Assembly: GCA_934464615.1 (NCBI GenBank)
Contig: CAKSKA010000001.1
Location: 103,159-167,158, forward strand
Length of the DNA stretch: 64,000 nucleotides
Direction of reading: 5' to 3'
Source of the DNA: an uncultured Eubacteriales bacterium
GTDB taxonomy: Bacteria; Bacillota; Clostridia; Oscillospirales; Acutalibacteraceae
Position numbers and translations under genes: made by a program
Notes under the pieces: model-generated
What the model saw: the letters and a program-made list of their open reading frames with translations, nothing else
Database searches by the model: none
What the model was told of the DNA's origin: nothing
In this document: piece after piece, positions 1-64,000 of the stretch
Layout of the letters: every line of letters begins with the position of its first letter
Numbering within the stretch: the first letter of the stretch is position 1

Positions 1-608
1 ATCTTGATAAATATAAAAATATTTGGGATTTGTATATCAATAACTCTACGGTAGATTCATCTTCCCTTACCGCAGTTACCGGAGATCAGGCGACGGCTGA
101 ATTCACATCCGAAAAGGCTGTTTTTTATCAAAACGGAACTTGGGCATACAGCGATATTAAATCAATAGGCGACGATAATATAGGATATATTCCGATATAT
201 GCCGGAATTGACGACGCGTCCGAAGGACTGAGCTGCGGCACCGAAAACTTTTGGGCAGTAAACAAAAAGGCAAGTGAGGCCGACCGCAAGGCGACTCTTG
301 ATTTTCTTGCATGGGTGGCCACAAGCGATGAAGGCACTACGGCGCTTGCCGAAAATATGGGATTTATTTCTCCGTTTAAATCGGCTAAACCGGTTGATAA
401 TGTTCTTGCAAACATTATGAATAATTATGTAAATGAAGGTAAGTATAATGTTTCGTGGGCATTTAATTATACCCCTAACGTAGATGTATGGCGTGCGGAC
501 CTTGTTTCCGCGCTGGCGTCATATTCTGCCGGAAAAGGTGACTGGGAAGCGGTTAAAACAGCATTTGTTGACGGCTGGGATAAGCAGTATAAAGCTTCAA
601 AACGATAA
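1..608 (+). CDS. ABC transporter extracellular sugar-binding protein, C-terminal part (5' end outside window)
   Basis: Reading frame is open from nt 3 to the stop at 608, with no stop before the window edge. Sits directly upstream of two sugar-permease genes. Sequence looks like a family-1 solute-binding protein C-terminus. Confidence 0.7.
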   Translation, partial: LDKYKNIWDLYINNSTVDSSSLTAVTGDQATAEFTSEKAVFYQNGTWAYSDIKSIGDDNIGYIPIYAGIDDASEGLSCGTENFWAVNKKASEADRKATLDFLAWVATSDEGTTALAENMGFISPFKSAKPVDNVLANIMNNYVNEGKYNVSWAFNYTPNVDVWRADLVSALASYSAGKGDWEAVKTAFVDGWDKQYKASKR

Positions 609-629
609 AATTATTCGGTGGTGATTATT

Positions 630-1526
630 ATGGAACAGCGAAAATACAAGCATGATGCATCCGTGCTTGCCAATAAGGCACAGCGCCGTGCATTGCAAAA
701 ATACTCTCCGCTTTTTTTGCTGCCTACTGTCGCCGCATTTATAATCGGATTTGTATGGCCCTTTTTTCAGGGTATTTACCTCTCTTTTTTCAGATTCAGG
801 ACGCTTTCAAACATCAGTTTTACGGGCGTGTCCAATTATGTCTCGGCATTTACCGATCCATCGTTTTTACGTTCGTTTTGGTTTACGGCACTGTTTACGC
901 TGGTGTCGGTCATCCTTATAAATGTCATAGCTTTCCTTATAGCTTTTGCGCTTACAAAGGGTATAAAGGGTTCGTCGGTTTTTCGTACGGTATTTTTTAT
1001 GCCCAACCTTATAGGCGGCATAGTGCTGGGATATATATGGAAGATAATATTAAACGGCGTAATAATAAAATATTTAAGTTCAACACTTGCGCTTAATGCA
1101 ACCTACGGTTTTATAGGTCTTGTTATACTTGTTTGCTGGCAGCAAATAGGATATATGATGATAATTTATATTGCCGGACTTCAAAACGTCCCAGGCGAAC
1201 TTATTGAGGCGGCGAAAATCGACGGCGCGGGCGGCAGCCAAATACTGCGCTATATAACCTTGCCGTCGGTTATGCCCTCTGTCACCATATGCACATTTTT
1301 AACGCTTACCAATTCCTTTAAACTGTTTGATCAAAACTTGGCGCTTACAGCGGGCGAGCCGGCGCATCAAACCGAAATGCTTGCGCTTAATATTTACAAA
1401 TCTTTTTACGAAAGCACCACAAATATGGGCGTCGGACAGGCAAAAGCCGTTATATTTTTTATTGTTGTGGTTATAATTGCTTTAACGCAGCTATATTTTA
1501 CAGGCAGAAAAGAGGTGCAGCGATAA
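630..1526 (+). CDS. ABC sugar transporter permease (MalF/BPD_transp_1 type)
   Basis: Multi-TM protein with the EAA-type loop IEAAKIDGAGG. ATG 630 is preferred over GTG 618 because GGTGGTGA lies 5-6 nt upstream. Confidence 0.85.
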   Translation: MEQRKYKHDASVLANKAQRRALQKYSPLFLLPTVAAFIIGFVWPFFQGIYLSFFRFRTLSNISFTGVSNYVSAFTDPSFLRSFWFTALFTLVSVILINVIAFLIAFALTKGIKGSSVFRTVFFMPNLIGGIVLGYIWKIILNGVIIKYLSSTLALNATYGFIGLVILVCWQQIGYMMIIYIAGLQNVPGELIEAAKIDGAGGSQILRYITLPSVMPSVTICTFLTLTNSFKLFDQNLALTAGEPAHQTEMLALNIYKSFYESTTNMGVGQAKAVIFFIVVVIIALTQLYFTGRKEVQR

Positions 1527-2371
1527 TGGAAAAATCGAGGAATAACGGTAAAAAGTTTTTGACTTTGTTTTTTTCGCTGTTATCTGTCGTTTGGATAATG
1601 CCCGTGGTAATTGTGCTTGTAAACTCTTTTAAAACAAGCGATTCAATAGCACTGACGCCGTTTTCGCTGCCCAATACGGACAGTTTTGTCGGATTTGAAA
1701 ACTATACAAACGGCATTACGCACGGAAATTATCCGTTTTATATGTCTATTTTTTACAGTTTTGTAATTACGGTGGCGTCGGCGGCGCTTATATTGCTTTG
1801 CACGTCAATGGCAGCTTGGTATATAAGCAGGGTAAATTCGCCCGTTTGCCGTGCGGTATACTATTTTTGCATATTTTCTATGGTTGTGCCGTTCCAAATG
1901 GTTATGTTTACACTGTCAAAAACTGCGGATAACCTTTCGCTTAATACACCGTATACAATACCGGTTATTTATTTGGGTTTCGGTGCGGGACTTGCGGTGT
2001 TTATGTTCAGCGGATTTGTCAAAAGCATCCCTATGGAAATTGAGGAAGCGGCAACCATTGACGGCTGCACACCTTTGCAAACCTTTTTCCTTGTTGACGC
2101 GCCCATAATGAAATCGACCTATATTTCCGTAGGTATACTTGAAGTTATGTGGATATGGAACGATTATCTGCTTCCGTACTTGGTGCTTGACCGTACAAAA
2201 TATATGACAATACCCATACACATACAATTTTTACAGGGCAGTTACGGCAAAGTTGATTACGGCGCTACCATGGCGCTTATAATATTGTGTCTTATACCTA
2301 TAGCAGTGGTATACTTTACAAGTCAAAAGCATATTATTAAAGGCGTAATATCAGGCGCGGTTAAGGGGTAA
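1526..2371 (+). CDS. ABC sugar transporter permease (MalG type)
   Basis: Six predicted TM segments and the EAA loop EEAATIDGC. The start overlaps the upstream stop (TAATG), indicating translational coupling. Confidence 0.85.
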   Translation: MEKSRNNGKKFLTLFFSLLSVVWIMPVVIVLVNSFKTSDSIALTPFSLPNTDSFVGFENYTNGITHGNYPFYMSIFYSFVITVASAALILLCTSMAAWYISRVNSPVCRAVYYFCIFSMVVPFQMVMFTLSKTADNLSLNTPYTIPVIYLGFGAGLAVFMFSGFVKSIPMEIEEAATIDGCTPLQTFFLVDAPIMKSTYISVGILEVMWIWNDYLLPYLVLDRTKYMTIPIHIQFLQGSYGKVDYGATMALIILCLIPIAVVYFTSQKHIIKGVISGAVKG

Positions 2372-2374
2372 AAT

Positions 2375-3856
2375 ATGCGGGCAAACGGTATTTTAATGCC
2401 GATATTTTCATTGTCATCGGATTATCCGATAGGCACTATGGGAAAACCGGCTTACGAATTTATTGATTTTTTGGAAAAAGCAAAACAAACTTACTGGCAA
2501 ATATTGCCCGTAGGCCATACGGGATTCGGCGATTCGCCGTATCAGACGTTTTCGTGCTATGCGGGAAATCCTTATTTTATTGACCTTGAACTGCTTTATG
2601 ATAAAGGGTTGCTGACAAAAAAGGATTTAGAGGAAGAAAAAAGGTATTCGGAAGCGGACGGCGAAAATATAAATTACGGAAGACTGTATAAAACACGGTA
2701 TAAAACGCTTAAAAAAGCCTTCCGACTGTTTGAGGCGGACGAAAATTATACCGCGTTTTGCAATGAAAATGCGTATTGGCTTGAGCCTTACAGTATGTTT
2801 ATGGCGATAAAAGAGATACACGGCTCAAAAGGTATTGAAGATTGGGATATTGAGTATAAATTACGCGATTCCGCAGCGGTTGCGGCTGTGTCAGTACAAA
2901 GTGCCGAAAGTATTGAATTTTATAAATTTTTGCAATACGAATTTTTTGTGCAATGGCAGGCTATGCACGCCTATGCGGCGGCAGCCGGAATAAAAATAAT
3001 AGGCGATATGCCGATTTATGCCGCAGCCGACAGTGCGGATGTATGGAATGAGCCGGAGGTTTTTGCGGTTGATTCCCATATGACTCCCGTTTCGGTTGCG
3101 GGATGTCCGCCGGATGAATTTTCAAAAGACGGGCAACTGTGGGGAAATCCGCTTTACAATTGGGATAAAATGGCGCAAAATAATTTTGAATGGTGGAAGA
3201 GACGTTTAAGTCATAATTTTTCATTGTTTGATATTGTAAGAATAGACCATTTCAGAGGATTCGAATCTTACTACAGCATACCTTACGGTCTTACCGCGCG
3301 CAAAGGCAAGTGGGAAAAAGGTCCGTCCACGACGTTTTTTAACGAGATGAAACGGTGCTTCGGCAATGATATGCCTATAATAGCGGAAGATTTGGGATTT
3401 TTGACAGATGATGTAAGAAATCTGCTGAAAGAAACCGGATTTGCGGGTATGAAGGTGTTGCAGTTCGGCTTCGGCACAGGGCAGGACAGCGAATATCTGC
3501 CCCATAATTATACACGACACTGTGTTGTATATTTGGGTACCCACGATAACGACACCACCGCCGGATGGTTTAAGAATTTGAACGAGAGCGAAAAGGAAAA
3601 ACTGTTTTTGTACGCCGGCATTAAAAACGGTGACGATGTTGTGGAACGTATGATAGATCTTGCGATGGAAAGCGTTGCGGATATATGTATTTTAAGTATG
3701 CAGGATGTGCTGGGACTCGGCAGTCAGGCGCGCATTAATACGCCGTCTACGCTCGGGAATAACTGGCAATTTCGTATGAAAAAGCAAAATACGGACAGTA
3801 TAGCCGAAAGACTTGCCAAAAAAACGGAAGTATACGGCAGGGGCAAAATCGAATAG
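2375..3856 (+). CDS. malQ: 4-alpha-glucanotransferase (amylomaltase, GH77)
   Basis: GH77 motifs seen: GDMPIY, RIDHFRGF, IAEDLGF, GTHDNDT. Length 493 aa is typical for the family. Confidence 0.9.
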   Translation: MRANGILMPIFSLSSDYPIGTMGKPAYEFIDFLEKAKQTYWQILPVGHTGFGDSPYQTFSCYAGNPYFIDLELLYDKGLLTKKDLEEEKRYSEADGENINYGRLYKTRYKTLKKAFRLFEADENYTAFCNENAYWLEPYSMFMAIKEIHGSKGIEDWDIEYKLRDSAAVAAVSVQSAESIEFYKFLQYEFFVQWQAMHAYAAAAGIKIIGDMPIYAAADSADVWNEPEVFAVDSHMTPVSVAGCPPDEFSKDGQLWGNPLYNWDKMAQNNFEWWKRRLSHNFSLFDIVRIDHFRGFESYYSIPYGLTARKGKWEKGPSTTFFNEMKRCFGNDMPIIAEDLGFLTDDVRNLLKETGFAGMKVLQFGFGTGQDSEYLPHNYTRHCVVYLGTHDNDTTAGWFKNLNESEKEKLFLYAGIKNGDDVVERMIDLAMESVADICILSMQDVLGLGSQARINTPSTLGNNWQFRMKKQNTDSIAERLAKKTEVYGRGKIE

Positions 3857-3866
3857 GGGTGTGGTT

Positions 3867-4337
3867 ATGAAAATAAAAAAGGGTGCACTTATATTAAGTA
3901 TTCTTATTCCGCTTGCGGTGGGCGGACTGTCCGCGCTTATATCGGGTTCGGCGATGAAGGCGTTTGAAACGGTAAATAAACCGCCGCTGTCGCCGCCTAT
4001 GGTTGTTTTTCCTATTGCGTGGACCGTACTTTACATCCTTATGGGTATAGCGTCGTATCTTGTTTACAATTCAAACGCGTCGGATAATCGTTCCGTATCC
4101 GCATTGTTTTTTTATGCGGCGCAGTTGGCAGTCAACTTTTTCTGGTCAATTATATTCTTTAATTTAAAAATGTATTTGTTTGCATTTATTTGGCTGTTGC
4201 TGCTTATAGTATTGACGGTTATAACAACGGTAAAGTTTTCTAAAATCAGCACTGCGGCAGGCTGGCTTATGGTGCCGTATTTGGCATGGCTTTTGTTTGC
4301 GGCTTATTTAAACCTCGGCATAGTAATTTTAAACTGA
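3867..4337 (+). CDS. tspO: TspO/MBR family tryptophan-rich sensory protein
   Basis: Five TM segments and a Trp-rich sequence (FPIAWTVLY, NFFWSIIFF, PYLAWLLFAAYLN). Start moved to ATG 3867 because the longer ORF overlaps the malQ 3' end. Confidence 0.8.
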   Translation: MKIKKGALILSILIPLAVGGLSALISGSAMKAFETVNKPPLSPPMVVFPIAWTVLYILMGIASYLVYNSNASDNRSVSALFFYAAQLAVNFFWSIIFFNLKMYLFAFIWLLLLIVLTVITTVKFSKISTAAGWLMVPYLAWLLFAAYLNLGIVILN

Positions 4338-4340
4338 AAT

Positions 4341-4373
4341 AAAACCCGTATCTGTTTTACAGATACGGGTTTT
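4341..4373. terminator. Bidirectional intrinsic terminator between tspO and dnaJ
   Basis: AAAACCCGTATCTG-ttttac-AGATACGGGTTTT: a perfect ~13-bp stem flanked by an A-run and a T-run. Confidence 0.75.
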
Positions 4374-4374
4374 A

Positions 4375-5529
4375 TTAATCGTTAAAAAAGCTTTTAAGTT
4401 TATCCGCAAAGCTCTTTTTGTTTTTATAATTGCTGTCGGTTGTAATGCTGTCAAATTCCTTTAATTTTTCTTTTTGCGCTTTTGTAAGATTTTTAGGTAC
4501 TTCCACTTTCACCTTAACATATTGGTCTCCGCGGCCGGAGTAGCGCAGACGCTGTATGCCTTTGCCGCGCAGTTTAAATTCGTCACCGGACTGCGTTCCC
4601 TCATGTATAGTGAACTTTACCTTCCCGTCAAGCGTAGGTACCGTAATTTCAGCACCTAAGGCGGCTTGTGTAAATGTTATCGGAATTTCGCAGAATACAT
4701 CGTAACCCTCCCGTTCAAAAATCGGATGAGGTCTTACGTTTACATTGATATGCAAATCTCCCGACGGTCCGCCGTTTGTTCCGGCATCGCCGCCGCCGCG
4801 CAGGTTTATTACCTGTCCGTCGTCAATACCGGCAGGTATTTCGATTTCGCGGTCAAGCGTGTGGCGTATTTTGCCCTTGCCGGCGCAGGTGCGGCAGGGC
4901 TTATCAATTATTTTACCGGTACCGCGGCATTGCTCGCAGGGACGCTGTGTTTGTATTGAACCGAACGGTGTGCGCTGTACCGAGGATACGCTGCCCGTAC
5001 CGTGACAGGCAGGACACGTACGCGGAACAGAACCCTTTTCGGCGCCTGTGCCGTCACAATCCTTGCAGTTTTCAATACGCGTTATTTTTATTGTTTTTTT
5101 ACAGCCCTTTGCGGCCTCTTCAAAAGAAATTACGACGTTTGCGGCAGTATCGTTGCCACGCCGCGGCGCATTCGGATTTCTTCTTGCTCCGCCGCCGAAC
5201 ATACTGCCGAATATATCTCCCAAATCGCCGAAATCACCGAATCCGCCGAAACCGCCGCCGAATCCCGATCCGCCGGCGCCTCCGGCACCGAAGTTGGGAT
5301 CGACGCCTGCATGGCCGAATTGGTCGTAACGGGCGCGCTTTTCTTTATCGGACAAAACTTCGTACGCCTCGTTAACTTCTTTAAATTTCTTTTCGGCTTC
5401 GGCATCTCCCGGATTTAAATCCGGATGATATTTTTTTGCGGCTTTACGGTACGCTTTTTTTAATTCATCATCGCTGACGCTTTTATCAACGCCCAGCACT
5501 TCATAATAATCTCGTTTTTCTTCAGCCAA
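4375..5529 (-). CDS. dnaJ: Molecular chaperone DnaJ
   Basis: J-domain with HPD (KYHPDLNP), a G/F-rich linker, and four CxxCxGxG zinc-finger repeats. TTG start 6 nt after AGGAGAG. Confidence 0.97.
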
Positions 5530-5610
5530 AATAATCTCTCCTAATTAACGGGTTTCGGCGGTGGGCAGAGCCGTTATAATAGTCCTGCCCGCCGCCTGCA
5601 TTAAATCAAA

Positions 5611-7455
5611 TTATTTTTTGCTGTCGTCAACGTCTGTGTAGTCGGCATCGTAAACATTGTTGCCGTCAGCGGTCTGTGTGCCGCCGTCGGATGCGCCCTG
5701 TTGTGCGGCACCCTGTGCGTCTGCGGCAGCTTTATATATCTTCTCGCTTACTGCATAAATTTCTTTCTGCAATGCTTCTTGAGAAGCCTTTATTGCCTCT
5801 ATATCCTCACCCTTAAGTTTTTCTTTAAGGTCGTCCTTAGCGGCTTCGATCTTGGATTTTTCTTCCGCGGTAATTTTATCACCGAATTCGCTTATTGTCT
5901 TTTCGGTCTGATAAATCATCTGGTCCGCGCCGTTTCTTACATCAATTGCTTCCTTGCGCTTTTTGTCTTCTGCCGCATACTGCTCGGCTTCTTTAACAGC
6001 CTTATCAATATCTTCTTTGGACATATTTGTGTTGGATGTAATTGTAATGTTGTTTTCCTTGCCTGTGCCGAGGTCTTTTGCTGATACGTGAACTATACCG
6101 TTGGCATCAATATCGAAAGTAACTTCAATCTGAGGAATTCCGCGCGGAGCCGGAGCAATACCGTCGAGGTGGAATACACCCAAGGTCTTGTTGTCCTTTG
6201 CAAATTCTCTCTCGCCTTGCAGTACGTGTACTTCAACAGAAGTCTGACCGTCTGCCGCGGTAGAGAATATCTGACTCTTTTTGGCAGGGATGGTGGTGTT
6301 TCTGTCAATTACCTTTGTGGAAACGCCGCCCATTGTTTCAATACCGAGTGATAACGGAGTAACATCAAGCAGTAAGAGTCCCTTAACGTCGCCGCCGAGA
6401 ACGCCGCCCTGAAGCGCCGCGCCTATGGCTACACATTCATCGGGGTTAATGCCCTTAAACGGTTCCTTGCCCATAAAGTTTTTAATTGCTTCCTGTACGG
6501 CAGGAATTCTTGAAGAACCGCCGACCATAAGAACCTTGTTTATATCGTCTTTGTTGAGCCCCGAATCTGAAAGTGCCTGACGAACAGGTCCCATTGTTGC
6601 TTCTACCAAATCTGCGGTAAGTTCGTTAAATTTAGCTCTTGAAAGTGTGGTTTCAAAGTGTTTCGGACCGTTGGCATCGGCTGTAATAAAGGGCAGGTTT
6701 ATATCGGCCTGTGTCATACCGGAAAGGTCGATTTTGGCTTTTTCGGCTGCTTCTTTAATACGCTGCATCGCCATTTTATCGCCCGACAGGTCAATACCGT
6801 TTTCAGCCTTAAATCCGGCAACTATCCAATCCATTATGCGTTTATCAAAGTCATCGCCGCCGAGTCGGTTGTTACCGGCTGTAGCCAAAACTTCCTGAAC
6901 ACCGTCGCCCATCTCAATTATTGAAACATCGAAAGTACCGCCGCCGAGGTCGTATACCATAACCTTTTGGTCGTTATCCTTATCAATGCCGTAAGCAAGG
7001 GCTGCGGCTGTAGGCTCGTTTATAATTCTCTTAACTTCAAGTCCGGCAATTTTACCGGCATCTTTTGTTGCCTGGCGTTGTGCGTCCGTAAAGTATGCAG
7101 GAACGGTAATTACCGCTTCGCTTACGGTTGTTCCGAGGTAAGCCTCGGCGTCTGCCTTAAGTTTTTGCAGAATAATTGCGGATATTTCCTGCGGTGTATA
7201 GGCCTTACCGTCGATAGTTACGGTATAATCAGTGCCCATTTCACGTTTAATGGAGCTTATTGTTCTGTCCGGATTTGCAATAGCCTGACGCTTTGCAACC
7301 TGACCTACCATACGCTCACCTGTTTTTGAAAATGCAACTACACTCGGTGTAGTTCTGCCGCCTTCGGCATTTGCAATAACAACTGCTTCGCCGCCTTCCA
7401 TAACAGCTACGCAGGAATTTGTAGTACCTAAATCAATACCTATAATTTTTCCCAT
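5611..7455 (-). CDS. dnaK: Molecular chaperone DnaK (Hsp70)
   Basis: Hsp70 signatures [16 protein letters not shown] and [17 protein letters not shown] upstream. Confidence 0.99.
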
Positions 7456-7514
7456 AATTAATTACTCCTTTAATATTCAAAAAGTTATTGTTTATTATAT
7501 AAAGCACTCTCGTG

Positions 7515-8075
7515 CTAATTGGCAACCGATACCATTGCGGTGCGTATAACCGTGTCGCCTGTTTTGTAGCCTTGCTGCAAAACCTGTGCTACGGTGTTTT
7601 CACCGAGATTTTCGTCTTCGGTATGCATTACCGCTTCGTGAAGAGCCGGATCAAATGTGTCACCGACGGCGGCTATGGGGGTAATCGCAAGCGTTTCCTT
7701 TAATGCGGAAAACTGTTTTATTATCATTTCAATACCCTTTATATAATCCGGATTTTGCAAATCCGCTTCGCCCGCACGGTCGATATTATCAATTATCGGC
7801 AACAGTTTCTTGATTAAATCCGCTTTTACAAATTCGCCCACTGATAATTTTTCGCGCTCGGTACGTTTTTTGTAATTGTCAAACTCAGCTGCGGTACGCA
7901 GCAGCATATCGTGCTCTTTTTCAAGTTCTGCCTTAAGTTTTGCCGTTTCGTCTTCCTTTTTCTTTTTATGCTTTTGGGTGTTTTCTTTTTCCGCCTCGTG
8001 TTCGGCTTTGTGTTCGACCTTTTGTTCGGTCTCGTTTGCCTGCTGTTCGGCGGACTGTTTTTCTTTTTCTGCCAA
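7515..8075 (-). CDS. grpE: Nucleotide exchange factor GrpE
   Basis: Lys/Glu-rich N-terminus followed by a GrpE core. Located between hrcA and dnaK. TTG start behind GGAGGAA. Confidence 0.95.
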   Translation of the reverse strand: MAEKEKQSAEQQANETEQKVEHKAEHEAEKENTQKHKKKKEDETAKLKAELEKEHDMLLRTAAEFDNYKKRTEREKLSVGEFVKADLIKKLLPIIDNIDRAGEADLQNPDYIKGIEMIIKQFSALKETLAITPIAAVGDTFDPALHEAVMHTEDENLGENTVAQVLQQGYKTGDTVIRTAMVSVAN

Positions 8076-8077
8076 AT

Positions 8078-9115
8078 CTATTCCTCCATGCCGCTTAGGG
8101 TTTCGGTCAACAGTTCGTTCATACGTTTTGCCGTGTATTCAATACTGGGCAAAATTTGCTCGTACGACATCCTTGTAGGACCTATTACGCCTAAACATCC
8201 TTCATTATTATTACCTGCACGGTATTTTGCAAAAACTATGCCGGTGGGGCGAAGCGCACTGTATGACGTTTCACCGCCGAAAACCACGCCGGCATCTGCA
8301 CTTGATTTGCCTAAAAGCGACAACAATGTATCCCTCTTGTGCATAAGCGCAATAATTTTTTCCGCATATCCCGACAGGAAACTTATATTGTATAAAGCCG
8401 ATTGACCGCTTATACTTACTGCGGAGTTTTCCATATCCGAAATCATAACGCTTAATGTTGAAAACAACGGCATTACGCTGAGTGCCTGAATTCCCAGAGA
8501 GGAAAGCGCCGTTTGAAGCGCAGCGGGATTAAGCTGCGAAATGTTTTTACCTTTAACAAACTCGTTTACCAGTTTATCAAACTGATGTGTAACGTCATAT
8601 GATAAAACATCTGCCGTATGGCACAGCCGACTTCTCGAATGTCCGTCCGAGGTTATAAGAATTATCATTGCAAGACGGTCGGAAAGCTTTAAAAGTTCAA
8701 CCCGTTTTACCCTCGGTCCGGCAGGGGAAATATCCGCTGCTATGGAAGGCAACCCCGTTATTTGACTTAAAACTTTTCCGGCGGTGTCGGGCAATGCGTC
8801 CGGATCTCCCGCAACCTTAGTAAGCGAACTGTCTATATATCCGCGAAGCTCGTCACTCAGCAAATCCTTATCCATAAGCGTTTCTACGTATAATTTATAT
8901 CCTGCGGCAGTCGGAATTCTGCCTGCCGATGTGTGCGGCTGATCGAGAAATCCCAAATTGCAAAGCGTACTCATTTCATTCCTGAGTGTTGCGCTTGAAG
9001 GGGCATTCTCCATAACCTCGCACAGCAGTTTAGAGCCTACCGGCTCGCCTGATATAATGTACATACGTACTATAGCGGCAAGTATTTGCTGCTGCCTTTT
9101 GGAAAGCGTCATCAT
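8078..9115 (-). CDS. hrcA: Heat-inducible transcription repressor HrcA
   Basis: HrcA-like N-terminal winged helix (RQQQILAAIVRMYIISGEPVGSK). First gene of the dnaK operon, preceded by CIRCE. Confidence 0.95.
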   Translation of the reverse strand: MMTLSKRQQQILAAIVRMYIISGEPVGSKLLCEVMENAPSSATLRNEMSTLCNLGFLDQPHTSAGRIPTAAGYKLYVETLMDKDLLSDELRGYIDSSLTKVAGDPDALPDTAGKVLSQITGLPSIAADISPAGPRVKRVELLKLSDRLAMIILITSDGHSRSRLCHTADVLSYDVTHQFDKLVNEFVKGKNISQLNPAALQTALSSLGIQALSVMPLFSTLSVMISDMENSAVSISGQSALYNISFLSGYAEKIIALMHKRDTLLSLLGKSSADAGVVFGGETSYSALRPTGIVFAKYRAGNNNEGCLGVIGPTRMSYEQILPSIEYTAKRMNELLTETLSGMEE

Positions 9116-9133
9116 TTTTCACTTCTTTCGGGT

Positions 9134-9160
9134 TTAGCACTCTAACGCTTTGAGTGCTAA
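9134..9160 (-). promoter_or_regulatory. CIRCE operator (HrcA binding site)
   Basis: TTAGCACTC-N9-GAGTGCTAA, a perfect match to the CIRCE consensus. Lies between the predicted -10 box and the hrcA start. Confidence 0.95.
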
Positions 9161-9168
9161 CAATTATT

Positions 9169-9196
9169 ATTATATTCGCAAAACCGTAAATGTCAA
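9169..9196 (-). promoter_or_regulatory. Sigma-A type promoter of the hrcA-grpE-dnaK-dnaJ operon
   Basis: Minus strand reads TTGACA-16 nt-TATAAT, immediately upstream of CIRCE. Confidence 0.7.
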
Positions 9197-9235
9197 GTGT
9201 TTTTTGAAAAATTTTTTTGACTTTCCCTGACTTTT

Positions 9236-9278
9236 ATAAAAATGCCGTAAAATCCGCTTGTACGGACTCTACGGCATT
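9236..9278 (-). terminator. Intrinsic terminator after the SleB-like gene
   Basis: Minus strand: AATGCCGTA...TACGGCATT stem followed by TTTTTAT. Confidence 0.6.
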
Positions 9279-9282
9279 GTAA

Positions 9283-9927
9283 TTATTTACAAAAAATATG
9301 ATTGCCTATTGTTGTTATTGCAGGGCGGCTCCATATCCATTTGCTTGTTGCGGTTGACGGGTTAAAATAATAAATCGCACCGCCGCTCGGATCAACTCCG
9401 TTAAGCGCATCTCTGGCGGCGGAATAAGCCGAATCGGCTACGGGTTTGTCAAATTGTCCGTCATAAAGGCAGGAAAATGCCCCCGGCTGATATACCACTC
9501 CCGAAATTGTATCCGGAAAGGAAGGGTGTTCCACACGGTTGAGAATTACGGCGCCTACGGCGACTTGCCCTTCATAACTTTCTCCGCGTGCCTCTGCCGA
9601 AATAATACGTGCTAAAAGTCGGTAATCGCTGTCGGAATAATTGCCGGACGAGCCGGAAGTCAAGCCGAGGGCGGCGAGTGTTTTATCTCCCACGATGCCG
9701 TCTGCGGTTAGCTTGTTTGCTTTTTGAAAGGCTTTTACGGCGCTTTGTGTTTTGCTGCCGAAAATTCCGTCCGTACCGCCGGTATCGTAGCCTAATTCGT
9801 TAAGTTTTACTTGTATTGCGCGCACTTCCTCTCCGCGGGAGCCGTAACGGGAGAGTGCCGAACTGTTTATAACCGCACCGCACAGGAATATTGCAAGCAG
9901 TAAAATTGCAAAAATGCGTTTTTTCAT
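9283..9927 (-). CDS. Cell wall hydrolase, SleB-type (PG_binding_1 + Hydrolase_2 domains)
   Basis: N-terminal signal peptide. Peptidoglycan-binding repeat (GSRGEEVRAIQVKLNELGY...GIFGSKTQSAVKAFQ). C-terminal SleB-like core (ARIISAEARGE...VAVGAVILNR). Confidence 0.8.
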   Translation of the reverse strand: MKKRIFAILLLAIFLCGAVINSSALSRYGSRGEEVRAIQVKLNELGYDTGGTDGIFGSKTQSAVKAFQKANKLTADGIVGDKTLAALGLTSGSSGNYSDSDYRLLARIISAEARGESYEGQVAVGAVILNRVEHPSFPDTISGVVYQPGAFSCLYDGQFDKPVADSAYSAARDALNGVDPSGGAIYYFNPSTATSKWIWSRPAITTIGNHIFCK

Positions 9928-9986
9928 AATTATCCTCCGCTTTGTATATATACAATATTATTTGCAAATTCCGGTCGAAAATACAG

Positions 9987-10015
9987 TTGAAAATCATAAA
10001 TAATGGGAGTATAAT
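9987..10015 (+). promoter_or_regulatory. Sigma-A type promoter of the antiporter gene
   Basis: TTGAAA-17 nt-TATAAT, about 35 nt upstream of the GTG start. Confidence 0.55.
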
Positions 10016-10049
10016 TAATTTTCGGAAAAAATTAAAGGGAAATGATTTT

Positions 10050-11246
10050 GTGGATTATTCGGTATTTTTTGAATTGGCAATAATAATTGTTGCCGCTAAA
10101 ACGATGGGGATATTGGCGCGCAAAATAAATGTGCCGCAGGTTGTGGGAGAAATTATTGCAGGTTTACTTATAGGTCCTAATGTTTTGGGGCTTGTAAAAC
10201 CGAGCGAATTTTTATCGTACATGGCGGAACTCGGCGTTATAATGCTTATGTTTGTTGCCGGACTTGAAACCGATTTAAAGGAAATAAAGCGCAGCGGATT
10301 TAAAGCGCTGCTTATAGCCGCCTGCGGTGTTGTTGTTCCGTTTGTTTTAGGATATTTGCTGTACAGCGTTTTTTACGGGTTCGCACCTGTCGGCAGCGAT
10401 AAATTCCTTGAAGGTTTGTTTATAGGCACGGTCATTACCGCTACGTCGGTCGGCATAACGGTAGAAGTTATGAGGGAACTCGGCAAGTTAAAAAGCGCTG
10501 TGGGAACAATAGTGCTAAGCGCCGCAATAATTGATGATGTAATAGGCATTGTTGTGTTGGCGGTTGTATCGGGACTTAAAGGCAGTGCGTCGGCTGCGGG
10601 GGCAGTATTGCTGCGTACGCTGTTATTCCTTGTTTTCAGCGCGGTTGTTGCGTTTATAGGTTATCATCTGTTTAAATGGCTTGATAAAATATCCCCTCAC
10701 CGCAGGCGTATCCCGATATTTTCCCTTGCTTTTTGCTTTGCAATGGCGTATCTGGCGGAGCATTTTTTCGGAATTGCGGATATTACGGGTGCATATTTGG
10801 CAGGTGTAATTCTCTGCAATATAAACGATGCGGCGTATATTGCGCGCAGAGTGGATATAAACTCCTATATGCTTTTCAGTCCCATATTTTTTGCAGGAAT
10901 AGGCATTAAAACCGATTTAACGGGTATAGACGCCGGTATAATAGTTTTCGGTCTGGCATTTGTTGCGGTTGCAATGGCGGCAAAAGTTATAGGCTGCGGC
11001 GGTATGGCAAAGCTGTGCGGATTTTCGGTTTCGGATTCTCTTAAAATCGGCGCCGGTATGATGGCGCGCGGAGAAGTGGCGTTGATAGTCGCCCAAAAGG
11101 GTATGTCGGCAGGCGTTATAGAACAACGGTTTTTTGCGCCGGTAATAATGCTTATAATAATTTCATCCGTATTAACGCCTATAGTTTTAAAATTGCTTTA
11201 CAGAAAAAAAGAAAAAACCGAACCTGTGGGCACTCCGGCACAATAA
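10050..11246 (+). CDS. Cation:proton antiporter (CPA2 / Na_H_exchanger family)
   Basis: About 11-12 TM segments with a family-typical N-terminus (AAKTMGILARKINVPQVVGEIIAGLLIGP). GTG 10050 is preferred because AAAGGGA lies 9 nt upstream. The longer ATG 9942 ORF has a non-homologous leader. Confidence 0.85.
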   Translation: MDYSVFFELAIIIVAAKTMGILARKINVPQVVGEIIAGLLIGPNVLGLVKPSEFLSYMAELGVIMLMFVAGLETDLKEIKRSGFKALLIAACGVVVPFVLGYLLYSVFYGFAPVGSDKFLEGLFIGTVITATSVGITVEVMRELGKLKSAVGTIVLSAAIIDDVIGIVVLAVVSGLKGSASAAGAVLLRTLLFLVFSAVVAFIGYHLFKWLDKISPHRRRIPIFSLAFCFAMAYLAEHFFGIADITGAYLAGVILCNINDAAYIARRVDINSYMLFSPIFFAGIGIKTDLTGIDAGIIVFGLAFVAVAMAAKVIGCGGMAKLCGFSVSDSLKIGAGMMARGEVALIVAQKGMSAGVIEQRFFAPVIMLIIISSVLTPIVLKLLYRKKEKTEPVGTPAQ

Positions 11247-11277
11247 AAAAATCACCGCTTCGGCGGTGATTTTTTTA
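11245..11277. terminator. Intrinsic terminator (bidirectional)
   Basis: AAAAAA-ATCACCGC-ttcg-GCGGTGAT-TTTTTT. Confidence 0.75.
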
Positions 11278-11305
11278 TGTTTTGTGTAACAGTTTAGAGT
11301 CCTGT

Positions 11306-11881
11306 TTAATCATTCTCTTCTGCCTTGTAGTTTTTTAAGAATGTTTCCCACTCCTCTTCGGTCATATCGTCAGTGTGGAATCTTTCGTAAAGGTTGTTAA
11401 TAACTTTTTTGGTGTCGCGCTTAATCAGATGTTTTTCCGTAGCGGAAATTTTGGCCATCCATATGCTTACAATAAATAAAAGCACTACGGGCAAAAGGTG
11501 CTGCCAGTAAAATGCCGGTTTTATATCAACGGCGCCGGAATTCAGTATAAGCAAATCTTTAAGCGGTGAAAATTTTAAAACCGTGGCAATTATGTTTATT
11601 AAAAGCGAAATTAAATCCAGTTTAAAAAACATAAGCACAAAAGCGACGGTATATAAAACCAGAGAAGCAACGGTATTTACAAGGTAATATGTCGGCGAAC
11701 TTGTTACAAATTTAATGCCAAGCGCCAATATTATACCGAAAACAATAAGATAAGCGTAAAAGATTATATAAAAAATTCTTAAATTACAATAAATGCGCTC
11801 GTTTGTCTTGGGGTAGCATATTGATTTTTTGTACTGATATTTTTCAACCAGACGCATAATATTTTCCTGTTGTTTCATCAA
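11306..11881 (-). CDS. Hypothetical membrane protein
   Basis: 191-aa ORF with 4-5 hydrophobic segments and an acidic tail. No family recognised. Confidence 0.55.
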   Translation of the reverse strand: MMKQQENIMRLVEKYQYKKSICYPKTNERIYCNLRIFYIIFYAYLIVFGIILALGIKFVTSSPTYYLVNTVASLVLYTVAFVLMFFKLDLISLLINIIATVLKFSPLKDLLILNSGAVDIKPAFYWQHLLPVVLLFIVSIWMAKISATEKHLIKRDTKKVINNLYERFHTDDMTEEEWETFLKNYKAEEND

Positions 11882-11949
11882 AACACCTCGCTAATATTAT
11901 ACAGGCAAAATATTGTGTTGACAAGTACATTTTTAAAGGGTTATAATCT

Positions 11950-12462
11950 TTGCCGGGAGATGTGAATAATGGCAAGTTTAAATATAGTAATGGTAGAGCG
12001 GAAATTCCGCAAAACACCGGCAATGTTGCGCGTACCTGCGCGGCAACGGGGGCGCGGCTTCATCTTGTAGGACCTTTGGGCTTTAAAATAGAGGATAAAA
12101 AACTTAAACGTGCGGGACTTGACTACTGGCATTTGCTTGATATTTCTTATTACGATAATTTAAGCGATTTTTTTAAAAAGAACAAAGGAGAGTTTTACTT
12201 TTTTACCACAAAGGCGCTGCACACCCACACACAAATAAATTATCCGGATAACTGTTATTTGTTTTTCGGAAAGGAAACGAAAGGCCTGCCCGAAACACTG
12301 CTGCTTGAAAACAGAGACAGGTGCGTGAGGATACCCATGATAAGCGATGCGCGAAGTCTTAATTTGTCAAATTCCGTGGCAATAGGGGTTTATGAGGTGC
12401 TGCGGCAGTGGGATTATCCGCTTTTGCAGAATTTCGGACAGCTGCACGAATATAAATGGTAA
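11950..12462 (+). CDS. trmL: tRNA (cytidine/uridine-2'-O)-methyltransferase TrmL (SpoU family), apparent frameshift near the 5' end
   Basis: EIPQNTGNVARTCAATGARLHLVGPLGF...RAGLDYWH...SLNLSNSVAIGVYE matches TrmL/CspR. The conserved N-terminal strand (MASLNIVMVE) is encoded from ATG 11969 in a different frame (see findings). Confidence 0.8.
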   Translation: MPGDVNNGKFKYSNGRAEIPQNTGNVARTCAATGARLHLVGPLGFKIEDKKLKRAGLDYWHLLDISYYDNLSDFFKKNKGEFYFFTTKALHTHTQINYPDNCYLFFGKETKGLPETLLLENRDRCVRIPMISDARSLNLSNSVAIGVYEVLRQWDYPLLQNFGQLHEYKW

Positions 12463-12536
12463 AAAAGTGTTGAAAATTTACAAAATTGTGTTAAAATAAT
12501 AATGTATGAAAATAAACGGATAAAGGAGTTTTTTCA

Positions 12537-13841
12537 ATGGACGCACTCAACAAAAAAACTATTGAGGATATTGATGTTGCAGGCAAAAAAGTTCTTGTAC
12601 GCTGCGATTTCAATGTTCCGATGAAAGACGGCAAAATCACAAGCGAAACACGCATTATCGGCGCGCTTCCGACAATTAAGTATTTGCTTGACCATAATGC
12701 AAAGGTAATCCTTTGCTCGCATATGGGTAAGCCGCACAGCATTTTTACCGAGGGCTTCGGTCTTTCCAAAAAGGAAAAGAAAGCTGTAGAAGCTTTGCCC
12801 GAAAACGAGAGAGCTGCCGCAACCGCAAAGTATCTTGAAAAAGCAGCTGCGGAAGACGCAAAGAAATTTACTTTAAAACCCGTTGCGGATAAACTTAACG
12901 AATATCTTGACGGCAAGGTTACATTTGCTTCCGATATAATAGGCGACGACGCAAAAGCTAAGGTTGCCGCTTTAACAGACGGCAAGGCGGTATTGCTTGA
13001 GAATGTACGCTTTGACGCAAGAGAAACCAAGAACGATCCCGAGTTTGCAAAAGCGCTCGCTTCCCTGGCTGATATATATGTAAACGACGCATTCGGCACC
13101 GCACATCGCGCACACGCTTCAACCACCGGCGTTGCAGATTATTTACCTGCAGTTTGCGGTTACCTTATCCAGAAAGAAATAACCGTTATGGGTAATGCGC
13201 TTGCAAATCCCGTGCGTCCTTTTGTTGCCGTACTCGGCGGTGCAAAGGTTTCGGATAAAATCGGCGTTATAGAAAACCTTATTGATAAGGTTGATACACT
13301 TATCATAGGCGGCGGTATGGCATATACGTTCTTCCGAGCACAAGGCTCTACAACAGGTACTTCGCTTTGCGAAGAAGATAAACTTGACTTGGCAAACAGC
13401 CTTATTGCAAAAGCAAGGGCAAAGGGCGTTAATTTCGTACTTCCCGTAGATAATATAGTAGGACGCGAGTATGATGAGAATACTGTAAATATGAGAATTT
13501 ATTCCGACTCCATTCCGGACGGCTGGATGGGACTTGACATAGGACCTGTTACACAGGAACTTTTCTCAAAGACCATTCAGGGTGCAGGCACTGTTATATG
13601 GAACGGACCGATGGGCGTTTCCGAATGGAAGAACTTTGCCGCGGGAACAGAAGCGGTAGCTAAAGCTGTTGCTGAATCGGGCGCTATTTCCATCATCGGC
13701 GGCGGCGATTCCGCTGCTGCGGTACAAAACCTCGGTTATGCCGACAAAATGACTCATATTTCAACAGGTGGCGGCGCTTCGCTTGAATTCCTTGAGGGTA
13801 AGGAACTTCCCGGTATAGCGGCGCTTAACGATAAGGATTAG
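12537..13841 (+). CDS. pgk: Phosphoglycerate kinase
   Basis: PGK motifs [30 protein letters not shown] and [14 protein letters not shown]. At 434 aa it is longer than usual because of an N-domain insertion (see findings). Confidence 0.97.
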
Positions 13842-13897
13842 TAAATTTAAAGGCTGACGAATTTTTCCGTCAGCCTTTTCGGATAGGAGATATTTAT

Positions 13898-14665
13898 ATG
13901 AATAAAGCTAAAAGAAAAACAGTTATTGCAGGTAACTGGAAAATGAACAACACACCGGCACAGACAACAGAGCTTATCAATGCTATGAAACCCCTTGTTA
14001 AAGACGCTGACTGCGACGTTGTACTTTGCGTACCGTTTGTTGATATTGCTGCCGCAACAAAAGCGGCTGAGAGCTCAAACATTAAAATCGGTGCCGAAAA
14101 TGTGCATTTTAAGGCATCGGGAGCATATACCGGCGAAGTTTCCGCCGAAATGCTTACCGCGTGCGGCGTTGAATATGTTGTAATCGGTCACAGCGAAAGA
14201 AGAACTTACTTCGGCGAGACCGACCAGACCGTTAATCTGCGTACTTTGGCTGCGCTTAACGCCGGACTTAAGGCAATTATTTGCGTAGGCGAAACATTAG
14301 AGCAGAGGGAACTCGGCTATACCGAAACTCTGCTTAAATTCCAGACAAAAATGGCGCTTACAAATGTTACGGGCGAGCAGCTTAAAAACGTAATTATAGC
14401 TTATGAGCCTGTTTGGGCAATAGGCACAGGCGTTACCGCTACGGCAGAACAGGCAGACGAAGGCAACGGATATGTACGTGCGGCAATTGCGGAAGTTTTC
14501 GGCAATGACGCTGCAGAATCCGTTACGGTACAGTACGGCGGTTCTATGAATGCTAAGAATGCGGAAGAACTGCTCGGCAAAACAAATGTTGACGGCGGAC
14601 TTATAGGCGGCGCATCTTTAAAGGCGGAAGATTTTTCCGTTATAGTTAAAGCCGCTTCAAAATAA
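13898..14665 (+). CDS. tpiA: Triosephosphate isomerase
   Basis: AGNWKMN, VIGHSERR and AYEPVWAIGTG motifs. Confidence 0.97.
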   Translation: MNKAKRKTVIAGNWKMNNTPAQTTELINAMKPLVKDADCDVVLCVPFVDIAAATKAAESSNIKIGAENVHFKASGAYTGEVSAEMLTACGVEYVVIGHSERRTYFGETDQTVNLRTLAALNAGLKAIICVGETLEQRELGYTETLLKFQTKMALTNVTGEQLKNVIIAYEPVWAIGTGVTATAEQADEGNGYVRAAIAEVFGNDAAESVTVQYGGSMNAKNAEELLGKTNVDGGLIGGASLKAEDFSVIVKAASK

Positions 14666-14671
14666 GAATGG

Positions 14672-16213
14672 GTGAAAAATATGAAAAAACCGGTTGTTTT
14701 AACAATTATGGACGGATTCGGTATAAATAAGGAGCATAAGGGCAATGCGATTTATGCTGCAAACACACCGCATCTTGACGAAATATTTAAGGATTGGCCT
14801 ACAACCCAGATAGGCGCTTCGGGCATGGACGTAGGTCTGCCCGACGGACAAATGGGTAACAGCGAAGTCGGACACACAAATATCGGTGCCGGCAGAGTTG
14901 TTTATCAGGAACTTACCCGTATTACAAAATCAATAAAGGACGGGGACTTCTTTAAAAACGAGGCGTTTTTAAAGGCAGTGGAAAACGTAAAGAAAACCGG
15001 CGGTGCGCTGCACCTTATGGGACTTCTCTCAAACGGCGGCGTACACAGCCATATTGAGCATATGTTTGCTTTGGTTGAACTTGCAAAACGCGAGGGAATT
15101 GAAAAAGTTTATATCCATGCTTTGCTTGACGGACGCGATGTTCCGCCGGCTTCCGCAGCGGATTTTATTGATGAAACAAATGCCGAATTAAAGGAAATCG
15201 GCATAGGAAAAATCGCTACCGTTATGGGCAGATTTTACGGTATGGACCGCGACAACCGTTGGGAACGCGTAGGCAAGGCGTATGCCGCACTTGTATACGG
15301 TGAGGGTATTACCACCGACGATGCCGCAGCAGCCGTAAGGAAATCATATACAGAGATTGACGCCGACGGCAAACATATAACCGACGAGTTTGTTCTGCCT
15401 ACCGTAGTAAACGGTACCGAAAGGATTAAATCGGGCGACAGCGTTATATTCTTCAATTTCCGTCCCGACAGAGCAAGGGAAATTACCCGCACATTTGTAG
15501 ATCCCGATTTTACGGGATTTGAAAGAAAAACAGGCAAACTTGACCTTTGCTATGTTTGTATGACGCAGTACGACGCTTCTATGCCGAATGTTGAAGTTGC
15601 CTTTAAACCGGAATCGCTTGATAACACATTGGGCGAGTATCTTGCTAAAAACGATATGACGCAACTGCGTATTGCCGAAACAGAAAAGTATGCGCATGTA
15701 ACCTTCTTTTTCAACGGCGGACGTGAGGTTGAATTTAAGGGTGAGGATAGAATTCTTGTTAATTCTCCGAAAGTTGCAACCTACGATTTACAGCCTGAGA
15801 TGAGCGCCGTTCCGGTTTGCGATAAGGTTTGCGATGCTATTGAAAGCGGCAAGTATGATGTTGTTATATTGAATTTTGCAAACTGCGATATGGTAGGACA
15901 CACAGGCGTGTTTGATGCGGCGGTAAAGGCTGTTGAAACGGTTGATACCTGCGTAGGACGCGTAAAGGATTCCACACTTAAAATGGGCGGTGTTATGTTG
16001 CTGACGGCAGACCACGGCAATGCAGACTGCATGGTAGCTCCGGACGGCTCTCCGTTTACGGCGCATACAACCAACCCCGTTCCGTTTGCCGTAATAGGCA
16101 GGCAGTGCAAACTGCGCAGCGACGGCAGACTCTGCGATATTTCACCTACAATATTAAAGCTGCTCGGCTTGCCGCAGCCCAAAGAAATGACGGGCATTTC
16201 TATAGTTGAATAG
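14672..16213 (+). CDS. gpmI: 2,3-bisphosphoglycerate-independent phosphoglycerate mutase
   Basis: iPGM motifs MDGFG, NSEVGHTNIGAGR, GGVHSH and ADHGNA. Length 513 aa. Confidence 0.97.
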   Translation: MKNMKKPVVLTIMDGFGINKEHKGNAIYAANTPHLDEIFKDWPTTQIGASGMDVGLPDGQMGNSEVGHTNIGAGRVVYQELTRITKSIKDGDFFKNEAFLKAVENVKKTGGALHLMGLLSNGGVHSHIEHMFALVELAKREGIEKVYIHALLDGRDVPPASAADFIDETNAELKEIGIGKIATVMGRFYGMDRDNRWERVGKAYAALVYGEGITTDDAAAAVRKSYTEIDADGKHITDEFVLPTVVNGTERIKSGDSVIFFNFRPDRAREITRTFVDPDFTGFERKTGKLDLCYVCMTQYDASMPNVEVAFKPESLDNTLGEYLAKNDMTQLRIAETEKYAHVTFFFNGGREVEFKGEDRILVNSPKVATYDLQPEMSAVPVCDKVCDAIESGKYDVVILNFANCDMVGHTGVFDAAVKAVETVDTCVGRVKDSTLKMGGVMLLTADHGNADCMVAPDGSPFTAHTTNPVPFAVIGRQCKLRSDGRLCDISPTILKLLGLPQPKEMTGISIVE

Positions 16214-16245
16214 GAATTGCGTAAGAATAAAGGGCTTTTAAAATG

Positions 16246-16286
16246 AAATACGCCCCAAAAGTATAACACTTTTGGGGCGTATTTTT
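16246..16286. repeat. 41-bp direct repeat copy 1 = bidirectional terminator hairpin after gpmI
   Basis: AAATACGCCCCAAAAGTATAACACTTTTGGGGCGTATTTTT: a 14-bp stem with A/T-run flanks. Identical to 18112-18152. Confidence 0.9.
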
Positions 16287-16316
16287 ATCTGTACTTATCC
16301 TGACGAACAGTAAAAA

Positions 16317-16973
16317 TTATTTTTCAACAACATCTTTAACGATTTTGTCAAAATATTTGGATACTATGTGCAGACAAAATTCTTTCATCAAGGTCTCGTT
16401 TTCCTGCTTACTGCCATATATTTTGCCTGTTATCGGTGATTCCAATTCAACCATAAAATTCTGTAATATTGCCATAAAATCTTTTCCTGCAATAATATCC
16501 TTATATCGTTTAATGTACTGCACCAGTATGCCAAAGCGCTCGTGCGACAGTAAAGAATTTACTATTTCCAAAGTTTCTTTTGCATTGTTCATATTATATG
16601 GCAAAACATCTTTTTCAAAATCAAGCCCAAGTTTTTCACAATCATCTCTCATAAAGTTGCCTTTGCCTTGTGCTAATAATTGTAACCCCAGAAAATACTT
16701 TGTTGTGTTGTCGCTAAGTCCTAATTGATTTGCCGTCTTTTCGGCAATTTTGTCCTCGCGAATATCACTGTTCCCAATTAAGTAATCACAAGAAACTCCA
16801 AGATACTTTGCCATTTTCCCGGCAAGAATAATATCCGGATTGCGTTTTCCCAATACATAGAAGTTGATACTCTGCCGTGAACATTCAACAGCATCGGCAA
16901 ACGCACCTTGCGATATGCCTTTTTCAATTAGTAATTGTTCTAATCTTTTTCCGAAAATTTGTTGCGTCGGCAT
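16317..16973 (-). CDS. XRE-family transcriptional regulator (HTH_3 N-terminus, uncharacterised C-terminal domain)
   Basis: HTH region FGKRLEQLLIEKGISQGAFADAVECSRQSINFYVLGKRNPD. ATG 16973 is preferred because AAAGGGA lies 8 nt upstream. Confidence 0.8.
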   Translation of the reverse strand: MPTQQIFGKRLEQLLIEKGISQGAFADAVECSRQSINFYVLGKRNPDIILAGKMAKYLGVSCDYLIGNSDIREDKIAEKTANQLGLSDNTTKYFLGLQLLAQGKGNFMRDDCEKLGLDFEKDVLPYNMNNAKETLEIVNSLLSHERFGILVQYIKRYKDIIAGKDFMAILQNFMVELESPITGKIYGSKQENETLMKEFCLHIVSKYFDKIVKDVVEK

Positions 16974-16997
16974 GGGTATAGTCCCTTTCTGTATATA

Positions 16998-17028
16998 TTT
17001 GTAGCGTAACAATATTTTTTGCTACAAA
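16998..17028. promoter_or_regulatory. Inverted repeat, candidate operator for the XRE regulator
   Basis: TTTGTAGC-N15-GCTACAAA. It abuts the -35 of the + strand promoter and lies in the 5' UTR of the regulator gene. Confidence 0.4.
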
Positions 17029-17031
17029 CAG

Positions 17032-17060
17032 TTGACAAATAAATATCTGTAGCATATAAT
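17032..17060 (+). promoter_or_regulatory. Perfect consensus sigma-70 type promoter facing the toxin-immunity genes
   Basis: TTGACA (17032-17037), 17-nt spacer, TATAAT (17055-17060). Confidence 0.7.
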
Positions 17061-17062
17061 AT

Positions 17063-17091
17063 ATTATAGCAACAACAGTTGTCTGTGTCAA
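17063..17091 (-). promoter_or_regulatory. Perfect consensus sigma-70 type promoter facing the XRE regulator gene
   Basis: Minus strand: TTGACA (17091-17086), 17-nt spacer, TATAAT (17068-17063). Confidence 0.7.
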
Positions 17092-17155
17092 GTCTTGCAG
17101 ATTAAGTTTTGCACTTGTTAAAAAGATTATGATATAACGGGAAGAGGCAAACAAA

Positions 17156-17722
17156 TTGAGTTTAGAAACGGCCGTATTAGTTGCGGCGATAAACGGTGAC
17201 AAGTTAGCACCGAAACTATCAGAAAGTATTAATTATAAACATTGGCTTTCTATTGAGGATATGAGACGATGTTTGCCGTGTGCCGAAAATCATGGAAAAA
17301 TTTATCTAATGGAAGAAATAGCAGAACCTCGTACGCCTTTGCATCGTAACTGCCGTCGCTACCTTGAAAAAATGATAACGATAGACGCCGGAACAGCTAC
17401 GGTAAATGGCACCGAAGGGGCGGATTGGACATTAAAATATGACGGTAAATTGCCAAATTACTATGTTACAAAAAAATATGCAAACGAAAAAGGGTGGAAA
17501 GCAGGAAAATGGTTGTCCGATTTTGTACCCACCGTGATGATGACCGGTGGAATTTATAGGAATGACGATAAACACTTACCGCAAAAAAATGGTAGGATTT
17601 GGTATGAGGCAGACATTAACTATAAATCAGGAAAGCGAAACAAACAGCGTGTAGTATGGTCTAATGATGGCTTAATATTTGTCACATATGACCACTACAA
17701 AACATTTTATGAAATTGTATAA
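17156..17722 (+). CDS. Barnase-family ribonuclease toxin with an N-terminal phage MuF C-terminal-motif remnant
   Basis: The C-terminal ~95 aa align with barnase (KLPNYYVTKK...GRIWYEADINYKSGKRNKQRVVWSNDGLIFVTYDHYKTFYEI). Equivalents of K27, E73, R83, R87 and H102 are retained. The N-terminal WLSIEDMRRCLPCAENHGKIY...PLHRNCR resembles the end of the Phage_Mu_F domain. TTG start behind GAAGAGG. Confidence 0.85.
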   Translation: MSLETAVLVAAINGDKLAPKLSESINYKHWLSIEDMRRCLPCAENHGKIYLMEEIAEPRTPLHRNCRRYLEKMITIDAGTATVNGTEGADWTLKYDGKLPNYYVTKKYANEKGWKAGKWLSDFVPTVMMTGGIYRNDDKHLPQKNGRIWYEADINYKSGKRNKQRVVWSNDGLIFVTYDHYKTFYEIV

Positions 17723-17733
17723 AGGTGAAAAAT

Positions 17734-18018
17734 ATGAAAATCATTGAGTTGGATTTAACCGGATGCAGCTGCTTGTACGACATACATGAAAGAATTAAAA
17801 ATGCATTTGATTTCGACAATGAATATGGTCATAATTGGAGTGCTTTTTGGGATATGCTATGGAGCGAGTGCGACGCTGACAAAATAATAATCAAGGGTGA
17901 GAACACTTTACCAAGCGAACTCGATGAAACAATCGCAAAGCTTCATGAAATATTGGAAAGAAACAAAATTGAGCGAGCGACGTTTGATTGGCCGTTTGAT
18001 TATGAAATAATTTGTTAG
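17734..18018 (+). CDS. Barstar-family ribonuclease inhibitor (immunity protein)
   Basis: LYDIHERIKNAFDFDNEYGHNWSAFWDMLWS aligns with barstar [31 protein letters not shown]; W38 and D39 equivalents are kept. Starts 12 nt after the toxin stop. ATG 17734 lies behind AAAGGTG. Confidence 0.8.
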   Translation: MKIIELDLTGCSCLYDIHERIKNAFDFDNEYGHNWSAFWDMLWSECDADKIIIKGENTLPSELDETIAKLHEILERNKIERATFDWPFDYEIIC

Positions 18019-18111
18019 AAATAATAACAGACAAGATAAAAAGCTGTTGTATACTGATTGCATTGCTTTATCTGTTGCATAGCATAATTTTTTGTTTTGT
18101 CGTAAATAAAA

Positions 18112-18152
18112 AAATACGCCCCAAAAGTATAACACTTTTGGGGCGTATTTTT
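18112..18152. repeat. 41-bp direct repeat copy 2 = bidirectional terminator hairpin after kdgK
   Basis: Identical to 16246-16286. Lies 18 nt beyond the kdgK stop. Confidence 0.9.
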
Positions 18153-18169
18153 TATATTTTTGTGTTAAT

Positions 18170-19192
18170 TCAGCGTTGCACTCTGCCGGAGCCGTCGCCC
18201 TTTGCAAGTTTTTCAACTTCGCTTACGGTTACACGGTTAAAGTCACCCTCTACCGAATGTTTAAGGGCAGATGCCGCAACCGCAAATTCAATGGCATCGG
18301 CAGTGTTTTTACCGGAAAGCAGAGCATAAATAAGTCCGCCGCCGAAACTGTCGCCGCCGCCTACACGGTCGACAATATGCAGGTGATATTCTTTTGAGAA
18401 GCAGTAATCTTTGCCGTCGTAAAGCATACCGGCCCAATTATTGTCCGAAGCGGAAATAGACGTGCGCAATGTAATTGCAACCTTTTCAAAATTAAACTTT
18501 TCCGCCAACTGTTTGGCAACGGATTTATAACCTTCCTTATTTAATTTGCCGCCGTAAATATCTGTGTTTTCCGCCTCAATACCAAATACGTCTTTGGCGT
18601 CCTCTTCGTTGGAAATACAAACATCAACATATTTGCAAAGTTCGCTCATAGCGGCATTTGCTTCCTGTCTTGTCCACAATTTACCGCGGTAGTTTAAATC
18701 ACAGGAAATTTTAACACCGTGGTTTTTAGCGGCAATGCACGCCTGTTTGCATATTTCCACCATATTACCGCCGAGCGCGGGGGTTATTCCTGTAAAGTGG
18801 AACCAATCGGCACCGTCAAATATTTCATCCCAATTAAAATCTTCCGGAACGGCCTTTTGTATTGCTGAGCCTGCGCGGTCATAAATACATACGCTTCCGC
18901 GCTGAGAGGCGCCCTTTTCAAGGTAATATATACCAACCCTGTCGCCGCCGCGCGTAATGTGCGATGTATCTACACCGAAATACCTTAACGAATTTACAGC
19001 CGCCTGACCTATTGCGTGTTCCGGCAACTTTGTTACAAAGGAAGCGTCCATGCCGAAATTCGCAAGGGAAACCGCAACATTTGCTTCACCGCCGCCGAAT
19101 GTGGCTTGCAGTTGATCGTTTTGGAAAAACCTGTAGTATCCGTTTGGTGCCAAACGGAGCATTATTTCACCGAAAGTAACTATTTTAGCCAT
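18170..19192 (-). CDS. kdgK: 2-dehydro-3-deoxygluconokinase (PfkB family)
   Basis: PfkB signatures GGGEANVAVSL and DRVGGGDSFGGGLIYAL. ATG 19192 lies behind AAGGAG and overlaps the eda stop by 8 nt. Confidence 0.88.
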   Translation of the reverse strand: MAKIVTFGEIMLRLAPNGYYRFFQNDQLQATFGGGEANVAVSLANFGMDASFVTKLPEHAIGQAAVNSLRYFGVDTSHITRGGDRVGIYYLEKGASQRGSVCIYDRAGSAIQKAVPEDFNWDEIFDGADWFHFTGITPALGGNMVEICKQACIAAKNHGVKISCDLNYRGKLWTRQEANAAMSELCKYVDVCISNEEDAKDVFGIEAENTDIYGGKLNKEGYKSVAKQLAEKFNFEKVAITLRTSISASDNNWAGMLYDGKDYCFSKEYHLHIVDRVGGGDSFGGGLIYALLSGKNTADAIEFAVAASALKHSVEGDFNRVTVSEVEKLAKGDGSGRVQR

Positions 19193-19832
19193 TGTTTCTG
19201 CACTCCTTAACAATTTTTACCGATTTTTCGCACAAAGCGGTTATTTCATCAAATTTACCGTTATCAATTAAATCGGCTGTTACCATATAAGAGCCGCCGC
19301 AGGCACATATTACCGGACAGGATATATATTCCGCAAGATTTTTAAGCGAGATACCGCCTGTGGGCATTACTTTAAACATGGGGAACGGCGCACTCATGGC
19401 TTTGATCTTTGCAAGTCCGCCGGATTGTTCGGCAGGGAAGAACTTAAGCACCTTAAGTCCGAGTTTATATGCCGTGTGGTAATCCGTAGGAGTAGTGCAG
19501 CCGGGGAAAATATCAATATTCCTGCTTTGCGCGTACTTTACAAGTTCCGTATCAAGTCCCGGTGTTACAATAAATTTTGCACCGGCATTGATTGCTTGGT
19601 CAATCTGTTCTGTTGTAAGAACCGTTCCGGCACCTACAGCCATTTCGGGATGTGCCTTGCTCATAATTTCAATTGCTTTTGCCGCGCCTGCCGCACGGAA
19701 TGTAACTTCCGCCACGGGAACACCGCCTGCACACAACGCGTCTGCCAACGGCTTAGCGTCACGCTCGGGATTGTTCAGTTTAATTACCGGAACAACACCG
19801 ATTTCGGTTACTTTGTCTGCTATGTAACTCAT
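19185..19832 (-). CDS. eda: 2-dehydro-3-deoxyphosphogluconate (KDPG) aldolase
   Basis: KDPG/KHG aldolase family pattern (GVPVAEVTFR, GAGTVLT, LKFFPAEQSGG). Paired with kdgK. Confidence 0.88.
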   Translation of the reverse strand: MSYIADKVTEIGVVPVIKLNNPERDAKPLADALCAGGVPVAEVTFRAAGAAKAIEIMSKAHPEMAVGAGTVLTTEQIDQAINAGAKFIVTPGLDTELVKYAQSRNIDIFPGCTTPTDYHTAYKLGLKVLKFFPAEQSGGLAKIKAMSAPFPMFKVMPTGGISLKNLAEYISCPVICACGGSYMVTADLIDNGKFDEITALCEKSVKIVKECRNNG

Positions 19833-19963
19833 TTAAAACACCTCTTAAGTATTTACATATATGTTATACAAGGTATGGAAAATATATATGTATTTATCTT
19901 GTACAACACAATGATAATATTTTACGTCGAGGCAGTCAACAACGATATTACGAAATATGCAAA

Positions 19964-20662
19964 CTATTTTACGATGTTTTTCTCCTTCATCATCCTTGCA
20001 ATATAAACAAAGGGCGTATCAAGCAGGCTTGTAAAAATATATATAACGTAACTTGAAATTACTATGGAAATCAATGTTTTATTATCATAAACACCGAAAA
20101 ATGCCGTAAAATTGAATATAACGGTATTTACTATTTGCGAAATAAGTGTTGAAAAGTTGTTTCTGAACCATAAAAAGCGATGTCTGTCGCCGCTTTTTTC
20201 AGATGTAAGATCCCACCATTTGTGGTATAAAAACACATCAAGACGCTGCGATACGGCATATCCCAATATGCTTGCCGCCACAAGACGCGGTGTTGTGGAA
20301 AATATTACAGACAGGCTTTCCCGTGCAAAGTCGTTTTCGCTTGGTGTATATAAAAACCAAAATTGCGAAAGGCCGAGCATTGCAACTGCTGCAAAAATGC
20401 CTATGTATACGGCTTTGTTTGCTGCTTTTTTTCCGTAATTTTCACTTAAAATATCCGTTATAAGATATGTGCTTGCAAACAAAACATTTCCGAGCGTCTG
20501 CTCCATACCGAAAGCGCGTATTAAAAGCAGCACTTCAATATTTGCCAAAACGGTGGCGATTACCGTAAAAGCAAACAGTCCGGACTTTCCGAAAAGGCGG
20601 TATGCCAGCAGCACGCCGCCGTAGATTATAACAACCGATAGTAAAAGCAATAATTCATTCAT
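19964..20662 (-). CDS. Queuosine-precursor transporter, YhhQ/VUT (DUF165) family
   Basis: Multi-TM protein with family-like motifs (FASTYLITDILSENYG, GYAVSQRLDVFLYHKWW, STLISQIVNTVIF) resembling E. coli YhhQ. Confidence 0.75.
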   Translation of the reverse strand: MNELLLLLSVVIIYGGVLLAYRLFGKSGLFAFTVIATVLANIEVLLLIRAFGMEQTLGNVLFASTYLITDILSENYGKKAANKAVYIGIFAAVAMLGLSQFWFLYTPSENDFARESLSVIFSTTPRLVAASILGYAVSQRLDVFLYHKWWDLTSEKSGDRHRFLWFRNNFSTLISQIVNTVIFNFTAFFGVYDNKTLISIVISSYVIYIFTSLLDTPFVYIARMMKEKNIVK

Positions 20663-20760
20663 TAGTTTTTTCTCCTTAGCGTGACAGGATTCGAACCTGC
20701 CGCGGTTTCGCTCGCCGCCTTTTAGATTGCGGCTTTGCGTTTATTTTTGCAAGGCGTCAT
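20663..20760 (-). promoter_or_regulatory. Structured 5' leader of the YhhQ-family gene, candidate preQ1-type riboswitch (class not determined)
   Basis: Minus-strand CGCCUU can pair either with AAGGCG about 35 nt downstream or with the SD AAGGAG. There are internal hairpins GCGG-CGAGCGAAA-CCGC and CAGG-UUCGAAU-CCUG. Genes of this family are often preQ1-regulated. Confidence 0.3.
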
Positions 20761-20834
20761 ATTTCAAGTTTTGAGGCAATGTATTATGCAAAATTTTGTT
20801 TCGTAGGCGTGACAGGTTCGAGTCCTGTCATGCT

Positions 20835-20869
20835 AAAAAGGCTGCAAAAAACTTTCGTTTTTTACAGCC
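20835..20869 (-). terminator. Intrinsic terminator after nfnB
   Basis: Minus strand: GGCTGTAAAAAAC-gaaa-GTTTTTTGCAGCC followed by TTTTT. Confidence 0.7.
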
Positions 20870-20947
20870 CGGTTACATTCCTAAAGTCCATAGTTTTGTT
20901 TTGTGACAGGATGGTTACGAACTGTCAGTTATTTAAATGTATAAAAC

Positions 20948-22372
20948 TTATTTGTTTTTATTTTTAATGTACTCGTCAATAGCCGCTGCCGCATTCTTTC
21001 CGGCACCCATTGCAAGTATAACCGTTGCAGCGCCCGTTACCGCGTCGCCGCCGGCAAATATGCCTTCTCTCGAAGTCTGTCCGGTTGCTTCATCCGCAAT
21101 AATTCCGCCCCACTTTTGCGTTTCAAGATCGTGTGTTGTGGATTTTATAAGCGGATTGGGCGACGTACCCAGCGCCATAATTACGCAGTCAACATCAATC
21201 TCAAATTCACTGTTTTCCTTTACAATAGGTCTGCGTCTGCCTGATGCGTCCGGCTCGCCGAGTTCCATTTCAATACATTTAATTCCCGTAACAAATCCGT
21301 TTTTCGGATCCCTGCGGTCGTTTTCGTTCCTGTAACCGTAGATTTCCACCGGATTTGTAAGCGTTTTGAAGATTATGCCTTCCTCCATGGCATGTTCAAC
21401 CTCTTCATGCCTTGCGGGTAATTCTTCCATACCTCTGCGGTATATTATGTAAACCTCTGCGCCAAGACGTTTTGCACATCTTGCTGCGTCCATGGCAACG
21501 TTACCGCCGCCTACCACCGCAACTTTTTTCGGATGCTGCACAGGTGTGTCGCTGTCGGGGGTATAGGCTTTCATAAGATTGATTCTTGTTAAAAATTCAT
21601 TTGCAGAGTAAACGCCTTTGTAGTTTTCACCCGGTATATTCATAAATTTGGGCAGTCCTGCACCGGAGCCTATAAATACCGCCTCAAAACCGTATTCATC
21701 AAGCAGTTCGTCGACCGAGAAAGTCCTGCCTATAACGGTGTTGGTCTCTATTTTAACACCGAGTTTTTTAAGTCCTTCTATTTCGGTTTGCACTATGGAT
21801 TTCGGCAGTCTGAATTCCGGAATACCGTAAACCAAAACACCGCCTGCAACGTGCAGCGCTTCAAAAACGGTTACTTCGTAACCCATTTTTGCAAGATCGC
21901 CCGCACAGGTAAGTCCCGAGGGACCTGAGCCTACAACCGCTACTTTGTGACCGTTGCTTGTTAATTTCTTTTTAATGTCATTATCAACAGTAGAATTGTG
22001 ATAATCGGCAACAAATCTTTCAAGTCTGCCTATGCCTACGCTTTCCGCCTTTATACCGCGCACACATTTGCCTTCGCACTGTTTTTCCTGCGGGCATACC
22101 CTGCCGCAGACTGCCGGAAGGGAAGAGGAAAGCGCAATTACGTCATATGCGCCTTCAAAATCGCCTTCGGCAACTTTGGCAATAAACTCCGGAATGTGTA
22201 TTTTTACGGGACATCCGGAAATACACGGTTTTGTTTTGCAGTTAAGGCAGCGCTTTGCTTCGCTTACGGCGTCCTGTGCGCTGTAACCCAACGCTACCTC
22301 GTCAAAGTTTTTATTGCGTATATCTGCCGGCTGCACCGGCATTTCGTGCTTTTTAGGCGACATATCAGCCAT
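20948..22372 (-). CDS. nfnB: NADH-dependent reduced ferredoxin:NADP+ oxidoreductase subunit B (GltD-like)
   Basis: N-terminal Cys clusters (CLNCKTKPCISGCPV; CGRVCPQEKQCEGKC). Two Rossmann GxGxxG motifs (VVGSGPSGL, VVGGGNVAMD). ATG 22372 behind AAGGGGG overlaps the nfnA stop by 8 nt. Confidence 0.82.
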   Translation of the reverse strand: MADMSPKKHEMPVQPADIRNKNFDEVALGYSAQDAVSEAKRCLNCKTKPCISGCPVKIHIPEFIAKVAEGDFEGAYDVIALSSSLPAVCGRVCPQEKQCEGKCVRGIKAESVGIGRLERFVADYHNSTVDNDIKKKLTSNGHKVAVVGSGPSGLTCAGDLAKMGYEVTVFEALHVAGGVLVYGIPEFRLPKSIVQTEIEGLKKLGVKIETNTVIGRTFSVDELLDEYGFEAVFIGSGAGLPKFMNIPGENYKGVYSANEFLTRINLMKAYTPDSDTPVQHPKKVAVVGGGNVAMDAARCAKRLGAEVYIIYRRGMEELPARHEEVEHAMEEGIIFKTLTNPVEIYGYRNENDRRDPKNGFVTGIKCIEMELGEPDASGRRRPIVKENSEFEIDVDCVIMALGTSPNPLIKSTTHDLETQKWGGIIADEATGQTSREGIFAGGDAVTGAATVILAMGAGKNAAAAIDEYIKNKNK

Positions 22373-23213
22373 TGTTTTGCGCCCCCTTAAAAAGATTGCA
22401 GGTTTCTTCGTATTTATGCTTTTCAAAATCTGCATACATATTGCTTCTTGACATTGCTTCGTCAAAGTCAATTTCGTGTCCGTCAAATTCAGGACCGTCA
22501 ACACAGGCAAACACGGTCTTTCCGCCGACGCTCAATCGGCATCCGCCGCACATACCCGTGCCGTCTATCATAATCGGATTCATGGAAGCCACTGTTTTAA
22601 CGCCGTATTCGCGTGTTAAATTGCACACAAATTTCATCATTATCAGCGGACCTATCGTTATAACTTCGTCAAACTGTTCGCCGCTGTCAAGCAATTCTTT
22701 AAGCGCATCGGTAACAAGTCCTTTTTTGCCCGCGGTGCCGTCGTCGCTTACAAGTATATAGCGGGATGATGCTTTTTTAAACTCATCCTCTAAAATAACA
22801 AGGTCCTTGTTTCTGAATCCTGTTATTGCGGTAACGTCACAGCCGGATTCGTGCAGTTTTTTTGTAACGGGGTAGGCAATTGCACAGCCTACGCCGCCGC
22901 CTATAACGGCAACCTTTTTAAGTCCCTCGGTGTGAGTCGGCCGACCGAGAGGTCCTACGAAATCCTCAATAAAACCGCCCTCATTTTTCTCGGCCAGTTT
23001 TTTTGTTGTTGCGCCTACAATTTGGAATATTATTGTAACGCTGCCGCTGCTGCGGTCAAAATCGGCTACGGTAAGCGGTATGCGCTCTCCGTTTTTATCG
23101 GTGCGCAGAATTATAAACTGACCGGGCTCAACCTTTTTTGCAACTGCAGGGGCTTCTATATCCATTAAAACCACTGTCGGATTAAGCACTTTTTTGCGCA
23201 GTATCCTATACAT
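22365..23213 (-). CDS. nfnA: NfnA / PyrK-like FAD-binding electron-transfer subunit
   Basis: Ferredoxin-reductase-like fold with a C-terminal [2Fe-2S] motif (GTGMCGGCRL...ACVDGP). Paired with the GltD-like subunit. Confidence 0.82.
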   Translation of the reverse strand: MYRILRKKVLNPTVVLMDIEAPAVAKKVEPGQFIILRTDKNGERIPLTVADFDRSSGSVTIIFQIVGATTKKLAEKNEGGFIEDFVGPLGRPTHTEGLKKVAVIGGGVGCAIAYPVTKKLHESGCDVTAITGFRNKDLVILEDEFKKASSRYILVSDDGTAGKKGLVTDALKELLDSGEQFDEVITIGPLIMMKFVCNLTREYGVKTVASMNPIMIDGTGMCGGCRLSVGGKTVFACVDGPEFDGHEIDFDEAMSRSNMYADFEKHKYEETCNLFKGAQNNG

Positions 23214-23349
23214 CAGTTATTCCTCCAATATAAAAAGTATAACGCGTATATTATACTATAAGTATTGAACAAAATCTACATTTTTGTTGAAATTAATTTT
23301 TAGAATGATATAATATAGGCAAAATTGGTTGAAATGAGGGAAGATTTAC

Positions 23350-25683
23350 ATGCGCGATATAATTTGTTTTGATAAGGGCTGGAGATTTCATAAAGGCAAT
23401 ATAGAATATCCCACACCGAATGCAAAAGGCATTATGTATTCACAGGCGAAAACAAAGCGGAAGGAATACGGACCGGCATCTGTAAATTATGACAGTGCAC
23501 CTGATTCTTACGATAAATCAAAGGGCATTAACCCTGACAGATGGGATAATGTGGATCTTCCGCATGATTATATGATAGAGTGTGTACCGAATGAAAACAA
23601 CAATAATGCTCTTGGTTACGTTAAATATGAAAATGCGTGGTATGTAAAGCGTTTTAATATTGATAAATCTGATGAGAGCAGACGCTTAAAGTTGTATTTC
23701 GAGGGCGTTGCGACTCATGCAACCGTGTATGTAAACGGTTGCCTTATGTGCCATAACTTTTGTGGATATACCTCTTTTGAAATAGATTTTACCAACATTG
23801 CACGCTTCGGGGGAGAAAATGTTGTGTCGGTATATGTTTCGACCGATGAAAAAGAGGGCTGGTGGTACGAAGGCGGTGGAATTTACAGACACGTTTGGCT
23901 GATAAAAACACATCCGGTGGCAGTTGACCTATACGGCGTTTACGCAAAAAACAAGTATAATGGTGACGGCAATTGGGAAACATTAGTAACAACTACCGTA
24001 CGTAATGATTTATTCGAAGATTTTTCGGGCAGGATTAAAACCGAACTTATTGACAAAAACGGAAATGTTATTTGTGAAAAATATGATAGTTTTTGTGTCG
24101 AACGTAAATTCAAAGTCGATATCAAACAACCTTTTAATGTTGAAAATCCGCAGCTCTGGGATATTGATGCTCCGAATATGTACAGCGTTAAAACAGTAAT
24201 TTATGATGCGAACGGCAATATTGAAGATGAAGTTACAACACCGTATGGATACAGGACAGTGGAATTTTCGTCAAAAGGATTTTTCCTTAACGGCAAAAAG
24301 CAAATAATAAAGGGTGTTTGTTGTCATCAGGATTACGGTATAACCGGCAAAGCCGTACCTGATAACATTCATCGCTATCGCATGCGGCTTATGAAAGAAA
24401 TGGGCGCAAATGCACTGCGTACATCGCACTACCCTAATGCTATTGCAACAATGGATGCCTGCGATAAGTACGGCGTTATGGTAATGAACGAAACCAGATG
24501 GTTTGAGTCTACAAAAGAGGGACTTGAACAACTTGAAATGCTTATAAAAAGAGATCGTAACAGACCTTGTGTTATTATGTGGAGCATAGGAAATGAAGAA
24601 CCTTTTTTTGCAACGGATGAAGGCAGACGCATTGCGGAGGATATGTATGCGTTTGCAAAACGGCTTGACGATACAAGACCTGTCATGGCAGCAATTTCCC
24701 ACACGCCGGCAAACGCAACAATAAACGGTATAAACGATGTTATAGGTGTTAACTACAATTTGCCGGACTATGACATTTTGCATGAAAAATTTCCGGATAA
24801 AGCCATTTTTGCGTCGGAATGTTGTGCTACGGGCACAACACGCGGTTGGTACTTACCCAATGACGATAAACACGGCAGAATTTACGGCTATGACAGGGAT
24901 ACAAATAATTGGTTCAGGGGTAGGGAAAATACATGGAAATTTTTAATGGAAAGAGATTTTATCTGCGGCGGATTTCAGTGGGCAGGTACGGAGCATAGGG
25001 GAGAAACCGTCTGGCCGAGACTTTGCTCTGCTTCGGGGGCATATGATTTGTTCTTGATAAAAAAGGATGCTTTTTATCAAAACCTTTCACACTGGACGGA
25101 CAGGCCGATGTTGCATATACTGCCGCATTGGAATATGTTCGGTTTTGAAGGTCAGGAAATTTTAGTTCAGGTGTACAATAATTGTGAGGAAATAGAGCTT
25201 TTTGTTAACGGCGAAAGCATGGGTACACAAAAGATGGAAAAATACAGCCGTGCTTCTTACAATGTTGTTTATAAACCGGGTGAAATTACCGCAATCGGTA
25301 GAATAGGCGGCAATGATGTTGCCGTACAAACAATTAAAACCACCGGTAAGGCAGTAAAACTTAAACTTGAACTGCAAAATGGGGATGATATTAAGGCAAA
25401 TGGCAACGATATTGCGGTTATACATTGCACCTGTCTTGATGAAAACGGACTTTTTGTTCCGGATGCGGATCCGTTTGTCAGCTTTACAACAAACGGACTC
25501 GGTATTGTGGTGGGTACGGGAAGCGATAATACCGACCATAATTTGCCGTCTTGTCCGGATAGAAAAATGTATGCCGGAGTAATAGCTGTTGCGGTAAAAC
25601 TCGGTACCGGAAGCGGCGTCTTAAGTGTTTATGCAAGTGCAGATTCGATGATACCTGCAAGGATAGATATTCCGATTAATTAA
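23350..25683 (+). CDS. Glycoside hydrolase family 2 (beta-galactosidase/beta-glucuronidase-like), cytoplasmic
   Basis: GH2 layout: N-terminal sugar-binding domain (FEGVATHATVYVNG), then a TIM barrel with NALRTSHYP and WSIGNEE. No signal peptide. Confidence 0.85.
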   Translation: MRDIICFDKGWRFHKGNIEYPTPNAKGIMYSQAKTKRKEYGPASVNYDSAPDSYDKSKGINPDRWDNVDLPHDYMIECVPNENNNNALGYVKYENAWYVKRFNIDKSDESRRLKLYFEGVATHATVYVNGCLMCHNFCGYTSFEIDFTNIARFGGENVVSVYVSTDEKEGWWYEGGGIYRHVWLIKTHPVAVDLYGVYAKNKYNGDGNWETLVTTTVRNDLFEDFSGRIKTELIDKNGNVICEKYDSFCVERKFKVDIKQPFNVENPQLWDIDAPNMYSVKTVIYDANGNIEDEVTTPYGYRTVEFSSKGFFLNGKKQIIKGVCCHQDYGITGKAVPDNIHRYRMRLMKEMGANALRTSHYPNAIATMDACDKYGVMVMNETRWFESTKEGLEQLEMLIKRDRNRPCVIMWSIGNEEPFFATDEGRRIAEDMYAFAKRLDDTRPVMAAISHTPANATINGINDVIGVNYNLPDYDILHEKFPDKAIFASECCATGTTRGWYLPNDDKHGRIYGYDRDTNNWFRGRENTWKFLMERDFICGGFQWAGTEHRGETVWPRLCSASGAYDLFLIKKDAFYQNLSHWTDRPMLHILPHWNMFGFEGQEILVQVYNNCEEIELFVNGESMGTQKMEKYSRASYNVVYKPGEITAIGRIGGNDVAVQTIKTTGKAVKLKLELQNGDDIKANGNDIAVIHCTCLDENGLFVPDADPFVSFTTNGLGIVVGTGSDNTDHNLPSCPDRKMYAGVIAVAVKLGTGSGVLSVYASADSMIPARIDIPIN

Positions 25684-25739
25684 ATGTAAAATATAAGCCG
25701 ACTGCAAAACTTTGCGGTCGGCTGACATTATTATTGTTA

Positions 25740-26816
25740 TTATTTGAAAAATTTATCTACTGTTTTTTCACAGTATTCGTTAAGCGAATCGAAGTCCATT
25801 ATATCTATAAAGTATTTTTCCATTTGGTCGTGCAGTGCTTTTGCGGTCTGCAGTGATGAAATTGCCGCACCGAGAAGTTCCTTTGCAATGCGTTTGTTGA
25901 AATTTAATTTTTGACGGTTGCGGTTTAGTTTTGCCATATCCGTAAAACGCCTTGAATGTATGCGTCTGGCAGGGGAATCAATGCTCATAAAATCGTTTTC
26001 CGTGCAGAAGGCGAGGGATAATTCCGGAATTATTATGTGATCCGTTATATCGCCCGGCAACAAAGCGTTTTTAACGGTTATAATTTCATATCCGTTTTTA
26101 AGCGCAATGTCGCGAATCACCGACATAAACACACTGCTTACCGCACCGTATTTGTCGGATATTATTATTTGGCGGTCGCTTTCTTTTGTAATTGTATCAC
26201 CGTAAAATACAAGACCGTCGGGAGTGATTCCGCTTAAAAACCTTACCCATTCCCGTCCTTTTTTATCGGTAGGCGGCAAGTTGGCTTTTGCGGCGGCACA
26301 GGCAAATTTAACGGTTTTTTCAATATCGGCGGCACTAAGTTGTGCTGCAAAACCGTATTTTGCAATTTGACCGGCAGCGGTTATATATTGTGCGGCTTTT
26401 TTGTGATATGCACTGTTCAGCGCAAATAAATCAAGCAGCTTTTCTCTCTTTCCGTCAAGGCCTTTTTCATTCCAAAAATCACCTGTATTTATTATCTGTT
26501 CGCAAACGGCGGGATACTTCGGCTCCACAATATGCGGCGCGGTGCCGTCAAGTATAATTTTTTTGCAGTCGGGCAGTATTACCGCGTCAAGCGAAAACGG
26601 ATCGGAACTGCACGGGCATAGTATGCACTTTTCGCCCATACCTGCGGCCTTTTTGGCGATTTTTTTCATAAGCGATGATTTTCCCGTGCCGGGGCCGCCT
26701 TTTATTATGTATGCAAGCCAGCCGTCGTGTACATCGTAACTGTTTTTAAATTCGTTTATAAATCCTTCGGCGGAATTGGCTCCCAGAAAATATCGCGGCA
26801 AAAAATCAAGATTCAT
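25740..26816 (-). CDS. P-loop NTPase of unknown function
   Basis: Walker A GGPGTGKSS near the N-terminus. 358 aa. Resembles the uncharacterised Firmicutes ATPase family I recall as PRK06851; this was not verified. Confidence 0.55.
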   Translation of the reverse strand: MNLDFLPRYFLGANSAEGFINEFKNSYDVHDGWLAYIIKGGPGTGKSSLMKKIAKKAAGMGEKCILCPCSSDPFSLDAVILPDCKKIILDGTAPHIVEPKYPAVCEQIINTGDFWNEKGLDGKREKLLDLFALNSAYHKKAAQYITAAGQIAKYGFAAQLSAADIEKTVKFACAAAKANLPPTDKKGREWVRFLSGITPDGLVFYGDTITKESDRQIIISDKYGAVSSVFMSVIRDIALKNGYEIITVKNALLPGDITDHIIIPELSLAFCTENDFMSIDSPARRIHSRRFTDMAKLNRNRQKLNFNKRIAKELLGAAISSLQTAKALHDQMEKYFIDIMDFDSLNEYCEKTVDKFFK

Positions 26817-26872
26817 ATAAATACCTCCGTAGTTTTTTTAAGTCTTTACATAATATTCCCGAATATTTGTCT

Positions 26873-26901
26873 TTGACACATTAAAAAAATTGTGATAAAA
26901 T
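26873..26901 (+). promoter_or_regulatory. Promoter of rnpB
   Basis: TTGACA-17 nt-TAAAAT with an extended TGA. The predicted start (~26908) coincides with the 5' end of the P1 helix. Confidence 0.65.
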
Positions 26902-26907
26902 AAAAAT

Positions 26908-27235
26908 GAGTTAATTGAACGGCTGCGTGTGGCAACACATGAGGAAAGTCCGAGCCCCGCAGGACAGGATAGCAGCTAACGGCTGCCGATGGTGACATTA
27001 GGGAAAGTGCAACAGAGATATACCGCCGCATATTAAGCGGTAAGGGTGGAAAGGCGAGGTAAGAGCTCACCGGCTGTCCGGAGACGGAACAGCCCTGTAA
27101 ACCCTATCCGGAGCAACGCTGACAAAGGCTATACACTTGTCCGGTGTGCCTTGAAAAGCGGCTTGAGCGTCGGAGCGATCCGACGTCGAGACAGATAGTC
27201 GTTCACGACAGAACTCGGCTTACAGATTAACTCGT
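26908..27235 (+). ncRNA. rnpB: RNase P RNA, bacterial type A
   Basis: Universal GAGGAAAGTCCG (P4 5' strand), GGTAAGAGCTCACC, and 3' ACAGAACTCGGCTTACAG. Terminal P1 pairing GAGTTAAT / ATTAACTC. Confidence 0.9.
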
Positions 27236-27237
27236 TT

Positions 27238-27267
27238 AAAAGCAATGCATTTTACGGCATTGCTTTT
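27238..27267 (+). terminator. Intrinsic terminator after rnpB
   Basis: AAAGCAATGC-attttacg-GCATTGCTTTT. Confidence 0.75.
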
Positions 27268-27358
27268 ATAATTTAATTTAAATTTTCAATTTAAAACGCT
27301 TGACAAAAAATGGCGACACATATATAATATATACCGTGACTATTGGAGGGGAAATTCT

Positions 27359-27856
27359 GTGATATTGGATTTAAAAAAGGCTTTTATAACAGAAAATTAT
27401 TCCTCTGCGGTAGAATATGACCTTGATTTGTCGGATATTTCTTACGGTGCGCTGCATCCGCTGCGCGATCCCGTAAAAGTTTCGGCAAAGGTTGAAAACC
27501 GTGCCGGTGTTGTACTGTTAAGTATACACTGTACTGCTTTTTACAATGCACCGTGTGACCGCTGCGGCGAGGAATGCACAGAGGAAATTGCGGTGGATAG
27601 TGAGTATATCCTTGCTACCGAACTTGAAAATGAGGATAATGACACTATCCTGCTTGTAAGCGACATGGAGCTTAACTTGGACGAGCTTTGCAGGACAGAC
27701 GTATTGCTTCATATCCCGACGAAGCATCTCTGCAGTAAAAATTGCAAGGGCATTTGCTCAGGCTGCGGGAAAAATCTTAACAGGGAAAAGTGTATCTGTC
27801 CCCCACAGGAAACAGATCCGCGACTTGCACCGTTGGCACAGCTGTTGAAAGATTAG
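27359..27856 (+). CDS. yceD: YceD/DUF177 family protein (large ribosomal subunit accumulation)
   Basis: C-terminal Cys cluster CSKNCKGICSGCGKNLN. Conserved position directly upstream of rpmF. GTG start behind GGAGGGG. Confidence 0.8.
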   Translation: MILDLKKAFITENYSSAVEYDLDLSDISYGALHPLRDPVKVSAKVENRAGVVLLSIHCTAFYNAPCDRCGEECTEEIAVDSEYILATELENEDNDTILLVSDMELNLDELCRTDVLLHIPTKHLCSKNCKGICSGCGKNLNREKCICPPQETDPRLAPLAQLLKD

Positions 27857-27887
27857 AAAATTAAGTATTTTAAGGAGGATTACCGAA

Positions 27888-28070
27888 ATGGCAGTACCGA
27901 AGAGAAAAACCTCTAAAGCAAGAAGAGATAAAAGAAGAAATAACCTTTGGAAATTGAGTGCTCCGACTCTTGTAAAGTGTTCACACTGCGGCGCTTATAA
28001 AAGACCGCACAGACTTTGCACTGCTTGCGGATATTACGACGGCCGCGAAGTAATAAAAGTTGAAGACTAA
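27888..28070 (+). CDS. rpmF: 50S ribosomal protein L32
   Basis: MAVPKRKTSKARRDKRR with CxxC...CxxC zinc-ribbon cysteines. Confidence 0.95.
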   Translation: MAVPKRKTSKARRDKRRNNLWKLSAPTLVKCSHCGAYKRPHRLCTACGYYDGREVIKVED

Positions 28071-28143
28071 TCAGATTTTTTATGGGTAGGGAAGGAGTAA
28101 GATATTCCTTCTCTATTTTGTTATTTTACGGGAGGTGCGGAAG

Positions 28144-29457
28144 GTGTCTGTTATTGTCAAAAGCGTAGATGTAGGCTCGCCGGCATATAAGTGCGGTATC
28201 AGAAGCGGCGATACGTTGATTTCCATAAACGGCAATGAGATCGTTGATGTCTTGGACTACAGGTTTTACCAGAGCGACAGTAAACTGAAACTGGAGTTTA
28301 TATCGGCAGACGGCAAAATACGCCAAAAAACCGCACGGAAAAAAGAGTATGATGAGTTAGGGCTTGAGTTTGAAACTTACCTTATGGACAAGCAGCATTC
28401 CTGCAGGAATAACTGCGTGTTCTGTTTTATAGACCAAATGCCGCCGGGTATGCGTCAAACTCTTTATTTTAAGGACGACGATTCGCGCCTTTCGTTTTTG
28501 TTCGGCAATTATATAACGCTTACCAATATTACGGAACATGAAATAGAACGTATTATAAAAATGCATATAAGCCCCATAAATATATCGGTGCATACCACCA
28601 ATCCGGAACTTCGCGTTAAAATGATGAAAAATCGTTTTGCCGGTAAAGTTTTATCAATTATGGACCGCTTTAACAGCGCCGGCATTGCAATGAACTGCCA
28701 GTTGGTGCTGTGTCCCGATATTAATGACGGGGAGGAGCTTCGGCGTTCCCTTAACGACCTTACAAAAATGGAAAATGTGCATTGTATAGCAGCCGTTCCG
28801 GTAGGGCTTACAAAATACAGGGATAATTTGCCGGATTTGCAGTCGTTTAATAAGCAAACTGCGTCGGCAGTGTTGGATATTATGGAAGAATTCGGAAATA
28901 TGTGCCTTGATAAATACGGAGAACGCCGTGTTTACGCCGCGGACGAATTCTATCTTTTAGCGCAACGCGAAATACCCGAAGCGGATTTTTACGGAGATTT
29001 TTTGCAGCTTGAAAACGGCGTAGGACTTTGGTCGCTGCTACGGCATGAAGCGAGAAACGCAATAGCGGAAACCGAAGCTGCACCCGAACACCGCAAAATA
29101 TCGGTCGCAACGGGCAAGGCAGCATATCCGCTTTTGTGCGAAATTGCAAGCGATATACAACAAAAATGGCCGAACATAGACTGTACGGTTTATATGATTA
29201 AAAATAATTTTTTCGGTGAGAAAATAACCGTATCGGGACTTGTTACCGGCGGTGATATAATAGATCAGCTTAAAGGAAAAGACTTAGGCAGCGAATTGCT
29301 TATACCGTCGTCGATGTTAAGATATTCCGGCGATATGTTTTTGGATGATGTAACGGTAGAAAATGTTGAGGAAAGTCTTAATGTTAAACTTACCGTGGTA
29401 GACAATAACGGGCAGGATCTTATAGATGCATTCTTAGGAATTCAGGAGGGGAAATAA
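28144..29457 (+). CDS. PDZ + radical-SAM-like + DUF512 domain protein
   Basis: N-terminal PDZ (GSPAYKCGIRSGDTLISING) and the CRNNCVFCF cysteine motif. GTG 28144 is preferred because GGAGG lies 8 nt upstream. The tracked ORF starts at 28135. Confidence 0.72.
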   Translation: MSVIVKSVDVGSPAYKCGIRSGDTLISINGNEIVDVLDYRFYQSDSKLKLEFISADGKIRQKTARKKEYDELGLEFETYLMDKQHSCRNNCVFCFIDQMPPGMRQTLYFKDDDSRLSFLFGNYITLTNITEHEIERIIKMHISPINISVHTTNPELRVKMMKNRFAGKVLSIMDRFNSAGIAMNCQLVLCPDINDGEELRRSLNDLTKMENVHCIAAVPVGLTKYRDNLPDLQSFNKQTASAVLDIMEEFGNMCLDKYGERRVYAADEFYLLAQREIPEADFYGDFLQLENGVGLWSLLRHEARNAIAETEAAPEHRKISVATGKAAYPLLCEIASDIQQKWPNIDCTVYMIKNNFFGEKITVSGLVTGGDIIDQLKGKDLGSELLIPSSMLRYSGDMFLDDVTVENVEESLNVKLTVVDNNGQDLIDAFLGIQEGK

Positions 29458-29705
29458 TGGATTTCAGATATGATACACAGTTGCTTATAGAAGGCGAAAA
29501 TTTAGATGAAGATGCAATAAACGAATATTTTGTAAATAATTTTAAGGGCGATTGCCTTTTGGCAGTGGGTGACGAAAACCTTATAAAAATACATTTTCAT
29601 ACCAACGAGCCGTGGCAGGTACTTGAATACTGCGCTACACTCGGCGAAATTTTTGATATAGTTGTAGAGGATATGGACCGCCAGTCGCGCGGACTGAAAG
29701 GTTAG
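29457..29705 (+). CDS. Small protein resembling the middle domain of FakA/YloV (DAK2-fusion) proteins
   Basis: GDCLLAVGDENLIKIHFHTNEPWQVLEYCATLGEIFDIVVEDMDRQ resembles the GDSLVVVGD..KVHVHT..PG.VLEY..G.L..I.I.NM..Q segment. The start overlaps the upstream stop (TAATG). Confidence 0.5.
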   Translation: MDFRYDTQLLIEGENLDEDAINEYFVNNFKGDCLLAVGDENLIKIHFHTNEPWQVLEYCATLGEIFDIVVEDMDRQSRGLKG

Positions 29706-29716
29706 GAGGGGGTTAT

Positions 29717-31039
29717 ATGGCAAAACCCGTAGTTGCGGTAGTCGGCAGACCTAATGTCGGCAAATCGACGCTTTTTAATAAACTTGTGGGTAAAAGACTT
29801 TCCATTGTTGATGATACCCCCGGCGTTACGCGCGACAGAATTTACGGCGATGCCGAATGGTCGGGCAGACGTTTTATGTTGATAGATACCGGCGGTATAG
29901 AGCCGAAAACCGACGATATAATACTCGCTTCCATGCGTAATCAGGCAAAATTGGCTGTTGATATGGCGGACGTTATAATTTTCGTTACAGATTTACGCTC
30001 CGGTGTTACCGCCGCTGACAGCGAAGTTGCCGCGATGCTGCAAAAAAGCGGTAAACCCATAGTTTTGTGTGTTAATAAATGCGATACCGTAGGTCAGCCG
30101 CCGCTTGATTTTTATGAGTTTTACAATTTAGGTCTCGGCGATCCCATAGCCGTATCCTCAGTACACGGACACGGCACAGGCGATTTGCTTGACGCGGTGT
30201 TTGAACATTTGCCTGCGCAAACGGAAGAGGATGACGATGAATCCGTAATTAATGTTGCGGTAATAGGCAAACCTAATGCAGGTAAATCCTCGCTTATCAA
30301 CTGCCTTGCAGGGGAAGAAAGGTCCATTGTGTCCGATATTGCAGGTACTACGCGCGATGCGATAGATACTATGGTGGAAAACGAAAACGGTAAATTTAAT
30401 TTTATTGATACTGCGGGACTGCGCAGAAAAAGCCGTGTTGACGACAATATTGAAAAATACAGTATTTTGCGCGCGCAAATGGCGGTTGAGCGCAGCGATG
30501 TTTGCGTAATTATGATAGACGGTGCAGAAGGATTTACCGAGCAGGACTCTAAAGTAGCGGGGCTTGCCCTAGACCAAGGCAAAGCCTGTATTATTGCCGT
30601 AAATAAATGGGACATTGTGGATAAGGACGGTCATACCATGGACTCTTACCGCAAAAAACTTATGAAGGATTTTTCCTTTATGTCATATGCCCCGATTATT
30701 TTTATATCCGCCAAAACAGGCCAGCGTATAGACAGACTGCTTGAACTGATTAAATATGTAAACGAACAAAATTCCATGCGCATTTCCACGGGTATGTTAA
30801 ATGATGTGCTTGCCGATGCCACTGCACGCGTACAGCCGCCTACCGATAAGGGCAGACGCCTTAAAATATTTTATATAACGCAGGCGTCCACACGTCCGCC
30901 GACATTCGTGTGCTTTTGCAACCGTGCGGATCTGTTCCATTTTTCATACCAACGCTATCTTGAAAATCAAATAAGGTCTACTTTCGGACTTGAAGGTACA
31001 CCGGTACGGTTTGTTATAAGAGAAAGAGGAGATAAATAA
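29717..31039 (+). CDS. der: Ribosome-associated GTPase Der (EngA)
   Basis: Two tandem GTPase domains (GRPNVGKST / DTGG; GKPNAGKSS / DTAG / NKWD) plus a KH-like C-terminus. Confidence 0.96.
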   Translation: MAKPVVAVVGRPNVGKSTLFNKLVGKRLSIVDDTPGVTRDRIYGDAEWSGRRFMLIDTGGIEPKTDDIILASMRNQAKLAVDMADVIIFVTDLRSGVTAADSEVAAMLQKSGKPIVLCVNKCDTVGQPPLDFYEFYNLGLGDPIAVSSVHGHGTGDLLDAVFEHLPAQTEEDDDESVINVAVIGKPNAGKSSLINCLAGEERSIVSDIAGTTRDAIDTMVENENGKFNFIDTAGLRRKSRVDDNIEKYSILRAQMAVERSDVCVIMIDGAEGFTEQDSKVAGLALDQGKACIIAVNKWDIVDKDGHTMDSYRKKLMKDFSFMSYAPIIFISAKTGQRIDRLLELIKYVNEQNSMRISTGMLNDVLADATARVQPPTDKGRRLKIFYITQASTRPPTFVCFCNRADLFHFSYQRYLENQIRSTFGLEGTPVRFVIRERGDK

Positions 31040-31716
31040 TGTTACCGTATATTATAGCGTTCGCTGTTGCCGTAGCGGCATATCTTTTCGGCAGTATTAA
31101 CTTTGCAATAATATTTTCCGGCGCATTTAAAAATGTGGATGTACGCAATTACGGTTCGGGTAATGCCGGTGCCACCAATGTTTTAAGGGTGGCAGGTAAA
31201 AAGGCAGGCATACTCACTTTTGCTGCTGATGCGTTTAAAGGTGCTATGTCAAGCACACTGGGATTTTTAATATTTAAATATGTGCTTTACAATTTCGGCG
31301 GCACGGTACATCCCGTATTCTGCGGTCCGTACGGCGCGTTTATATGCGGAATTTTATGTATGATAGGCCACTGCTGGCCGATTTTCTTTCAGTTCCGCGG
31401 CGGCAAAGCGGCGGCAACCAGTGTTGGTATTTTTGCCGTTTGCTGTTGGCCGGCAATTGTTGCCGGACTTGTGGGATTTGCCGTTACGGTTGCGGTAAGA
31501 CGCATGGTGTCGCTCGGCTCCTTGGTGGCAACCGTTATAGTTGTGGCAGGCACAGGCATCGCTGCGTTTACGGGTTTTTACGGCAGCGGTGTTAATCCGT
31601 GGGTTATAACGGTTATTTCGGTTTTGCAGGGGTTGCTGGTGTTTTTGCGGCATAAGGATAATATAGAACGGCTTGCAAACGGCAAGGAAAAGCAAATTGA
31701 TATAAAAAAGGACTGA
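31039..31716 (+). CDS. plsY: Glycerol-3-phosphate acyltransferase PlsY
   Basis: PlsY motifs GSGNAGATN and FRGGKAAAT. Multi-TM protein. The start overlaps the der stop. Confidence 0.92.
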   Translation: MLPYIIAFAVAVAAYLFGSINFAIIFSGAFKNVDVRNYGSGNAGATNVLRVAGKKAGILTFAADAFKGAMSSTLGFLIFKYVLYNFGGTVHPVFCGPYGAFICGILCMIGHCWPIFFQFRGGKAAATSVGIFAVCCWPAIVAGLVGFAVTVAVRRMVSLGSLVATVIVVAGTGIAAFTGFYGSGVNPWVITVISVLQGLLVFLRHKDNIERLANGKEKQIDIKKD

Positions 31717-31720
31717 TATT

Positions 31721-32713
31721 ATGGCAAAAATAACAGTGCTGGGCGCCGGCGGATTCGGAATTGCCCTGTCAATTTTAGCCTACGGCAACGGTCATACGGT
31801 GGCAATGTGGACACCGTTTGAACAGGAAGCCGATATGTTAAAAACCAACCGCACAAACGAAAAACTTTTAAAGGATATTTTTATACCGCAAAATATAGAT
31901 ATAACTACGGATATATCGGTCTGTAAAACGGACGATTTGACCATAGTTGCGGTTCCGTCGTATGCTGTGCGGCAAACGGCAAAAAAAATAAAGGAAGTCG
32001 GCGGTAATTCCGTTGTGGCCTGCGTTGCAAAGGGATTTGAAAAGGGCACGATGCTCAGAATGTCGCAGGTGTTGGAAGAAGAACTGCCGTGCCGCCCGAT
32101 AGTGGCACTTACAGGTCCGTCGCATGCGGAAGAAGTATCGCGCGGCGTGCCTACTTCAATTGTGGCGGCAAGCAAGGACATTGCTGCGGCGCAAACCGTA
32201 CAGAAAATACTCAGCAATGAAAATATGCGCCTTTATACCGATACAGATGTAATCGGCGCGGAACTCGGAGGAGCGCTTAAAAACGTAATTGCGGTTTGCG
32301 TGGGATTTTGCAACGGCCTCGGCCTCGGCGACAACACAAAGGCGGCGCTTATTACGCGCGGACTTGCCGAAATGATGCGTCTCGGCAAAAAAATGGGAGC
32401 CGATCCGCATACGTTTGCAGGTCTTACGGGCATAGGCGACTTGGTAGTTACATGTATGTCGGTACATTCGCGGAATAATCGGTTCGGCACCCTTGTGGGA
32501 TCCGGTATGCCGGTAGAGCAGGCGCTTAAAACGGTGGGTACGGTGGAAGGCTATTATGCCGCCGACACCGCAAGGCTTCTTTGCGAAAAGTATAATGTTG
32601 AAATGCCTATAATTACCGAATGCTGCAAAGTGTTGTATGACGGAAAATCACCGGCGGCGGTACTTAAAGACCTTATGAACAGACCGGTAAAACCCGAAAA
32701 GGATACATATTGA
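31721..32713 (+). CDS. gpsA: NAD(P)H-dependent glycerol-3-phosphate dehydrogenase
   Basis: N-terminal GAGGFG Rossmann motif, plus GALKNVIAV and GLGDNTKAALITRG motifs. Confidence 0.95.
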   Translation: MAKITVLGAGGFGIALSILAYGNGHTVAMWTPFEQEADMLKTNRTNEKLLKDIFIPQNIDITTDISVCKTDDLTIVAVPSYAVRQTAKKIKEVGGNSVVACVAKGFEKGTMLRMSQVLEEELPCRPIVALTGPSHAEEVSRGVPTSIVAASKDIAAAQTVQKILSNENMRLYTDTDVIGAELGGALKNVIAVCVGFCNGLGLGDNTKAALITRGLAEMMRLGKKMGADPHTFAGLTGIGDLVVTCMSVHSRNNRFGTLVGSGMPVEQALKTVGTVEGYYAADTARLLCEKYNVEMPIITECCKVLYDGKSPAAVLKDLMNRPVKPEKDTY

Positions 32714-32717
32714 AATT

Positions 32718-32759
32718 AAAAGAGTTTGAATGATGAAAACATCATTCAAACTCTTTTTT
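32718..32759. terminator. Bidirectional intrinsic terminator between gpsA and ligA
   Basis: AAAAGAGTTTGAATGATG-aaaa-CATCATTCAAACTCTTTTTT. Confidence 0.8.
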
Positions 32760-32789
32760 AACAAATAAGATAATTCCGCTTAAACGGTT

Positions 32790-34784
32790 TTATAATTCAA
32801 TCAATTCTTTAAGGCGTGTTTCGTCTATTATTTCCACACCGGCTTTTTCGGCTTTGGCCTTTTTGCTACCGGCATCCTCGCCGCAAAGCAGTATATCGGT
32901 TTTGCCCGATACGGAGCCTGTGACCGTCGCACCCAAATTTTTCATTATCTCGGTAAGTTCGTCCCTTGTTTTGCTGCTGAATTTACCGGTAATTACAACG
33001 GTTTTGCCGTAAAAATAGCCGTTTTCGTCGGCATTTGCGGTGCTGCTTTTTTCAACGGTTATAAATTTTTGCAGGTTTTCAAATTCGGCTCGGTTTTCTT
33101 CATTTTTAAACCAGAGGTGAATTTCGCGGTTCATTATCTCACCTATTCCGTCTATCTGCGTAAAATCATAATCGCCGTATACTGCTGTGCGGAATTTTTC
33201 AATATCGCCGCCGAATACCGAGTCTATAAGGCTCGCCGCCGATTTTCCGCAAAGATTTATATTAAGCGCAACCAACAGCCGTGCAAGCGAAGTGTGGGCG
33301 GCGGAATTAAGCGATTTTTCAAGATTTTCGTAGGACTTTTCGCCAAAGCCCTCCATATTTATTATTTTCTCCTTATGCTGCGGCAGGGAAAATATATCGC
33401 ACAAATTTTTTATCCAACCGCGCGACATAAATTTGTAAAGGGTTGCCTCGCTTAATCCGTCTATATCAAGCGCATTTTTGCTTACAAAATGCGTGTATTT
33501 TTTTATTTGCCTGCCGGGACAGGCGGCATTTGTACAGTAAAGCACACGCACGGGCGTATCGCCGTTTTCTGTGATTTTTATTACGGTATCGCTGTCGCAC
33601 ACAGGACATTTTTTGGGTATATCCGCAGTATAGTCCCGCCTGTTTTCAAGTTCTGCCGTAATGTTGCGCTCAACATGCGGTATAATCATATTCCGTTTTG
33701 AAACGGATATTTTATCCCCCGTTTTAAGTTTTAAATTTTCAATAAACGTTATATTATGCAGCGATGCCCTTTCCACATTTGTGTTGTCGATTTCAACCGT
33801 ATCAAATTCGGCTATAGGGGTTAACTGACCTGTCCTTGAAATATTCCATTTAATGTTTTTAAGCACTGTATCAAAATGCGGATCGCCGAATTTAAAGGCT
33901 ATTCCGTCCTTAAAATGATGTGATGTTCTGCCTTGGGCCGCACCGTACGAAACGCTGTCAAACGAAAAGACAATGCCGTCTATGGGGTATCCCTTTTTTA
34001 ATGCATAATCTTTAAGGGCGTTGATTTTTTCAAGCGTTGTATCTACAGTGTCATCTGCCGTAAGTGTGTCGTGCGGTATCATGGTAAAGCCGAGTTTTTC
34101 AAGCCGCTTTAATTTTTCAAGTTTGCTGTCTGTGTCGTTAAATCCCACAAGTACGTTAAAAGGTATAAACGAAACGCCGCGTGCGGCGCACACAGCGGAA
34201 TCAAGCTGCCTTACGGAGCCCGATGCCAAATTACGCGGTGTTGAATATTTGTCCTCGTCATTTTCTATTTCGCTGTTAATTTTCTCAAATGTGGCTACAT
34301 CAATAAATGCTTCTCCGCTTATTTCCAATTTTTCTTTGCAGTTTATTTTTTGCGGAACATTCACAAAAACACGCGCGTTGTGCGTAATATCTTCGCCCTG
34401 TATGCCGTCACCGCGTGTTGCGGCGGCAACGATTACACCGTTTTCGTAGGTTATTTTTACGGTAAGTCCGTCAAGTTTCAATGCCAAATATCCGTCGCTT
34501 TGCTTTGCCATATCATACACATCTGCGGCGTTTTTTGTTTTGGCAAGAGATAAAAGCGGTATATCGTGCGTAACCTTTTTAAGTTCGCTTAAAACTTCAT
34601 ACCCTGCACGCATTGTGGGGGAGTCGCTGCGGACGTATCCTGTTTCCGTTTCAAGACGGCTCAGTTCGTCAAAAAGTGCGTCATACTGTGCGTCCGACAG
34701 CGAGGGATTATTTTTATTGTAATATTCATCACAACATTTGTTAAGATATTTTACAAGGTAGTCAATGCGTTCTCTTTTATCCAT
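32790..34784 (-). CDS. ligA: NAD-dependent DNA ligase
   Basis: Adenylation KLDG motif, C4 zinc finger (CPVCDS...CTNAACPG), HhH region and a C-terminal BRCT domain. Confidence 0.96.
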   Translation of the reverse strand: MDKRERIDYLVKYLNKCCDEYYNKNNPSLSDAQYDALFDELSRLETETGYVRSDSPTMRAGYEVLSELKKVTHDIPLLSLAKTKNAADVYDMAKQSDGYLALKLDGLTVKITYENGVIVAAATRGDGIQGEDITHNARVFVNVPQKINCKEKLEISGEAFIDVATFEKINSEIENDEDKYSTPRNLASGSVRQLDSAVCAARGVSFIPFNVLVGFNDTDSKLEKLKRLEKLGFTMIPHDTLTADDTVDTTLEKINALKDYALKKGYPIDGIVFSFDSVSYGAAQGRTSHHFKDGIAFKFGDPHFDTVLKNIKWNISRTGQLTPIAEFDTVEIDNTNVERASLHNITFIENLKLKTGDKISVSKRNMIIPHVERNITAELENRRDYTADIPKKCPVCDSDTVIKITENGDTPVRVLYCTNAACPGRQIKKYTHFVSKNALDIDGLSEATLYKFMSRGWIKNLCDIFSLPQHKEKIINMEGFGEKSYENLEKSLNSAAHTSLARLLVALNINLCGKSAASLIDSVFGGDIEKFRTAVYGDYDFTQIDGIGEIMNREIHLWFKNEENRAEFENLQKFITVEKSSTANADENGYFYGKTVVITGKFSSKTRDELTEIMKNLGATVTGSVSGKTDILLCGEDAGSKKAKAEKAGVEIIDETRLKELIEL

Positions 34785-34923
34785 AAAATCTTCCTTACAG
34801 TTATTATAGAATATATTTTACCATAATTTTAAAATATTTTAAATAAATTTTCCGAATTTCTTTTTTTGTTCATAATTTTAGGTTATAATTACAATGCTTA
34901 TTTACATAAACGGAGATGAAAAT

Positions 34924-37554
34924 GTGTTAAGTCTTAAAAACATTAAAAAGGATTATATTACGGGCAACGAAACGGTGCAGGCGCTTAAAGGCGTAAGTAT
35001 AGACTTTAGGAAAAGCGAGTTTGTATCCATTCTCGGTCAGTCGGGCTGCGGTAAAACAACGCTGCTTAACATTATCGGCGGACTGGATAAATATACAAGC
35101 GGCGACCTTATTATAAGCGGCAGATCCACTAAAGAATTTAAGGACAGGGATTGGGACGCTTACCGCAACCATTCCGTAGGTTTTGTTTTCCAAAGCTATA
35201 ACCTTATTCCGCACCAAACGGTGCTTTCGAATGTTGAGTTGGCCCTGACGCTTTCGGGTGTATCTAAAAAAGAACGCCGCCAAAAAGCCATAGACGCACT
35301 GACAAAGGTAGGGCTTGCGGATCAGATAAACAAAAAGCCCAATCAAATGTCGGGCGGACAAATGCAGCGCGTTGCAATTGCAAGGGCGCTTGTTAATGAT
35401 CCGGAAATATTGCTGGCGGATGAACCCACAGGCGCGCTTGACTCCGCTACAAGTATACAGGTAATGGATATTTTAAAGGAAATATCCAAGGAAAAACTTG
35501 TAATAATGGTAACGCACAATCCCGAACTTGCGGAAAAATATTCAACAAGGATAATACGCGTGCTGGACGGAGAGGTTGTAAGCGACAGTAATCCGTATAC
35601 GGACGAGAGCGTGCTGCCGAAACCCGAAACAGACAAAAAAGCATCAAAAAAGGGAAGGCTTAAATCAATGTCGTTTTTTACGGCACTGTCATTAAGTTTC
35701 AATAACCTTATGACTAAAAAGGGCAGGACTTTTATGACTGCCTTTGCAGGCAGCATAGGAATAATAGGTATAGCCCTTATTTTATCAATATCCGCGGGAC
35801 TTGAAGCATATATTGCCAAAGTAGAGGAGGATACGCTGTCGGGTTATCCGGTAACTATCGAAGAATCCGCGGTGGATTTTACAAGCATGATGAAATCCAT
35901 GATGGGCAAGGATAAGGATACCGCACAGCAGGAAGAAGGCAGAATTTACTCAAACGATGTAATAGTGGATATGATGCAGGCGTTTTCTTCCGGTTCTGCC
36001 GAAAACAACCTTACCGATTTTAAAAAGTATATAGAAAACGGAGATACCGGTATTAAGGATTTGGTTACCGATATACAGTATCAGTACTCTACGCCTATGA
36101 ATATTTATAAAGCCGATACTTCCGACGGTATTGTGCAGGTAAATCCGGGCTGGGTGTTTGAAAAATTGGGAATGACATCGTCCGCACAGCAAAACAACAG
36201 CGTTATGAAAAGCATGACAAAGTCGGACGTATGGGCGCAATTGCTTGATAATGACGAACTTATAAATTCGCAATACGATGTAATTGCCGGAAAGCTGCCG
36301 GAAAATTCACACGAAGCGGTTTTAATAGTTGATAAAAACTCCCAGGTAAGCGACTATACCCTTTACACTCTCGGTCTGCGCGATTTTTCCGAAGTTGAGG
36401 AATTAATGAAAGCAATTATGGCAAATGAAGAATACGAAGTTAAATCCTCGTCATATTCTTTTGATGATATTTTGGGACTTGAGTATAAATTGCTTGTTAA
36501 TACCGACTGTTATGAAAAGGAAAACGGCGTTTGGACAGATAAAAGCAACGATGAAATTTATATGATGAACAAAATAAAAGACGCCGTTACCGTAAAGATA
36601 GTGGGAATATTAAAACCCAATAAGGATGCGACAGCCACGGCAAGTATAGACACGGTGGCGTATAAATCGTCACTTATGACAGAACTTGTAAATGCCGTAA
36701 ACGACAGCGAAATAGTAAAGGAACAAAAGGAAAACAGCGATACGGACGTATTTACCGGACTTAAATTTGCGGGCGGCGAGAAGACCGATTTAACCTACGA
36801 GCAGCTGCAGGAATATATGAGCACATTGCCGCCGCAAAAAGCTGCCGAAATGCAAAGCTATATGCAGCAAATGAAGCAGGCGGGTATGAGTGACGAAAAA
36901 ATACTTGAGGCGTTTGCTTCGTCGGTTGTAAAAACATCAGAGTCGACTTATGAGGAAAATCTTGACAAAATGGGTGTTTCGGAACTTGACAGCCCGTCGG
37001 TTATAAACATTTATCCCAAAGATTTTGCCGCTAAGGACGATATTGCCGATATTATAAGCCGTTATAACGACACGGTGAGTGAAACCGATAAAATCACCTA
37101 TACCGATTATGTCGGAATAATGATGTCCTCGATAACGACTATAATAAATGCCATAAGTTATATACTTATAGCGTTTGTCGCGATTTCACTTGTTGTATCT
37201 TCGATAATGATAGGAATTATAACCTACATTTCCGTACTTGAACGTACAAAGGAAATAGGTATTCTGCGCGCAATAGGCGCTTCCAAACGGGATGTGTCCA
37301 GAGTGTTTAACGCCGAAACGCTGATTATAGGATTTGTTGCCGGCGCTATAGGAATAGGAATTACATTACTGTTGACAATTCCGATAAATGCGCTTATAAG
37401 GAATATTGCAAAAATTTCGGCTACCGCCGTTTTGCCGTGGCAGGGCGCCGTAATTCTTGTAATTATAAGCATGCTGCTTACTTTCCTTGCGGGTACATTC
37501 CCGTCAAGAGTGGCGTCTAAAAAAGATCCCGTAATAGCACTTCGTACTGAATAA
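34924..37554 (+). CDS. MacB-type ABC transporter, fused ATPase + FtsX-like permease
   Basis: Canonical NBD: Walker A GQSGCGKTT, Q-loop VFQSYNL, signature MSGGQMQRVAIARAL, Walker B LLADEPTGALD, H-loop VTHN. This is followed by TM1, a ~440-aa extracytoplasmic domain and three C-terminal TMs. GTG 34924 lies behind GGAG; the tracked ORF starts at ATG 34894. Confidence 0.85.
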   Translation: MLSLKNIKKDYITGNETVQALKGVSIDFRKSEFVSILGQSGCGKTTLLNIIGGLDKYTSGDLIISGRSTKEFKDRDWDAYRNHSVGFVFQSYNLIPHQTVLSNVELALTLSGVSKKERRQKAIDALTKVGLADQINKKPNQMSGGQMQRVAIARALVNDPEILLADEPTGALDSATSIQVMDILKEISKEKLVIMVTHNPELAEKYSTRIIRVLDGEVVSDSNPYTDESVLPKPETDKKASKKGRLKSMSFFTALSLSFNNLMTKKGRTFMTAFAGSIGIIGIALILSISAGLEAYIAKVEEDTLSGYPVTIEESAVDFTSMMKSMMGKDKDTAQQEEGRIYSNDVIVDMMQAFSSGSAENNLTDFKKYIENGDTGIKDLVTDIQYQYSTPMNIYKADTSDGIVQVNPGWVFEKLGMTSSAQQNNSVMKSMTKSDVWAQLLDNDELINSQYDVIAGKLPENSHEAVLIVDKNSQVSDYTLYTLGLRDFSEVEELMKAIMANEEYEVKSSSYSFDDILGLEYKLLVNTDCYEKENGVWTDKSNDEIYMMNKIKDAVTVKIVGILKPNKDATATASIDTVAYKSSLMTELVNAVNDSEIVKEQKENSDTDVFTGLKFAGGEKTDLTYEQLQEYMSTLPPQKAAEMQSYMQQMKQAGMSDEKILEAFASSVVKTSESTYEENLDKMGVSELDSPSVINIYPKDFAAKDDIADIISRYNDTVSETDKITYTDYVGIMMSSITTIINAISYILIAFVAISLVVSSIMIGIITYISVLERTKEIGILRAIGASKRDVSRVFNAETLIIGFVAGAIGIGITLLLTIPINALIRNIAKISATAVLPWQGAVILVIISMLLTFLAGTFPSRVASKKDPVIALRTE

Positions 37555-37565
37555 AGGGGAAAAAT

Positions 37566-38261
37566 ATGGCAAAATTCAATCTTTCAATTTTGAAAAACGA
37601 GGACGGAAATTACAAGCACCTGCTTTATTTGCTGGTGGTACCGGTTTACCTTACCGTGTTTTTTATATGCGAAGCCGTTGTTAAAGACGATTACTATGTA
37701 ACGTATTTACCTATTGACGATAAAATACCGTTTAACGAGTGGTTTGTTATACCGTATTGCTTGTGGTATGTATACCTTGTGGGAATAGGGCTTTATCTTG
37801 TGTTTAAAGACATACCGCAATTTAAAAAATATATGCTTTGTTTGGGTTCGTCCTTCCTTGCGGCTTCGTTTCTTTTCCTTTTTTGGCACAACGGGCAGGA
37901 TTTAAGGGTTAATATCGACGTCCCCGCAAATTTTGCACAGGCATGGGTTAAATCGCTGTATGCGGCGGATACAAACACAAATGTGTGTCCCAGTTTGCAC
38001 GTTGTGGGTTGCTTTGTAGGTGCTTTTGCCGTGTTCAACTGCAAAAAACTTAACCGTCCGTATATAAGGATTTTAACCGTGATTTCCGCCGCTGTTATAA
38101 GCATTTCCACGGTATTTATTAAGCAGCACTCAATAGTTGATGTAATAGTCGCCGTGCCGTATTCGTTTATATTTTACTTTGCGGTTTATGTAATACCGAA
38201 GGTTATACAAAAGCGCAATTTACATAAAAAGGCATACGGCGCCGATATACAGGAAAAATAA
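37566..38261 (+). CDS. PAP2-superfamily integral membrane protein (PAP2_C / lipid phosphotransferase-like)
   Basis: Six hydrophobic segments with CPSLH and KQHSIVDV, which resemble the C2 and C3 (HxxxD) motifs of PAP2 enzymes. Confidence 0.55.
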   Translation: MAKFNLSILKNEDGNYKHLLYLLVVPVYLTVFFICEAVVKDDYYVTYLPIDDKIPFNEWFVIPYCLWYVYLVGIGLYLVFKDIPQFKKYMLCLGSSFLAASFLFLFWHNGQDLRVNIDVPANFAQAWVKSLYAADTNTNVCPSLHVVGCFVGAFAVFNCKKLNRPYIRILTVISAAVISISTVFIKQHSIVDVIVAVPYSFIFYFAVYVIPKVIQKRNLHKKAYGADIQEK

Positions 38262-38283
38262 ATATAAATTTACGGCTAAAAAG

Positions 38284-38325
38284 CAGGAAAAGGGTACAAA
38301 AACACCCCTTTTCCTGTTGTTTTTT
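38284..38325 (+). terminator. Intrinsic terminator after the PAP2 gene
   Basis: CAGGAAAAGGG-loop-CCCTTTTCCTG followed by TTGTTTTTTT. Confidence 0.75.
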
Positions 38326-38386
38326 ATCGGGTTATATTATATAATAATATAGTATGGATAATTATTACAAAAGCGGGAGAGCATAA

Positions 38387-41300
38387 ATGAAGCAATATGA
38401 TATATTTGCCGGTGCTGATGAACTGTTTGGGAAAAACGCCGATTCTTATGTTACTTATGCGCCGAATCTGTCGCAGGGCGTTGTATTTGATAAACGGTTT
38501 TTAAATTCATTAAAAGACGGTGCAAAATACGGCGCACGCGCTTTAAAGTGCATCAGAATTACAGAGGATTGCGATTTGCCTGCGCGTATAATAGGGTTTT
38601 ATAAAGTAGAGGACGGTCTGGCACGCAAATGCAAATATGCGGATGTAGGCGCTTTTGCGGTGTACAGCGAAATATTGCCGGGCAGTTTAAATCTTGTAAA
38701 CCCAAAAGCCGCGCAGTATGCGTTTTCAGCGGCGGCGCTTAAAAATCCGTCGGCAAAGTTTTATTGTGTAAATAACGATTTTTTTGCACCTGTACCTGTT
38801 TGGTCAAGCGTTATAAAAAAAACTTATATGCAAAAATACGGTCAGGATATAACCGAAAATTTAATTATGCTTTTCGAGGACGCAAAGGGCTGCAAGCGTT
38901 TCAGAAACAGATATTACGCCTTGACGGCGGAACTTGTAACGGATAATTTTTTGCGTCCGCTTAAAGATATATGCGTCGGTTCCGGTATATCGCTTTACGG
39001 CAGCAAAGCGTTTTCGCTGTCTGTCGCGGAGCAGGTATTGCCGAACAACGCACTTATAGGTATTTGCGATATTTACGACAAACTTTTCCTTTACTGTCCC
39101 GCAGAGTTGCTTGACGGTGCGTTTTTACGCAGATATATACGATTTTTTACATCATTCAAACCGCAGAAAATTGCCGCGGTGTTTTCCGACAATGATATAA
39201 AAAAGCTCTCGCTTAAAAGACTGGCGGCGTTTGCCGACAGACTGCTTGCCGGAGGAATAAGACAGTTCTGTATACCGCAGGGTACGGCGCAAAAAGGCAC
39301 AGACGGTAAAAAAGTGCAAATTTTGAAAAAGTACATACAAAATAATGCCGCCTTGCTTGATACGGGGGAGAGGATAAGCGATGTATTGGCGATTTATCCC
39401 TATTCTTCCGCGGCGGGCAACTTTTGTGCAAATAATATCGGTGCTGTTAAGGAATTCAACACCGTTACGCAAAAGGGAATTGATTTGCTTAACCGTGCCG
39501 ATATACTGTATGACGTTGCGTCGGAGCGCAGTCTCGGCCAGGAAATTAAAATAAGCGGAGCGCTGATAAGCGCCGCAAATAATAAGTATACCTGCCTTGT
39601 GCTGATGCCGTGCGATACACTGACACCCACCGCTGCCGGATTTATACTTAAATACACCGAAAACGGCGGCAGGGTTTATTGCATTGGCGAAAAGCCGTTA
39701 CTTATAGACGGTGTACAAAACAGCCGTATAGACGAAATATCGCAAAGAATCAAGCGCATAGGCGCAAAAGAAATATCACAGTTAAGGGCGGAGAGAACCC
39801 CGTTGTTTGATGATAACTGCATAGACGTTTATTGCTGTAAACTGCCCGACGGCAGCAAACTGTCCTTCGCGGCAAATATAAACGGGGACAGCGGCAGCGT
39901 AAGTTTTGCTTCGTTTGAAAATATTGCGGCGGTTGACACCGTTAACCGTGAACTTTTACCGGTAAATTTAAGCAATAAAATAGGCAAAGTTGCAGGAAAA
40001 CAGGTTATCGACCTTAAAAATTTTGAAAACTCCCATGCGGTTTTCCGCATAGGCGATATACCGCTGCAAAAGCCTAAACAGCCGGAGTATTTGAATTTAT
40101 CACCGTACTTTGATTTGACCGACAGCGGCGACAACACTTTTGTTATAAACAAATGCAGTGTGCGTAAAACCAACGGCAAATGGTCTGCACCTACGTGCAT
40201 AAAAAATGCTCTTAAAAATATGCAACGCGCGTCCCGCAAAAATATTACGGACTTAAAATTTGATTTTGAAATACGCGACTGCGAAAAAATAGGGGATATG
40301 CTGCTTTATTTTGAAAATCAGGCGCCGTATTCCGTATTTATAAACGACATACCCGTAAAAACGGCAGGGGAACCGACTGATATAAGAGAATTTGTTAAAG
40401 AAGGCGTAAACAGTATCCTTATCCGTTCCGAAAGTTTGGTGCAGCGCTTGAAAACGGAAGAAACGGCAATTTCCTGCCTGTTTATTTCAGGAAAGTTTGC
40501 GGTTGTGTCGACTGCTCCCGTAAGGAATGAAAAGTTTGCGGTACGCACAAAAAATGAATTTGTAATTACCGCGTTGCCTGCCGCCGTAAATATAGAACGG
40601 CTGACCGAGAACGGATTTTGGTTTTTCGGTTCCGATATGCTGCTGACTCAGCGTTTCACGTTGGAAGGAGAACCTGACAGCGCCGCACTGCTTAGATTTA
40701 AAAAGTTTAACGCTTTGTGTGCCTGTGTATGTGTAAACGGTGTTGATACAGCGGATATATGGGCACCGCCGTTTAAAACGAACGTGGGAAAATATTTACG
40801 CAAAGGCGAAAACGAAATAAGTATTCGTATTTTTGCGGATAATACAAATCTGCATGCACTTGACGGAATAACGGATGATAATGTCAGTCTTGAGCCCCTC
40901 GGTGCCGTACTGTTTACGGGGGATGAGGAACAGACCGATTATATTTGCTTAAAAGACGTTACCAAAACCTACGTTGACGGCGGAAAAACAATTTACGCCG
41001 TACGGGATGCCGATATAAATATAGGAATCGGAGAATTCACCGTGATTTACGGACCGACAGGCTCGGGTAAAACAACATTGCTTAACATTATCGGCGGAAT
41101 TGACACCTGCGACAGCGGCACGGTTTGCATAGAGGAAAATGATATAAACGAATATTCCGAGTCACGTTTGGCGGATTACAGGCGCAAAAATATCAGTTTT
41201 ATTTTTAAAGACGGCAATCTTTTGGATTATTTAACCGTAAACGATAATATAACGCTGTTTTGCGACAGCAAAAATCAGGTGCTTGATAACCGATTGGTTT

Positions 41301-41635
41301 TGCGTTCCGTAGGACTTGAGGACAAAGCGGACTGTACTGCCGCAAAACTTACCTTGTGCGAACAGCAAAAGGCGGCAATAGCAGGGGCGGTTGCTAAAAA
41401 TCCGCAAATAATACTGTGTGACGAACCGCTTGGAAAACTTAAGCAAAGCGATGCCGCCGAGGTTTTAAATCTTTTAAGAGAAACCTGCAGACTTACAGGC
41501 AAAACCGTAATAATTGCTACGGATAATAAAGCGCTTTGTGCGGCGGCTGACCGTGTTATAACGATCAGCGACGGCTGTATTACGGCAAACGAAGTAAATC
41601 CGAAACCGGCAAAGCTTGAAGAAATAGAGTGGTGA
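38387..41635 (+). CDS. Large cytoplasmic protein: ~850-aa uncharacterised (glycosidase-like) N-terminal module fused to a degenerate ABC ATPase domain
   Basis: The C-terminal ~230 aa have Walker A GPTGSGKTT and Walker B ILCDEP, but FIFKD for the Q-loop, LTLCEQ for LSGGQ, and ATDN for the H-loop. No TM segment or signal peptide is evident. The N-terminal module has jelly-roll-like GxNxIxIR strands. Confidence 0.8.
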   Translation: MKQYDIFAGADELFGKNADSYVTYAPNLSQGVVFDKRFLNSLKDGAKYGARALKCIRITEDCDLPARIIGFYKVEDGLARKCKYADVGAFAVYSEILPGSLNLVNPKAAQYAFSAAALKNPSAKFYCVNNDFFAPVPVWSSVIKKTYMQKYGQDITENLIMLFEDAKGCKRFRNRYYALTAELVTDNFLRPLKDICVGSGISLYGSKAFSLSVAEQVLPNNALIGICDIYDKLFLYCPAELLDGAFLRRYIRFFTSFKPQKIAAVFSDNDIKKLSLKRLAAFADRLLAGGIRQFCIPQGTAQKGTDGKKVQILKKYIQNNAALLDTGERISDVLAIYPYSSAAGNFCANNIGAVKEFNTVTQKGIDLLNRADILYDVASERSLGQEIKISGALISAANNKYTCLVLMPCDTLTPTAAGFILKYTENGGRVYCIGEKPLLIDGVQNSRIDEISQRIKRIGAKEISQLRAERTPLFDDNCIDVYCCKLPDGSKLSFAANINGDSGSVSFASFENIAAVDTVNRELLPVNLSNKIGKVAGKQVIDLKNFENSHAVFRIGDIPLQKPKQPEYLNLSPYFDLTDSGDNTFVINKCSVRKTNGKWSAPTCIKNALKNMQRASRKNITDLKFDFEIRDCEKIGDMLLYFENQAPYSVFINDIPVKTAGEPTDIREFVKEGVNSILIRSESLVQRLKTEETAISCLFISGKFAVVSTAPVRNEKFAVRTKNEFVITALPAAVNIERLTENGFWFFGSDMLLTQRFTLEGEPDSAALLRFKKFNALCACVCVNGVDTADIWAPPFKTNVGKYLRKGENEISIRIFADNTNLHALDGITDDNVSLEPLGAVLFTGDEEQTDYICLKDVTKTYVDGGKTIYAVRDADINIGIGEFTVIYGPTGSGKTTLLNIIGGIDTCDSGTVCIEENDINEYSESRLADYRRKNISFIFKDGNLLDYLTVNDNITLFCDSKNQVLDNRLVLRSVGLEDKADCTAAKLTLCEQQKAAIAGAVAKNPQIILCDEPLGKLKQSDAAEVLNLLRETCRLTGKTVIIATDNKALCAAADRVITISDGCITANEVNPKPAKLEEIEW

Positions 41636-41639
41636 AAAT

Positions 41640-44558
41640 ATGATTTTTAAGTTGTTAAAAAAGGAAATTGTCGGGAATATCGGCAGATTTGCATCCATAG
41701 CCTTAACCACACTTATAGGCGTTGCGTTTCTGTCGGGATTCTGGTCCGGTGTGCCGGATATGGAAAAAACGGCAGACGACTATTATATTAATTCAAATTT
41801 TCACGATATTAAAATAAATTCGGACAAAGGCTTTACAAAACAGGATTTAAAAGCAACCGAGGATCTGGATTATGTAAAAAAAGCACAGGCGGTATATTCG
41901 TTTTACTGCCTTGCCGGTATAAACGAAGCCGGCAGTTATACAACGTATGTAAGAAGCGTTAATATGGATACGCTTCAGGCAAATGATGCCGGTATAATAG
42001 ATACTCCGCAGCTTATTGAAGGCAGTTATCCCGTTACAAACAATACCTGCCTTATGGTACGCTCGGCAGCGCTTAAATCCGATGTTAAAATAGGCGACAG
42101 AATATATTTAACCACAAATACGGATAACTGCACAACCACCGTGTTTACCGTAACGGGTTTTGTAAGCGATCCGGAATTTACATCGGGAATAAAGGAAAAT
42201 GCGCCCGTAGGCAGCTCTAAAACCGAGATGGCAATTTATGTAAGCGAAAACATTTTTGTACCCGATGCAATGTATAACGAAATATTGTTAAAACTCAATA
42301 CGACACTCTCGCTTTCTTCTTTCGGTAAAAAATATGCGTCTGCCGTGCAGGAAGCAAAAACACAACTTTCCCTTATAGGCGAACAGCGCTCAAGCGATTT
42401 CAGCAATGATATGTCAGGTCAGTATCAAAGCGACATTGATAAAGCGCAAAGGCAGTACGAGTATATTAAAAGCGAATCCGAAGGCAAACTTAAATCTTTA
42501 AAAGACGCAATAGCCGCTGCCGAAAAAAGAATACCGGAACTTGAAACCGAAATTGAGGCGGCCAAGGCCGACCTGCAACAAAAAAAGCAAGAACTCGATA
42601 AAGTGTCCGCAAACGCTTCGGGACGTGTAACGTCCGGTACCGCAAGCGCCGCCGGCGAGACGGGCTCGTCATCTTCTTCGTCTTCCGCACCGTCGGCTCC
42701 CGCGCAAGACAGCGAGTATGAAAAGGCGCTTGCCGCATACAACAGCGCGCAGGAAGCATTAAACCAAAAAGAAAAAGAACTTGATAACAAACGTAATTCT
42801 TTGGTTACCTATAAAGCGGAATATACGGCGCTTGAAAAAACTTATGAGCAGCGGATGAACAGTGCCGAAAGAAATCTTGAACAGGTAACGAGTGACGGCA
42901 GCGATGACTACACGCAGGCATGGTATGTATATACAAGGGACGATAACGTAAGCTATAAGAGTTTTGTTGCAAATATTAATAAAATAAAGGCTATGGCATT
43001 TTTGTTCCCGCTGCTTTTTTACAGTGTTGCAATAGCGGCGGTGTTAAGTACCGTTACGCATACATTTACACAACAGCAAAAACGCATGGGGCTTATGCTG
43101 GCACAAGGACTTAACCGTAAAACCGTATTTGTACATAACTGCGCTTTTGTGCTTTCGGCAACCCTTGCCGGAAGCGTAGTCGGTTGTATATTGGGTATAA
43201 CGGTATTGCCGCAAATTATGTACCGCACATACAGCGTTGTATTTGATTTTCCGCCCATAAAAATACGCTTTGTGCCGTATGTTGTTTTGGGCAGTATTGT
43301 TTTAACGGTTTTGCTTGTGCTTGCGGTATCCGTATTAAAGCTTAAAGACCTTATTAAGCAAACGCCGGCAAGCCTTATACAGCAAAAGCAGTATGTAAAA
43401 GGCAAAAAAGTACCGGCGGAAAAAGGTTTTATTTGTAAAAGACTGAACATACAGTGGAAAACTGCCGTTAGGAATGTATCGCTTTATAAAGGCAGGGCAT
43501 TTGTATCGCTTTTAAGCATTGCAGGGTTTACCGCCCTTATTTTTGCATCATTCGGAATTTTAAATTCGGTAAGTTCGCTTGAAAATAAACAGCACAATTT
43601 GCAGCCTTATGACGTTTCGGTGCAGCTGCGTGTTGCCGATTATACATCCAAACCCGAAATTATGCAGTATTTGGAAAACGGGGAAAAGGTAAGCGATTAC
43701 ACATATGTTCATACCGCACAGGTAAAGACGCTTGTAAACGATAAAACAGTGGAAATTACGGTATATGCACCGACGCAGACCGACAAATTCACACAGTTTA
43801 TAAAACTGGATTCTGCCATAGGCAAAAACGAACTCGGCAGCAGCGATGTAATAATAAGCCGTAATTTTGCAAAGCAAAACAAGGTAAAAAAAGGCGACGG
43901 ACTTACGTTTATTATAGGCGGCAAGCAAACCGAGCTTACGGTAACTGCAATAGTGAAAAACTATATAGGCAATTTTGCCGTGGTGGGCTCCGATATATAT
44001 TCCGACAGTTTTGCCGACGGTAAATTTACACCTGCATTGCTTATTAAAAACAGCAGCAGTATTGAAGATACCGCACAACAGGCAACCGAACTTATGGGTA
44101 CGGGCGACGTCGGCACGGTAAATTATACTGCGGATACATTCGGCATTTTTAAGGGAACTGCCGAAAGACTTACAAAAGTTATAATAATGCTTATAATAAC
44201 CGCAGGTGTTTTGTGTGTGGCAGTGCTTTATTCGGCAGCGGATATAAATATTTGTGAGCGCACTGCCGAGTTTGCAAGGCTGCAGATACTCGGTTGCGGC
44301 AAATCCGGCGCAGCGGCTTATGTTTACCGCGAAAATGCAATTATTGCGGCGCTCGGCCTTATTATAGGACTTATTGCCGGTGTAATTTTAAATACGGCGG
44401 TAATGTCGGCTGCGGATATGAGCGATGTAATGTTCAGCAGAAGTATAAGTCCTGTCTCTTTTGCGGCGGCAATAGCTGCGGCTGTGGTTTTTGTACTTAT
44501 ACTTAATACCGCAACAAGGATAAGGATAGGCAAAATAAGCACGGAGGATACAAACTAA
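41640..44558 (+). CDS. ABC transporter permease with two fused FtsX/MacB-type 4-TM units
   Basis: Eight predicted TMs arranged 1+3 / 1+3. There are large extracytoplasmic domains after TM1 and TM5. The first carries a coiled-coil hairpin split by a Ser-rich linker (GETGSSSSSSSAPSAP). Starts 4 nt after the upstream stop. Confidence 0.85.
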   Translation: MIFKLLKKEIVGNIGRFASIALTTLIGVAFLSGFWSGVPDMEKTADDYYINSNFHDIKINSDKGFTKQDLKATEDLDYVKKAQAVYSFYCLAGINEAGSYTTYVRSVNMDTLQANDAGIIDTPQLIEGSYPVTNNTCLMVRSAALKSDVKIGDRIYLTTNTDNCTTTVFTVTGFVSDPEFTSGIKENAPVGSSKTEMAIYVSENIFVPDAMYNEILLKLNTTLSLSSFGKKYASAVQEAKTQLSLIGEQRSSDFSNDMSGQYQSDIDKAQRQYEYIKSESEGKLKSLKDAIAAAEKRIPELETEIEAAKADLQQKKQELDKVSANASGRVTSGTASAAGETGSSSSSSSAPSAPAQDSEYEKALAAYNSAQEALNQKEKELDNKRNSLVTYKAEYTALEKTYEQRMNSAERNLEQVTSDGSDDYTQAWYVYTRDDNVSYKSFVANINKIKAMAFLFPLLFYSVAIAAVLSTVTHTFTQQQKRMGLMLAQGLNRKTVFVHNCAFVLSATLAGSVVGCILGITVLPQIMYRTYSVVFDFPPIKIRFVPYVVLGSIVLTVLLVLAVSVLKLKDLIKQTPASLIQQKQYVKGKKVPAEKGFICKRLNIQWKTAVRNVSLYKGRAFVSLLSIAGFTALIFASFGILNSVSSLENKQHNLQPYDVSVQLRVADYTSKPEIMQYLENGEKVSDYTYVHTAQVKTLVNDKTVEITVYAPTQTDKFTQFIKLDSAIGKNELGSSDVIISRNFAKQNKVKKGDGLTFIIGGKQTELTVTAIVKNYIGNFAVVGSDIYSDSFADGKFTPALLIKNSSSIEDTAQQATELMGTGDVGTVNYTADTFGIFKGTAERLTKVIIMLIITAGVLCVAVLYSAADINICERTAEFARLQILGCGKSGAAAYVYRENAIIAALGLIIGLIAGVILNTAVMSAADMSDVMFSRSISPVSFAAAIAAAVVFVLILNTATRIRIGKISTEDTN

Positions 44559-44563
44559 AAAAA

Positions 44564-44584
44564 GCCCTCCCGTAAGGGAGGGGC
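44564..44584 (-). terminator. Intrinsic terminator after acpP
   Basis: Minus strand: GCCCCTCCC-ttac-GGGAGGGC followed by TTTTTTT. Confidence 0.65.
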
Positions 44585-44593
44585 AAAAGCAGA

Positions 44594-44824
44594 TTACTGT
44601 TTGTTTGCTTCAATGTATTTTACAAGGTCACCGATTGTTTTGATATGTTCGATTTCCTCGTCGGGAATTTCAACATCAAATTCATCTTCAATGGACATAA
44701 GCAACTCAACAACATCAAGGCTGTCAGCGCCGAGATCCGCGGCTATGTCCGATTCCATTGTCATTTTATCAGTCGAAGCATCAAGCTGATCCGCAAGTAT
44801 TTCTTTTATACGTTCAAAAACCAT
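44594..44824 (-). CDS. acpP: Acyl carrier protein
   Basis: 76 aa with the phosphopantetheine site GADSLDVVEL. ATG 44824 lies behind GGAGGAAAA. Confidence 0.9.
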   Translation of the reverse strand: MVFERIKEILADQLDASTDKMTMESDIAADLGADSLDVVELLMSIEDEFDVEIPDEEIEHIKTIGDLVKYIEANKQ

Positions 44825-44957
44825 AATAAATTTTCCTCCTAAATAATTTAAGTGCAAAACTTTCCATATATTGTTCAAGACTTGCACAGTAAACTATATA
44901 TAGAATAATTACAAAACTCCGATTTGTCAACAGTTTTTTTAAGGGAAGTGTAAATAT

Positions 44958-46052
44958 ATGACCTCGTTTTTCGGGAATAAAGTTAAAATCAGCGTATCCG
45001 GCGGCAGTCATACCGAGTGTATTTCCGGCAGTATTGAAGGTTTGCCGGCAAATATTAAAATAGATGAAGATTATATAGCAAGGCAAATGGCACGCCGTGC
45101 CCCCGGCACCGATCCCACGGCGACTTCCCGAAAGGAGCCGGACCGTGTGGAATTTACCGCAGGTGTTAAGGAAGGTAAAACAACGGGCGAAAAAATTGAA
45201 ATAGTAATCCGCAACACCAATACAAAATCGGGCGACTACGATAATTTAAAATACACTCCGCGGCCGTCACACGCCGATTATCCGGCTTATGTTAAGTATA
45301 ACGGTACCGCGGATATGCGTGGCAGCGGACATTTTTCGGGCAGGATGACGGCGGTTTTGGTCGCCCTCGGCAGTATTTGCAGATTACTGCTGCGCGAGAA
45401 GGGTATTACCGTCGGCGGACACGTATTTAATATAGGCGATGCATTTGATGCTCCGTTTGATCCCGTTAAGGTTGATGCCGAAACATTAAATAATTTAAGC
45501 GACAAATATTTTGCCGTACAGGACGACAGCGCGAAAGAAGAAATGGAGCATTTAATACTTTCCGCAAAACAGCGCGGCGACAGTATAGGCGGTTGCGTGG
45601 AAATTGCCGTAACAGGTATGCCTGTGGGCATAGGTAACCATATGTTCGGCGGTGTTGAAAATGTTATATCGGCGGCAGTGTTTGGGGTGCCGGCGGTAAA
45701 GGCAGTGTCCTTCGGCGCGGGATTCGACTTTGCGTTCCTTTGCGGAACCGAGGCTAACGATCCGTATTATTTTGACGGCGACAGGGTTGTAACGGCAACC
45801 AACAACTGCGGCGGAATTTGCGGCGGAATGACGACGGGTATGCCTATTATTATAAAAGCGGCGCTGAAACCCACACCGTCGGTATTTGCGGTGCAAAATA
45901 CCGTAAATCTGCAAACACACGAGAATGTAACACTGCAAATTGAGGGCAGGCACGATCCCTGCATTGTACCGCGCGCCTTGCCTGCGGTGGAAGCAGCAGC
46001 GGCAATAGCGGTTACAATGTTACTGGCGGAAGATAACGCACTTAATTTATAG
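44958..46052 (+). CDS. aroC: Chorismate synthase
   Basis: Chorismate synthase pattern (GGSHTEC, RPSHADY, GRMTA, GGISGG-like [16 protein letters not shown]). Confidence 0.93.
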
Positions 46053-46099
46053 TTGCAAATAAATCATTATTAAAGTATAATGTTTCAGTGGTGATAAAT

Positions 46100-47533
46100 A
46101 TGTCAAAAGAAAAAATGGTAAAAGAAATTACTTCAATGGATGAAGATTTCGCAAAATGGTACACAGACGTTGTATCTAAAGCGGAACTTATGGATTATTC
46201 ATCCGTTAAAGGTTGTATGATAATCCGCCCTTACGGCTATGCAATATGGGAAAATATACAGCGCATTATGGACGGTATGTTTAAGGCTACCGGACACGAA
46301 AATGTTTATATGCCTATGTTTATTCCCGAAAGCTTGCTTGAAAAGGAAAAGGATCATGTAGAGGGATTTGCACCGGAAGTTGCGTGGGTGACTTACGGCG
46401 GCAATGAAAAATTGGAAGAAAGACTTTGTGTTCGTCCTACTTCCGAAACACTGTTTTGCGACCACTATAAAAATGTAGTTCATTCTTACAGGGATCTGCC
46501 GAAACTTTACAATCAGTGGTGCAGCGTTGTACGCTGGGAAAAAACCACACGTCCTTTCCTGCGCTCAAGGGAGTTTTTGTGGCAGGAGGGGCATACAATA
46601 CACGAAACCGCCGAGGAGGCAAAGGCCGAAACGGTAAGAATGCTTGATGTTTACGCCGAGTTTTGCGAGAAGTACCTTGCAATGCCGGTAGTTAAGGGCG
46701 TAAAGACCGAAAAAGAGCGCTTTGCGGGAGCCGAAGATACATATACAATAGAAGCATTGATGCATGACGGAAAAGCGCTTCAAAGCGGGACCTCGCATTA
46801 TTTCGGCGACGGTTTTGCAAAAGCGTTCGGCATACAGTTTACAGACAGAAACAATAAGTTGTCAACTCCTTATCAAACTTCATGGGGTTCAACAACACGC
46901 CTTATCGGTGCTGTAATTATGACGCACGGCGACGACAACGGTCTTGTTTTGCCGCCGGCAGTAGCTCCTGTGCAGTTGGTTGTAGTACCCATTGCGTCGC
47001 ATAAAGCCGGCGTTACGGAGAAAGCGCGTGAAGTTTACGAGCGCGCACTTAAGGTTTGCCGTGCTAAAATTGATGAATCCGAGCAGACACCGGGCTGGAA
47101 ATTTGCAGAGTATGAGATGAAGGGTGTTCCGCTTCGCCTTGAGATAGGCCCGAGGGATATTGAAAATAATTCCTGCGTGCTTGTCCGCAGGGATAACGGG
47201 GAAAAGGCCGTTATAAGCCTTGATGAGCTTGAAACAAAAATTCCGGAACTGCTGCAGGCAGTACATGACGGACTTTACGAGAAGGCGTTGGCAAGGCGCG
47301 AGGCTATGACATACGACGCACACGACCTTGACGAAATGATTAAAACGGCTGACGAAAAGCCGGGATTTATCCGCGCTATGTGGTGCGGCGAGCGCGAATG
47401 CGAGGACAAACTTAAAGAGGTTGCCGGTGTTACTTCACGCTGTATACCGTTTAACCAAAAACAAATTTCCGATAAATGCGTTTACTGCGGTAAACCCGCA
47501 AAGCATATGCTTTATTGGGGCAAGGCTTATTAA
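46100..47533 (+). CDS. proS: Proline--tRNA ligase (archaeal/eukaryotic-like type)
   Basis: Class II aaRS motifs (FRxE-like [19 protein letters not shown]), a C-terminal Zn-binding domain and a terminal Tyr. ATG 46100 is preferred over GTG 46088. Confidence 0.94.
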
Positions 47534-47544
47534 TTGATTAATGC

Positions 47545-47579
47545 AAAAAGGCGTTGAGAAGAAAATCTCAACGCCTTTT
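47545..47579. terminator. Bidirectional intrinsic terminator between proS and paralog 1
   Basis: AAAAAGGCGTTGAGA-agaaaa-TCTCAACGCCTTTT. Confidence 0.8.
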
Positions 47580-47591
47580 AATTTTGTAAAA

Positions 47592-49064
47592 TTATTTTAA
47601 ATATTTATATACCGCCGCAGTTTCAAAGCCTAATTCCGCAAAATCGGATTTGCTTTTTTCATCAAAGGCATAGTATATGCCGTTTACATTTGCAAACTGT
47701 TTTTTATACTTTTCAATGTAAATGTTGTTTTTAAATTTCGGCAGCTGCATATAAGCGGATTTGCCGTTGCCGGCTTTTGCACATATATCCAAAGTTCTTG
47801 CTGCGGGGCGGTCAAACACATTTTTTTCTATTACAAAATTTTCAGAATAGTTTTCGTGGTTTTGCCATGATTTAATGTATGCGGAATCAACCGTCTTGTT
47901 GCCGTGTCCGTATCCGCCCAGTCTGCAAAAATTGTAACCGAAATAAGTATTCACAAATCCGTTATCCGTTACGTTTGGTTGTGTATTAAAAAATTCAAAG
48001 GTGTATTCGCAAGTTTCAAACAGGCAATATCTTGTTATAAAATCGCGGAAAACGGATGGCTTTTCTTCATGCCAGTGATATTGCGGAGAAACGCCGGAAT
48101 CGAATTGCTGATAAATATAGCAATGGTCCCAGACAAAATTATCGCAGGAATGCCAGCAACCGCCGCCTCCTCCCATTCTGAGATGTTCGCCCGGGCGTGT
48201 ACAGTTACCGCCGCCCCAACCGAAAACGCAGTAACTTACTGTAATGTTGCGGCTGAAATTTGCCCAAAATGCTCCTCTGCCGTAAACAAATTCAATATTG
48301 TTAATACTTATATCGTGTGCATAATTTGTAGGATTGGTATCGGCAGGCCTTGAGTTCATATTTATACAAATTTCGCTGTATACCTCCGTCGGATTTCCCT
48401 CATCACAATACATATACAACTTGCCGTCTTTGTCCGGCTCACTTGCAAATTCGGTGTTTATCATAAAATCCGTATTCTTTTTAAGGTCTTTAAAATAATA
48501 CTTTTTATTGCCGTATGTACTGCCGTAGTTAAATACTATTTCCGGAATATCCGTATCCGGCAGCGGAATACTTAAACACCACACGTTTTTTATATTTGTC
48601 ATAACCCAGGCTGCGTAAGTCTTTCCGTCATAACATGCACGTATCTGCGGTTTCCTGCCCTCGCCGTAGGCGGAGTAACTTACACCGCTTGCCGCCTTTA
48701 AAACCCCGTAAAAGACATCATTACGGCGAAGATACACGGTATCCCCGTCGCAGTATTTATAAGAGTTTACCTTTTCAAGACTTGCCCAAGCCGTCTGCGG
48801 AGTTTTGCCGTCATTATTGTCATCGCCGTCTACGTTTACGTAATATGCTGTGTTTTTACAAGGCAGGGAATCATTATTGTACAATATCATATCCCGAAGA
48901 TCATCACCAAGCCTGTCTATATTGTTTATATATTCCGCTGTTGCAAAACCGTCGGCGTCATTTGCCAGCATATCAATTTTTTTGCTGTATTCATCCGTTG
49001 TCATAATATGTTTCGGAGGACAGTAGGGAATATAAGCGGTACTGTTAGAAAGTTTGCTATCCAT
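47592..49064 (-). CDS. Beta-helix-like protein family, paralog 1 (no signal peptide)
   Basis: Shares the family motifs YYV..DGDDNNDGK..TAW, GDTVYLRR, SYSAYG, DHCYIYQQFDSGVSPQY and CLFETCEYTFEFFN. Strong GAGAGGAG RBS. Has its own terminator. Confidence 0.85.
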   Translation of the reverse strand: MDSKLSNSTAYIPYCPPKHIMTTDEYSKKIDMLANDADGFATAEYINNIDRLGDDLRDMILYNNDSLPCKNTAYYVNVDGDDNNDGKTPQTAWASLEKVNSYKYCDGDTVYLRRNDVFYGVLKAASGVSYSAYGEGRKPQIRACYDGKTYAAWVMTNIKNVWCLSIPLPDTDIPEIVFNYGSTYGNKKYYFKDLKKNTDFMINTEFASEPDKDGKLYMYCDEGNPTEVYSEICINMNSRPADTNPTNYAHDISINNIEFVYGRGAFWANFSRNITVSYCVFGWGGGNCTRPGEHLRMGGGGGCWHSCDNFVWDHCYIYQQFDSGVSPQYHWHEEKPSVFRDFITRYCLFETCEYTFEFFNTQPNVTDNGFVNTYFGYNFCRLGGYGHGNKTVDSAYIKSWQNHENYSENFVIEKNVFDRPAARTLDICAKAGNGKSAYMQLPKFKNNIYIEKYKKQFANVNGIYYAFDEKSKSDFAELGFETAAVYKYLK

Positions 49065-49154
49065 AAAAAAACTCCTCTCAAATGATGTTGTCGATATAAT
49101 TAATATATCATAAAATTTCCGACAATTATATCAAAAAATAATTCATTTTTAAGT

Positions 49155-49196
49155 TAAAAAACGCAATAATCCCGTAATTTAAATTACGGGATTATT
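49155..49196 (-). terminator. Intrinsic terminator after paralog 2
   Basis: Minus strand: AATAATCCCGTAATTTAAATTACGGGATTATT followed by GCGTTTTTT. Confidence 0.75.
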
Positions 49197-49208
49197 TAAT
49201 TTTGACGT

Positions 49209-50756
49209 TTATTCGCTGTAAATATATACAGAGTCGGTATCTGCACCGGTTTTTATAAGTTTGTTGATTTCATTCTCGTTAAACTTATACATGACATTAT
49301 TAATATTTGCGAATTTTTTGTCTTTTTTCTGTATATAAATATTGTTGTTGATTTTCGGCATTTTTTCGTAACTTAAAGTATTGCCCGAAGCCGACTGCTC
49401 GTACGATATAACTTCGAGTGTTAAGGCTGCGGCACGATCAAACAGGTTATATTCTATTTGGCAGTCAATACAGGTGTTTTCGTGTCCCCATGATTTTACG
49501 TATGCGCTCATTGAAGTCTTTGTGCCGAAACCGTAACCGCCTTTGCGGCACAGATTGTATGCAAAATACATACCTTCAAAACGGTTTTCAAGTGTATTTT
49601 TTTGGGAATTAAAGTACTCAAGGGTATATTCGCAGCCTTCAAACAAGCAGTTGGTGGTTTTAAAATCTTTAAATACAGACGGTGCTTCTTCCTCTCCGTC
49701 ATACTGGGGAGAAACACCGGAGTCAAACTGCTCATAAAAATAGCAGTGATCGTAAACAAAGTTATCGCAGCCGTGCCATGCACCGCTTCCGCCGCCGTAT
49801 CTTACGCCGCCTTTGGTGTCGGCAAATCCGCCGCACCAACCTATTATGCAGTAGGACATAAGTATATTTTGACTGTCTGTCGGCCAGAAAGGTCCGCGGC
49901 CGTGCAATAATTCAAGGTTGTTTATTGTTACATCATGCAGTTTTTTACCCGATGTTATTACCTGTGTATCAAGCGGTAATTCAATATCTGCAAAGACCTC
50001 TCCGGGATTTCCACCGTCGTAATAAACGTAAGCGCACATATCAATTTTGCCCTCTTCAACGGTAGGACCGCAGTATACAAAATCAAAATTCTTACTTAAT
50101 TTTGAAGGTTTTACTTTTTTGTCACCGCAGATTTCGTTGCCGTCTTTGTCGGTAAATAAAATATGTCCCATATCCTGTTGGGAGAATCTTTTGCTGTACT
50201 TCCATACGTTTTCTGTATCGGTCTTTTCCCAAGTGCCGTTGTCAGGGCCGTTTGTTGAGGCTACTATTCTCGGTTTATAACCCTCGCCGTAGGCGGAATA
50301 AGTCATTCCGTTCCTTGCAGACAGCGAACCGCGGAATGTATCTCCGCGACGGAAAAGGACGGCATCGCCTTCATTATAAGTATTCATACTGTTTACTTTT
50401 TCAAGAGTTTTCCATGCCGTTTTTTCCGATTTACCGTCGTTATTGTCATCACCGTCGTTAGATACATAGTAAGCGGTACCGGTAAAGGAAACGGATTCCT
50501 CATTGTATTTTATCTGTTCTTTAAGACGGTCGGTAAGATCGTCGACCTTTTTGTTAAACGCATCATCGGCAGTTGAAAAATTTGCGGTTTTAAGCAAATC
50601 CTTAAGTTCTGCCTGATACTCCTCGGTTGTCATTATGTTTTTAGGCTTAACGTACTTGTCTCCGTCTCCGCCGCCTTTTGTTTTTTTACAGGCTGATGCG
50701 GTAAAAATCAGGCAAATACATAAAATGAGTGCAGATAAATTTTTAATTTTTTTCAT
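49209..50756 (-). CDS. Beta-helix-like protein family, paralog 2 (lipoprotein)
   Basis: Signal peptide with a lipobox-like TASAC. The same family motifs are present. AAGGAG RBS. Confidence 0.85.
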   Translation of the reverse strand: MKKIKNLSALILCICLIFTASACKKTKGGGDGDKYVKPKNIMTTEEYQAELKDLLKTANFSTADDAFNKKVDDLTDRLKEQIKYNEESVSFTGTAYYVSNDGDDNNDGKSEKTAWKTLEKVNSMNTYNEGDAVLFRRGDTFRGSLSARNGMTYSAYGEGYKPRIVASTNGPDNGTWEKTDTENVWKYSKRFSQQDMGHILFTDKDGNEICGDKKVKPSKLSKNFDFVYCGPTVEEGKIDMCAYVYYDGGNPGEVFADIELPLDTQVITSGKKLHDVTINNLELLHGRGPFWPTDSQNILMSYCIIGWCGGFADTKGGVRYGGGSGAWHGCDNFVYDHCYFYEQFDSGVSPQYDGEEEAPSVFKDFKTTNCLFEGCEYTLEYFNSQKNTLENRFEGMYFAYNLCRKGGYGFGTKTSMSAYVKSWGHENTCIDCQIEYNLFDRAAALTLEVISYEQSASGNTLSYEKMPKINNNIYIQKKDKKFANINNVMYKFNENEINKLIKTGADTDSVYIYSE

Positions 50757-50890
50757 ATAAGCGCTCCTTACATCTTTATAGGATAATTATAACATATAAA
50801 AATAAATAAATATAGCAAAAAATAACTTATTTATTTGTACAAATTAAACTTGTTTTATGTATTAATCGGATGTAAAAATGAAATATATAT

Positions 50891-50921
50891 AAAAAAACCT
50901 CCCGTGTAACTGCACGGGAGG
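50891..50921 (-). terminator. Intrinsic terminator after paralog 3
   Basis: Minus strand: CCTCCCGTG-cagtta-CACGGGAGG followed by TTTTTTT. Confidence 0.8.
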
Positions 50922-50933
50922 GGGGAAACAGCG

Positions 50934-52364
50934 TTATTCGCTGAATATATACACGGAATCAATGTCGGCGTCAAGTCTTTCAAGTGTAATTTTTGCAGCC
51001 TTATTGAATTTGTATATAATATGATTAATGTTTGCAAAGTTTTTATTGCTCGGTTCAATATAAACATTGTGAGAAAGTTTGGGGATACTTCCGTAATCTA
51101 CTTCAAAACCGCAATCGCCGAAATCATGTCCTATTATTTCAATAGACATATCGGCTGCACGGTCAAATATATTGTGGGCAATTTCGCACTTTTTACAGGT
51201 GTTTTCGTGTCCCCAGGATTTAACATACCTGCTTTGTGTTGTCTTGTCACCGAAACCATATCCGCCCTTACGGCAAATGTTATAATTAAATACCATGTTG
51301 TCGTAGCCGTTAAATCTTACGGGCTTTTGTGTATGGAAATATTCAAGGGTATATTCACAATTTTCAAATACACAATCAGTTGTTTTAAAGTCTTTAAAAA
51401 TGCCGGCTGTTTCATCTTTCCAGTGGTATTGCGGTGTAACGCCCGAGTCAAATTGCTGGTAGATATAGCAGTGGTCAAATGTCATTTTATCACAGGAAAG
51501 CCATCCGCCGCCGCCGCCGCCGTAGCGTATTTGTTCTTTTTTGCTTATAAGCATACCGCCGGTCCAACCGCAAACGCAATAACTCATAGAAATGTTTTTA
51601 CTGTTTGCGGTAAAGAAAAAGTCCTGTCCGTAGCGCAGCTCAAGGTTTTTAATGGCAATATCGTGCGCATTACCGCCTATTGTTATAATACTTGCGTTGC
51701 TTTTACTGCGGCGGCTTATATCTATTTGATTGAATATATCGTTCGGGTTGCCCTTTTCGCAGCGTAAATACAGTTTATTGTCAAACGGTTCCTCGCTTGA
51801 AACTTCACCTGCAAATACAAAGTCAAGATCGTTTTTAAGGTCTTTAACACTTAATTTCTTTTCTGCATAACATTCGCCGTCGTTAAAGACTATAACGCCT
51901 ATGTCAAAATCGTTATCCAGCACTTTACTGTAGCACCAAATTCCTTCTGTGTCGGTCTTTTCCCAAGTGCCCAGCTTACCGTTATGCGCCCAAAATACCT
52001 GCGGTTTTGCGCCTGTGCCGTAAGCGGAATATGAAACGCCGTTTTGCGCAACTATATTTTCATACCATGTATCGCCTCTGCGCAGTAAAAGTGCATCGCC
52101 TGCAGTAAATGTGTGGGAATTGGCTTTGCCGAGGGTTTTCCACGCTGTTTCGGGGGAAGTACCGTCGGCACTGTCGTCACCGTCATTTGATACATAGTAA
52201 TTTGTTCCCGACTCGCTGCGTAAATCATCTGTATTTGCGCGAATCATATCTTTTGCATCCTCGGTAAGTTTATCAAGTTTATTGTAAAATTCTTCGTCTG
52301 CCGTAGTAAAATCAGGTGTTTTTGCAAGTTCTTCTATAGCAAGGCGATATTGCTTTTCATCCAT
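50934..52364 (-). CDS. Beta-helix-like protein family, paralog 3 (no signal peptide)
   Basis: Family motifs present. Starts at the Met that is internal in the lipoprotein paralogs. AAGGAG RBS, 19 nt after the paralog 4 stop. Confidence 0.85.
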   Translation of the reverse strand: MDEKQYRLAIEELAKTPDFTTADEEFYNKLDKLTEDAKDMIRANTDDLRSESGTNYYVSNDGDDSADGTSPETAWKTLGKANSHTFTAGDALLLRRGDTWYENIVAQNGVSYSAYGTGAKPQVFWAHNGKLGTWEKTDTEGIWCYSKVLDNDFDIGVIVFNDGECYAEKKLSVKDLKNDLDFVFAGEVSSEEPFDNKLYLRCEKGNPNDIFNQIDISRRSKSNASIITIGGNAHDIAIKNLELRYGQDFFFTANSKNISMSYCVCGWTGGMLISKKEQIRYGGGGGGWLSCDKMTFDHCYIYQQFDSGVTPQYHWKDETAGIFKDFKTTDCVFENCEYTLEYFHTQKPVRFNGYDNMVFNYNICRKGGYGFGDKTTQSRYVKSWGHENTCKKCEIAHNIFDRAADMSIEIIGHDFGDCGFEVDYGSIPKLSHNVYIEPSNKNFANINHIIYKFNKAAKITLERLDADIDSVYIFSE

Positions 52365-52383
52365 AATGAATTCTCCTTAATTC

Positions 52384-53802
52384 CTATTTGCTGTAAATAA
52401 ATCGGTTATCCTCTGCAAATTTTAATTCTTCAAAATCGGCATAGGTAGTTTCGTCAAAGGCATAGTCTATTTCATTTACGGTTGCAAAAGGCTTGCCTTT
52501 TGGCTCTACAAATAAATTTTGCTTTATAAGCGGAAGTTGACTGTATGAAAAACTGCGGTCATTGTTTCTGGCACAAATCGAAATTGAATGTTCGGCAGCC
52601 TCGAAAAACACATTATTTTCAATAACGCAGTTTTTACTGTGATTTTTATGGTTTTGCCAGGCTTTTAAATATGCGGAGCCGTTTGTCTTATCACCGAATC
52701 CGCAGCCGCCGTTAAAGCACAAATTATAACCGAAATACATATTTTCAAATAAATCGTCGTCGCGGTTTGTTTGCGTCTGGAAATATTCAAGCGTGTATTC
52801 GCATTTTTCAAAAAGGCAGTCAGTCGTTATAAAATCTTTAAAAATGCTGGCGTCGGCTTCACGGTAATGGTATTGCGGGGTAACGCCGGAATCAAACTGT
52901 TGATAGATATAACAGTGGTCAAAAACCATATTATTACAGGAATGCCAGCATCCCGCGCCGCCGCCGAAACGCAGCGGATTATCTTTGCTGATATATGCGC
53001 CGCCGGTCCAACCGCAAATGCAATAACTGACAAAAATATTTTTGCTGCCGGCGACAAAGAAAATATCATGTGCGTAGTTAAGTTCCAGATTTTTTATTGT
53101 AATGTCATGCGCACCGCCCGGCATTTTTATAATGCTTGCCTGAGTTTTGGTTATAAAACTGATATCTATATTGTCAAACACTTCATTCGGGTTTCCCTCG
53201 TCGCATCTGAGGTACAACCTGCCGTCCGCCGCATCATCACAAGGGAATATATAAACAAAATCCAGATTATCGGTTATATGCTTTAAAGTGTACTTCTTTT
53301 GTGCGTACTTCTCGCCGTTGTTAAATACAATAACACCTATGTCCTTATCGGCTAATTTGCAGTCGTAAAGCCAAATGCCGTCGGTTTCGGTCTTTAACCA
53401 TGCATTTTCTTTGCCGTTATGGGCAGCGTAAACTTTCGGTTTTGCACCGCTGCCGTATGCCGAGTATGTAACTCCGCTTTGCGCCGTCATATTCTCATAC
53501 CATTTATCTCCGCGGCGCAGCAACAGTGCATCACCACTGTTGTATTTATGCTCGCACGCTCTTTTAAGCGTTTTCCATGCGGTGTCGGGGGATAAGCCGT
53601 CTGCGTCGTCATTTCCTTGGGATTCTGAAACGTAATAGTTTGTACCGTCCAAGCTTGACGCGTCATCGCGGTTTTCAGTTATCATTTTGCGCAAGTCGTC
53701 CCTAAGGCTGTTTAATTTATCATAAAACACATCTGTTGCAGTTGAAAAGTTTTCTGTTTTACAAAGTTCAAGCAGACGCTCTCTGTATTCTTTTTCAGTC
53801 AT
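52384..53802 (-). CDS. Beta-helix-like protein family, paralog 4 (no signal peptide)
   Basis: Family motifs present. ATG 53802 lies behind GGAGG. The longer tracked ORF (to 53874) would overlap paralog 5. Confidence 0.82.
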   Translation of the reverse strand: MTEKEYRERLLELCKTENFSTATDVFYDKLNSLRDDLRKMITENRDDASSLDGTNYYVSESQGNDDADGLSPDTAWKTLKRACEHKYNSGDALLLRRGDKWYENMTAQSGVTYSAYGSGAKPKVYAAHNGKENAWLKTETDGIWLYDCKLADKDIGVIVFNNGEKYAQKKYTLKHITDNLDFVYIFPCDDAADGRLYLRCDEGNPNEVFDNIDISFITKTQASIIKMPGGAHDITIKNLELNYAHDIFFVAGSKNIFVSYCICGWTGGAYISKDNPLRFGGGAGCWHSCNNMVFDHCYIYQQFDSGVTPQYHYREADASIFKDFITTDCLFEKCEYTLEYFQTQTNRDDDLFENMYFGYNLCFNGGCGFGDKTNGSAYLKAWQNHKNHSKNCVIENNVFFEAAEHSISICARNNDRSFSYSQLPLIKQNLFVEPKGKPFATVNEIDYAFDETTYADFEELKFAEDNRFIYSK

Positions 53803-53824
53803 AAATTCCTCCGTGAAAACAAGG

Positions 53825-55366
53825 TTATTCGCAGAACATATAAACGGCACCGGTCTCAACTCCGAGTCTTTCAAGTTCCTCGTATGTCTTTTCGTTATAT
53901 TTATAGGTTATACCGTTTATATTCGCGAACTTTTTATCTTTTTTCTGAATGTATATATTGTTGTTCAGTTTCGGAATACGCTCATAACTCTTTGTATTGC
54001 CGGATTCAGACTGCTCATAACCTATTATTTCAAGCGTATTGGAGGCTGCACGGTCGAATACATTGTACTCTATTTTGCAGTCATAGCAGCTGTTTTCGTG
54101 TCCCCAGGATTTTACATAAGAGCTTGCCGAGGTCTTATCACCGAAACCGTAACCGCCTTTTCTGCAGAAGTTATAACCAAAGTAAAAATTCTCAAAGCTG
54201 TTTTTCAAGCTGTTTTTCTGGGTGTTAAAATATTCAAAAGTGTACTCGCAAGCCTCGAACAAGCAGTCTGCTACTTTAAAGTTTTTAAATATTGCGTCAA
54301 CATCATCACTGCCGTTATATTGCGGAGAAATGCCGGCATCAAACTGTTGCTTAAAATAGCAGTGGTCGTAGGTAATTGTGTCGCAATCCCTCCAAGCGCC
54401 TCCGCCTCCGCCGAGTCTTGTGTTATTGCTGTCATAGTTTCCGCCAACCCACGAGGACTGACAATAACTCATTGTAATGTTTGTATATCCTGTGCTGAAG
54501 AAGTGGTCGGTACCGAAATACAGGTCAAGATTATTAAAAGTTATGTCGTGTGAACCCGCTGCAAGACGTAATTGCTCGTTTCCTACAGAAAATTCAATGG
54601 TATCAAATCTTTCTGCAGGGTTGCCTTCGGTGCTGTACATATAAACTTTAAAGTCCACCGGTCTGTCGGTAGCTTTGCCGAACATATATGTAAATTGTTT
54701 GTCCTTTTTAAGCTTGCTGCGGCCGGATACCTTATCAGCATAATCTTCGTTTTCGGTGCCTACATTAAATACAACACTGCATATATCCTGCGCGCTTAAT
54801 TTTTCGCTGTACACCCAAATATTTTCGTCGTCTGTCTGTGTCCACTCTCCCTCTTTGCCGTCTATGGAGCAGTAGAACTTAGGCTTGAATCCCGTTCCGT
54901 ATGCGCTGTAAGAAACGCCGCTTTGCGCGGATATACTGCCTCTCCAAAATCCGCCGCGTTCAAACAGAACAAGGTCGCCTTCGTTTAATTTTGTACTGTT
55001 AATTTTATCAAGCGTAGCCCAGGCAGTGCTTTCCGATTTACCGTCATTACTGTCGTTGCCGTTATTTGATACATAGTATTTTGTACCGGTACATTCGGTA
55101 ATGTCATCGGTATTGTATTTTATCATTTCTTCAAGCCTGTTTCCGATTTCGTCGATCTTTTTAAGTCCGGTTTCGTCAAGGGTAGAGAAATTCTGCGTAT
55201 CAAGCAGCTTTTGCAGTTCGGAATGATATTCCTCCGTAGTCATAAGGTTTTCGGGGATAACAAACTTGCCGTCACCCGTACTGCTTTTGCTGCCGTTGCA
55301 GGCGCAAAGCGTTAAGCACATGCAAACAGCAATAAACAATGCCGATAATTTTACGGTTATTTTCAT
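53825..55366 (-). CDS. Beta-helix-like protein family, paralog 5 (lipoprotein)
   Basis: Signal peptide with lipobox LCAC. Family motifs present. Closest to paralog 6. Confidence 0.85.
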   Translation of the reverse strand: MKITVKLSALFIAVCMCLTLCACNGSKSSTGDGKFVIPENLMTTEEYHSELQKLLDTQNFSTLDETGLKKIDEIGNRLEEMIKYNTDDITECTGTKYYVSNNGNDSNDGKSESTAWATLDKINSTKLNEGDLVLFERGGFWRGSISAQSGVSYSAYGTGFKPKFYCSIDGKEGEWTQTDDENIWVYSEKLSAQDICSVVFNVGTENEDYADKVSGRSKLKKDKQFTYMFGKATDRPVDFKVYMYSTEGNPAERFDTIEFSVGNEQLRLAAGSHDITFNNLDLYFGTDHFFSTGYTNITMSYCQSSWVGGNYDSNNTRLGGGGGAWRDCDTITYDHCYFKQQFDAGISPQYNGSDDVDAIFKNFKVADCLFEACEYTFEYFNTQKNSLKNSFENFYFGYNFCRKGGYGFGDKTSASSYVKSWGHENSCYDCKIEYNVFDRAASNTLEIIGYEQSESGNTKSYERIPKLNNNIYIQKKDKKFANINGITYKYNEKTYEELERLGVETGAVYMFCE

Positions 55367-55395
55367 ATTTTTTTCCTCTTCTATATGCGGTTTAA

Positions 55396-56931
55396 TTATT
55401 CGCAGAAGAAATAAACCGCACCCGTTTCAACACCGAGTTTTTCAAGTTCCTCGTATGTTTTTTCATTGTATTTATAGTTGGTTCCGTTTATGTTCGCAAA
55501 TTTTTTGTTCTTTTTCTGTATATAGATGTTGTTATTCAGTTTCGGAATACGCTCATAACTCTTTGTATTTCCGGATTCCGCCTGCTCATATCCTATTATT
55601 TCAATAGTAGTAGAAACTGCACGGTCAAATACATTGTATTCTATTGTGCTGTCGTAGCAGGTGTTTTCATGTCCCCAAGATTTAATATAAGCGCTTTGCG
55701 ACGGCTTATCGCCGAAGCCGTAACCGCCGTTCCTGCAGAAATTGTAACCGAAGTAGAGATTTTCGTATCTGTTATCAAGATGGTTCTTTTGTGTGTTGAA
55801 ATATTCAAGCGTGTATTCGCAGCTGTCAAACAGGCAGTCCTTTGTTATAAAGTCTTTAAATACGGCTGCGGTTTCCTCCTGAGAGTTGTATTGCGGAGTA
55901 ACGCCTGAGTCAAACTGTTGCTTAAAATAGCAGTGGTCGAATACAAGATTGTCACTGTCGCGCCAAGAGCCGCTGCCGCCGCCGAGTCTGACAAGATTTC
56001 CGTCATATGCGCCGCCTGCCCAGTTTGATATGCAGTAAGACATTATTATATTTTTAGGCGATGTTGCCCAATAGCCGTTCATACCGAAGTACATATTGAG
56101 GTTGTTGAGGGTTATGTCGTGTCCGCCGTCGGGAATGCTTACCTGTTCACCGGCCAAAGATATTTCTATTGTGTTGAATCTTTCCGCCGGATTTCCCTCG
56201 GTGCTGTACATATAAATTTTAAAGTCTATCGGTCTGTCGGTAGCTTTTCCGTACATATATGTAAACTGCATATCCTTTTTCAGTTTTTCACGTCCGGATA
56301 CTTTGTCGGCGTATGTTTCGGTTTCCTCGTCAACATTGAAAACAAGACTGCATACATCCGCTGTGCTCATTTTTTCGCTGTAAACCCAAATGTTTTCGTC
56401 TTCTGTCTGCGTCCATTCGCCGCTTTTGCCGTCTGAAGAACAGTAGAATTTAGGCTTAAATCCTGTGCCGTATGCACTGTAGGAAACGCCGCTTTGCGCA
56501 GATATGTAGCCGCGCCAAAAACCGCCGCGCTCAAACAAAACAAGGTCACCTTCCTCAAGTCGTGTATTGTTTACTTTTTTAAGTGTAGCCCACGCAGTTT
56601 CGGGAGTTTTGCCGTCATTATCGTCGTTACCTTTATTTGATACATAGTATTTTGTACCGGTACATTCGGTAATGTCCTCGGTGTTATATACTATCATTTC
56701 TTCAAGTCTGTTACCGAGTTCGTCAATTTTTTTAAGTCCCTCTTCATCAAGTGTGGAGAAGTTTTGCGTATCAAGCAGCTTTTGCAGTTCTGCATGATAT
56801 TCTTCCGTAGTCATAAGATTTTTAGGAACGACAAATTTGCTGTCGCCTGTACCGCCTTTGCTGCCGTTGCAGGCACAAAGTAACATGCAAAGGCAAATCG
56901 CCATTGCTGTCAGTTTTAAAAATTTTTTCAT
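55396..56931 (-). CDS. Beta-helix-like protein family, paralog 6 (lipoprotein)
   Basis: Signal peptide with lipobox LCAC. Family motifs present. Confidence 0.85.
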   Translation of the reverse strand: MKKFLKLTAMAICLCMLLCACNGSKGGTGDSKFVVPKNLMTTEEYHAELQKLLDTQNFSTLDEEGLKKIDELGNRLEEMIVYNTEDITECTGTKYYVSNKGNDDNDGKTPETAWATLKKVNNTRLEEGDLVLFERGGFWRGYISAQSGVSYSAYGTGFKPKFYCSSDGKSGEWTQTEDENIWVYSEKMSTADVCSLVFNVDEETETYADKVSGREKLKKDMQFTYMYGKATDRPIDFKIYMYSTEGNPAERFNTIEISLAGEQVSIPDGGHDITLNNLNMYFGMNGYWATSPKNIIMSYCISNWAGGAYDGNLVRLGGGSGSWRDSDNLVFDHCYFKQQFDSGVTPQYNSQEETAAVFKDFITKDCLFDSCEYTLEYFNTQKNHLDNRYENLYFGYNFCRNGGYGFGDKPSQSAYIKSWGHENTCYDSTIEYNVFDRAVSTTIEIIGYEQAESGNTKSYERIPKLNNNIYIQKKNKKFANINGTNYKYNEKTYEELEKLGVETGAVYFFCE

Positions 56932-56995
56932 TTTTTACCTAACCTTTCTTTTCCGCATAGGGATTTTTATAAACAGCACATTTTGTGCAATTATA

Positions 56996-58543
56996 CTATT
57001 CGCAAAACAAATAAACGGAGCCATGTTCAATACCGGTTTTTTCAATATCAAAATATGTTTGCTTATTGTATTTATAATCGGTCTTGTTTATTATGGCAAA
57101 GCGTTTATCCGCTTTTTGAATATATATATTATTTTTAAGCTGCGGCATATGCTCAAAACTCAGTTCGGTTTTACCGGACGCTTTTGTATAGCCGTTTATT
57201 TTTATTGTGCTTAAAACAGGTCTGTCAAACAAATTGTATTCCATACAACTGTCATAAAAACAGTTCTCTCCCACATCGGCCTTTATGTATGCACTTTGCT
57301 GCGGTTTTGTACCGAAACCGTATCCGCCGTTTCGGCAGAAATTATAACCGAAATACAGGTTTTTATAGCAGTTATCCGATTTTTTGGGTTGTTGGTTAAA
57401 ACACTCAAGTACGGTATCGCAATATTCAAATATACAATGGCTTACGCTGAAATCCTTAAAAATAGCGGAAGCTTCGTCCAGATCCGTACGATACTGCGCC
57501 GTAACCGAAGTGTCAAACTGCTGATAAAATCGGCAATATTTAAAACTTATGCCGTCACAATCCCGCCATGCACCGCTGCCGCCGCCGTATCTTACATTAT
57601 TTGCGTCATAATGACCACCAACCCAGGAGGAACAGCAGTAACTCATACTTATGTTTTTAAGCGAAGTGCCCCAAAATCCGTCAATTCCGAAATAGAGATC
57701 GAGATTGTTAAAAGCAATATCATGTGCGCCGTTTGCAACGGATAACTGGTGGTTGTCAACGGAAAATTCAATGGTATCAAATCTTTCAGCAGGGTTGCCT
57801 TCGGTACTGTACATATAAATTTTAAAATCTATCGGTCTGCCGGTGGATTTTCCGCCCATAAATGTAAACTGTAAATCTTTTTTTAGTTTTTCGCGGTTTT
57901 CCATTTTTTCGGCATACGCTTCGCCTTGGGCGCCTGCATTAAATACGATACAGCCTATATCGCTTGCACTCAGTTTTTCGTTGTATACCCAAATATTCTC
58001 GTCGTCCGTCTGCGTCCATCCGGCGCTTTTACCTTCTATTGAACAGTAGAATTTCGGCTTAAATCCCGTGCCGTAAGCGCTGTAGGAGATACCGCTTTGG
58101 GCAAATATTGTGCCGCGCCAAAAACCGCCGCGTTCAAACAAAACAAGGTCGCCGTCATTAAAACGGTAATTGTTGATTTTTTTCAGCGTTGCCCAAGCCG
58201 TTTCAGGCGATTTGCCGTCATTATCGTCGTTACCGTTGTTGGATATATAATACTTTGTACCGGTACATTCGGTAATTTCTCCGCCGCTGTAAATTATCAT
58301 TTCATTAAATTTGTCACCAAGCTCGTCAATCTTTCCAAGCGCGTTTCCGTCAAGCGTAGTAAAGTTTTCCGTATCAAGTAAATGCTGCAGTTGTGTGTGG
58401 TATTCTTCCTCTGTCATAAGATTTTGAGGTTTTGCAAACACATTATTGCCGACATCACCGTCATTGCCGCTGCCCTTATCGCAGCCGCAAAACAATATAC
58501 ACAGGCAAAGAAGTATCAAAATGCCGAGATTAGTTTTTTTCAT
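56996..58543 (-). CDS. Beta-helix-like protein family, paralog 7 (lipoprotein)
   Basis: Signal peptide with lipobox FCGC. Family motifs present. First gene of the run. Confidence 0.85.
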   Translation of the reverse strand: MKKTNLGILILLCLCILFCGCDKGSGNDGDVGNNVFAKPQNLMTEEEYHTQLQHLLDTENFTTLDGNALGKIDELGDKFNEMIIYSGGEITECTGTKYYISNNGNDDNDGKSPETAWATLKKINNYRFNDGDLVLFERGGFWRGTIFAQSGISYSAYGTGFKPKFYCSIEGKSAGWTQTDDENIWVYNEKLSASDIGCIVFNAGAQGEAYAEKMENREKLKKDLQFTFMGGKSTGRPIDFKIYMYSTEGNPAERFDTIEFSVDNHQLSVANGAHDIAFNNLDLYFGIDGFWGTSLKNISMSYCCSSWVGGHYDANNVRYGGGSGAWRDCDGISFKYCRFYQQFDTSVTAQYRTDLDEASAIFKDFSVSHCIFEYCDTVLECFNQQPKKSDNCYKNLYFGYNFCRNGGYGFGTKPQQSAYIKADVGENCFYDSCMEYNLFDRPVLSTIKINGYTKASGKTELSFEHMPQLKNNIYIQKADKRFAIINKTDYKYNKQTYFDIEKTGIEHGSVYLFCE

Positions 58544-58730
58544 ATCAGTTGTCCCTTTATATAATGTACTTTAATATATAAATATAATTTATAGATAAAA
58601 TAGGAAAAGCATAATAAACAAAAATATCGCCTAACATAACCATTATACAGTGTGATTTTACCATATATAAACGACTATTTCAATAAGAAATTAATTTTTT
58701 AAAAAAAAATAAAAAATAGTGAAAAAACAC

Positions 58731-58759
58731 TTGCTTTTTTTGCGGTTTTATGATATTAT
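58731..58759 (+). promoter_or_regulatory. Strong sigma-A promoter of the S10 operon with an A-rich UP-like element
   Basis: TTGCTT-17 nt-TATTAT with an extended TGA, preceded by ~40 nt of A-tracts (58691-58730). Confidence 0.7.
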
Positions 58760-58927
58760 CTATCAGTACGTTACTGCGTACAGATATGCGATGATGTGGG
58801 AGGTGGCTGACCTCGAGTCAGGGAATTTCCACGGAGTATGTCCGATTTTAAACCGGGCGATAGAAACTTATCAACCAAGAGCTTACGGTACTTGCGAACC
58901 GTACAGCACACGGCTGCAAAGCCGTAC

Positions 58928-58962
58928 CCGGATTTTACTGTAACCCCAGTACATCCGGTTTT
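58928..58962 (+). terminator. Terminator-like hairpin inside the rpsJ leader (candidate attenuator)
   Basis: CCGGAT-tt-TACTG-taacccCAGTA-c-ATCCGG followed by TTTTAT, about 75 nt upstream of the rpsJ start. Confidence 0.45.
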
Positions 58963-59035
58963 ATAATGTGCGAACACGAAACGCACGAAACGGTGTAAGT
59001 TTTGCCCGCCAACCCAACAAGGAGGCGACAATAAC

Positions 59036-59347
59036 ATGGCAGTAAAGGAAAAGATTCGTATAAGAATCAAAGGTTACGATCATGCTCTTGTAGATCAGTC
59101 TGCAGAAAAGATCGTTGAAACCGCAAAGCGTACAGGTGCCCGCGTTTCCGGTCCCGTACCGCTTCCGACCGAAAAAGAGGTCGTAACAATTCTGCGCGCT
59201 GTTCATAAATATAAGGACAGCCGTGAGCAGTTCGAAACAAGAACTCACAAAAGGCTTATCGACATTCTCAGACCTTCCAACAAAACTGTTGAGGCTCTGA
59301 CAAGTCTTGAGCTTCCCGCAGGCGTTGAGCTTGAAATAAAGCTTTAA
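59036..59347 (+). CDS. rpsJ: 30S ribosomal protein S10
   Basis: [10 protein letters not shown]...SGPVPLPT...HKRLIDI. AAGGAGG RBS. Confidence 0.98.
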
Positions 59348-59403
59348 TAAGCGCTGCGTGGTCAAGTCGGTATTTCCGACCAATAACCAAAGGAGGATAA
59401 AAA

Positions 59404-60036
59404 ATGAAAAAAGGTATCGTAGGTAAAAAGCTCGGTATGACTCAGCTTTTCGATGCTAACGGTAACGTTGTTCCCGTAACCGTAATTGAGGCAGGACCTT
59501 GCGTTGTTGCTCAGAAAAAGACGGTTGAAAACGACGGCTACGAAGCAGTACAGATAGGCTACGGCGATCTCAAAGCTTCTAAAGTAAACGGTCCTATGAA
59601 GGGACATTTTGCAAAGGGCGATGTAGCTCCCAAAAAAGTTCTTCGTGAACTTCGTCTTGAAGACACTACCGGTTTGAATGTCGGCGACATACTTAAGGCT
59701 GACATATTCGCCGAGGGCGATTTCGTTGATGTTCGCGGAACTTCCAAAGGTAAAGGCTATGCCGGCACTATTAAGCGCTGGAATTTCCATCGTCTTAAGG
59801 AATCACACGGTACAGGCCCTGTTGCCCGTCACGGCGGTTCGCTCGGCGCTTGCTCAAGCCCGTCACGTGTATTCAAAGGCAAAAAAATGGCAGGTCACTT
59901 GGGTAATGAACGCGTAACGGTTCAGAACCTGAGCGTAGTAAAGGTTGACTCTGAAAATAACATTATTGCCGTTAAGGGTGCGGTTCCCGGTCCCAAAGGC
60001 GGAATAGTTGTTCTTTTTGACAGTGTCAAAGCATAA
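59404..60036 (+). CDS. rplC: 50S ribosomal protein L3
   Basis: GIVGKKLGMTQLFD...VTVIEAGPC... Conserved operon order. Confidence 0.98.
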   Translation: MKKGIVGKKLGMTQLFDANGNVVPVTVIEAGPCVVAQKKTVENDGYEAVQIGYGDLKASKVNGPMKGHFAKGDVAPKKVLRELRLEDTTGLNVGDILKADIFAEGDFVDVRGTSKGKGYAGTIKRWNFHRLKESHGTGPVARHGGSLGACSSPSRVFKGKKMAGHLGNERVTVQNLSVVKVDSENNIIAVKGAVPGPKGGIVVLFDSVKA

Positions 60037-60053
60037 GGGAAGGAGTGTTTTAA

Positions 60054-60677
60054 ATGCCTAATGTAGCAGTAGTTGATATGGCCGGTAAAAATGTCGGCGA
60101 AATCACTTTAAGCGACGCCATTTTCGGTATTGAGCCGAATGCAGTGGTTATGCATATGGCCGTTGTAAATTATCTTGCAAATCAGCGCCAGGGCACTCAG
60201 TCCACTTTAACCCGTACCGAAGTATCGGGCGGCGGTAAAAAACCGTGGCGCCAGAAAGGTACAGGCCATGCACGTCAGGGTTCTACAAGAGCTCCGCAGT
60301 GGCGTCACGGCGGTATCGTTCATGCACCGAAGCCGAGAGATTATTCTTACTCTCTCAATAAGAAAGTTGCAAGACTTGCATTAAAGTCTGCTCTTTCCGA
60401 TAAAGTTGTTAACAATTCTCTCATCGTTCTTGATGAACTTACTGTTGACGCTTACAAAACAAAAGTTGTTGCCGATTGCCTTAAAGCCATCGGTGCGCAG
60501 AAGAAAACTCTCATCGTATTAGCCGATAATAATGCTTTTGCTGTTCGCAGCATAGCAAATATTGCGGGAGTTAAATCCGCGCAGGTAAACACCATTAACA
60601 CTTACGACATTATTAATGCCGATACACTTGTGGTTGTTAAGGGTGCAGTTGCTAAATTAGAGGAGGTGTATGCATAA
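60054..60677 (+). CDS. rplD: 50S ribosomal protein L4
   Basis: [19 protein letters not shown] motif. Confidence 0.98.
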
Positions 60678-60970
60678 TGAAAGCCGCACAGGATATCATT
60701 ATAGCTCCGGTTATAACCGAAAAAAGCATGACAGGAATTGCCGATAAAAAGTACACCTTTAAAGTTGCAACCGATGCAAACAAAATTGAAATTGCAAATG
60801 CAGTTGAGCAACTTTTTAAAGTTGAAGTTGCAAAGGTAAATACAATTTCGGTTCGCGGTAAAGCCCGCAGAATGGGACGTTACGAAGGCTATACTTCCGC
60901 TTGGAAAAAAGCAATAGTAACACTTAAAGCAAATTCTAAGCCGATTGAATTCTTTAACGGTTTAATGTAA
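60677..60970 (+). CDS. rplW: 50S ribosomal protein L23
   Basis: [10 protein letters not shown]...YTFKV... motif. Conserved operon order. Confidence 0.97.
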
Positions 60971-61061
60971 TTTGTCCCAAACGGTGAAATTAATTTATTT
61001 AATTTCCGGTGATGTATGAAGTCGCAAGACTTCGCTAAGCCAATTTAGGAGAGTGAAAAAC

Positions 61062-61892
61062 ATGGCAATAAAGCATTACAAGCCTACTACTCCGGGACGC
61101 CGCGGTATGACAACAATGGATTATTCCGAACTGTCAAAAGTAGCACCCGAGAGAAGTTTGCTTACAGCTATTAAGAAAAATGCGGGCCGTAACAGTTACG
61201 GACGCATAACCGTTCGCCACAGAGGCGGCGGAAACCGCAAAAAATACAGAATTATAGATTTCAAGAGGGAGCGCTTCGGCGTTGAAGCCACCGTTCTCAC
61301 ACTTGAGTACGATCCTAACCGTTCTGCATTTATTGCACTTGTACAGTATACCGACGGTGAAAAGCGCTACATTATAGCTCCTATAGGACTTAAAGTAGGC
61401 GACACCGTAGTAAGCGGTCCCGATGCCGACATTAAACCCGGTAACGCACTTCCGCTTATAAACATTCCTGTAGGTACATTCCTTCATAATATTGAGCTTT
61501 ACCCCGGCAAGGGCGCGCAGCTTGCACGTTCCGCAGGTAACATGGCTCAGCTTATGGCTAAGGAAAACGGCATGGCACTTTTGCGTTTGCCGTCAGGCGA
61601 GCTCCGTAATGTTCCGGCAAACTGCATGGCTACGGTAGGCCAGGTAAGCAACCCCGAACACAGCAATGTAAATTACGGTAAAGCAGGCCGCAAACGTCAT
61701 ATGGGTTGGCGTCCTACAGTCCGCGGTTCTGTAATGAACCCGAATGACCACCCGCACGGCGGTGGTGAAGGTAAGTCACCTGTCGGCCGTCCCGGCCCTG
61801 TAACCCCTTGGGGTAAACCGGCTCTCGGCTATAAGACAAGAGATAAGAAGAAGCGTTCAAACAAGTATATTGTTAAGCGTCGTTCTAAGTAG
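61062..61892 (+). CDS. rplB: 50S ribosomal protein L2
   Basis: [15 protein letters not shown]...HPHGGGEGK motifs. ATG 61062 lies behind GGAGAG. Confidence 0.98.
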
Positions 61893-61912
61893 TCTACGGA
61901 AGGAGAATAATT

Positions 61913-62185
61913 ATGGGTAGAAGCATTAAAAAAGGTCCTTTCGTGCAACCTGTTTTGCTTAAAAGGATTCAAGAGATGAACGAAGCCGGCGAGAAGCGAG
62001 TTCTCAAGACCTGGTCACGTTCTTCAACCATATTCCCTGATTTCGTTGGACACACGATTGCTGTTCACGACGGACGCAAACATGTTCCGGTATATGTAAC
62101 TGAGGATATGGTAGGTCACAAGCTCGGCGAATTTGCTCCCACAAGAACATTTAAGGGACACGCCGGTGCAAAGACAACAAAATAA
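61913..62185 (+). CDS. rpsS: 30S ribosomal protein S19
   Basis: GRSIKKGPF...[17 protein letters not shown]. Confidence 0.98.
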
Positions 62186-62203
62186 GCGGAAGGAGAGTAA
62201 ACA

Positions 62204-62542
62204 ATGGAAGCAAGAGCTACTTTAAAATATGCTCGTATTTCACCCCGTAAGGTGAAAATAGTTATGGATCTTATTCGTAACCAGGATGCTGACAAAGCTA
62301 TGGCTATTCTCAAATTTACTCCTAAGTCCGCTTGTGAGTATTTAGAGAAGCTGTTGGCTTCAGCAATGGCTAATGCCGATTTCAATCACCATATGGATGT
62401 TTCAAAGCTCTATGTTGCAGAGTGCTTTGTTTGCCCCGGTCCTACATTAAAGCGTATTCGCCCGAAGGATCACGGCCGCGCACACCGCATATTGAAGAGA
62501 ACAAGCCATATGACTATCGTTCTTAAAGAACGTGAAGACTGA
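62204..62542 (+). CDS. rplV: 50S ribosomal protein L22
   Basis: ARISPRKVKIVMDLIR...GPTLKRIRPKDHGRAHRILKRTSH. Confidence 0.98.
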   Translation: MEARATLKYARISPRKVKIVMDLIRNQDADKAMAILKFTPKSACEYLEKLLASAMANADFNHHMDVSKLYVAECFVCPGPTLKRIRPKDHGRAHRILKRTSHMTIVLKERED

Positions 62543-62558
62543 TAAAGGAGGTTAAATT

Positions 62559-63224
62559 ATGGGCCAGAAAGTTAATCCGCACGGTTTCCGTGTAGGCGTA
62601 ATTAAAGACTGGGATTCCCGTTGGTTCGCCAATGACAATGTCTTCGGAGATACTTTGGTTGAGGACTATAACCTCCGTAAGTATTTGAAAAAGACACTTT
62701 ATGCTGCCGGCGTAGCAAAAATTGAAATAGAGCGTACCGCTTCAAAGGTAAGACTCCATATTCACTGTGCAAAGCCCGGTATCGTAATCGGCCGTAACGG
62801 TTCTGAAATTGAGAAGCTCCGCGTTATCTGTGAAAAGAAACTCGGTAAGCCTGTAAATATCAATATCGTTGAGGTTAAAAATGTAGACGGTAACGCTGTT
62901 CTCGTAGCAGAAAGCGTTGCAGATCAGCTTGAAAAGCGTGTTTCTTTCCGTCGTGCTATGAAGATGGCTATCAGCCGTGCTATGAAGTCCGGTGCAAAGG
63001 GTATCAAGATTTTGGTATCAGGTCGTCTCGGCGGTGCAGAAATTGCAAGAAGCGAGCAGTATCACGAAGGTACAATCCCGCTTCAGACTCTTCGCGCGGA
63101 TATCGACTACGGTTTTGCAGAAGCTGCAACAACCTACGGACGTATCGGTGTTAAGGTTTGGATTTATAAGGGCGAAGTTCTTCATGATTCAAGAAACAAT
63201 CGTAAGGAAGGGGGAGCCCGCTAA
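62559..63224 (+). CDS. rpsC: 30S ribosomal protein S3
   Basis: [13 protein letters not shown]...[12 protein letters not shown]. Confidence 0.98.
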
Positions 63225-63649
63225 TGTTATTACCAAAGCGTGTTAAATACCGCAGAGTTCAGCGCGGACGTTTGACCGGTGCTGCTACACGCGGTACTAC
63301 CGTATCTCACGGAGATTACGGCCTTCAGGCTTTAGAGCCGGCGTGGATCACCTCTAACCAGATAGAGGCAGCCCGTATTGCCATGACTCGTTACATTAAA
63401 CGTGGCGGTCAGGTTTGGATTAAAATATTCCCGGATAAGCCGATAACCGAAAAACCGGCTGAAACCCGAATGGGTTCCGGTAAAGGTTCTCCGGAGTATT
63501 GGGTAGCCGTTGTTAAACCGGGCAGAGTAATGTTCGAAATCGGCGGCGTAAGCGAGGAATTAGCTAGAGAAGCTATGCGTCTCGCAGCAAACAAACTTCC
63601 TATAAAGTGTAAGTTTGTTACTAAGCAGGAAATGGGTGGTGAGCAGTAA
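63224..63649 (+). CDS. rplP: 50S ribosomal protein L16
   Basis: [11 protein letters not shown]...[19 protein letters not shown]. Confidence 0.98.
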
Positions 63650-63855
63650 TGAACGCAAAAGAAGTCAGAGAATTAACTTTACCTGAACTTAATGATAAGT
63701 TGGCAAAGCTTAAGGAAGAACTCTTTAATCTCCGTTTTCAACTTGCCATTAACCAGCTCGATAACCCTACGCGTATAAACGCTGTTAAAAAAGACATCGC
63801 ACGGGTAAAAACAGTTATCCGTGAGTTAGAGCTTAAAGACAGCGCTAATGCTTAA
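63649..63855 (+). CDS. rpmC: 50S ribosomal protein L29
   Basis: [17 protein letters not shown] motif. Confidence 0.97.
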
Positions 63856-63874
63856 GAGTGGGAGGTACAGCTAA

Positions 63875-64000
63875 ATGAGCGAAAGAAACCTTCGTAAAGA
63901 AAGAGTGGGCAAAGTTGTAAGCAATAAAATGGATAAAACCGTTGTAGTTGCTATTGAGGACAACGTTAAGCATCCGCTTTATAAGAAGATTATTAAAAAC
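63875..64000 (+). CDS. rpsQ: 30S ribosomal protein S17 (3' end outside window)
   Basis: ATG 63875 behind GGGAGG. Translated by hand as [42 protein letters not shown], typical of S17. Confidence 0.9.

What the first reader, a model, noticed from the sequence alone, without database searches (positions are those of the whole stretch)
16246..18152. 1.8-kb toxin-immunity islet sitting inside a duplicated convergent terminator
Seen: the 41-mer AAATACGCCCCAAAAGTATAACACTTTTGGGGCGTATTTTT occurs identically at 16246-16286 and 18112-18152. Each copy is a 14-bp-stem hairpin with an A-run upstream and a T-run downstream, so it can terminate in both directions. Outside the copies lie convergent core operons: pgk-tpiA-gpmI on + and eda-kdgK on -. 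Between them are only an XRE regulator, a barnase-family toxin and a barstar-family immunity gene. Inference: one shared terminator was duplicated when the cassette was inserted. No integrase, transposase or IS ends are visible, so the insertion mechanism is unexplained.
Basis: partly seen in the sequence, partly recalled or inferred. Interest (0 to 1): 0.72.

Follow-up and report, generated by a model that had tools for sequence, protein, structure and literature searches.

The report
Toxin-immunity cassette bracketed by duplicated terminator
A 1.8-kb barnase-type toxin, immunity and repressor cassette sits between two core operons of a gut Clostridia bacterium, bracketed by two copies of their shared terminator hairpin; sister strains have one hairpin and no cassette, so this is a recombinase-less gene insertion of a rarely documented kind.

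Summary
The 41-mer occurs exactly twice (16246-16286, 18112-18152). It folds into a 17-18-bp-stem terminator. The two copies bracket only an XRE repressor, a barnase-type toxin and a barstar gene.

The key test succeeded. Conspecific metagenome contigs about 99% identical in the flanks carry an empty site: gpmI, one hairpin, kdgK.

The islet is AT-richer than its flanks (35.6% vs 43-44% GC). It is decaying in different ways in different strains.

The toxin is a compact fusion of a minimal phage MuF core with barnase. It belongs to a family of more than 2000 proteins of about 188 aa. None was found in the phage collections searched, and no full-length match was found on plasmids.

The same 2-3-gene cassette sits at many other chromosomal sites in Clostridia. 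No recombinase gene appeared in any gene table or neighbour ORF checked. It often lies next to tRNA or gene 3' ends, and is often bracketed by 32-210-nt direct repeats of the adjoining host sequence.

Closest precedent: 'insertion with long target duplication', described for restriction-modification modules, whose mechanism is unresolved. Best guess: one crossover between a cassette circle carrying a hairpin copy and the chromosomal hairpin. A staggered cut at the hairpin base is a live rival.

The case is interesting but not unprecedented.

The parts
16246..16286 (.). Hairpin copy 1 (left junction repeat). It serves as a bidirectional intrinsic terminator for gpmI (+) and the XRE gene (-).
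   Evidence: Exact 41-mer. It folds at -27.1 and -26.5 kcal/mol on the two strands. Its left flank is contiguous with the empty-site allele.
16317..16973 (-). XRE/HTH_3 repressor gene, 218 aa. The N-terminal HTH spans about residues 8-66. The C-terminal ~150 aa has no family assignment.
   Evidence: Pfam PF01381, E = 9e-12. PHROG transcriptional repressor families. In the PDB only the HTH region matches. The exact protein is on record as a 218-aa product.
17000..17091 (.). Regulatory region. It holds operator-like inverted repeats (TGTAGC 17000-17005 with GCTACA 17021-26, and TGTAGC..GCAACA across the -10 boxes). It also holds two perfect, overlapping, face-to-face sigma-70 consensus promoters: the + strand one at 17032-17060 reads toward the toxin, the - strand one at 17091-17063 reads toward the XRE gene.
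   Evidence: Both promoters match 12 of 12 consensus positions. The architecture is conserved in distant cassette relatives L051, L137 and L055. A 47-nt stretch (about 17027-17073) is deleted in alleles L002, L004 and L147.
17109..17138 (+). Proximal toxin promoter P2 (TTGCAC, 18-nt spacer, TG-n-TATAAC). The final T of the -10 box is mutated to C in this strain.
   Evidence: Read directly from the sequence. Alleles L002 and L147 and relatives L137 and L055 have TGATATAAT; L051 has TGTTATAAT. The promoter assignment is an inference.
17156..17722 (+). Toxin gene, 188 aa. Residues ~20-70 form a minimal MuF (phage head-morphogenesis) core with a CxxC...HxxCxC motif. Residues ~81-187 form a barnase RNase domain. 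This strain carries C68R (17357-17359).
   Evidence: PF00545. The family profile against PDB barnase gives E = 1.8e-30 over the whole barnase chain. The AF2 model has pLDDT 90.9, and Foldseek aligns it to barnase at rmsd 1.5 A and 47% identity. The N-domain hits MuF/minor capsid proteins. Homologues carry PF04233+PF00545. Cys68 is more than 90% conserved.
17734..18018 (+). Barstar-family immunity gene, 94 aa. It starts 11 nt after the toxin stop.
   Evidence: PF01337, E = 1.2e-12. It is called as a 94-aa Barstar product in the identical contig L001.
18112..18152 (.). Hairpin copy 2 (right junction repeat). It serves as a bidirectional terminator for barstar (+) and kdgK (-).
   Evidence: Exact 41-mer. 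It folds at -29.8 and -30.8 kcal/mol. Its right flank is contiguous with the empty-site allele. It has diverged in strains L147, L149 and L150.
12537..16213 (+). Left core operon pgk-tpiA-gpmI. It is context, not part of the islet.
   Evidence: Pfam PGK, TIM, and Metalloenzyme/iPGM_N.
18170..19832 (-). Right core operon eda-kdgK. It is context, not part of the islet.
   Evidence: Pfam PfkB and KDPG aldolase.

Best explanation
The 1,825 bp between the hairpin copies is an accessory three-gene cassette with no recombinase gene. An XRE repressor is transcribed divergently from a toxin-immunity operon (mini-MuF/barnase toxin, then barstar). The cassette entered the single bidirectional terminator shared by the convergent gpmI and kdgK operons. 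The two 41-bp hairpins are the junction repeats of that event.

Most likely mechanism (inferred, not shown):
- The cassette exists or travels as a unit that carries one copy of a host-like sequence. In circular form, the convergent 3' ends of the XRE and barstar genes would share one bidirectional terminator.
- It integrates by a single reciprocal crossover with the matching chromosomal sequence. The recombinase would be supplied in trans, or host homologous recombination would act.
- This leaves attL/attR-like direct repeats, and all four transcription units stay terminated.
- Recombination between the repeats would regenerate the empty site.

Once in place, the cassette would behave as a repressor-controlled toxin-immunity (addiction or conflict) module. 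In this species it is eroding.

Shown: the insertion/empty-site polymorphism, the gene identities, the family-wide pattern of flanking repeats, and the absence of cis recombinase genes.
Inferred: the circle, the single crossover, and the source of the recombinase.
For: **Empty site.** One hairpin and matching flanks occur in conspecific contigs L003 and L005. Filled alleles occur in L001, L002, L004, L147, L149 and L150.

**Composition.** The islet has low GC and low GC3.

**No cis mobility functions.** No recombinase gene is called within +/-10 kb, and there are no terminal IRs.

**Scattered family.** Homologous cassettes lie at many unrelated chromosomal sites among housekeeping genes. No recombinase appears in any gene table or among the neighbour ORFs scanned against Pfam.

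**Flanking repeats elsewhere.** About a dozen independent contexts have direct repeats made of the adjoining host sequence.
- L051: 73 nt, 72 identical, covering the spoVAD 3' end.
- L067: 57 of 57 nt, the 3' part of tRNA-Ala.
- L086: 64-72 nt.
- L117: 32 of 32 nt, a gene end.
- L133/L134: 51 nt (50 identical) in L133, cut by the contig end, and 134 nt (133 identical) in L134.
- L102: 151-210 nt.
- L114: 44 nt.
- Control: 0 of 70 decoy positions in the window gave a short repeat of at least 85% identity.

**Signs that the repeat travels with the cassette.**
- A cassette encoding the identical toxin protein lies in two unrelated contexts (L137, L138). They share a 2.09-kb block at 97% identity. 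The block includes the whole right repeat and part of the left repeat.
- tRNA-Ala cassettes in unrelated contexts (L067, L086) start their repeat at the same tRNA position. A similar ~20-nt non-tRNA sequence precedes it.
- At spoVAC (L142, L059), successive cassettes are separated by spoVAC 3' fragments only 70-85% alike. Each fragment is joined at the same point to a conserved ~90-nt promoter module.
- In strain L147, hairpin copy 2 differs from copy 1 by 4 substitutions, including a compensatory stem pair, while strains differ by only about 1%.
Against: - No recombinase, circle or excision junction was observed. No contig showed a circular signature.
- In this window the two copies are 100% identical, and the repeat boundaries coincide within 2 nt with the palindrome. 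That fits a structure-directed in-situ duplication better than an arbitrary stretch of homology.
- 41 bp is near the lower limit for RecA-type recombination (general knowledge, not tested).
- The model does not explain how a cassette first acquires a copy of a new target.
- All filled copies have T where the empty allele has C in the loop, so no hybrid-site signature is visible.
- Flank SNPs do not polarise gain against loss.
- Several relatives with long flanks have no flanking repeats at all: L088 (representing a cluster of 33 loci), L066 and L131.
Confidence: 0.45

Rival explanations
1. True long target-site duplication made in situ. The palindromic terminator extrudes as a hairpin or cruciform and is cut at its base on both strands. 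The cutting enzyme would be a junction-resolving enzyme, or a transposase-like enzyme acting in trans. The cut is in effect a 39-41-nt staggered break. The cassette is joined into the break, and fill-in duplicates the entire hairpin.
For: - The two copies are identical, and the repeat (41 nt) is the palindrome (39 nt) plus 2 nt.
- The empty site holds exactly one copy.
- 'Insertion with long target duplication' (46-423 bp, no mobility genes, often spanning gene 3' ends, low-GC insert) is documented for restriction-modification modules (PMC2853133).
- IS1630 (IS30 family) is reported to target and duplicate inverted repeats, with junction duplications of 16-26 bp (title cited in PMC2853133; PMC3317919).
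Against: - Repeats around other family members are not palindromes: the spoVAD end, the tRNA 3' part, the abrB-like 5' part.
- In several cases the repeats travel with the cassette or are only 70-87% alike.
- There are no terminal inverted repeats for a transposase to recognise.
- No candidate enzyme was identified.
Confidence: 0.25
2. The islet is the remnant of a larger integrase-bearing element (ICE, IME or prophage) that integrated site-specifically at the hairpin. Everything else was later deleted, and the addictive toxin-immunity pair was retained. This is a CIME in the strict sense.
For: - The flanking direct repeats are of att-like length.
- Relatives are associated with tRNA 3' ends.
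- CIMEs are described as decayed elements that retain attL and attR (PMC5704250).
- The toxin's N-domain is of phage (MuF) origin.
Against: - The margins are very tight: 30 nt and 93 nt here. The unit is equally compact at many independent sites. Repeated random deletions should not produce this.
- No family member was found in IMG/VR or in 50,697 phage records. No full-length match was found on plasmids.
- No intact element was seen at any of these sites.
- The hairpin and the att-like patterns are absent from viral contigs.
Confidence: 0.12
3. The cassette is ancestral at this locus, and the 'empty' alleles arose by deletion between the two hairpins. The duplication itself would then be an old local event unrelated to horizontal insertion.
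For: - Recombination or slippage between 41-bp direct repeats would give exactly the empty allele.
- Flank SNPs show three roughly equidistant haplogroups without polarity.
- Divergence of the islet between strains (about 0.6%) equals that of the flanks. The islet has therefore been inherited with the flanks for some time.
Against: - The islet's GC is 8 points below the flanks.
- Homologous cassettes sit at unrelated sites in other taxa.
- The empty alleles have a private loop variant (C) that is found in no filled copy.
- Deletion explains the loss of the islet but not the origin of the arrangement.
Confidence: 0.1

Closest known systems
'Insertion with long target duplication' of restriction-modification gene complexes (Nobusato et al. 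2000, Gene 259:99; Furuta et al. 2010, NAR, PMC2853133)
   Same: - A small selfish addiction-type gene unit with no transposase or integrase.
- It is bracketed by direct repeats longer than 30 bp that align to a single copy at an empty site in a related genome.
- The repeats often span gene 3' ends.
- The insert's GC deviates from the genome's.
- The mechanism is unknown.
   Different: - The cargo here is an RNase toxin, its immunity protein and a repressor, not an R-M pair. The DNA-breaking activity proposed to drive R-M insertion is therefore absent.
- The duplicated target is precisely a whole palindromic terminator.
- The host is an uncultured Clostridia lineage.
- In relatives, the repeat appears to travel with the cassette.
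Cis-mobilizable elements (CIMEs) and tandem accretion at 3' ends of tRNA or housekeeping genes in Firmicutes (review PMC5704250)
   Same: - No integration or transfer genes, but flanking attL/attR-like direct repeats.
- Relatives sit at tRNA or gene 3' ends, sometimes in tandem arrays (L142, L114, L086).
   Different: - CIMEs are defined as decay products of ICEs or IMEs. They share att sites with an intact element that encodes the integrase. No such element or integrase was found here.
- The unit is uniformly minimal (2-3 genes) at many different sites.
MuF polymorphic toxins of temperate phages (Jamet et al. 2017, PMC5576092)
   Same: An N-terminal MuF-type module is fused to a C-terminal toxin domain, followed by a small immunity gene. 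The family is enriched in Firmicutes.
   Different: - Described MuF toxins are full-length head-morphogenesis proteins inside prophage packaging modules.
- Here only a ~50-residue MuF core remains, in a protein of 188 aa.
- The gene is chromosomal, outside any prophage, and under its own XRE switch.
- No relative was found in the phage collections.
- The word 'barnase' does not occur in that paper.
Barnase-barstar of Bacillus amyloliquefaciens
   Same: The C-terminal domain aligns to the whole of barnase (44-48% identity, rmsd 1.5 A). In the alignment to solved barnase the motifs that hold barnase's known catalytic Glu73 and His102 are matched (my knowledge of barnase; residue equivalence not formally checked). 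A PF01337 barstar gene lies next to it.
   Different: - No signal peptide was apparent by eye (not run through a signal-peptide predictor), and the protein carries an added MuF-core domain.
- The toxin and inhibitor are co-transcribed under a divergent repressor.
- The toxin is therefore probably intracellular or delivered by another route, not a secreted nuclease.
IS1630 (IS30 family, Mycoplasma fermentans), which targets and duplicates inverted repeats
   Same: The insertion duplicates an entire palindromic (terminator-like) target of variable sequence.
   Different: - IS1630 encodes a transposase, has 27-bp terminal IRs, and duplicates 16-26 bp (PMC3317919).
- The islet has neither a transposase nor IRs, and it duplicates 41 bp.

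Membership tests
Barnase (PF00545, microbial RNase N1/T1-type) | Whole-domain sequence and fold match, including the catalytic Glu and His positions | tested here: met
   PF00545 scores 39.7 bits against a 24-bit cut-off. The family profile against PDB barnase gives E = 1.8e-30 over residues 2-109 of 110. Foldseek gives TM(target) 0.85 and rmsd 1.5 A. The WYEADINY and YDHY motifs are conserved.
Barstar (PF01337) | Barstar domain, encoded immediately downstream of the nuclease gene | tested here: met
   48.1 bits against a 23.4-bit cut-off, profile positions 1-82 of 96. The gene starts 11 nt after the toxin stop. Inhibition itself was not tested.
MuF polymorphic toxins (Jamet 2017) | A recognisable MuF (PF04233 / TIGR01641) domain N-terminal to the toxin | tested here: inconclusive
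   The window protein is below threshold: TIGR01641 scores 21 bits against 39.65, and PHROG head-morphogenesis families give E = 2e-4 to 8e-3. Most homologues carry precomputed PF04233 hits, several of them flagged weak in the gene tables. L088's protein scores 33.4 bits against 29.6. Structure search hits MuF/minor capsid proteins over only about 50 residues. Only the C-terminal core of MuF is present.
MuF polymorphic toxins (Jamet 2017) | Encoded in a (pro)phage head-morphogenesis/packaging module | tested here: not met
   The neighbours are glycolysis and KDG genes. There are no relatives in IMG/VR or INPHARED.
Insertion with long target duplication (Furuta 2010 criteria) | Direct repeat longer than 30 bp that aligns to a single copy at an empty site in a related genome | tested here: met
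   The repeat is 41 of 41 nt. L003 and L005 carry one copy (40 of 41, a loop T>C change) with both outer flanks matching.
Insertion with long target duplication (Furuta 2010 criteria) | Insert shorter than 20 kb with no mobility genes, and a repeat not found elsewhere in the genome | tested here: inconclusive
   The insert is 1,825 bp, with three genes and no recombinase. The repeat is unique within the 64-kb window and absent from GTDB representatives and viral contigs. The rest of this genome could not be read.
CIME (cis-mobilizable element) | attL and attR retained from site-specific integration, with the same att used by an intact integrase-bearing element | tested here: inconclusive
   Direct repeats are present. 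No integrase-bearing element was found at this or any related site. There is no attP-like match in viral contigs.
REP/BIME-like multicopy palindromic element | Many dispersed copies per genome | tested here: not met
   There are only the two copies in 64 kb, even allowing 3 mismatches. The inner stem occurs once per locus at 39 loci from 38 genomes among the GTDB representatives, with different loops and flanks.
IS / composite transposon | A transposase gene, terminal inverted repeats, and a short TSD of fixed length | tested here: not met
   No transposase gene. No terminal IRs beyond the palindrome. The duplication is 41 bp here, and it varies from 32 to 210 nt in relatives.
Integron cassette / attC | An IntI integrase with attI, and imperfect attC hairpins with extrahelical bases | tested here: not met
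   No integrase is nearby. The hairpin is a perfect 17-bp palindrome.
Type II toxin-antitoxin module | An adjacent toxin and proteic inhibitor, with growth arrest when the inhibitor is lost | not testable with these tools
   The gene pair and a dedicated repressor are present. No PADLOC defence model matches the toxin or barstar. The phenotype is untested.

The most novel reading that the evidence does not exclude
The mini-MuF/barnase-barstar cassettes form a widespread, previously unrecognised class of recombinase-less mobile units in gut Clostridia. On this reading they insert at RNA 3'-end structures (terminator hairpins, tRNA 3' halves, gene ends) by a dedicated mechanism that duplicates the target. 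Possible routes are structure-specific cleavage, or piracy of diverse host or phage recombinases through portable att mimics. The retained MuF core would load the RNase into capsids of infecting or resident phages, so that the chromosomal cassette acts as a phage-borne weapon or an anti-phage Trojan horse.
Probability: 0.15. Interest if true: 0.85.

Novelty: new variant of a known kind. Interest (0 to 1): 0.55.

Why it matters
Gene units that enter chromosomes with long, variable target duplications and no recombinase of their own have been known since 2000, but their mechanism has never been explained.

This case offers a clean filled/empty pair in which the duplicated target is exactly one bidirectional terminator. 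The insertion is therefore transcriptionally silent for both neighbouring core operons.

It also belongs to a family of more than 2000 compact cassettes with many independent insertions. That sample may be large enough to work out the rules computationally and then test them experimentally.

It also extends MuF polymorphic toxins to a minimal, non-prophage, repressor-controlled chromosomal form. That raises the question of what the MuF core does outside a phage.

Tried and rejected
- **REP-like multicopy element.** Rejected as far as it could be tested.
- **IS or transposon.** No transposase and no terminal IRs.
- **Integron cassette.** No IntI, and the hairpin is a perfect palindrome.
- **Group II intron or other structured RNA in or near the islet.** Nothing reached an Rfam gathering score.
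- **Prophage or plasmid cargo.**
  - No toxin relative in IMG/VR or INPHARED.
  - On plasmids only the barnase domain matches.
- **Known defence system.** PADLOC matches only the HTH.
- **Phage attP carrying the hairpin, or the tRNA-Ala arm plus repeat.** No match in viral contigs.
- **Second filled/empty pair at the spoVAD site (L051 species).** The only other contig (L148) is also filled.
- **Circular-contig signature.** No cassette-bearing contig has a terminal overlap.
- **Polarising gain against loss with flank SNPs.** Three equidistant, mosaic haplogroups; uninformative.
- **GTDB hairpin loci as the same locus or cassette.** None encodes gpmI, kdgK or a cassette protein.
- **First KdgK look-up.** It failed because the mechanical ORF start (TTG at 19213) was wrong. 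The real start is at 19192.
Full report
**1. Observation**

The 41-mer is present at exactly the stated coordinates with no mismatch. It occurs nowhere else in the window at up to 3 mismatches, and never in shuffles. The repeat ends sharply at 41 nt.

Each copy is a perfect palindrome with a 17-bp stem and a 5-nt loop. The fold energy is -26.5 to -30.8 kcal/mol, with z about -8 on either strand. The A and T runs make it a plausible bidirectional intrinsic terminator.

Gene identities were confirmed by Pfam and by the gene table of an identical public contig.
- On the + strand lie pgk, tpiA and gpmI.
- On the - strand lie eda and kdgK.
- Between the copies lie only an HTH_3/XRE protein (16317-16973, -), a barnase-domain protein (17156-17722, +) and a barstar (17734-18018, +).

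**2. Empty site**

A look-up of contigs encoding the exact KdgK protein returned several alleles.
- L001 is a 272-kb contig 100% identical to the window over the 21 kb fetched.
- L002 and L004 carry the same islet at about 99% identity.
- L003 and L005 have gpmI followed, 90 nt later, by kdgK.

Reading L003 and L005 shows a single hairpin. Its left flank is that of copy 1 and its right flank is that of copy 2. It differs from the 41-mer only by T>C in the loop.

Further filled alleles are L147, L149 and L150.

The islet is 35.6% GC, against 44.3% and 42.9% in the 10-kb flanks. Its genes have lower GC3 than the flanking genes.

Flank SNPs define three roughly equidistant, mosaic haplogroups, so they do not say whether the empty allele is ancestral or derived. 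Between filled strains the islet is as diverged as the flanks, about 0.6%. It has therefore been resident for some time.

**3. Not a multicopy element**

The inner stem with any 7-nt loop occurs at 39 loci from 38 genomes among the GTDB species representatives, one copy per locus. They include Bacteroidota, have unrelated loops and flanks, and none lies at a gpmI/kdgK locus or next to a cassette gene. It is a generic terminator stem.

The 41-mer itself was found only in this species' contigs. The species appears to be absent from the representative genome set. A whole-genome count was therefore impossible, and this test is only partly done.

**4. What the cassette is**

*Toxin.* The family profile matches solved barnase over its entire length at E = 1.8e-30. 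A confident model (pLDDT 90.9) superposes on barnase at rmsd 1.5 A and 44-48% identity.

The first ~80 residues are extra. They carry a CxxC...HxxCxC motif. They hit phage head-morphogenesis (MuF/SPP1 gp7) families weakly by sequence, and over about 50 residues by structure.

The protein belongs to a family of more than 2000 proteins. Nearly all of those listed are about 188 aa long, and most are annotated PF04233+PF00545. It is therefore a conserved minimal-MuF/barnase architecture and not a fragment.

Published MuF toxins are full-length head proteins in prophages (PMC5576092). Here there is no prophage. No relative exists in IMG/VR or INPHARED, and plasmids give only barnase-domain hits.

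*Regulatory region.* It has TGTAGC/GCTACA operator-like repeats and two perfect consensus promoters. The promoters overlap face to face. This architecture is conserved in distant relatives. It looks like a repressor-controlled either/or switch; that is an inference.

**5. Decay in this species**

The alleles show different lesions.
- This window has C68R in a Cys that is more than 90% conserved. It also has TATAAT>TATAAC in the proximal promoter.
- L147 has an intact toxin but lacks 47 nt of the switch.
- L002 and L004 have the same deletion plus a W149 stop.
- L003 and L005 lack the cassette.

The right hairpin copy is also not uniform.
- L147 carries a compensatory stem pair, two loop changes and a 10-nt deletion.
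- L149 and L150 carry two other changes.

**6. Family-level context**

Homologous cassettes (toxin plus barstar, with or without the XRE gene) lie at unrelated chromosomal sites among housekeeping genes in other Clostridia MAGs. No recombinase gene appears in any gene table or among the neighbour ORFs scanned against Pfam.

I scripted a search for direct repeats with one copy on each side of the toxin. It found the following.

| Locus | Repeat | Host sequence duplicated |
|---|---|---|
| L051 | 73 nt, 72 identical | last 54 nt of spoVAD plus 19 nt downstream |
| L067 | 57 of 57 nt | 3' part of tRNA-Ala(GGC) |
| L086 | 64-72 nt | same tRNA type, in an unrelated context |
| L117 | 32 of 32 nt | a gene end |
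| L133/L134 | 51 nt (50 identical; cut by contig end) in L133; 134 nt (133 identical) in L134 | includes a tRNA-like 3' end and hairpins |
| L102 | 151-210 nt | downstream of tRNA-Asn |
| L114 | 44 nt, tandem cassettes | downstream of tRNA-Leu |

Several more diverged cases were also found. Seventy decoy positions in the window gave no short repeat of at least 85% identity. About as many contexts have no repeat, for example L088, which is wedged between dacA-like and queH genes.

Three observations suggest the repeat can travel with the cassette.
- The cassette encoding the identical toxin P0011 lies in two unrelated contexts. They share a 2.09-kb block at 97% identity. The block contains the whole right repeat and part of the left repeat. 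Both repeats are copies of the 5' part of an abrB/mazE-like gene.
- The tRNA-Ala repeats in L067 and L086 begin at the same tRNA position. A similar non-tRNA 20-mer precedes them.
- At spoVAC (L142, L059), successive immunity/toxin cassettes are separated by spoVAC 3' fragments that are only 70-85% alike. Each fragment is fused at the same point to a conserved ~90-nt promoter module.

**7. Mechanism**

*Shown:* an insertion/deletion polymorphism whose junctions are a duplicated whole terminator; no cis-encoded mobility function; and a family that repeatedly shows the same kind of junction.

*Inferred, my preferred reading (0.45):* a single crossover between a cassette unit carrying a host-like sequence and the matching chromosomal sequence.

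For this locus the geometry is attractive. In a circle, the convergent XRE and barstar ends would share one bidirectional terminator. Recombining it with the gpmI/kdgK terminator would leave every transcript terminated.

*Main rival (0.25):* in-situ duplication by a staggered cut at the hairpin base. It is favoured by the perfect identity of the copies and by the coincidence of the repeat and palindrome boundaries. It has precedents in IS1630 and in the long target duplications of R-M modules.

*Less likely:* a trimmed remnant of a larger element (0.12), or an ancestral cassette with deletion alleles (0.10).

**8. Comparison with what is known**

The insertion meets the published operational criteria for 'insertion with long target duplication'. 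Those criteria are an empty site, a repeat longer than 30 bp, and no mobility genes (PMC2853133). It does so with a different kind of cargo and in a different phylum.

It resembles a CIME but lacks the defining link to an integrase-bearing parent (PMC5704250).

The toxin is a new, minimal, non-prophage variant of the MuF toxins.

I found no paper in the library that couples barnase/barstar with a MuF module in this compact cassette form. The one relevant hit is the 2012 polymorphic-toxin survey (PMC3482391), which I listed but did not read.

**9. Verdict**

The feature is real. The finding is a new variant of a known but mechanistically unsolved kind of gene insertion.

Interest is 0.55. The single locus is not very surprising to a mobile-DNA specialist. 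The family behind it could make the old 'long target duplication' question tractable.

Noticed in passing
window 47592-58543 (- strand): Seven tandem paralogous ORFs of 476-515 aa lie downstream of proS. Neighbouring copies are 67-80% identical at the nucleotide level. The three I tested have no Pfam hit.
   Followed up: partly
window ~23243-25691: The glycoside hydrolase family 2 gene (777 aa) is absent from strain L003. About 108 nt of unrelated sequence replaces it. This is a second strain-specific indel in the same neighbourhood.
   Followed up: no
window 17027-17073; 17133-17138; 17357-17359: Strains carry different lesions in the cassette.
- A 47-nt stretch that holds the overlapping consensus promoters is deleted in L002, L004 and L147.
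- This window carries a -10 box T>C change and the toxin change C68R.
- L002 and L004 carry a W149 stop at 17600-17602.
   Followed up: yes
L147:~3030-3080; L149 and L150 right junction (equivalent to window 18112-18165): The right hairpin copy and its immediate flank vary far more between strains than the ~1% background. L147 has a compensatory C>T/G>A stem pair, two loop changes and a 10-nt deletion. This suggests either selection to keep a hairpin, or gene conversion or import from a diverged copy.
   Followed up: partly
L142:3300-7815: An array sits at the 3' end of spoVAC. In order it reads: orphan barstar, DMP19-like gene, toxin plus barstar, DUF5071 gene, a 162-aa ORF. The last three units (toxin plus barstar, DUF5071, the 162-aa ORF) are each followed by a partial or, finally, the full copy of the spoVAC 3' end joined to a conserved ~90-nt promoter/RBS module; weaker copies of these elements also lie upstream, around 3660-3800 and 4800-4845. 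The layout is integron-like or AID-like, but no recombinase is visible.
   Followed up: partly
L137:3920-6056 and L138:3959-6048: The same cassette (97% identical over 2.09 kb) lies in two unrelated contexts. In both it is bracketed by copies of the 5' part of an abrB/mazE-like gene and lies next to Fic/Doc genes. This suggests movement between paralogous antitoxin-gene starts.
   Followed up: partly
window 18058-18152: A weak outward-facing promoter-like sequence (TTGCAT ... CATAAT) lies about 25 nt upstream of hairpin copy 2. It could give a short terminator-only transcript. Only sub-threshold Rfam noise was found there.
   Followed up: no

Follow-up and report, generated by a model that had tools for sequence, protein, structure and literature searches.

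The intergenic region between the gene of an XRE-family regulator and a divergent operon for an RNase toxin and its immunity protein, in an uncultured bacterium of the Acutalibacteraceae, raises the question of how two perfect consensus promoters of opposite orientation can operate on adjoining -10 boxes, and which protein could control them. The window, i.e. the whole stretch of 64,000 nucleotides that was analysed, contains both genes and all of the elements described below.

The islet and its interlocked promoters

The promoters belong to an islet of 1.8 kb with three genes (XRE regulator, RNase toxin and barstar-type immunity gene), the two edges of which are formed by identical copies of a 41-nt terminator hairpin (16246-16286 and 18112-18152). 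The islet is inserted between gpmI and kdgK, and no phage genes were seen there. In a genome of the same genus the site is empty: the convergent neighbours gpmI and kdgK lie 136 bp apart without the islet. The genes of the islet are the following.

16317 to 16973, minus strand: XRE-family regulator gene, 218 aa (Pfam HTH_3, E 8.9e-12), in which an HTH_3 domain at the N-terminus is joined by a flexible linker to an all-alpha C-terminal domain
16982 to 16988, minus strand: probable ribosome-binding site of the XRE gene, AAAGGGA on the minus strand of this sequence and GGAGG in the alignment of relatives
17156 to 17722, plus strand: toxin gene, 188 aa, TTG start, in which a short N-terminal piece resembling MuF/SPP1 gp7 is combined with a barnase-type RNase domain
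17725 to 18018, plus strand: barstar-type immunity gene (Pfam Barstar PF01337, E 1.2e-12)

The start of the XRE gene was placed at the ATG at 16973 because its homologues begin with M-x-x-QQIFG. The true start of the immunity gene is probably the ATG at 17734; its homologues open with MKIIELD. The RNase domain of the toxin matched Pfam Ribonuclease (PF00545, E 7e-10) and its N-terminal piece gave a weak match, below the cut-off, to TIGR01641 (SPP1 gp7/MuF minor capsid). Export signals are absent from the toxins. Only one HTH protein is encoded in the islet, the divergent operon consisting of the RNase and the barstar alone. The immunity protein matched Barstar only and no DNA-binding domain was found in it; the regulator is a separate, divergently transcribed gene. 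In this respect the islet is not a type II toxin-antitoxin system, where the antitoxin itself binds DNA and represses the operon.

Between the two transcription units lie two promoters.

17032 to 17060, plus strand: promoter P1, TTGACA-17-TATAAT, directed toward the toxin-immunity operon, predicted start ~17067
17063 to 17091, minus strand: promoter PXRE, TTGACA-17-TGCTATAAT, with an extended -10 (TGn), directed toward the XRE gene, predicted start ~17056

Together they form a 60-bp two-promoter region (17032-17091). The hexamers of P1 are TTGACA at 17032-17037 and TATAAT at 17055-17060; those of PXRE, on the minus strand, are TTGACA at 17091-17086 and TATAAT at 17068-17063. The original prediction, made from the sequence of this stretch, had named a TTGACA-17-TATAAT pair on both strands, and it was found exactly where it had been placed. 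Likewise the -10 hexamers (17055-17060 and 17063-17068) are separated by 2 bp and jointly form a perfect 14-bp palindrome (TATAATATATTATA), as had been noted. Start sites were predicted at ~7 nt (range 5-9) past each -10. By this rule transcription from the plus strand promoter would begin at 17065-17069 and run rightward, and that from the minus strand promoter would begin at 17054-17058 and run leftward. Each predicted start lands in the opposite -10, in keeping with the earlier view that each start lies within the other promoter. That view also held that the promoters are face to face and that the 5' ends of their transcripts overlap, and here it has to be revised. The predicted starts (+ ~17067, - ~17056) are 11 bp apart with ~10 bp between the transcripts left untranscribed, and because they diverge the P1 and PXRE transcripts cannot overlap. 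An overlap of the 5' ends would require summed -10-to-start distances of at most 3 nt, which is not possible. The term 'face to face' in its usual sense, i.e. a convergent pair with overlapping transcripts, does not apply to transcripts that run apart.

Bidirectional promoters have been defined by divergent start pairs that are 7-25 bp apart (PMC10268837). A start spacing of 18 bp is the commonest, and spacings of 10 and 23 bp are also common (PMC12825309). The region analysed here has the marks of this class, namely juxtaposed -10 boxes with each predicted start inside the opposite hexamer, and -11A and -7T for both orientations (17056, 17060, 17067 and 17063, all 2.00 bits in 20 homologues). 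Judged by its predicted starts it is an interdigitated 'bidirectional promoter' of the ~10-bp class. Steric constraints keep two opposing polymerases from binding simultaneously to such promoters (PMC12825309), which agrees with the original proposal that polymerase occupies only one of the two at a time.

In a consensus scan of positions 14000-20000, P1 and PXRE ranked at the top and were the sole 12/12 matches. The perfect promoter pattern occurs three times in the window versus 0 in 100 dinucleotide shuffles, and 53 times in the 1.65-Mb genome versus 1 for a reversed control pattern. The latter count indicates that the organism really uses this consensus. The promoter motifs are far beyond chance. 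Interdigitated pairs with at least 10/12 on both sides number 16 in the genome versus 2-7 in shuffles, and in most of them the two promoters share a single -10. P1/PXRE is the only interdigitated pair of the genome with 12/12 in both directions, and one of two pairs of which the -10 boxes are adjacent and not shared.

Conservation, cargo and natural deletions

The module is also present in other genomes of the same genus, in 20 loci from metagenome-assembled genomes labelled Acutalibacteraceae, Oscillospiraceae, Ruminococcaceae or just Clostridia, and in 4 metagenome contigs. A search with the XRE protein gave 73 clusters, which were the source of additional, more distant loci. Twenty-two distinct intergenic regions were aligned and bit scores were determined over 20 close homologues; the wider comparison comprised 35 loci with an XRE protein 46-98% identical to that of the window. 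Three short DNA matches in relatives (L004, L005 and L006) were dropped because they proved to be consensus promoters without relation to the module; one precedes a tRNA gene.

The interdigitated arrangement with at least 10/12 for both promoters was found in 29 of the 35 loci, nine of the 35 having 12/12 in both directions. The geometry is retained also where XRE identity is 46-65%, and whether the cargo is RHS, Tox-WTIP, DUF6883 or RNase. In 24 of the 29 loci 2 bp separate the -10 boxes, in 4 a single base pair does, and in the remaining one the hexamers overlap by 2 bp; the predicted start separations are 11, 12 and 15 bp. In the 20 close homologues the -35 box has a mean of 2.00 bits for PXRE and 1.86 bits for P1, and -11A and -7T reach 2.00 bits in both -10 boxes, the middle -10 positions being lower. 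For a neutral comparison, the 15-nt spacer of the left inverted repeat described below has 0.59 bits. Of the 29 loci that have the interdigitated pair, 28 retain the TGn extension of PXRE. With near-invariant -35 boxes and invariant -11A and -7T, P1 and PXRE both look functional.

The genes behind P1 are not constant. Most loci carry a MuF-tail RNase and one to three barstar genes. In some, the protein ends in DUF6883 and a different small gene follows downstream; one encodes a peptidoglycan-binding Tox-WTIP protein, two encode RHS/YD toxins of the 1,750-aa class, and two encode larger unknown proteins followed by a DUF4176 protein. A conserved N-terminal part, a variable C-terminal toxin domain, downstream immunity and orphan immunity genes, as expected of a polymorphic toxin system, were all found. 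Since the cargo differs behind P1, the regulator and the promoter region constitute a conserved front end for polymorphic toxins. The MuF polymorphic toxins of temperate phages (PMC5576092) share with this family the MuF/gp7-like motif, the variable C-terminal toxin domain, the small immunity gene and the polymorphic cargo. Unlike these, the protein of 188 aa encoded here has a short MuF tail only, and its gene resides in a 1.8-kb chromosomal islet that has no phage head module in its vicinity. A phage origin was rejected: the IMG/VR viral contigs contained no match to the XRE protein or to the core DNA pattern.

Further elements of the region are a third promoter, closer to the toxin gene, and a pair of direct repeats that delimit a natural deletion.

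17130 to 17138, plus strand: promoter P2, extended -10 (TGnTATAAT in relatives), reading TGATATAAC in the window, predicted start ~17145
17027 to 17034, plus strand: left copy of the 8-bp direct repeat AACAGTTG, one end of a 47-bp deletion (alignment with L050 and L051)
17074 to 17081, plus strand: right copy of the direct repeat AACAGTTG, opposite end of the 47-bp deletion

P2 is located 17 nt upstream of the toxin start codon, beside the toxin ribosome-binding site. Of 22 close homologues, 20 possess it. The information content in the alignment of 22 sequences is 1.7-2.0 bits at T, G and TATAAT and 0.44 bits at the 'n' position, a textbook signature of an extended -10. In the window the -7 T of P2 is replaced by C; sister strains have TGATATAAT. 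With the core and P2 as tandem promoters, transcription of the toxin-immunity operon does not depend on the interlocked core alone.

In two independent metagenome assemblies of sister strains (L050 and L051), 47 bp between the AACAGTTG repeats are gone. Their XRE is 98% identical to that of the window and the insertion site beside gpmI is the same. Apart from the gap, the window and these strains match at all but 2 of 166 aligned bases, one of the two differences being the -7 position of P2 (T in the sisters, C in the window). In two other loci (L018 and L029) the missing segment is 29 bp long and lies between direct repeats of CAACAAAAG. Both the 29-bp and the 47-bp deletion remove the two -10 boxes and the right-hand operator candidate, and neither touches P2 or interrupts the XRE reading frame. 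The occurrence of two different core deletions in nature implies that the strong core is dispensable and was lost more than once. As the XRE frame is intact without the core, XRE may have another promoter or play little role in those alleles. Loss of the core may reflect selection against it or simple slippage between the repeats.

Candidate operators and the XRE protein

Two inverted repeats of the same geometry were found in and beside the promoter pair.

16998 to 17028, no strand: operator candidate IR-L, TTTGTAGC-N15-GCTACAAA, exact, arms at 16998-17005 and 17021-17028
17048 to 17074, no strand: operator candidate IR-R, TGTAGC-N15-GCAACA, arms at 17048-17053 and 17069-17074, with both -10 boxes in the spacer

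IR-L covers ~+28 to +58 of the XRE leader and stops 3 bp short of the P1 -35. It corresponds exactly to the inverted repeat that had been described earlier as abutting the -35 of P1 inside the XRE leader. The additional half-site that had been noticed in the spacer of the toxin promoter is TGTAGC at 17048-17053. It is conserved and has a partner, GCAACA, with which it forms IR-R, newly recognised here. The 15-bp spacer of IR-R consists of A, TATAAT, AT and ATTATA, and its half-site spacing is identical to that of IR-L (TGTAGC-N15-GCTACA). In the whole 1.65-Mb genome TGTAGC-N15-GCWACA occurs as IR-L and IR-R only. Both half-sites of IR-L are perfect and both of IR-R are imperfect.

In the homologues the four half-sites read TATTTGTAGC, GTTTTGTAGC, cAAAAGTAGC and CTTTTGTTGC. 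The arms of IR-L have means of 1.94 and 1.54 bits and its spacer length is fixed at 14-15; for IR-R the means are 1.89 bits for GTAGC and 2.00 bits for GCAAC, and throughout the close set its spacer measures 15. Promoter function accounts only for the TG of the PXRE extension within these near-invariant IR-R arms. In those distant homologues where both arms were recognised, GTWGC-N14/15-GCWAC surrounds the -10 boxes. IR-L and IR-R are thus conserved operator-like words beside a divergent XRE gene, and we regard them as candidate operators. No convincing partner half-site was found for a possible third operator (TTTGTGC in the P2 spacer). At ~21 bp, the distance between half-site centres is large for a typical XRE dimer, and the distance from IR-L to IR-R is ~4.6 helical turns, out of phase for simple looping.

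In the XRE protein, HTH_3 (PF01381) was recognised at residues 11-65 with 45 bits versus a cut-off of 23 bits. The AlphaFold2 model (mean pLDDT 87.8) comprises the HTH at 1-66, a low-confidence linker at ~70-80 and an all-helical C-terminal domain at 88-217. Its five-helix HTH fold matches that of 434 repressor, SinR and C proteins. Foldseek against the PDB gave the arbitrium-phage repressor, C.BclI, C.AhdI, SinR, 434 repressor and CylR2, none of them better than E 2e-3. Matches in other sets were to the HTH domain only (phrog_8 and phrog_3 in PHROGs; capH and Control_protein in PADLOC). For the C-terminal domain (~130 aa) no Pfam, NCBIfam, PADLOC, PHROG or PDB match was obtained by sequence or fold. 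As all matches are confined to the HTH, the sensing or oligomerising domain of XRE is uncharacterised. The recognition-helix residues C31, S32, R33, Q34, S35, N37 and Y39 do not vary among 40 homologues, the most distant with 47% identity, and this matches the invariant core of the GTWGC half-site. The inverted repeats would be read by XRE or by some other factor, of which XRE is the likely one.

Two simpler accounts of these elements have to be considered at this point, one concerning the promoters and the other the repeats. Only one direction might be a working promoter, the opposite one being a by-product of the palindromic operator and the near-palindromic TATAAT. The near-symmetry of TATAAT does yield many apparent -10 boxes on the opposite strand, as the 16 genomic pairs of at least 10/12 versus 2-7 in shuffled sequence illustrate. 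It is nevertheless very unlikely that this applies here: a separate -35 serves each direction at a spacing of exactly 17 bp and is near-invariant in both cases (2.00 and 1.86 bits), the -11A/-7T signature is present in both -10 boxes, the TGn extension of PXRE persists in 28 of 29 loci, and no alternative XRE promoter was seen in the 83-nt leader. The inverted repeats, in turn, could be RNA leader hairpins that affect the stability or translation of the XRE or toxin mRNA rather than protein operators. IR-L lies wholly within the predicted XRE leader, it is 95% paired as an RNA stem across 20 sequences, and the few substitutions in its arms are compatible with G-U pairs on the XRE transcript strand. 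None of these changes is compensatory, so that the pairing speaks neither for nor against an RNA stem, and a stem would enclose a loop of 14-15 nt that is free in sequence. The XRE leader of the window has a folding z-score of -2.0, which arises through pairing of other half-sites. In the P1 leader a conserved block can pair with its own 5' end; the consensus folding energy is however only -2.2 kcal/mol, with two-state covariation at one pair only. The arms of IR-R fall in different transcripts and yet have the same half-site and spacing as IR-L. This implies that IR-R cannot be an RNA hairpin and can act on DNA only. We therefore give the RNA account of the repeats little probability and continue with protein-binding operators.

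Proposed control of the operon and its relation to known systems

It is fairly probable that XRE shuts P1 and PXRE jointly through IR-R, that IR-L adds to this repression, that P2 provides a bypass in relatives and that the two promoters compete after derepression. Both would be sigma-A promoters, P1 leading rightward from ~17067 into the toxin-immunity operon and PXRE leftward from ~17056 into the XRE gene. Their open complexes would need to melt the same ~14 bp, so that one RNA polymerase orientation is accommodated per DNA molecule. The divergently encoded XRE is the likely repressor, and we infer that it binds the two GTWGC-N14/15-GCWAC operators of identical geometry. As the half-sites of IR-R directly flank both -10 boxes, occupancy of IR-R should shut P1 and PXRE together. 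This joint shut-off would result in repression of the toxin and in negative autoregulation of XRE. IR-L, at the P1 -35 and in the XRE leader, may strengthen the repression of P1, act as a roadblock for polymerases that transcribe XRE, or do both. P2 would offer the toxin-immunity operon of relatives a core-independent route; in the window it carries the -7 T-to-C change. Competition between polymerases at P1 and PXRE would become relevant only once XRE is inactivated, when both consensus promoters would fire; the inactivating signal is presumably sensed by the C-terminal domain of XRE. Perfect-consensus promoters can be limited at promoter escape, and this possible limit makes the real strengths of P1 and PXRE uncertain.

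The original prediction had read the locus as a phage-like, bistable control of the toxin. In such a mutually exclusive switch XRE at IR-L would repress P1 only, and an active P1 would exclude polymerase from PXRE. The resulting double-negative loop would alternate between a regulator-ON/toxin-OFF and a toxin-ON/regulator-OFF state and give a toxin-expressing subpopulation. Steric exclusion is real for this geometry (PMC12825309). Both promoters are consensus-grade and might therefore be in a competitive regime, which the E. coli examples tested up to now are not; the perfect half-sites of IR-L as opposed to the imperfect ones of IR-R would permit graded occupancy. Since the toxins have no export signals, lysis of a subpopulation would be a sensible release route. 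However, the islet contains a single regulator and no antagonist or Cro-like partner, and IR-R, centred on both -10 boxes, predicts joint shut-off and not an either/or choice. XRE would have to spare PXRE while blocking P1. Besides, P2 can drive the toxin operon independently of the core, the predicted transcripts do not overlap so that antisense reinforcement is absent, and core-deleted alleles persist. Together with the absence of phage genes from the islet and of matches in the viral contigs searched, this makes the switch unlikely. A related and decidedly improbable version would be a portable bet-hedging device with one regulator, in which consensus-strength exclusion and a preference of XRE for IR-L generate a minority of toxin-ON/regulator-OFF cells that release the toxin by lysis, as in colicin producers. 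If true, the region would be the first case of a natural bidirectional promoter that demonstrably operates under polymerase competition and produces bistability; the device would also act as a general controller of polymorphic toxins in gut Clostridia. Joint repression of both promoters by XRE remains the preferred reading.

Bidirectional promoters have been recognised only recently. The region resembles the prokaryotic ones described by Warman, Grainger and colleagues in the order -35(+), -10(+), -10(-), -35(-), in the predicted spacing of 11 bp, which is within 7-25, in a predicted start in or beside the other -10 and in mutually exclusive polymerase orientations. It also shares with them the position between divergent, functionally linked genes on horizontally acquired DNA. 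In five E. coli bidirectional promoters that were tested, the basal activity of all was too low for polymerase competition (PMC12825309). Unlike these five weak promoters, the present one has full consensus -35 and -10 boxes with 17-bp spacers both ways. Its -10 boxes are adjacent (2 bp), not shared, and its starts are predictions from the -10 positions. At PacrA/acrR (AcrR) and PsoxS/soxR (SoxR) the promoter is acted upon by a regulator whose gene lies on one of its sides (PMC12825309), as we suppose XRE to do here. These regulators belong to the TetR and MerR families and not to the XRE family. SoxR masks the start and part of the -10 of its own gene (PMC12825309); it activates one direction and blocks the other, whereas here the operator candidate brackets both -10 boxes symmetrically, predicting dual repression.

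The resemblance to temperate-phage switches concerns the HTH repressor gene that is divergent from the controlled genes, the presence of several operators and the XRE HTH itself, which is similar to that of phage repressors. Of these switches, the promoters PR and PRM of lambda are arranged back to back, and Pe and Pc of P2 as well as pR and pL of 186 face to face. In contrast to P2 and 186, the transcripts do not overlap here, and in contrast to the side-by-side promoters of lambda, those described here are interlocked. Neither of the two marks of a phage CI/Cro switch, i.e. two antagonistic regulators and a prophage or phage location, was found: the islet has no second regulator of the Cro or Apl type and no prophage context. 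By analogy, the C proteins of restriction-modification systems and CapH of CBASS may be comparable, as small autoregulating XRE-type HTH proteins that control potentially self-toxic genes via paired palindromic operators. The match to these proteins is to the HTH only, XRE having an extra C-terminal domain of ~130 aa. Moreover, C proteins are co-transcribed with their targets, whereas XRE is divergent from an interlocked promoter.

The design is thus an instance of the known bidirectional-promoter kind, unusually clean and well conserved, and its principle is not new. It is distinguished by the full consensus both ways, by an operator candidate that is symmetric around both -10 boxes and by the reuse of the cassette before unrelated toxins. 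With both directions consensus-grade, the family is a natural, conserved test case for polymerase competition. Ready-made natural mutants are available in the form of the 47-bp and 29-bp core deletions and the T/C difference at P2 -7 between the window and its sisters. From a practical point of view the region would be a compact 60-bp two-output promoter under one presumed repressor. To our knowledge there is no published work on the regulation of these polymorphic toxins in gut Oscillospirales-type bacteria. An uncharacterised XRE subfamily with its probable operator appears to serve as the common front end for RNase, DUF6883, Tox-WTIP and RHS toxins in these bacteria.

Borders, copy number and split toxin genes of the islet

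The 1.8-kb islet carrying the XRE regulator, RNase toxin and barstar immunity genes is flanked on both sides by an identical 41-nt terminator hairpin (window 16246-16286 and 18112-18152). In a genome of the same genus the genes gpmI and kdgK are convergent, 136 bp apart and islet-free (L048, 1364-1501). No recombinase or transposase was found inside the 1.8-kb islet. Some genomes contain two copies of the module, either on one contig, where about 6.4 kb separates them (L012 and L017), or within one genome (L002 and L007). Two or three barstar genes stand in tandem in some copies (e.g. at 1083-1729 of the oriented region of homologue L015), and these look like orphan immunity genes of the sort usual at polymorphic toxin loci. 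Nearly every locus has TTG as the start codon of its toxin gene. Four of the 22 close homologues (L010, L014, L016 and L028) have a split or truncated RNase gene, with both barstar and the promoter core (P1 and PXRE) left intact.

Conserved block between the toxin promoters

Between P1 and the extended -10 promoter P2 that precedes the toxin gene, a further element is conserved:

17108-17122, block within the spacer region of P2, CTATACTTTTGTGC in relatives

This block is able to base-pair with the extreme 5' end of the predicted P1 RNA (GCAACAAAAGTA), which could provide a 5'-terminal stem of the mRNA-stabilising kind. The consensus folding energy of the P1 leader is weak and clear covariation was not seen. 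The block is also similar to an operator half-site (an arm of the putative XRE binding sites) minus one base.

XRE homologues with other neighbours

Near the XRE homologue of locus L027 (47% identity to the XRE protein of the window) no toxin gene was found. Beside it (2900-2960, - strand) lie opposed -10 boxes, TATAAT-TA-ATTATA, nested within a larger palindrome (TGATATAAT...ATTATATCA), and the divergent side of this promoter region heads towards a large secreted protein. At L034 (56% identity) and L041 (46%) the cargo consists, in order, of a 321-/337-aa protein, a 231-/224-aa protein and a DUF4176 protein. Since a D5_N/DUF5906 primase gene adjoins L034 and a serine recombinase gene adjoins L041, the cassette borders mobile-element genes at both loci.

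Other promoters in the window and the genome

The window contains a third perfect TTGACA-17-TATAAT promoter:

27300-27328, some 30 nt ahead of a 165-aa ORF (27359-27856)

This ORF is Cys-rich, and the next small ORF, judged by eye from its translation, resembles ribosomal protein L32. The promoter has the look of a strong one of the ordinary housekeeping type. In the whole genome (G000), 16 candidate bidirectional pairs with at least 10/12 consensus matches on both sides were counted, vs 2-7 in shuffled sequence. Examples are:

C2:36432, candidate bidirectional pair
C3:88307, candidate bidirectional pair
C6:96043, candidate bidirectional pair

The majority (13/16) are of the shared -10 type, with starts spaced 18 bp apart, and in this they are like the bidirectional promoters described for other bacteria.

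What the first reader, a model, noticed from the sequence alone, without database searches (positions are those of the whole stretch)
17156..18018. Barnase toxin carrying only the tail of a phage MuF domain and no export signal, with cognate barstar
Seen: residues ~95-188 align along their length with barnase, and the catalytic Lys, Glu, two Arg and His equivalents are kept (VTKK, WYEAD, KRNKQR, DHYKTF). Residues ~30-70 (WLSIEDMRRCLPCAENHGKIY...PLHRNCR) look like the conserved C-terminal motif of the Phage_Mu_F head-morphogenesis domain. Established knowledge: MuF-domain polymorphic toxins in temperate phages of Firmicutes have a full-length MuF N-terminus. Here about 80 percent of MuF is missing, and there is no signal peptide, LXG, WXG or Rhs delivery domain, yet the gene has its own RBS and a consensus promoter. 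The barstar homologue keeps the W38 and D39 equivalents but has Ser at the D35 position. Inference: either an orphaned toxin cassette or a domesticated intracellular toxin-antitoxin or abortive-infection module.
Basis: partly seen in the sequence, partly recalled or inferred. Interest (0 to 1): 0.6.

Follow-up and report, generated by a model that had tools for sequence, protein, structure and literature searches.

The report
Phage-free mini-MuF barnase/barstar toxin cassette
This is an intact RNA-cutting toxin gene with its antidote gene and a repressor, one member of a very large family of tiny mobile cassettes in gut Clostridia; the scrap of phage head protein at the toxin's front end is a conserved, built-in part of the family, not the remains of a broken phage gene.

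Summary
ORF 17156-17722 (188 aa, TTG start) has a complete barnase domain with all catalytic residues. The next ORF is a barstar. Residues 28-73 are the terminal Cys/His knuckle of a phage MuF1 domain.

The "truncated or orphaned MuF toxin" reading does not hold. More than 2,000 protein clusters share this ~188-aa architecture. The N-domain is conserved (56% mean pairwise identity; barnase 67%). It is modelled with barnase as one confident unit (pLDDT 93, pTM 0.88), and I found it with no other toxin domain. The family occurs in 371 loci of bacterial species genomes (record titles: Acutalibacteraceae, Oscillospiraceae, Ruminococcaceae MAGs). I found none in 50,697 phage genomes or 2.9 million viral contigs.

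Here a 1.87-kb cassette (XRE repressor, toxin, barstar) lies between gpmI and kdgK. A perfect 41-nt duplication of a terminator hairpin flanks it. Twelve of 61 related cassettes have similar long flanking repeats, against 5 of 599 controls.

Relatives carry 2-4 barstar genes, tandem modules, or decayed toxins with intact barstars. That pattern fits strain-against-strain conflict better than a classical toxin-antitoxin pair. The delivery route is unknown.

This copy has Arg at a Cys that is invariant in 117 of 117 homologues.

Verdict: a new variant of a known kind, of moderate interest.

The parts
16246..16286 (.). Left copy of a perfect 41-nt direct repeat. It is a bidirectional terminator hairpin that ends gpmI (+) and the XRE gene (-).
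   Evidence: the repeat finder D1/I3; terminator scan; these are the only two copies in the genome.
16317..16973 (-). XRE-family HTH regulator. It is 218 aa from the ATG at 16973; the longest ORF runs to a TTG at 17012. The C-terminal ~140 aa match no known family.
   Evidence: HTH_3 E 1e-11. Gene callers give 218 aa in the sister strain and in relatives. It is 69-70% identical in cassettes of other species.
17027..17091 (.). Control region with two overlapping, back-to-back 12/12 consensus promoters: + strand 17032-17060 towards the toxin, - strand 17091-17063 towards XRE. Repeated GCTAC/GCAAC-AAAAG elements are likely operators.
   Evidence: Promoter scan. The region is conserved across cassettes of different species. 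A 47-nt core is deleted in the sister strain.
17156..17389 (+). Toxin N-domain (residues 1-78), here called mini-MuF: a Cys/His knuckle with C39, C42, H63 and C66. Residue 68 (codon CGC, 17357-17359) is Arg where the family has an invariant Cys.
17390..17722 (+). Barnase-type RNase domain (residues 79-188, plus the stop codon) with the equivalents of K27, E73, R83, R87 and H102.
17734..18018 (+). Barstar immunity gene (94 aa, ATG start, 11 nt after the toxin stop codon, RBS AAAGGTGA).
   Evidence: PF01337 E 1e-12; register to PDB barstar; it is the only barstar in the genome.
18112..18152 (.). Right copy of the 41-nt direct repeat, a terminator hairpin that ends barstar (+) and kdgK (-).
   Evidence: In the sister strain this copy carries compensatory stem changes.

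Best explanation
The locus is an intact, self-contained toxin-immunity cassette of a large family that is independent of phages.

Shown: the toxin is a two-domain protein. One domain is a barnase-type guanyl RNase with a complete active site. The other is a ~78-aa N-domain whose residues 28-73 are homologous to the terminal CxxC...HxxCxC knuckle of phage MuF1 proteins. This architecture is the conserved state of the family, not a truncation. A cognate barstar follows 11 nt downstream. A divergent XRE repressor shares a conserved control region with two overlapping consensus promoters. The 1.87-kb unit is an insertion between gpmI and kdgK, flanked by a 41-nt duplication of the target terminator. 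The family is patchy, multi-copy and fast-diverging among congeners.

Inferred: XRE keeps the strong toxin promoter shut. When the promoter opens, the toxin (throttled by its TTG start) and barstar are made together, and barstar blocks the RNase in the producer. The cassette serves conflict between strains: non-kin cells that lack the matching barstar are the targets, and extra barstar genes are collected as protection.

Not known: how the toxin leaves the producer and enters a target cell, and what the mini-MuF knuckle does. My leading guesses are a nucleic-acid or portal-binding tag inherited from MuF.

This particular copy may be weakened, because Arg replaces the family-invariant Cys68.
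For: Domain identities.

Conserved architecture: 2,081 clusters, nearly all 185-194 aa, with PF00545 plus PF04233. The N-domain has 56% mean pairwise identity against 67% for barnase. One confident model, pLDDT 93 and pTM 0.88.

The N-domain was found only with barnase: in a search of 1.84 billion representatives, the hits of 95 aa or more that I read show the N-domain followed by AGTAT..GADW and barnase, or frameshifted pieces of it; shorter hits were not inspected.

Not on phages: no hit in INPHARED or IMG/VR, against 371 loci in bacterial genomes. Neighbours are housekeeping genes here and in relatives.

Insertion: the 41-nt repeat. Congeners have gpmI directly next to eda, and one of them carries its cassette elsewhere. 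Perfect flanking repeats of 25 nt or more occur in 12 of 61 cassettes against 5 of 599 shifted controls.

Signs of conflict: 2-4 barstar genes in about 13 of 79 loci, tandem toxin-barstar modules in 5, three barstars in G006, and a decayed toxin with intact barstar in G010. The toxin is present in 8 of 18 other congeners, at 49-63% identity where full-length.

Regulation: consensus promoters, a control region conserved across species, and a TTG start in 32 of 55.

Contrast: a genome of the same family has a classical barnase with a lipoprotein signal plus barstar. These bacteria do use a signal peptide when barnase goes out by the Sec route.
Against: No export, lysis or delivery function is encoded in or next to the cassette, and free barnase is not known to cross bacterial envelopes. 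An intercellular role is therefore inference from genome patterns only.

The N-domain is not combined with other toxin domains, unlike the trafficking domains of true polymorphic toxins.

This genome has one toxin and one barstar, with no extra immunity genes.

Most toxin-bearing congeners show no SPP1-type portal and no full MuF gene, so delivery by a resident prophage has no support.

RNase activity, zinc binding and neutralisation by barstar are untested.
Confidence: 0.6

Rival explanations
1. Intracellular toxin-antitoxin, addiction or abortive-infection module. The RNase acts in the producer itself. The mini-MuF knuckle acts as a decoy or sensor that binds a phage head component such as the portal, or phage DNA. 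That binding frees or activates the RNase during infection, or loss of the cassette kills the cell.
For: There is no signal peptide or delivery domain. The operon is tight and has its own XRE switch. The cassette is small, mobile and patchily distributed like TA modules. The N-domain derives from a protein family that, according to a paper's summary, binds the portal and DNA in SPP1 (PMC10083569). The MuF domain lowered toxicity of another MuF toxin in E. coli (same paper).
Against: Arrays of 2-4 diverged barstars, tandem modules and orphan barstars beside decayed toxins are typical of exchanged toxins, not of TA or Abi systems. Barstar has no DNA-binding or labile part, and barnase-barstar binding is classically extremely tight (established knowledge). 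The gene order is toxin first. No PADLOC model matches the toxin or barstar. The cassettes sit among housekeeping genes, not in defence islands.
Confidence: 0.28
2. Orphaned or decaying remnant of a prophage MuF-barnase polymorphic toxin that lost about 200 N-terminal residues and its phage.
For: The N-domain is homologous only to the tail of MuF1. Phage MuF toxins with other C-terminal toxin domains are well known (PMC5576092), and Tox-Barnase is listed with MuF trafficking in PMC3482391. This copy carries R68 at an invariant Cys, and the sister strain has lost the promoter core.
Against: The same length and start are conserved in more than 2,000 clusters, with a conserved N-terminus MSLE.... 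The XRE gene and control region upstream are conserved. No MuF remnant lies upstream in any frame; the intergenic space is 182 nt. No full-length MuF-barnase was found in phage collections or in the relatives examined.
Confidence: 0.04
3. Housekeeping or scavenging RNase with its inhibitor, as barnase is often viewed in Bacillus. It would be released by lysis to digest environmental RNA, with no role in conflict.
For: Homology to barnase and binase. Classical secreted barnase-barstar pairs exist in the same bacterial family.
Against: There is no secretion signal. The cassettes show patchy presence, fast divergence, multiple copies, extra barstars and insertion with target duplications. Such features are not expected of a nutritional enzyme.
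Confidence: 0.05

Closest known systems
Barnase-barstar of Bacillus amyloliquefaciens (and binase)
   Same: Same RNase fold and catalytic residues: about 45% identity over 100-108 aligned residues, TM 0.86. A barstar-family inhibitor keeps the W38 and D39 equivalents.
   Different: The ~78-aa mini-MuF domain stands in place of the signal peptide and propeptide. The genes are fused into one operon within a mobile cassette that has an XRE switch. The barstar interface is altered (D35 to S, Y29 to E), and the toxin has Asp at the barnase R59 position (read from the alignments).
MuF polymorphic toxins of temperate phages (Jamet et al. 2017, PMC5576092; the MuF trafficking class of Zhang et al. 2012, PMC3482391, which lists Tox-Barnase/Imm-Barstar)
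   Same: A MuF-derived sequence lies N-terminal to a toxin domain, with a small immunity gene just downstream. The hosts are Firmicutes.
   Different: Only the last ~45 residues of the MuF1 domain are present. The gene is not behind a portal gene and not in a prophage, and the family is absent from phage collections. The N-domain is not shared with other toxin domains.
Type II toxin-antitoxin modules with BECR-fold RNases (RelE/ParE-like)
   Same: A small bicistronic RNase/inhibitor pair, chromosomal, mobile and patchy, under the control of an HTH regulator.
   Different: The toxin gene comes first. The inhibitor has no DNA-binding domain, and the regulator is a separate, divergently transcribed gene. 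Immunity-gene arrays occur in relatives.
Colicin-type nuclease/immunity pairs (E3, E9 with Im proteins)
   Same: A cytoplasmic nuclease is made together with a tightly binding immunity protein under a repressed strong promoter. Immunity specificity diversifies.
   Different: There is no receptor-binding or translocation domain and no lysis gene. The hosts are Gram-positive, and the cassettes are chromosomal.

Membership tests
Barnase / microbial guanyl-specific RNase (PF00545) | Profile match above the curated cut-off | tested here: met
   39.7 bits against a cut-off of 24, E 7e-10; E 2.5e-23 to PDB barnase.
Barnase / microbial guanyl-specific RNase (PF00545) | Catalytic Glu73 and His102, with Lys27, Arg83 and Arg87 | tested here: met
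   The alignment shows VTKK, WYEADINY, GKRNKQR and DHYKTF. These motifs are kept in 116-119 of 120 homologues.
Barnase / microbial guanyl-specific RNase (PF00545) | Barnase fold | tested here: met
   AF2 model with pLDDT 93; Foldseek to 1bgs/1bse gives TM 0.86-0.87 and rmsd 1.8 A. This is a prediction, not an experiment.
Barnase / microbial guanyl-specific RNase (PF00545) | RNase activity | not testable with these tools
   Needs an enzyme assay.
Barstar (PF01337) | Profile match above the cut-off, and position immediately after the RNase gene | tested here: met
   48.1 bits against a cut-off of 23.4; the gene starts 11 nt after the toxin stop codon.
Barstar (PF01337) | Interface residues Y29, D35, W38, D39 | tested here: inconclusive
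   W38 and D39 are kept, D35 is Ser and Y29 is Glu (register). The toxin has Asp at the position of barnase R59, which may be a compensating change. Binding is untested.
MuF polymorphic toxins (Jamet 2017) | A complete MuF domain (MuF1-4) at the N-terminus | tested here: not met
   Only profile positions 64-108 of 112 match, at 16.9 bits, below the 29.6 cut-off. Relatives cover positions 61-111 only. hhalign matches only the last 43 residues of a canonical MuF.
MuF polymorphic toxins (Jamet 2017) | Gene immediately downstream of a portal gene in a (pro)phage | tested here: not met
   The neighbours are tpiA and gpmI on one side and kdgK and eda on the other. Relatives also sit among housekeeping genes. 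No hits in phage collections.
MuF polymorphic toxins (Jamet 2017) | C-terminal toxin domain of at least 100 aa, followed by a small immunity ORF | tested here: met
   Barnase is 110 aa and barstar 94 aa.
Polymorphic toxin systems in general (Zhang 2012) | An N-terminal trafficking domain shared among many different C-terminal toxin domains | tested here: not met
   A search with the N-domain alone found it only with barnase, or with broken barnase, among the hits read.
Polymorphic toxin systems in general (Zhang 2012) | Arrays of extra immunity genes or toxin modules | tested here: inconclusive
   Present in relatives. Absent in this genome, which has one toxin and one barstar.
Type II toxin-antitoxin | A labile antitoxin that also represses the operon through its own DNA-binding domain | tested here: not met
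   Barstar matches only PF01337 and has no HTH, RHH or AbrB domain. The regulator is a separate XRE gene. Lability cannot be tested here.

The most novel reading that the evidence does not exclude
The ~45-residue MuF knuckle is a minimal capsid-interaction tag that binds the portal or DNA. Either it lets a chromosomal, phage-less toxin ride in the heads of whatever siphophage replicates in the cell, so that the toxin is injected into non-kin cells. Or it works the other way round, as a decoy that senses an incoming phage's head-assembly proteins and fires the RNase. Either way the family would show what the most conserved part of MuF does. The cassettes would also move by a mechanism, still undescribed, that duplicates 26-102 nt of the target, often whole terminator hairpins or tRNA 3' ends, without any recombinase of their own.
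Probability: 0.15. Interest if true: 0.85.

Novelty: new variant of a known kind. Interest (0 to 1): 0.5.

Why it matters
Barnase-barstar is a textbook protein pair, and MuF toxins are a recognised but functionally unexplained class. This family joins them in a minimal form free of phages, and it is very common in gut Oscillospirales. At least one NCBI record of the family is named "phage head morphogenesis protein", which could make phage-prediction tools see phage genes where none exist.

The family isolates the most conserved ~45 residues of MuF next to an enzyme that is easy to assay. That gives a simple experimental handle on what the MuF knuckle does: packaging, nucleic-acid binding or autoinhibition.

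The long, variable target duplications around cassettes that carry no recombinase point to an insertion mechanism that no known mobile-element class explains well.

Tried and rejected
1. Recent truncation or gene decay. Rejected: length, start and upstream XRE are conserved in thousands of homologues and in the sister strain.

2. A full MuF1 gene elsewhere in the genome as a recombination partner. None was found. The prophage on contig C14 has a MuF2-type (PF06152) protein that is not detectably similar.

3. Dependence on a resident MuF or SPP1-portal prophage. Among 41 relatives, full MuF1 occurs only in two genomes without the toxin. Most toxin-bearing congeners have no SPP1-type portal hit. 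Not supported, though other portal families were not surveyed.

4. The N-domain as a shared trafficking domain with other toxin heads. Not seen.

5. Phage or plasmid carriage. No phage hits. Plasmid hits cover the barnase domain only.

6. Known defence system. No PADLOC match for the toxin or barstar.

7. The 41-nt repeat as a dispersed repeat family. Rejected: only these two copies exist in the genome.

8. Conserved cassette ends or terminal inverted repeats next to the flanking repeats. None was evident on inspection.

9. An empty site in other species. The terminator sequence is not conserved there. I could show only that gpmI abuts eda without a cassette.

10. Expression evidence from public runs.

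11. Literature. I found no paper that describes this short family. Only the MuF/Tox-Barnase table entry in PMC3482391 touches it.

Full report
**What is there**

The interval holds two co-directional ORFs. The first is 17156-17722 (188 aa, TTG start). The second is 17734-18018 (94 aa from its ATG, 11 nt after the toxin stop codon). Upstream, on the other strand, lies an XRE-type HTH gene at 16317-16973 (218 aa from the ATG used by gene callers in relatives). The surroundings are housekeeping genes: tpiA and gpmI to the left, kdgK and eda to the right.

**Checking the observation**

The C-terminal 110 residues are a barnase. Pfam Ribonuclease scores 39.7 bits (cut-off 24). phmmer against PDB barnase gives E 2.5e-23 over residues 84-187, and the alignment keeps the K27, E73, R83, R87 and H102 equivalents. 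An AlphaFold2 model built on 53 homologues is confident throughout (pLDDT 93, pTM 0.88). Its C-terminal half superposes on barnase structures at TM 0.86.

The second ORF is a barstar (PF01337, 48 bits). It also has Glu at Y29. The toxin has Asp where barnase has R59, the partner of D35 (alignment). That looks like a re-paired interface, but this is inference.

The MuF tail is weak in this protein alone: PF04233 E 0.011, below the cut-off, and TIGR01641 3e-4. Three further results show it is real:
- Congeneric homologues pass the Pfam cut-off with the same partial coverage, profile positions 61-111.
- The family profile aligns to the last 43 residues of a canonical 198-aa MuF that sits directly behind a portal gene in a prophage of a related genome (hhalign probability 96%, E 2e-9).
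- The best viral fold matches are MuF minor capsid proteins over 48-55 columns at 1.5-2 A.

The consensus promoter (12/12) and an RBS are present.

**Not a truncation**

A search of 5.8 billion proteins found 2,081 clusters. Almost all of the 120 best are 185-194 aa, cover the query from residue 1, and carry both Pfam hits.

In an alignment of 53 of them the N-terminus (MSLE.A....AINGD.LSP...S.NYKHW) and the motif C39-x2-C42...H63-x2-C66-R-C68 are as well kept as the RNase. Mean pairwise identity is 56% for residues 1-78 and 67% for barnase.

I also searched 1.84 billion representatives with the N-domain alone. This gave only 120 hits. Those of 95 aa or more that I read continue into AGTAT..GADW and barnase, or into frameshifted pieces of it; one is a canonical short MuF. 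I saw no other toxin head.

So this is a fixed two-domain protein, not a recent loss and not a shuffled polymorphic toxin. The sister strain (98% identical toxin, same locus) and cassettes in other species have the XRE gene there.

**Not phage-borne**

tblastn found nothing in 50,697 phage genomes. The scan of 2.9 million viral contigs found no relative. Plasmid hits cover only the barnase domain.

The scan of one genome per prokaryotic species found 371 loci. Their record titles name Acutalibacteraceae, Oscillospiraceae, Ruminococcaceae and other Clostridia MAGs; those that name a host name sheep, goat, deer or Hadza people. The contexts I inspected are chromosomal housekeeping genes.

The window's own genome (1.65 Mb) has no full MuF1 gene. 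It does hold a prophage on contig C14. That prophage has an SPP1-type portal followed by a 494-aa PF06152 (MuF2) protein with a ~125-aa C-terminal extension and a small downstream ORF. This may be a genuine phage MuF toxin, but it is unrelated in sequence to the mini-MuF.

Among 41 relatives, full MuF1 genes occur only in two genomes without the toxin. Most toxin-bearing congeners show no SPP1-type portal. The cassette therefore does not depend on a resident MuF prophage.

**A mobile cassette**

A perfect 41-nt direct repeat brackets the unit (16246-16286 and 18112-18152). Each copy is a bidirectional terminator hairpin, and these are the only two copies in the genome.

Congeners have gpmI directly followed by eda. 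One of them (G009) keeps that site empty and carries its cassette on another contig.

Other cassettes show the same kind of flank: perfect repeats of 26 to 102 nt made of terminator hairpins, tRNA 3' ends or gene 3' ends. Repeats of 25 nt or more flank 12 of 61 cassettes, against 5 of 599 equally sized segments placed elsewhere in the same loci. Eleven of 55 cassettes lie within 600 nt of a tRNA gene.

The cassettes encode no recombinase, and I saw no conserved ends. The insertion mechanism is unexplained.

**Anatomy across the family**

The core is toxin plus barstar. About 17 of 79 loci add the divergent XRE gene, as here. About 13 have two to four barstar genes. Five have tandem toxin-barstar modules. 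One congener has XRE, toxin and three barstars. Another has a broken toxin next to an intact barstar.

Within the genus the toxin is present in 8 of 18 other genomes, in one to three copies, at 49-63% identity to this one where full-length.

The XRE-toxin control region is conserved across species, including both overlapping consensus promoters and repeated GCTAC/GCAAC-AAAAG elements. The toxin start codon is TTG in 32 of 55 loci, which fits translational throttling of the toxin relative to barstar.

A genome of the same bacterial family has a classical barnase with a lipoprotein signal peptide plus barstar. The mini-MuF domain therefore stands where a secretion signal would be.

**How it most likely works**

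Shown: an active-site-complete RNase fused to a conserved Cys/His knuckle, a cognate inhibitor, a repressor-controlled strong promoter, and a horizontally mobile, fast-diverging, sometimes multi-copy cassette.

Inferred: XRE holds the promoters shut. On an unknown signal, toxin and barstar are co-produced and form a complex. The biological use is conflict between strains, because collections of extra barstars and retained barstars beside dead toxins are what exchanged toxins leave behind.

Unknown: exit from the producer and entry into a target. Nothing in or near the cassette encodes export or lysis, and free barnase does not cross envelopes. This is the weak point of the model. It keeps the intracellular TA/Abi reading alive at roughly 0.3.

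The knuckle could be a nucleic-acid or portal-binding tag inherited from MuF. SPP1 gp7 binds the portal and DNA, as summarised in PMC10083569. It could also be an autoinhibitory or sensing part. None of this is tested.

**Peculiarities of this copy**

Residue 68 is Arg (CGC, 17357-17359). All 117 homologues with a recognisable motif, and the sister strain (TGC), have Cys there. The first Cys of CRC is the more tolerant one (Gly or Asp in 6 of 117). The knuckle of this copy may therefore be impaired.

The sister strain keeps Cys68 but has a 47-nt deletion that removes the core of both consensus promoters.

**Comparison and novelty**

By sequence and fold the locus is a barnase-barstar pair. By ancestry of its N-domain it is related to MuF toxins, and PMC3482391 already lists Tox-Barnase with MuF trafficking and Imm-Barstar. 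It fails the defining features of MuF polymorphic toxins: no full MuF domain, no portal neighbour, no phage. It also fails those of classical type II TA modules.

I found no paper describing the short phage-free family. One NCBI record of the family is named "phage head morphogenesis protein".

Earlier notes of this scan on other genomes reached the same family-level reading. I re-derived that reading here rather than relying on them.

I rate this a new variant of a known kind, of moderate interest.

**Limits**

The repeat survey used perfect matches only and 79 of the 371 loci.

Noticed in passing
window 16246-16286 and 18112-18152; also L036, L037, L055, L058, L063, L066, L077, L086, L093, L099: Cassettes that carry no recombinase are flanked by long perfect direct repeats (26-102 nt) of target sequence, mostly whole terminator hairpins, tRNA 3' ends or gene 3' ends. 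This holds for 12 of 61 cassettes against 5 of 599 controls. No known transposition or integration mechanism fits well.
   Followed up: partly
window 17027-17073 versus L029 (sister strain, Logan SRR29834417): The sister strain has a 47-nt deletion between short repeats (ACAAACAGTTG / ACAACAGTTG). It removes the core of both consensus promoters of the XRE/toxin switch. L053 has a similar 29-nt gap.
   Followed up: partly
window 17357-17359: The codon is CGC (Arg68) where the sister strain has TGC and 117 of 117 homologues have Cys. This is a private change in the presumed zinc knuckle.
   Followed up: yes
own genome, contig C14 about 2.6-33 kb (outside the window): A prophage with terS, terL, an SPP1-type portal, and then a 494-aa Phage_min_cap2 (MuF2) protein. 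That protein has a ~125-aa C-terminal extension of unknown family, followed by a small ORF before the scaffold gene. It is a candidate genuine phage MuF toxin/immunity pair.
   Followed up: partly
L029 right-hand repeat copy: The right copy of the terminator repeat differs from the left by a compensatory stem pair (C/G to T/A) and a nearly inverted loop (ATAAC to GTTAC). In the window's strain the two copies are identical, which suggests gene conversion or hairpin flipping.
   Followed up: no
L021 (G019:C2) 2903-3892: A classical barnase with a lipoprotein-type signal peptide and a low-complexity linker, followed by a barstar that keeps D35, in a genome of the same bacterial family. It is a useful contrast to the signal-less mini-MuF form.
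   Followed up: partly
L109 (G025:C74) 119-1731: A 342-aa protein with an unrelated N-terminal region and a barnase/RNase-Sa-like C-terminus, followed by a 190-aa ORF that may be an immunity gene. This is a different toxin architecture built on the same RNase.
   Followed up: no
window 18170-19213: kdgK lies between the cassette and eda here. It was not found in the ~6-kb stretch fetched around gpmI in five congeners, three of which have gpmI directly next to eda. The gpmI-eda interval seems to be a variable spot.
   Followed up: no
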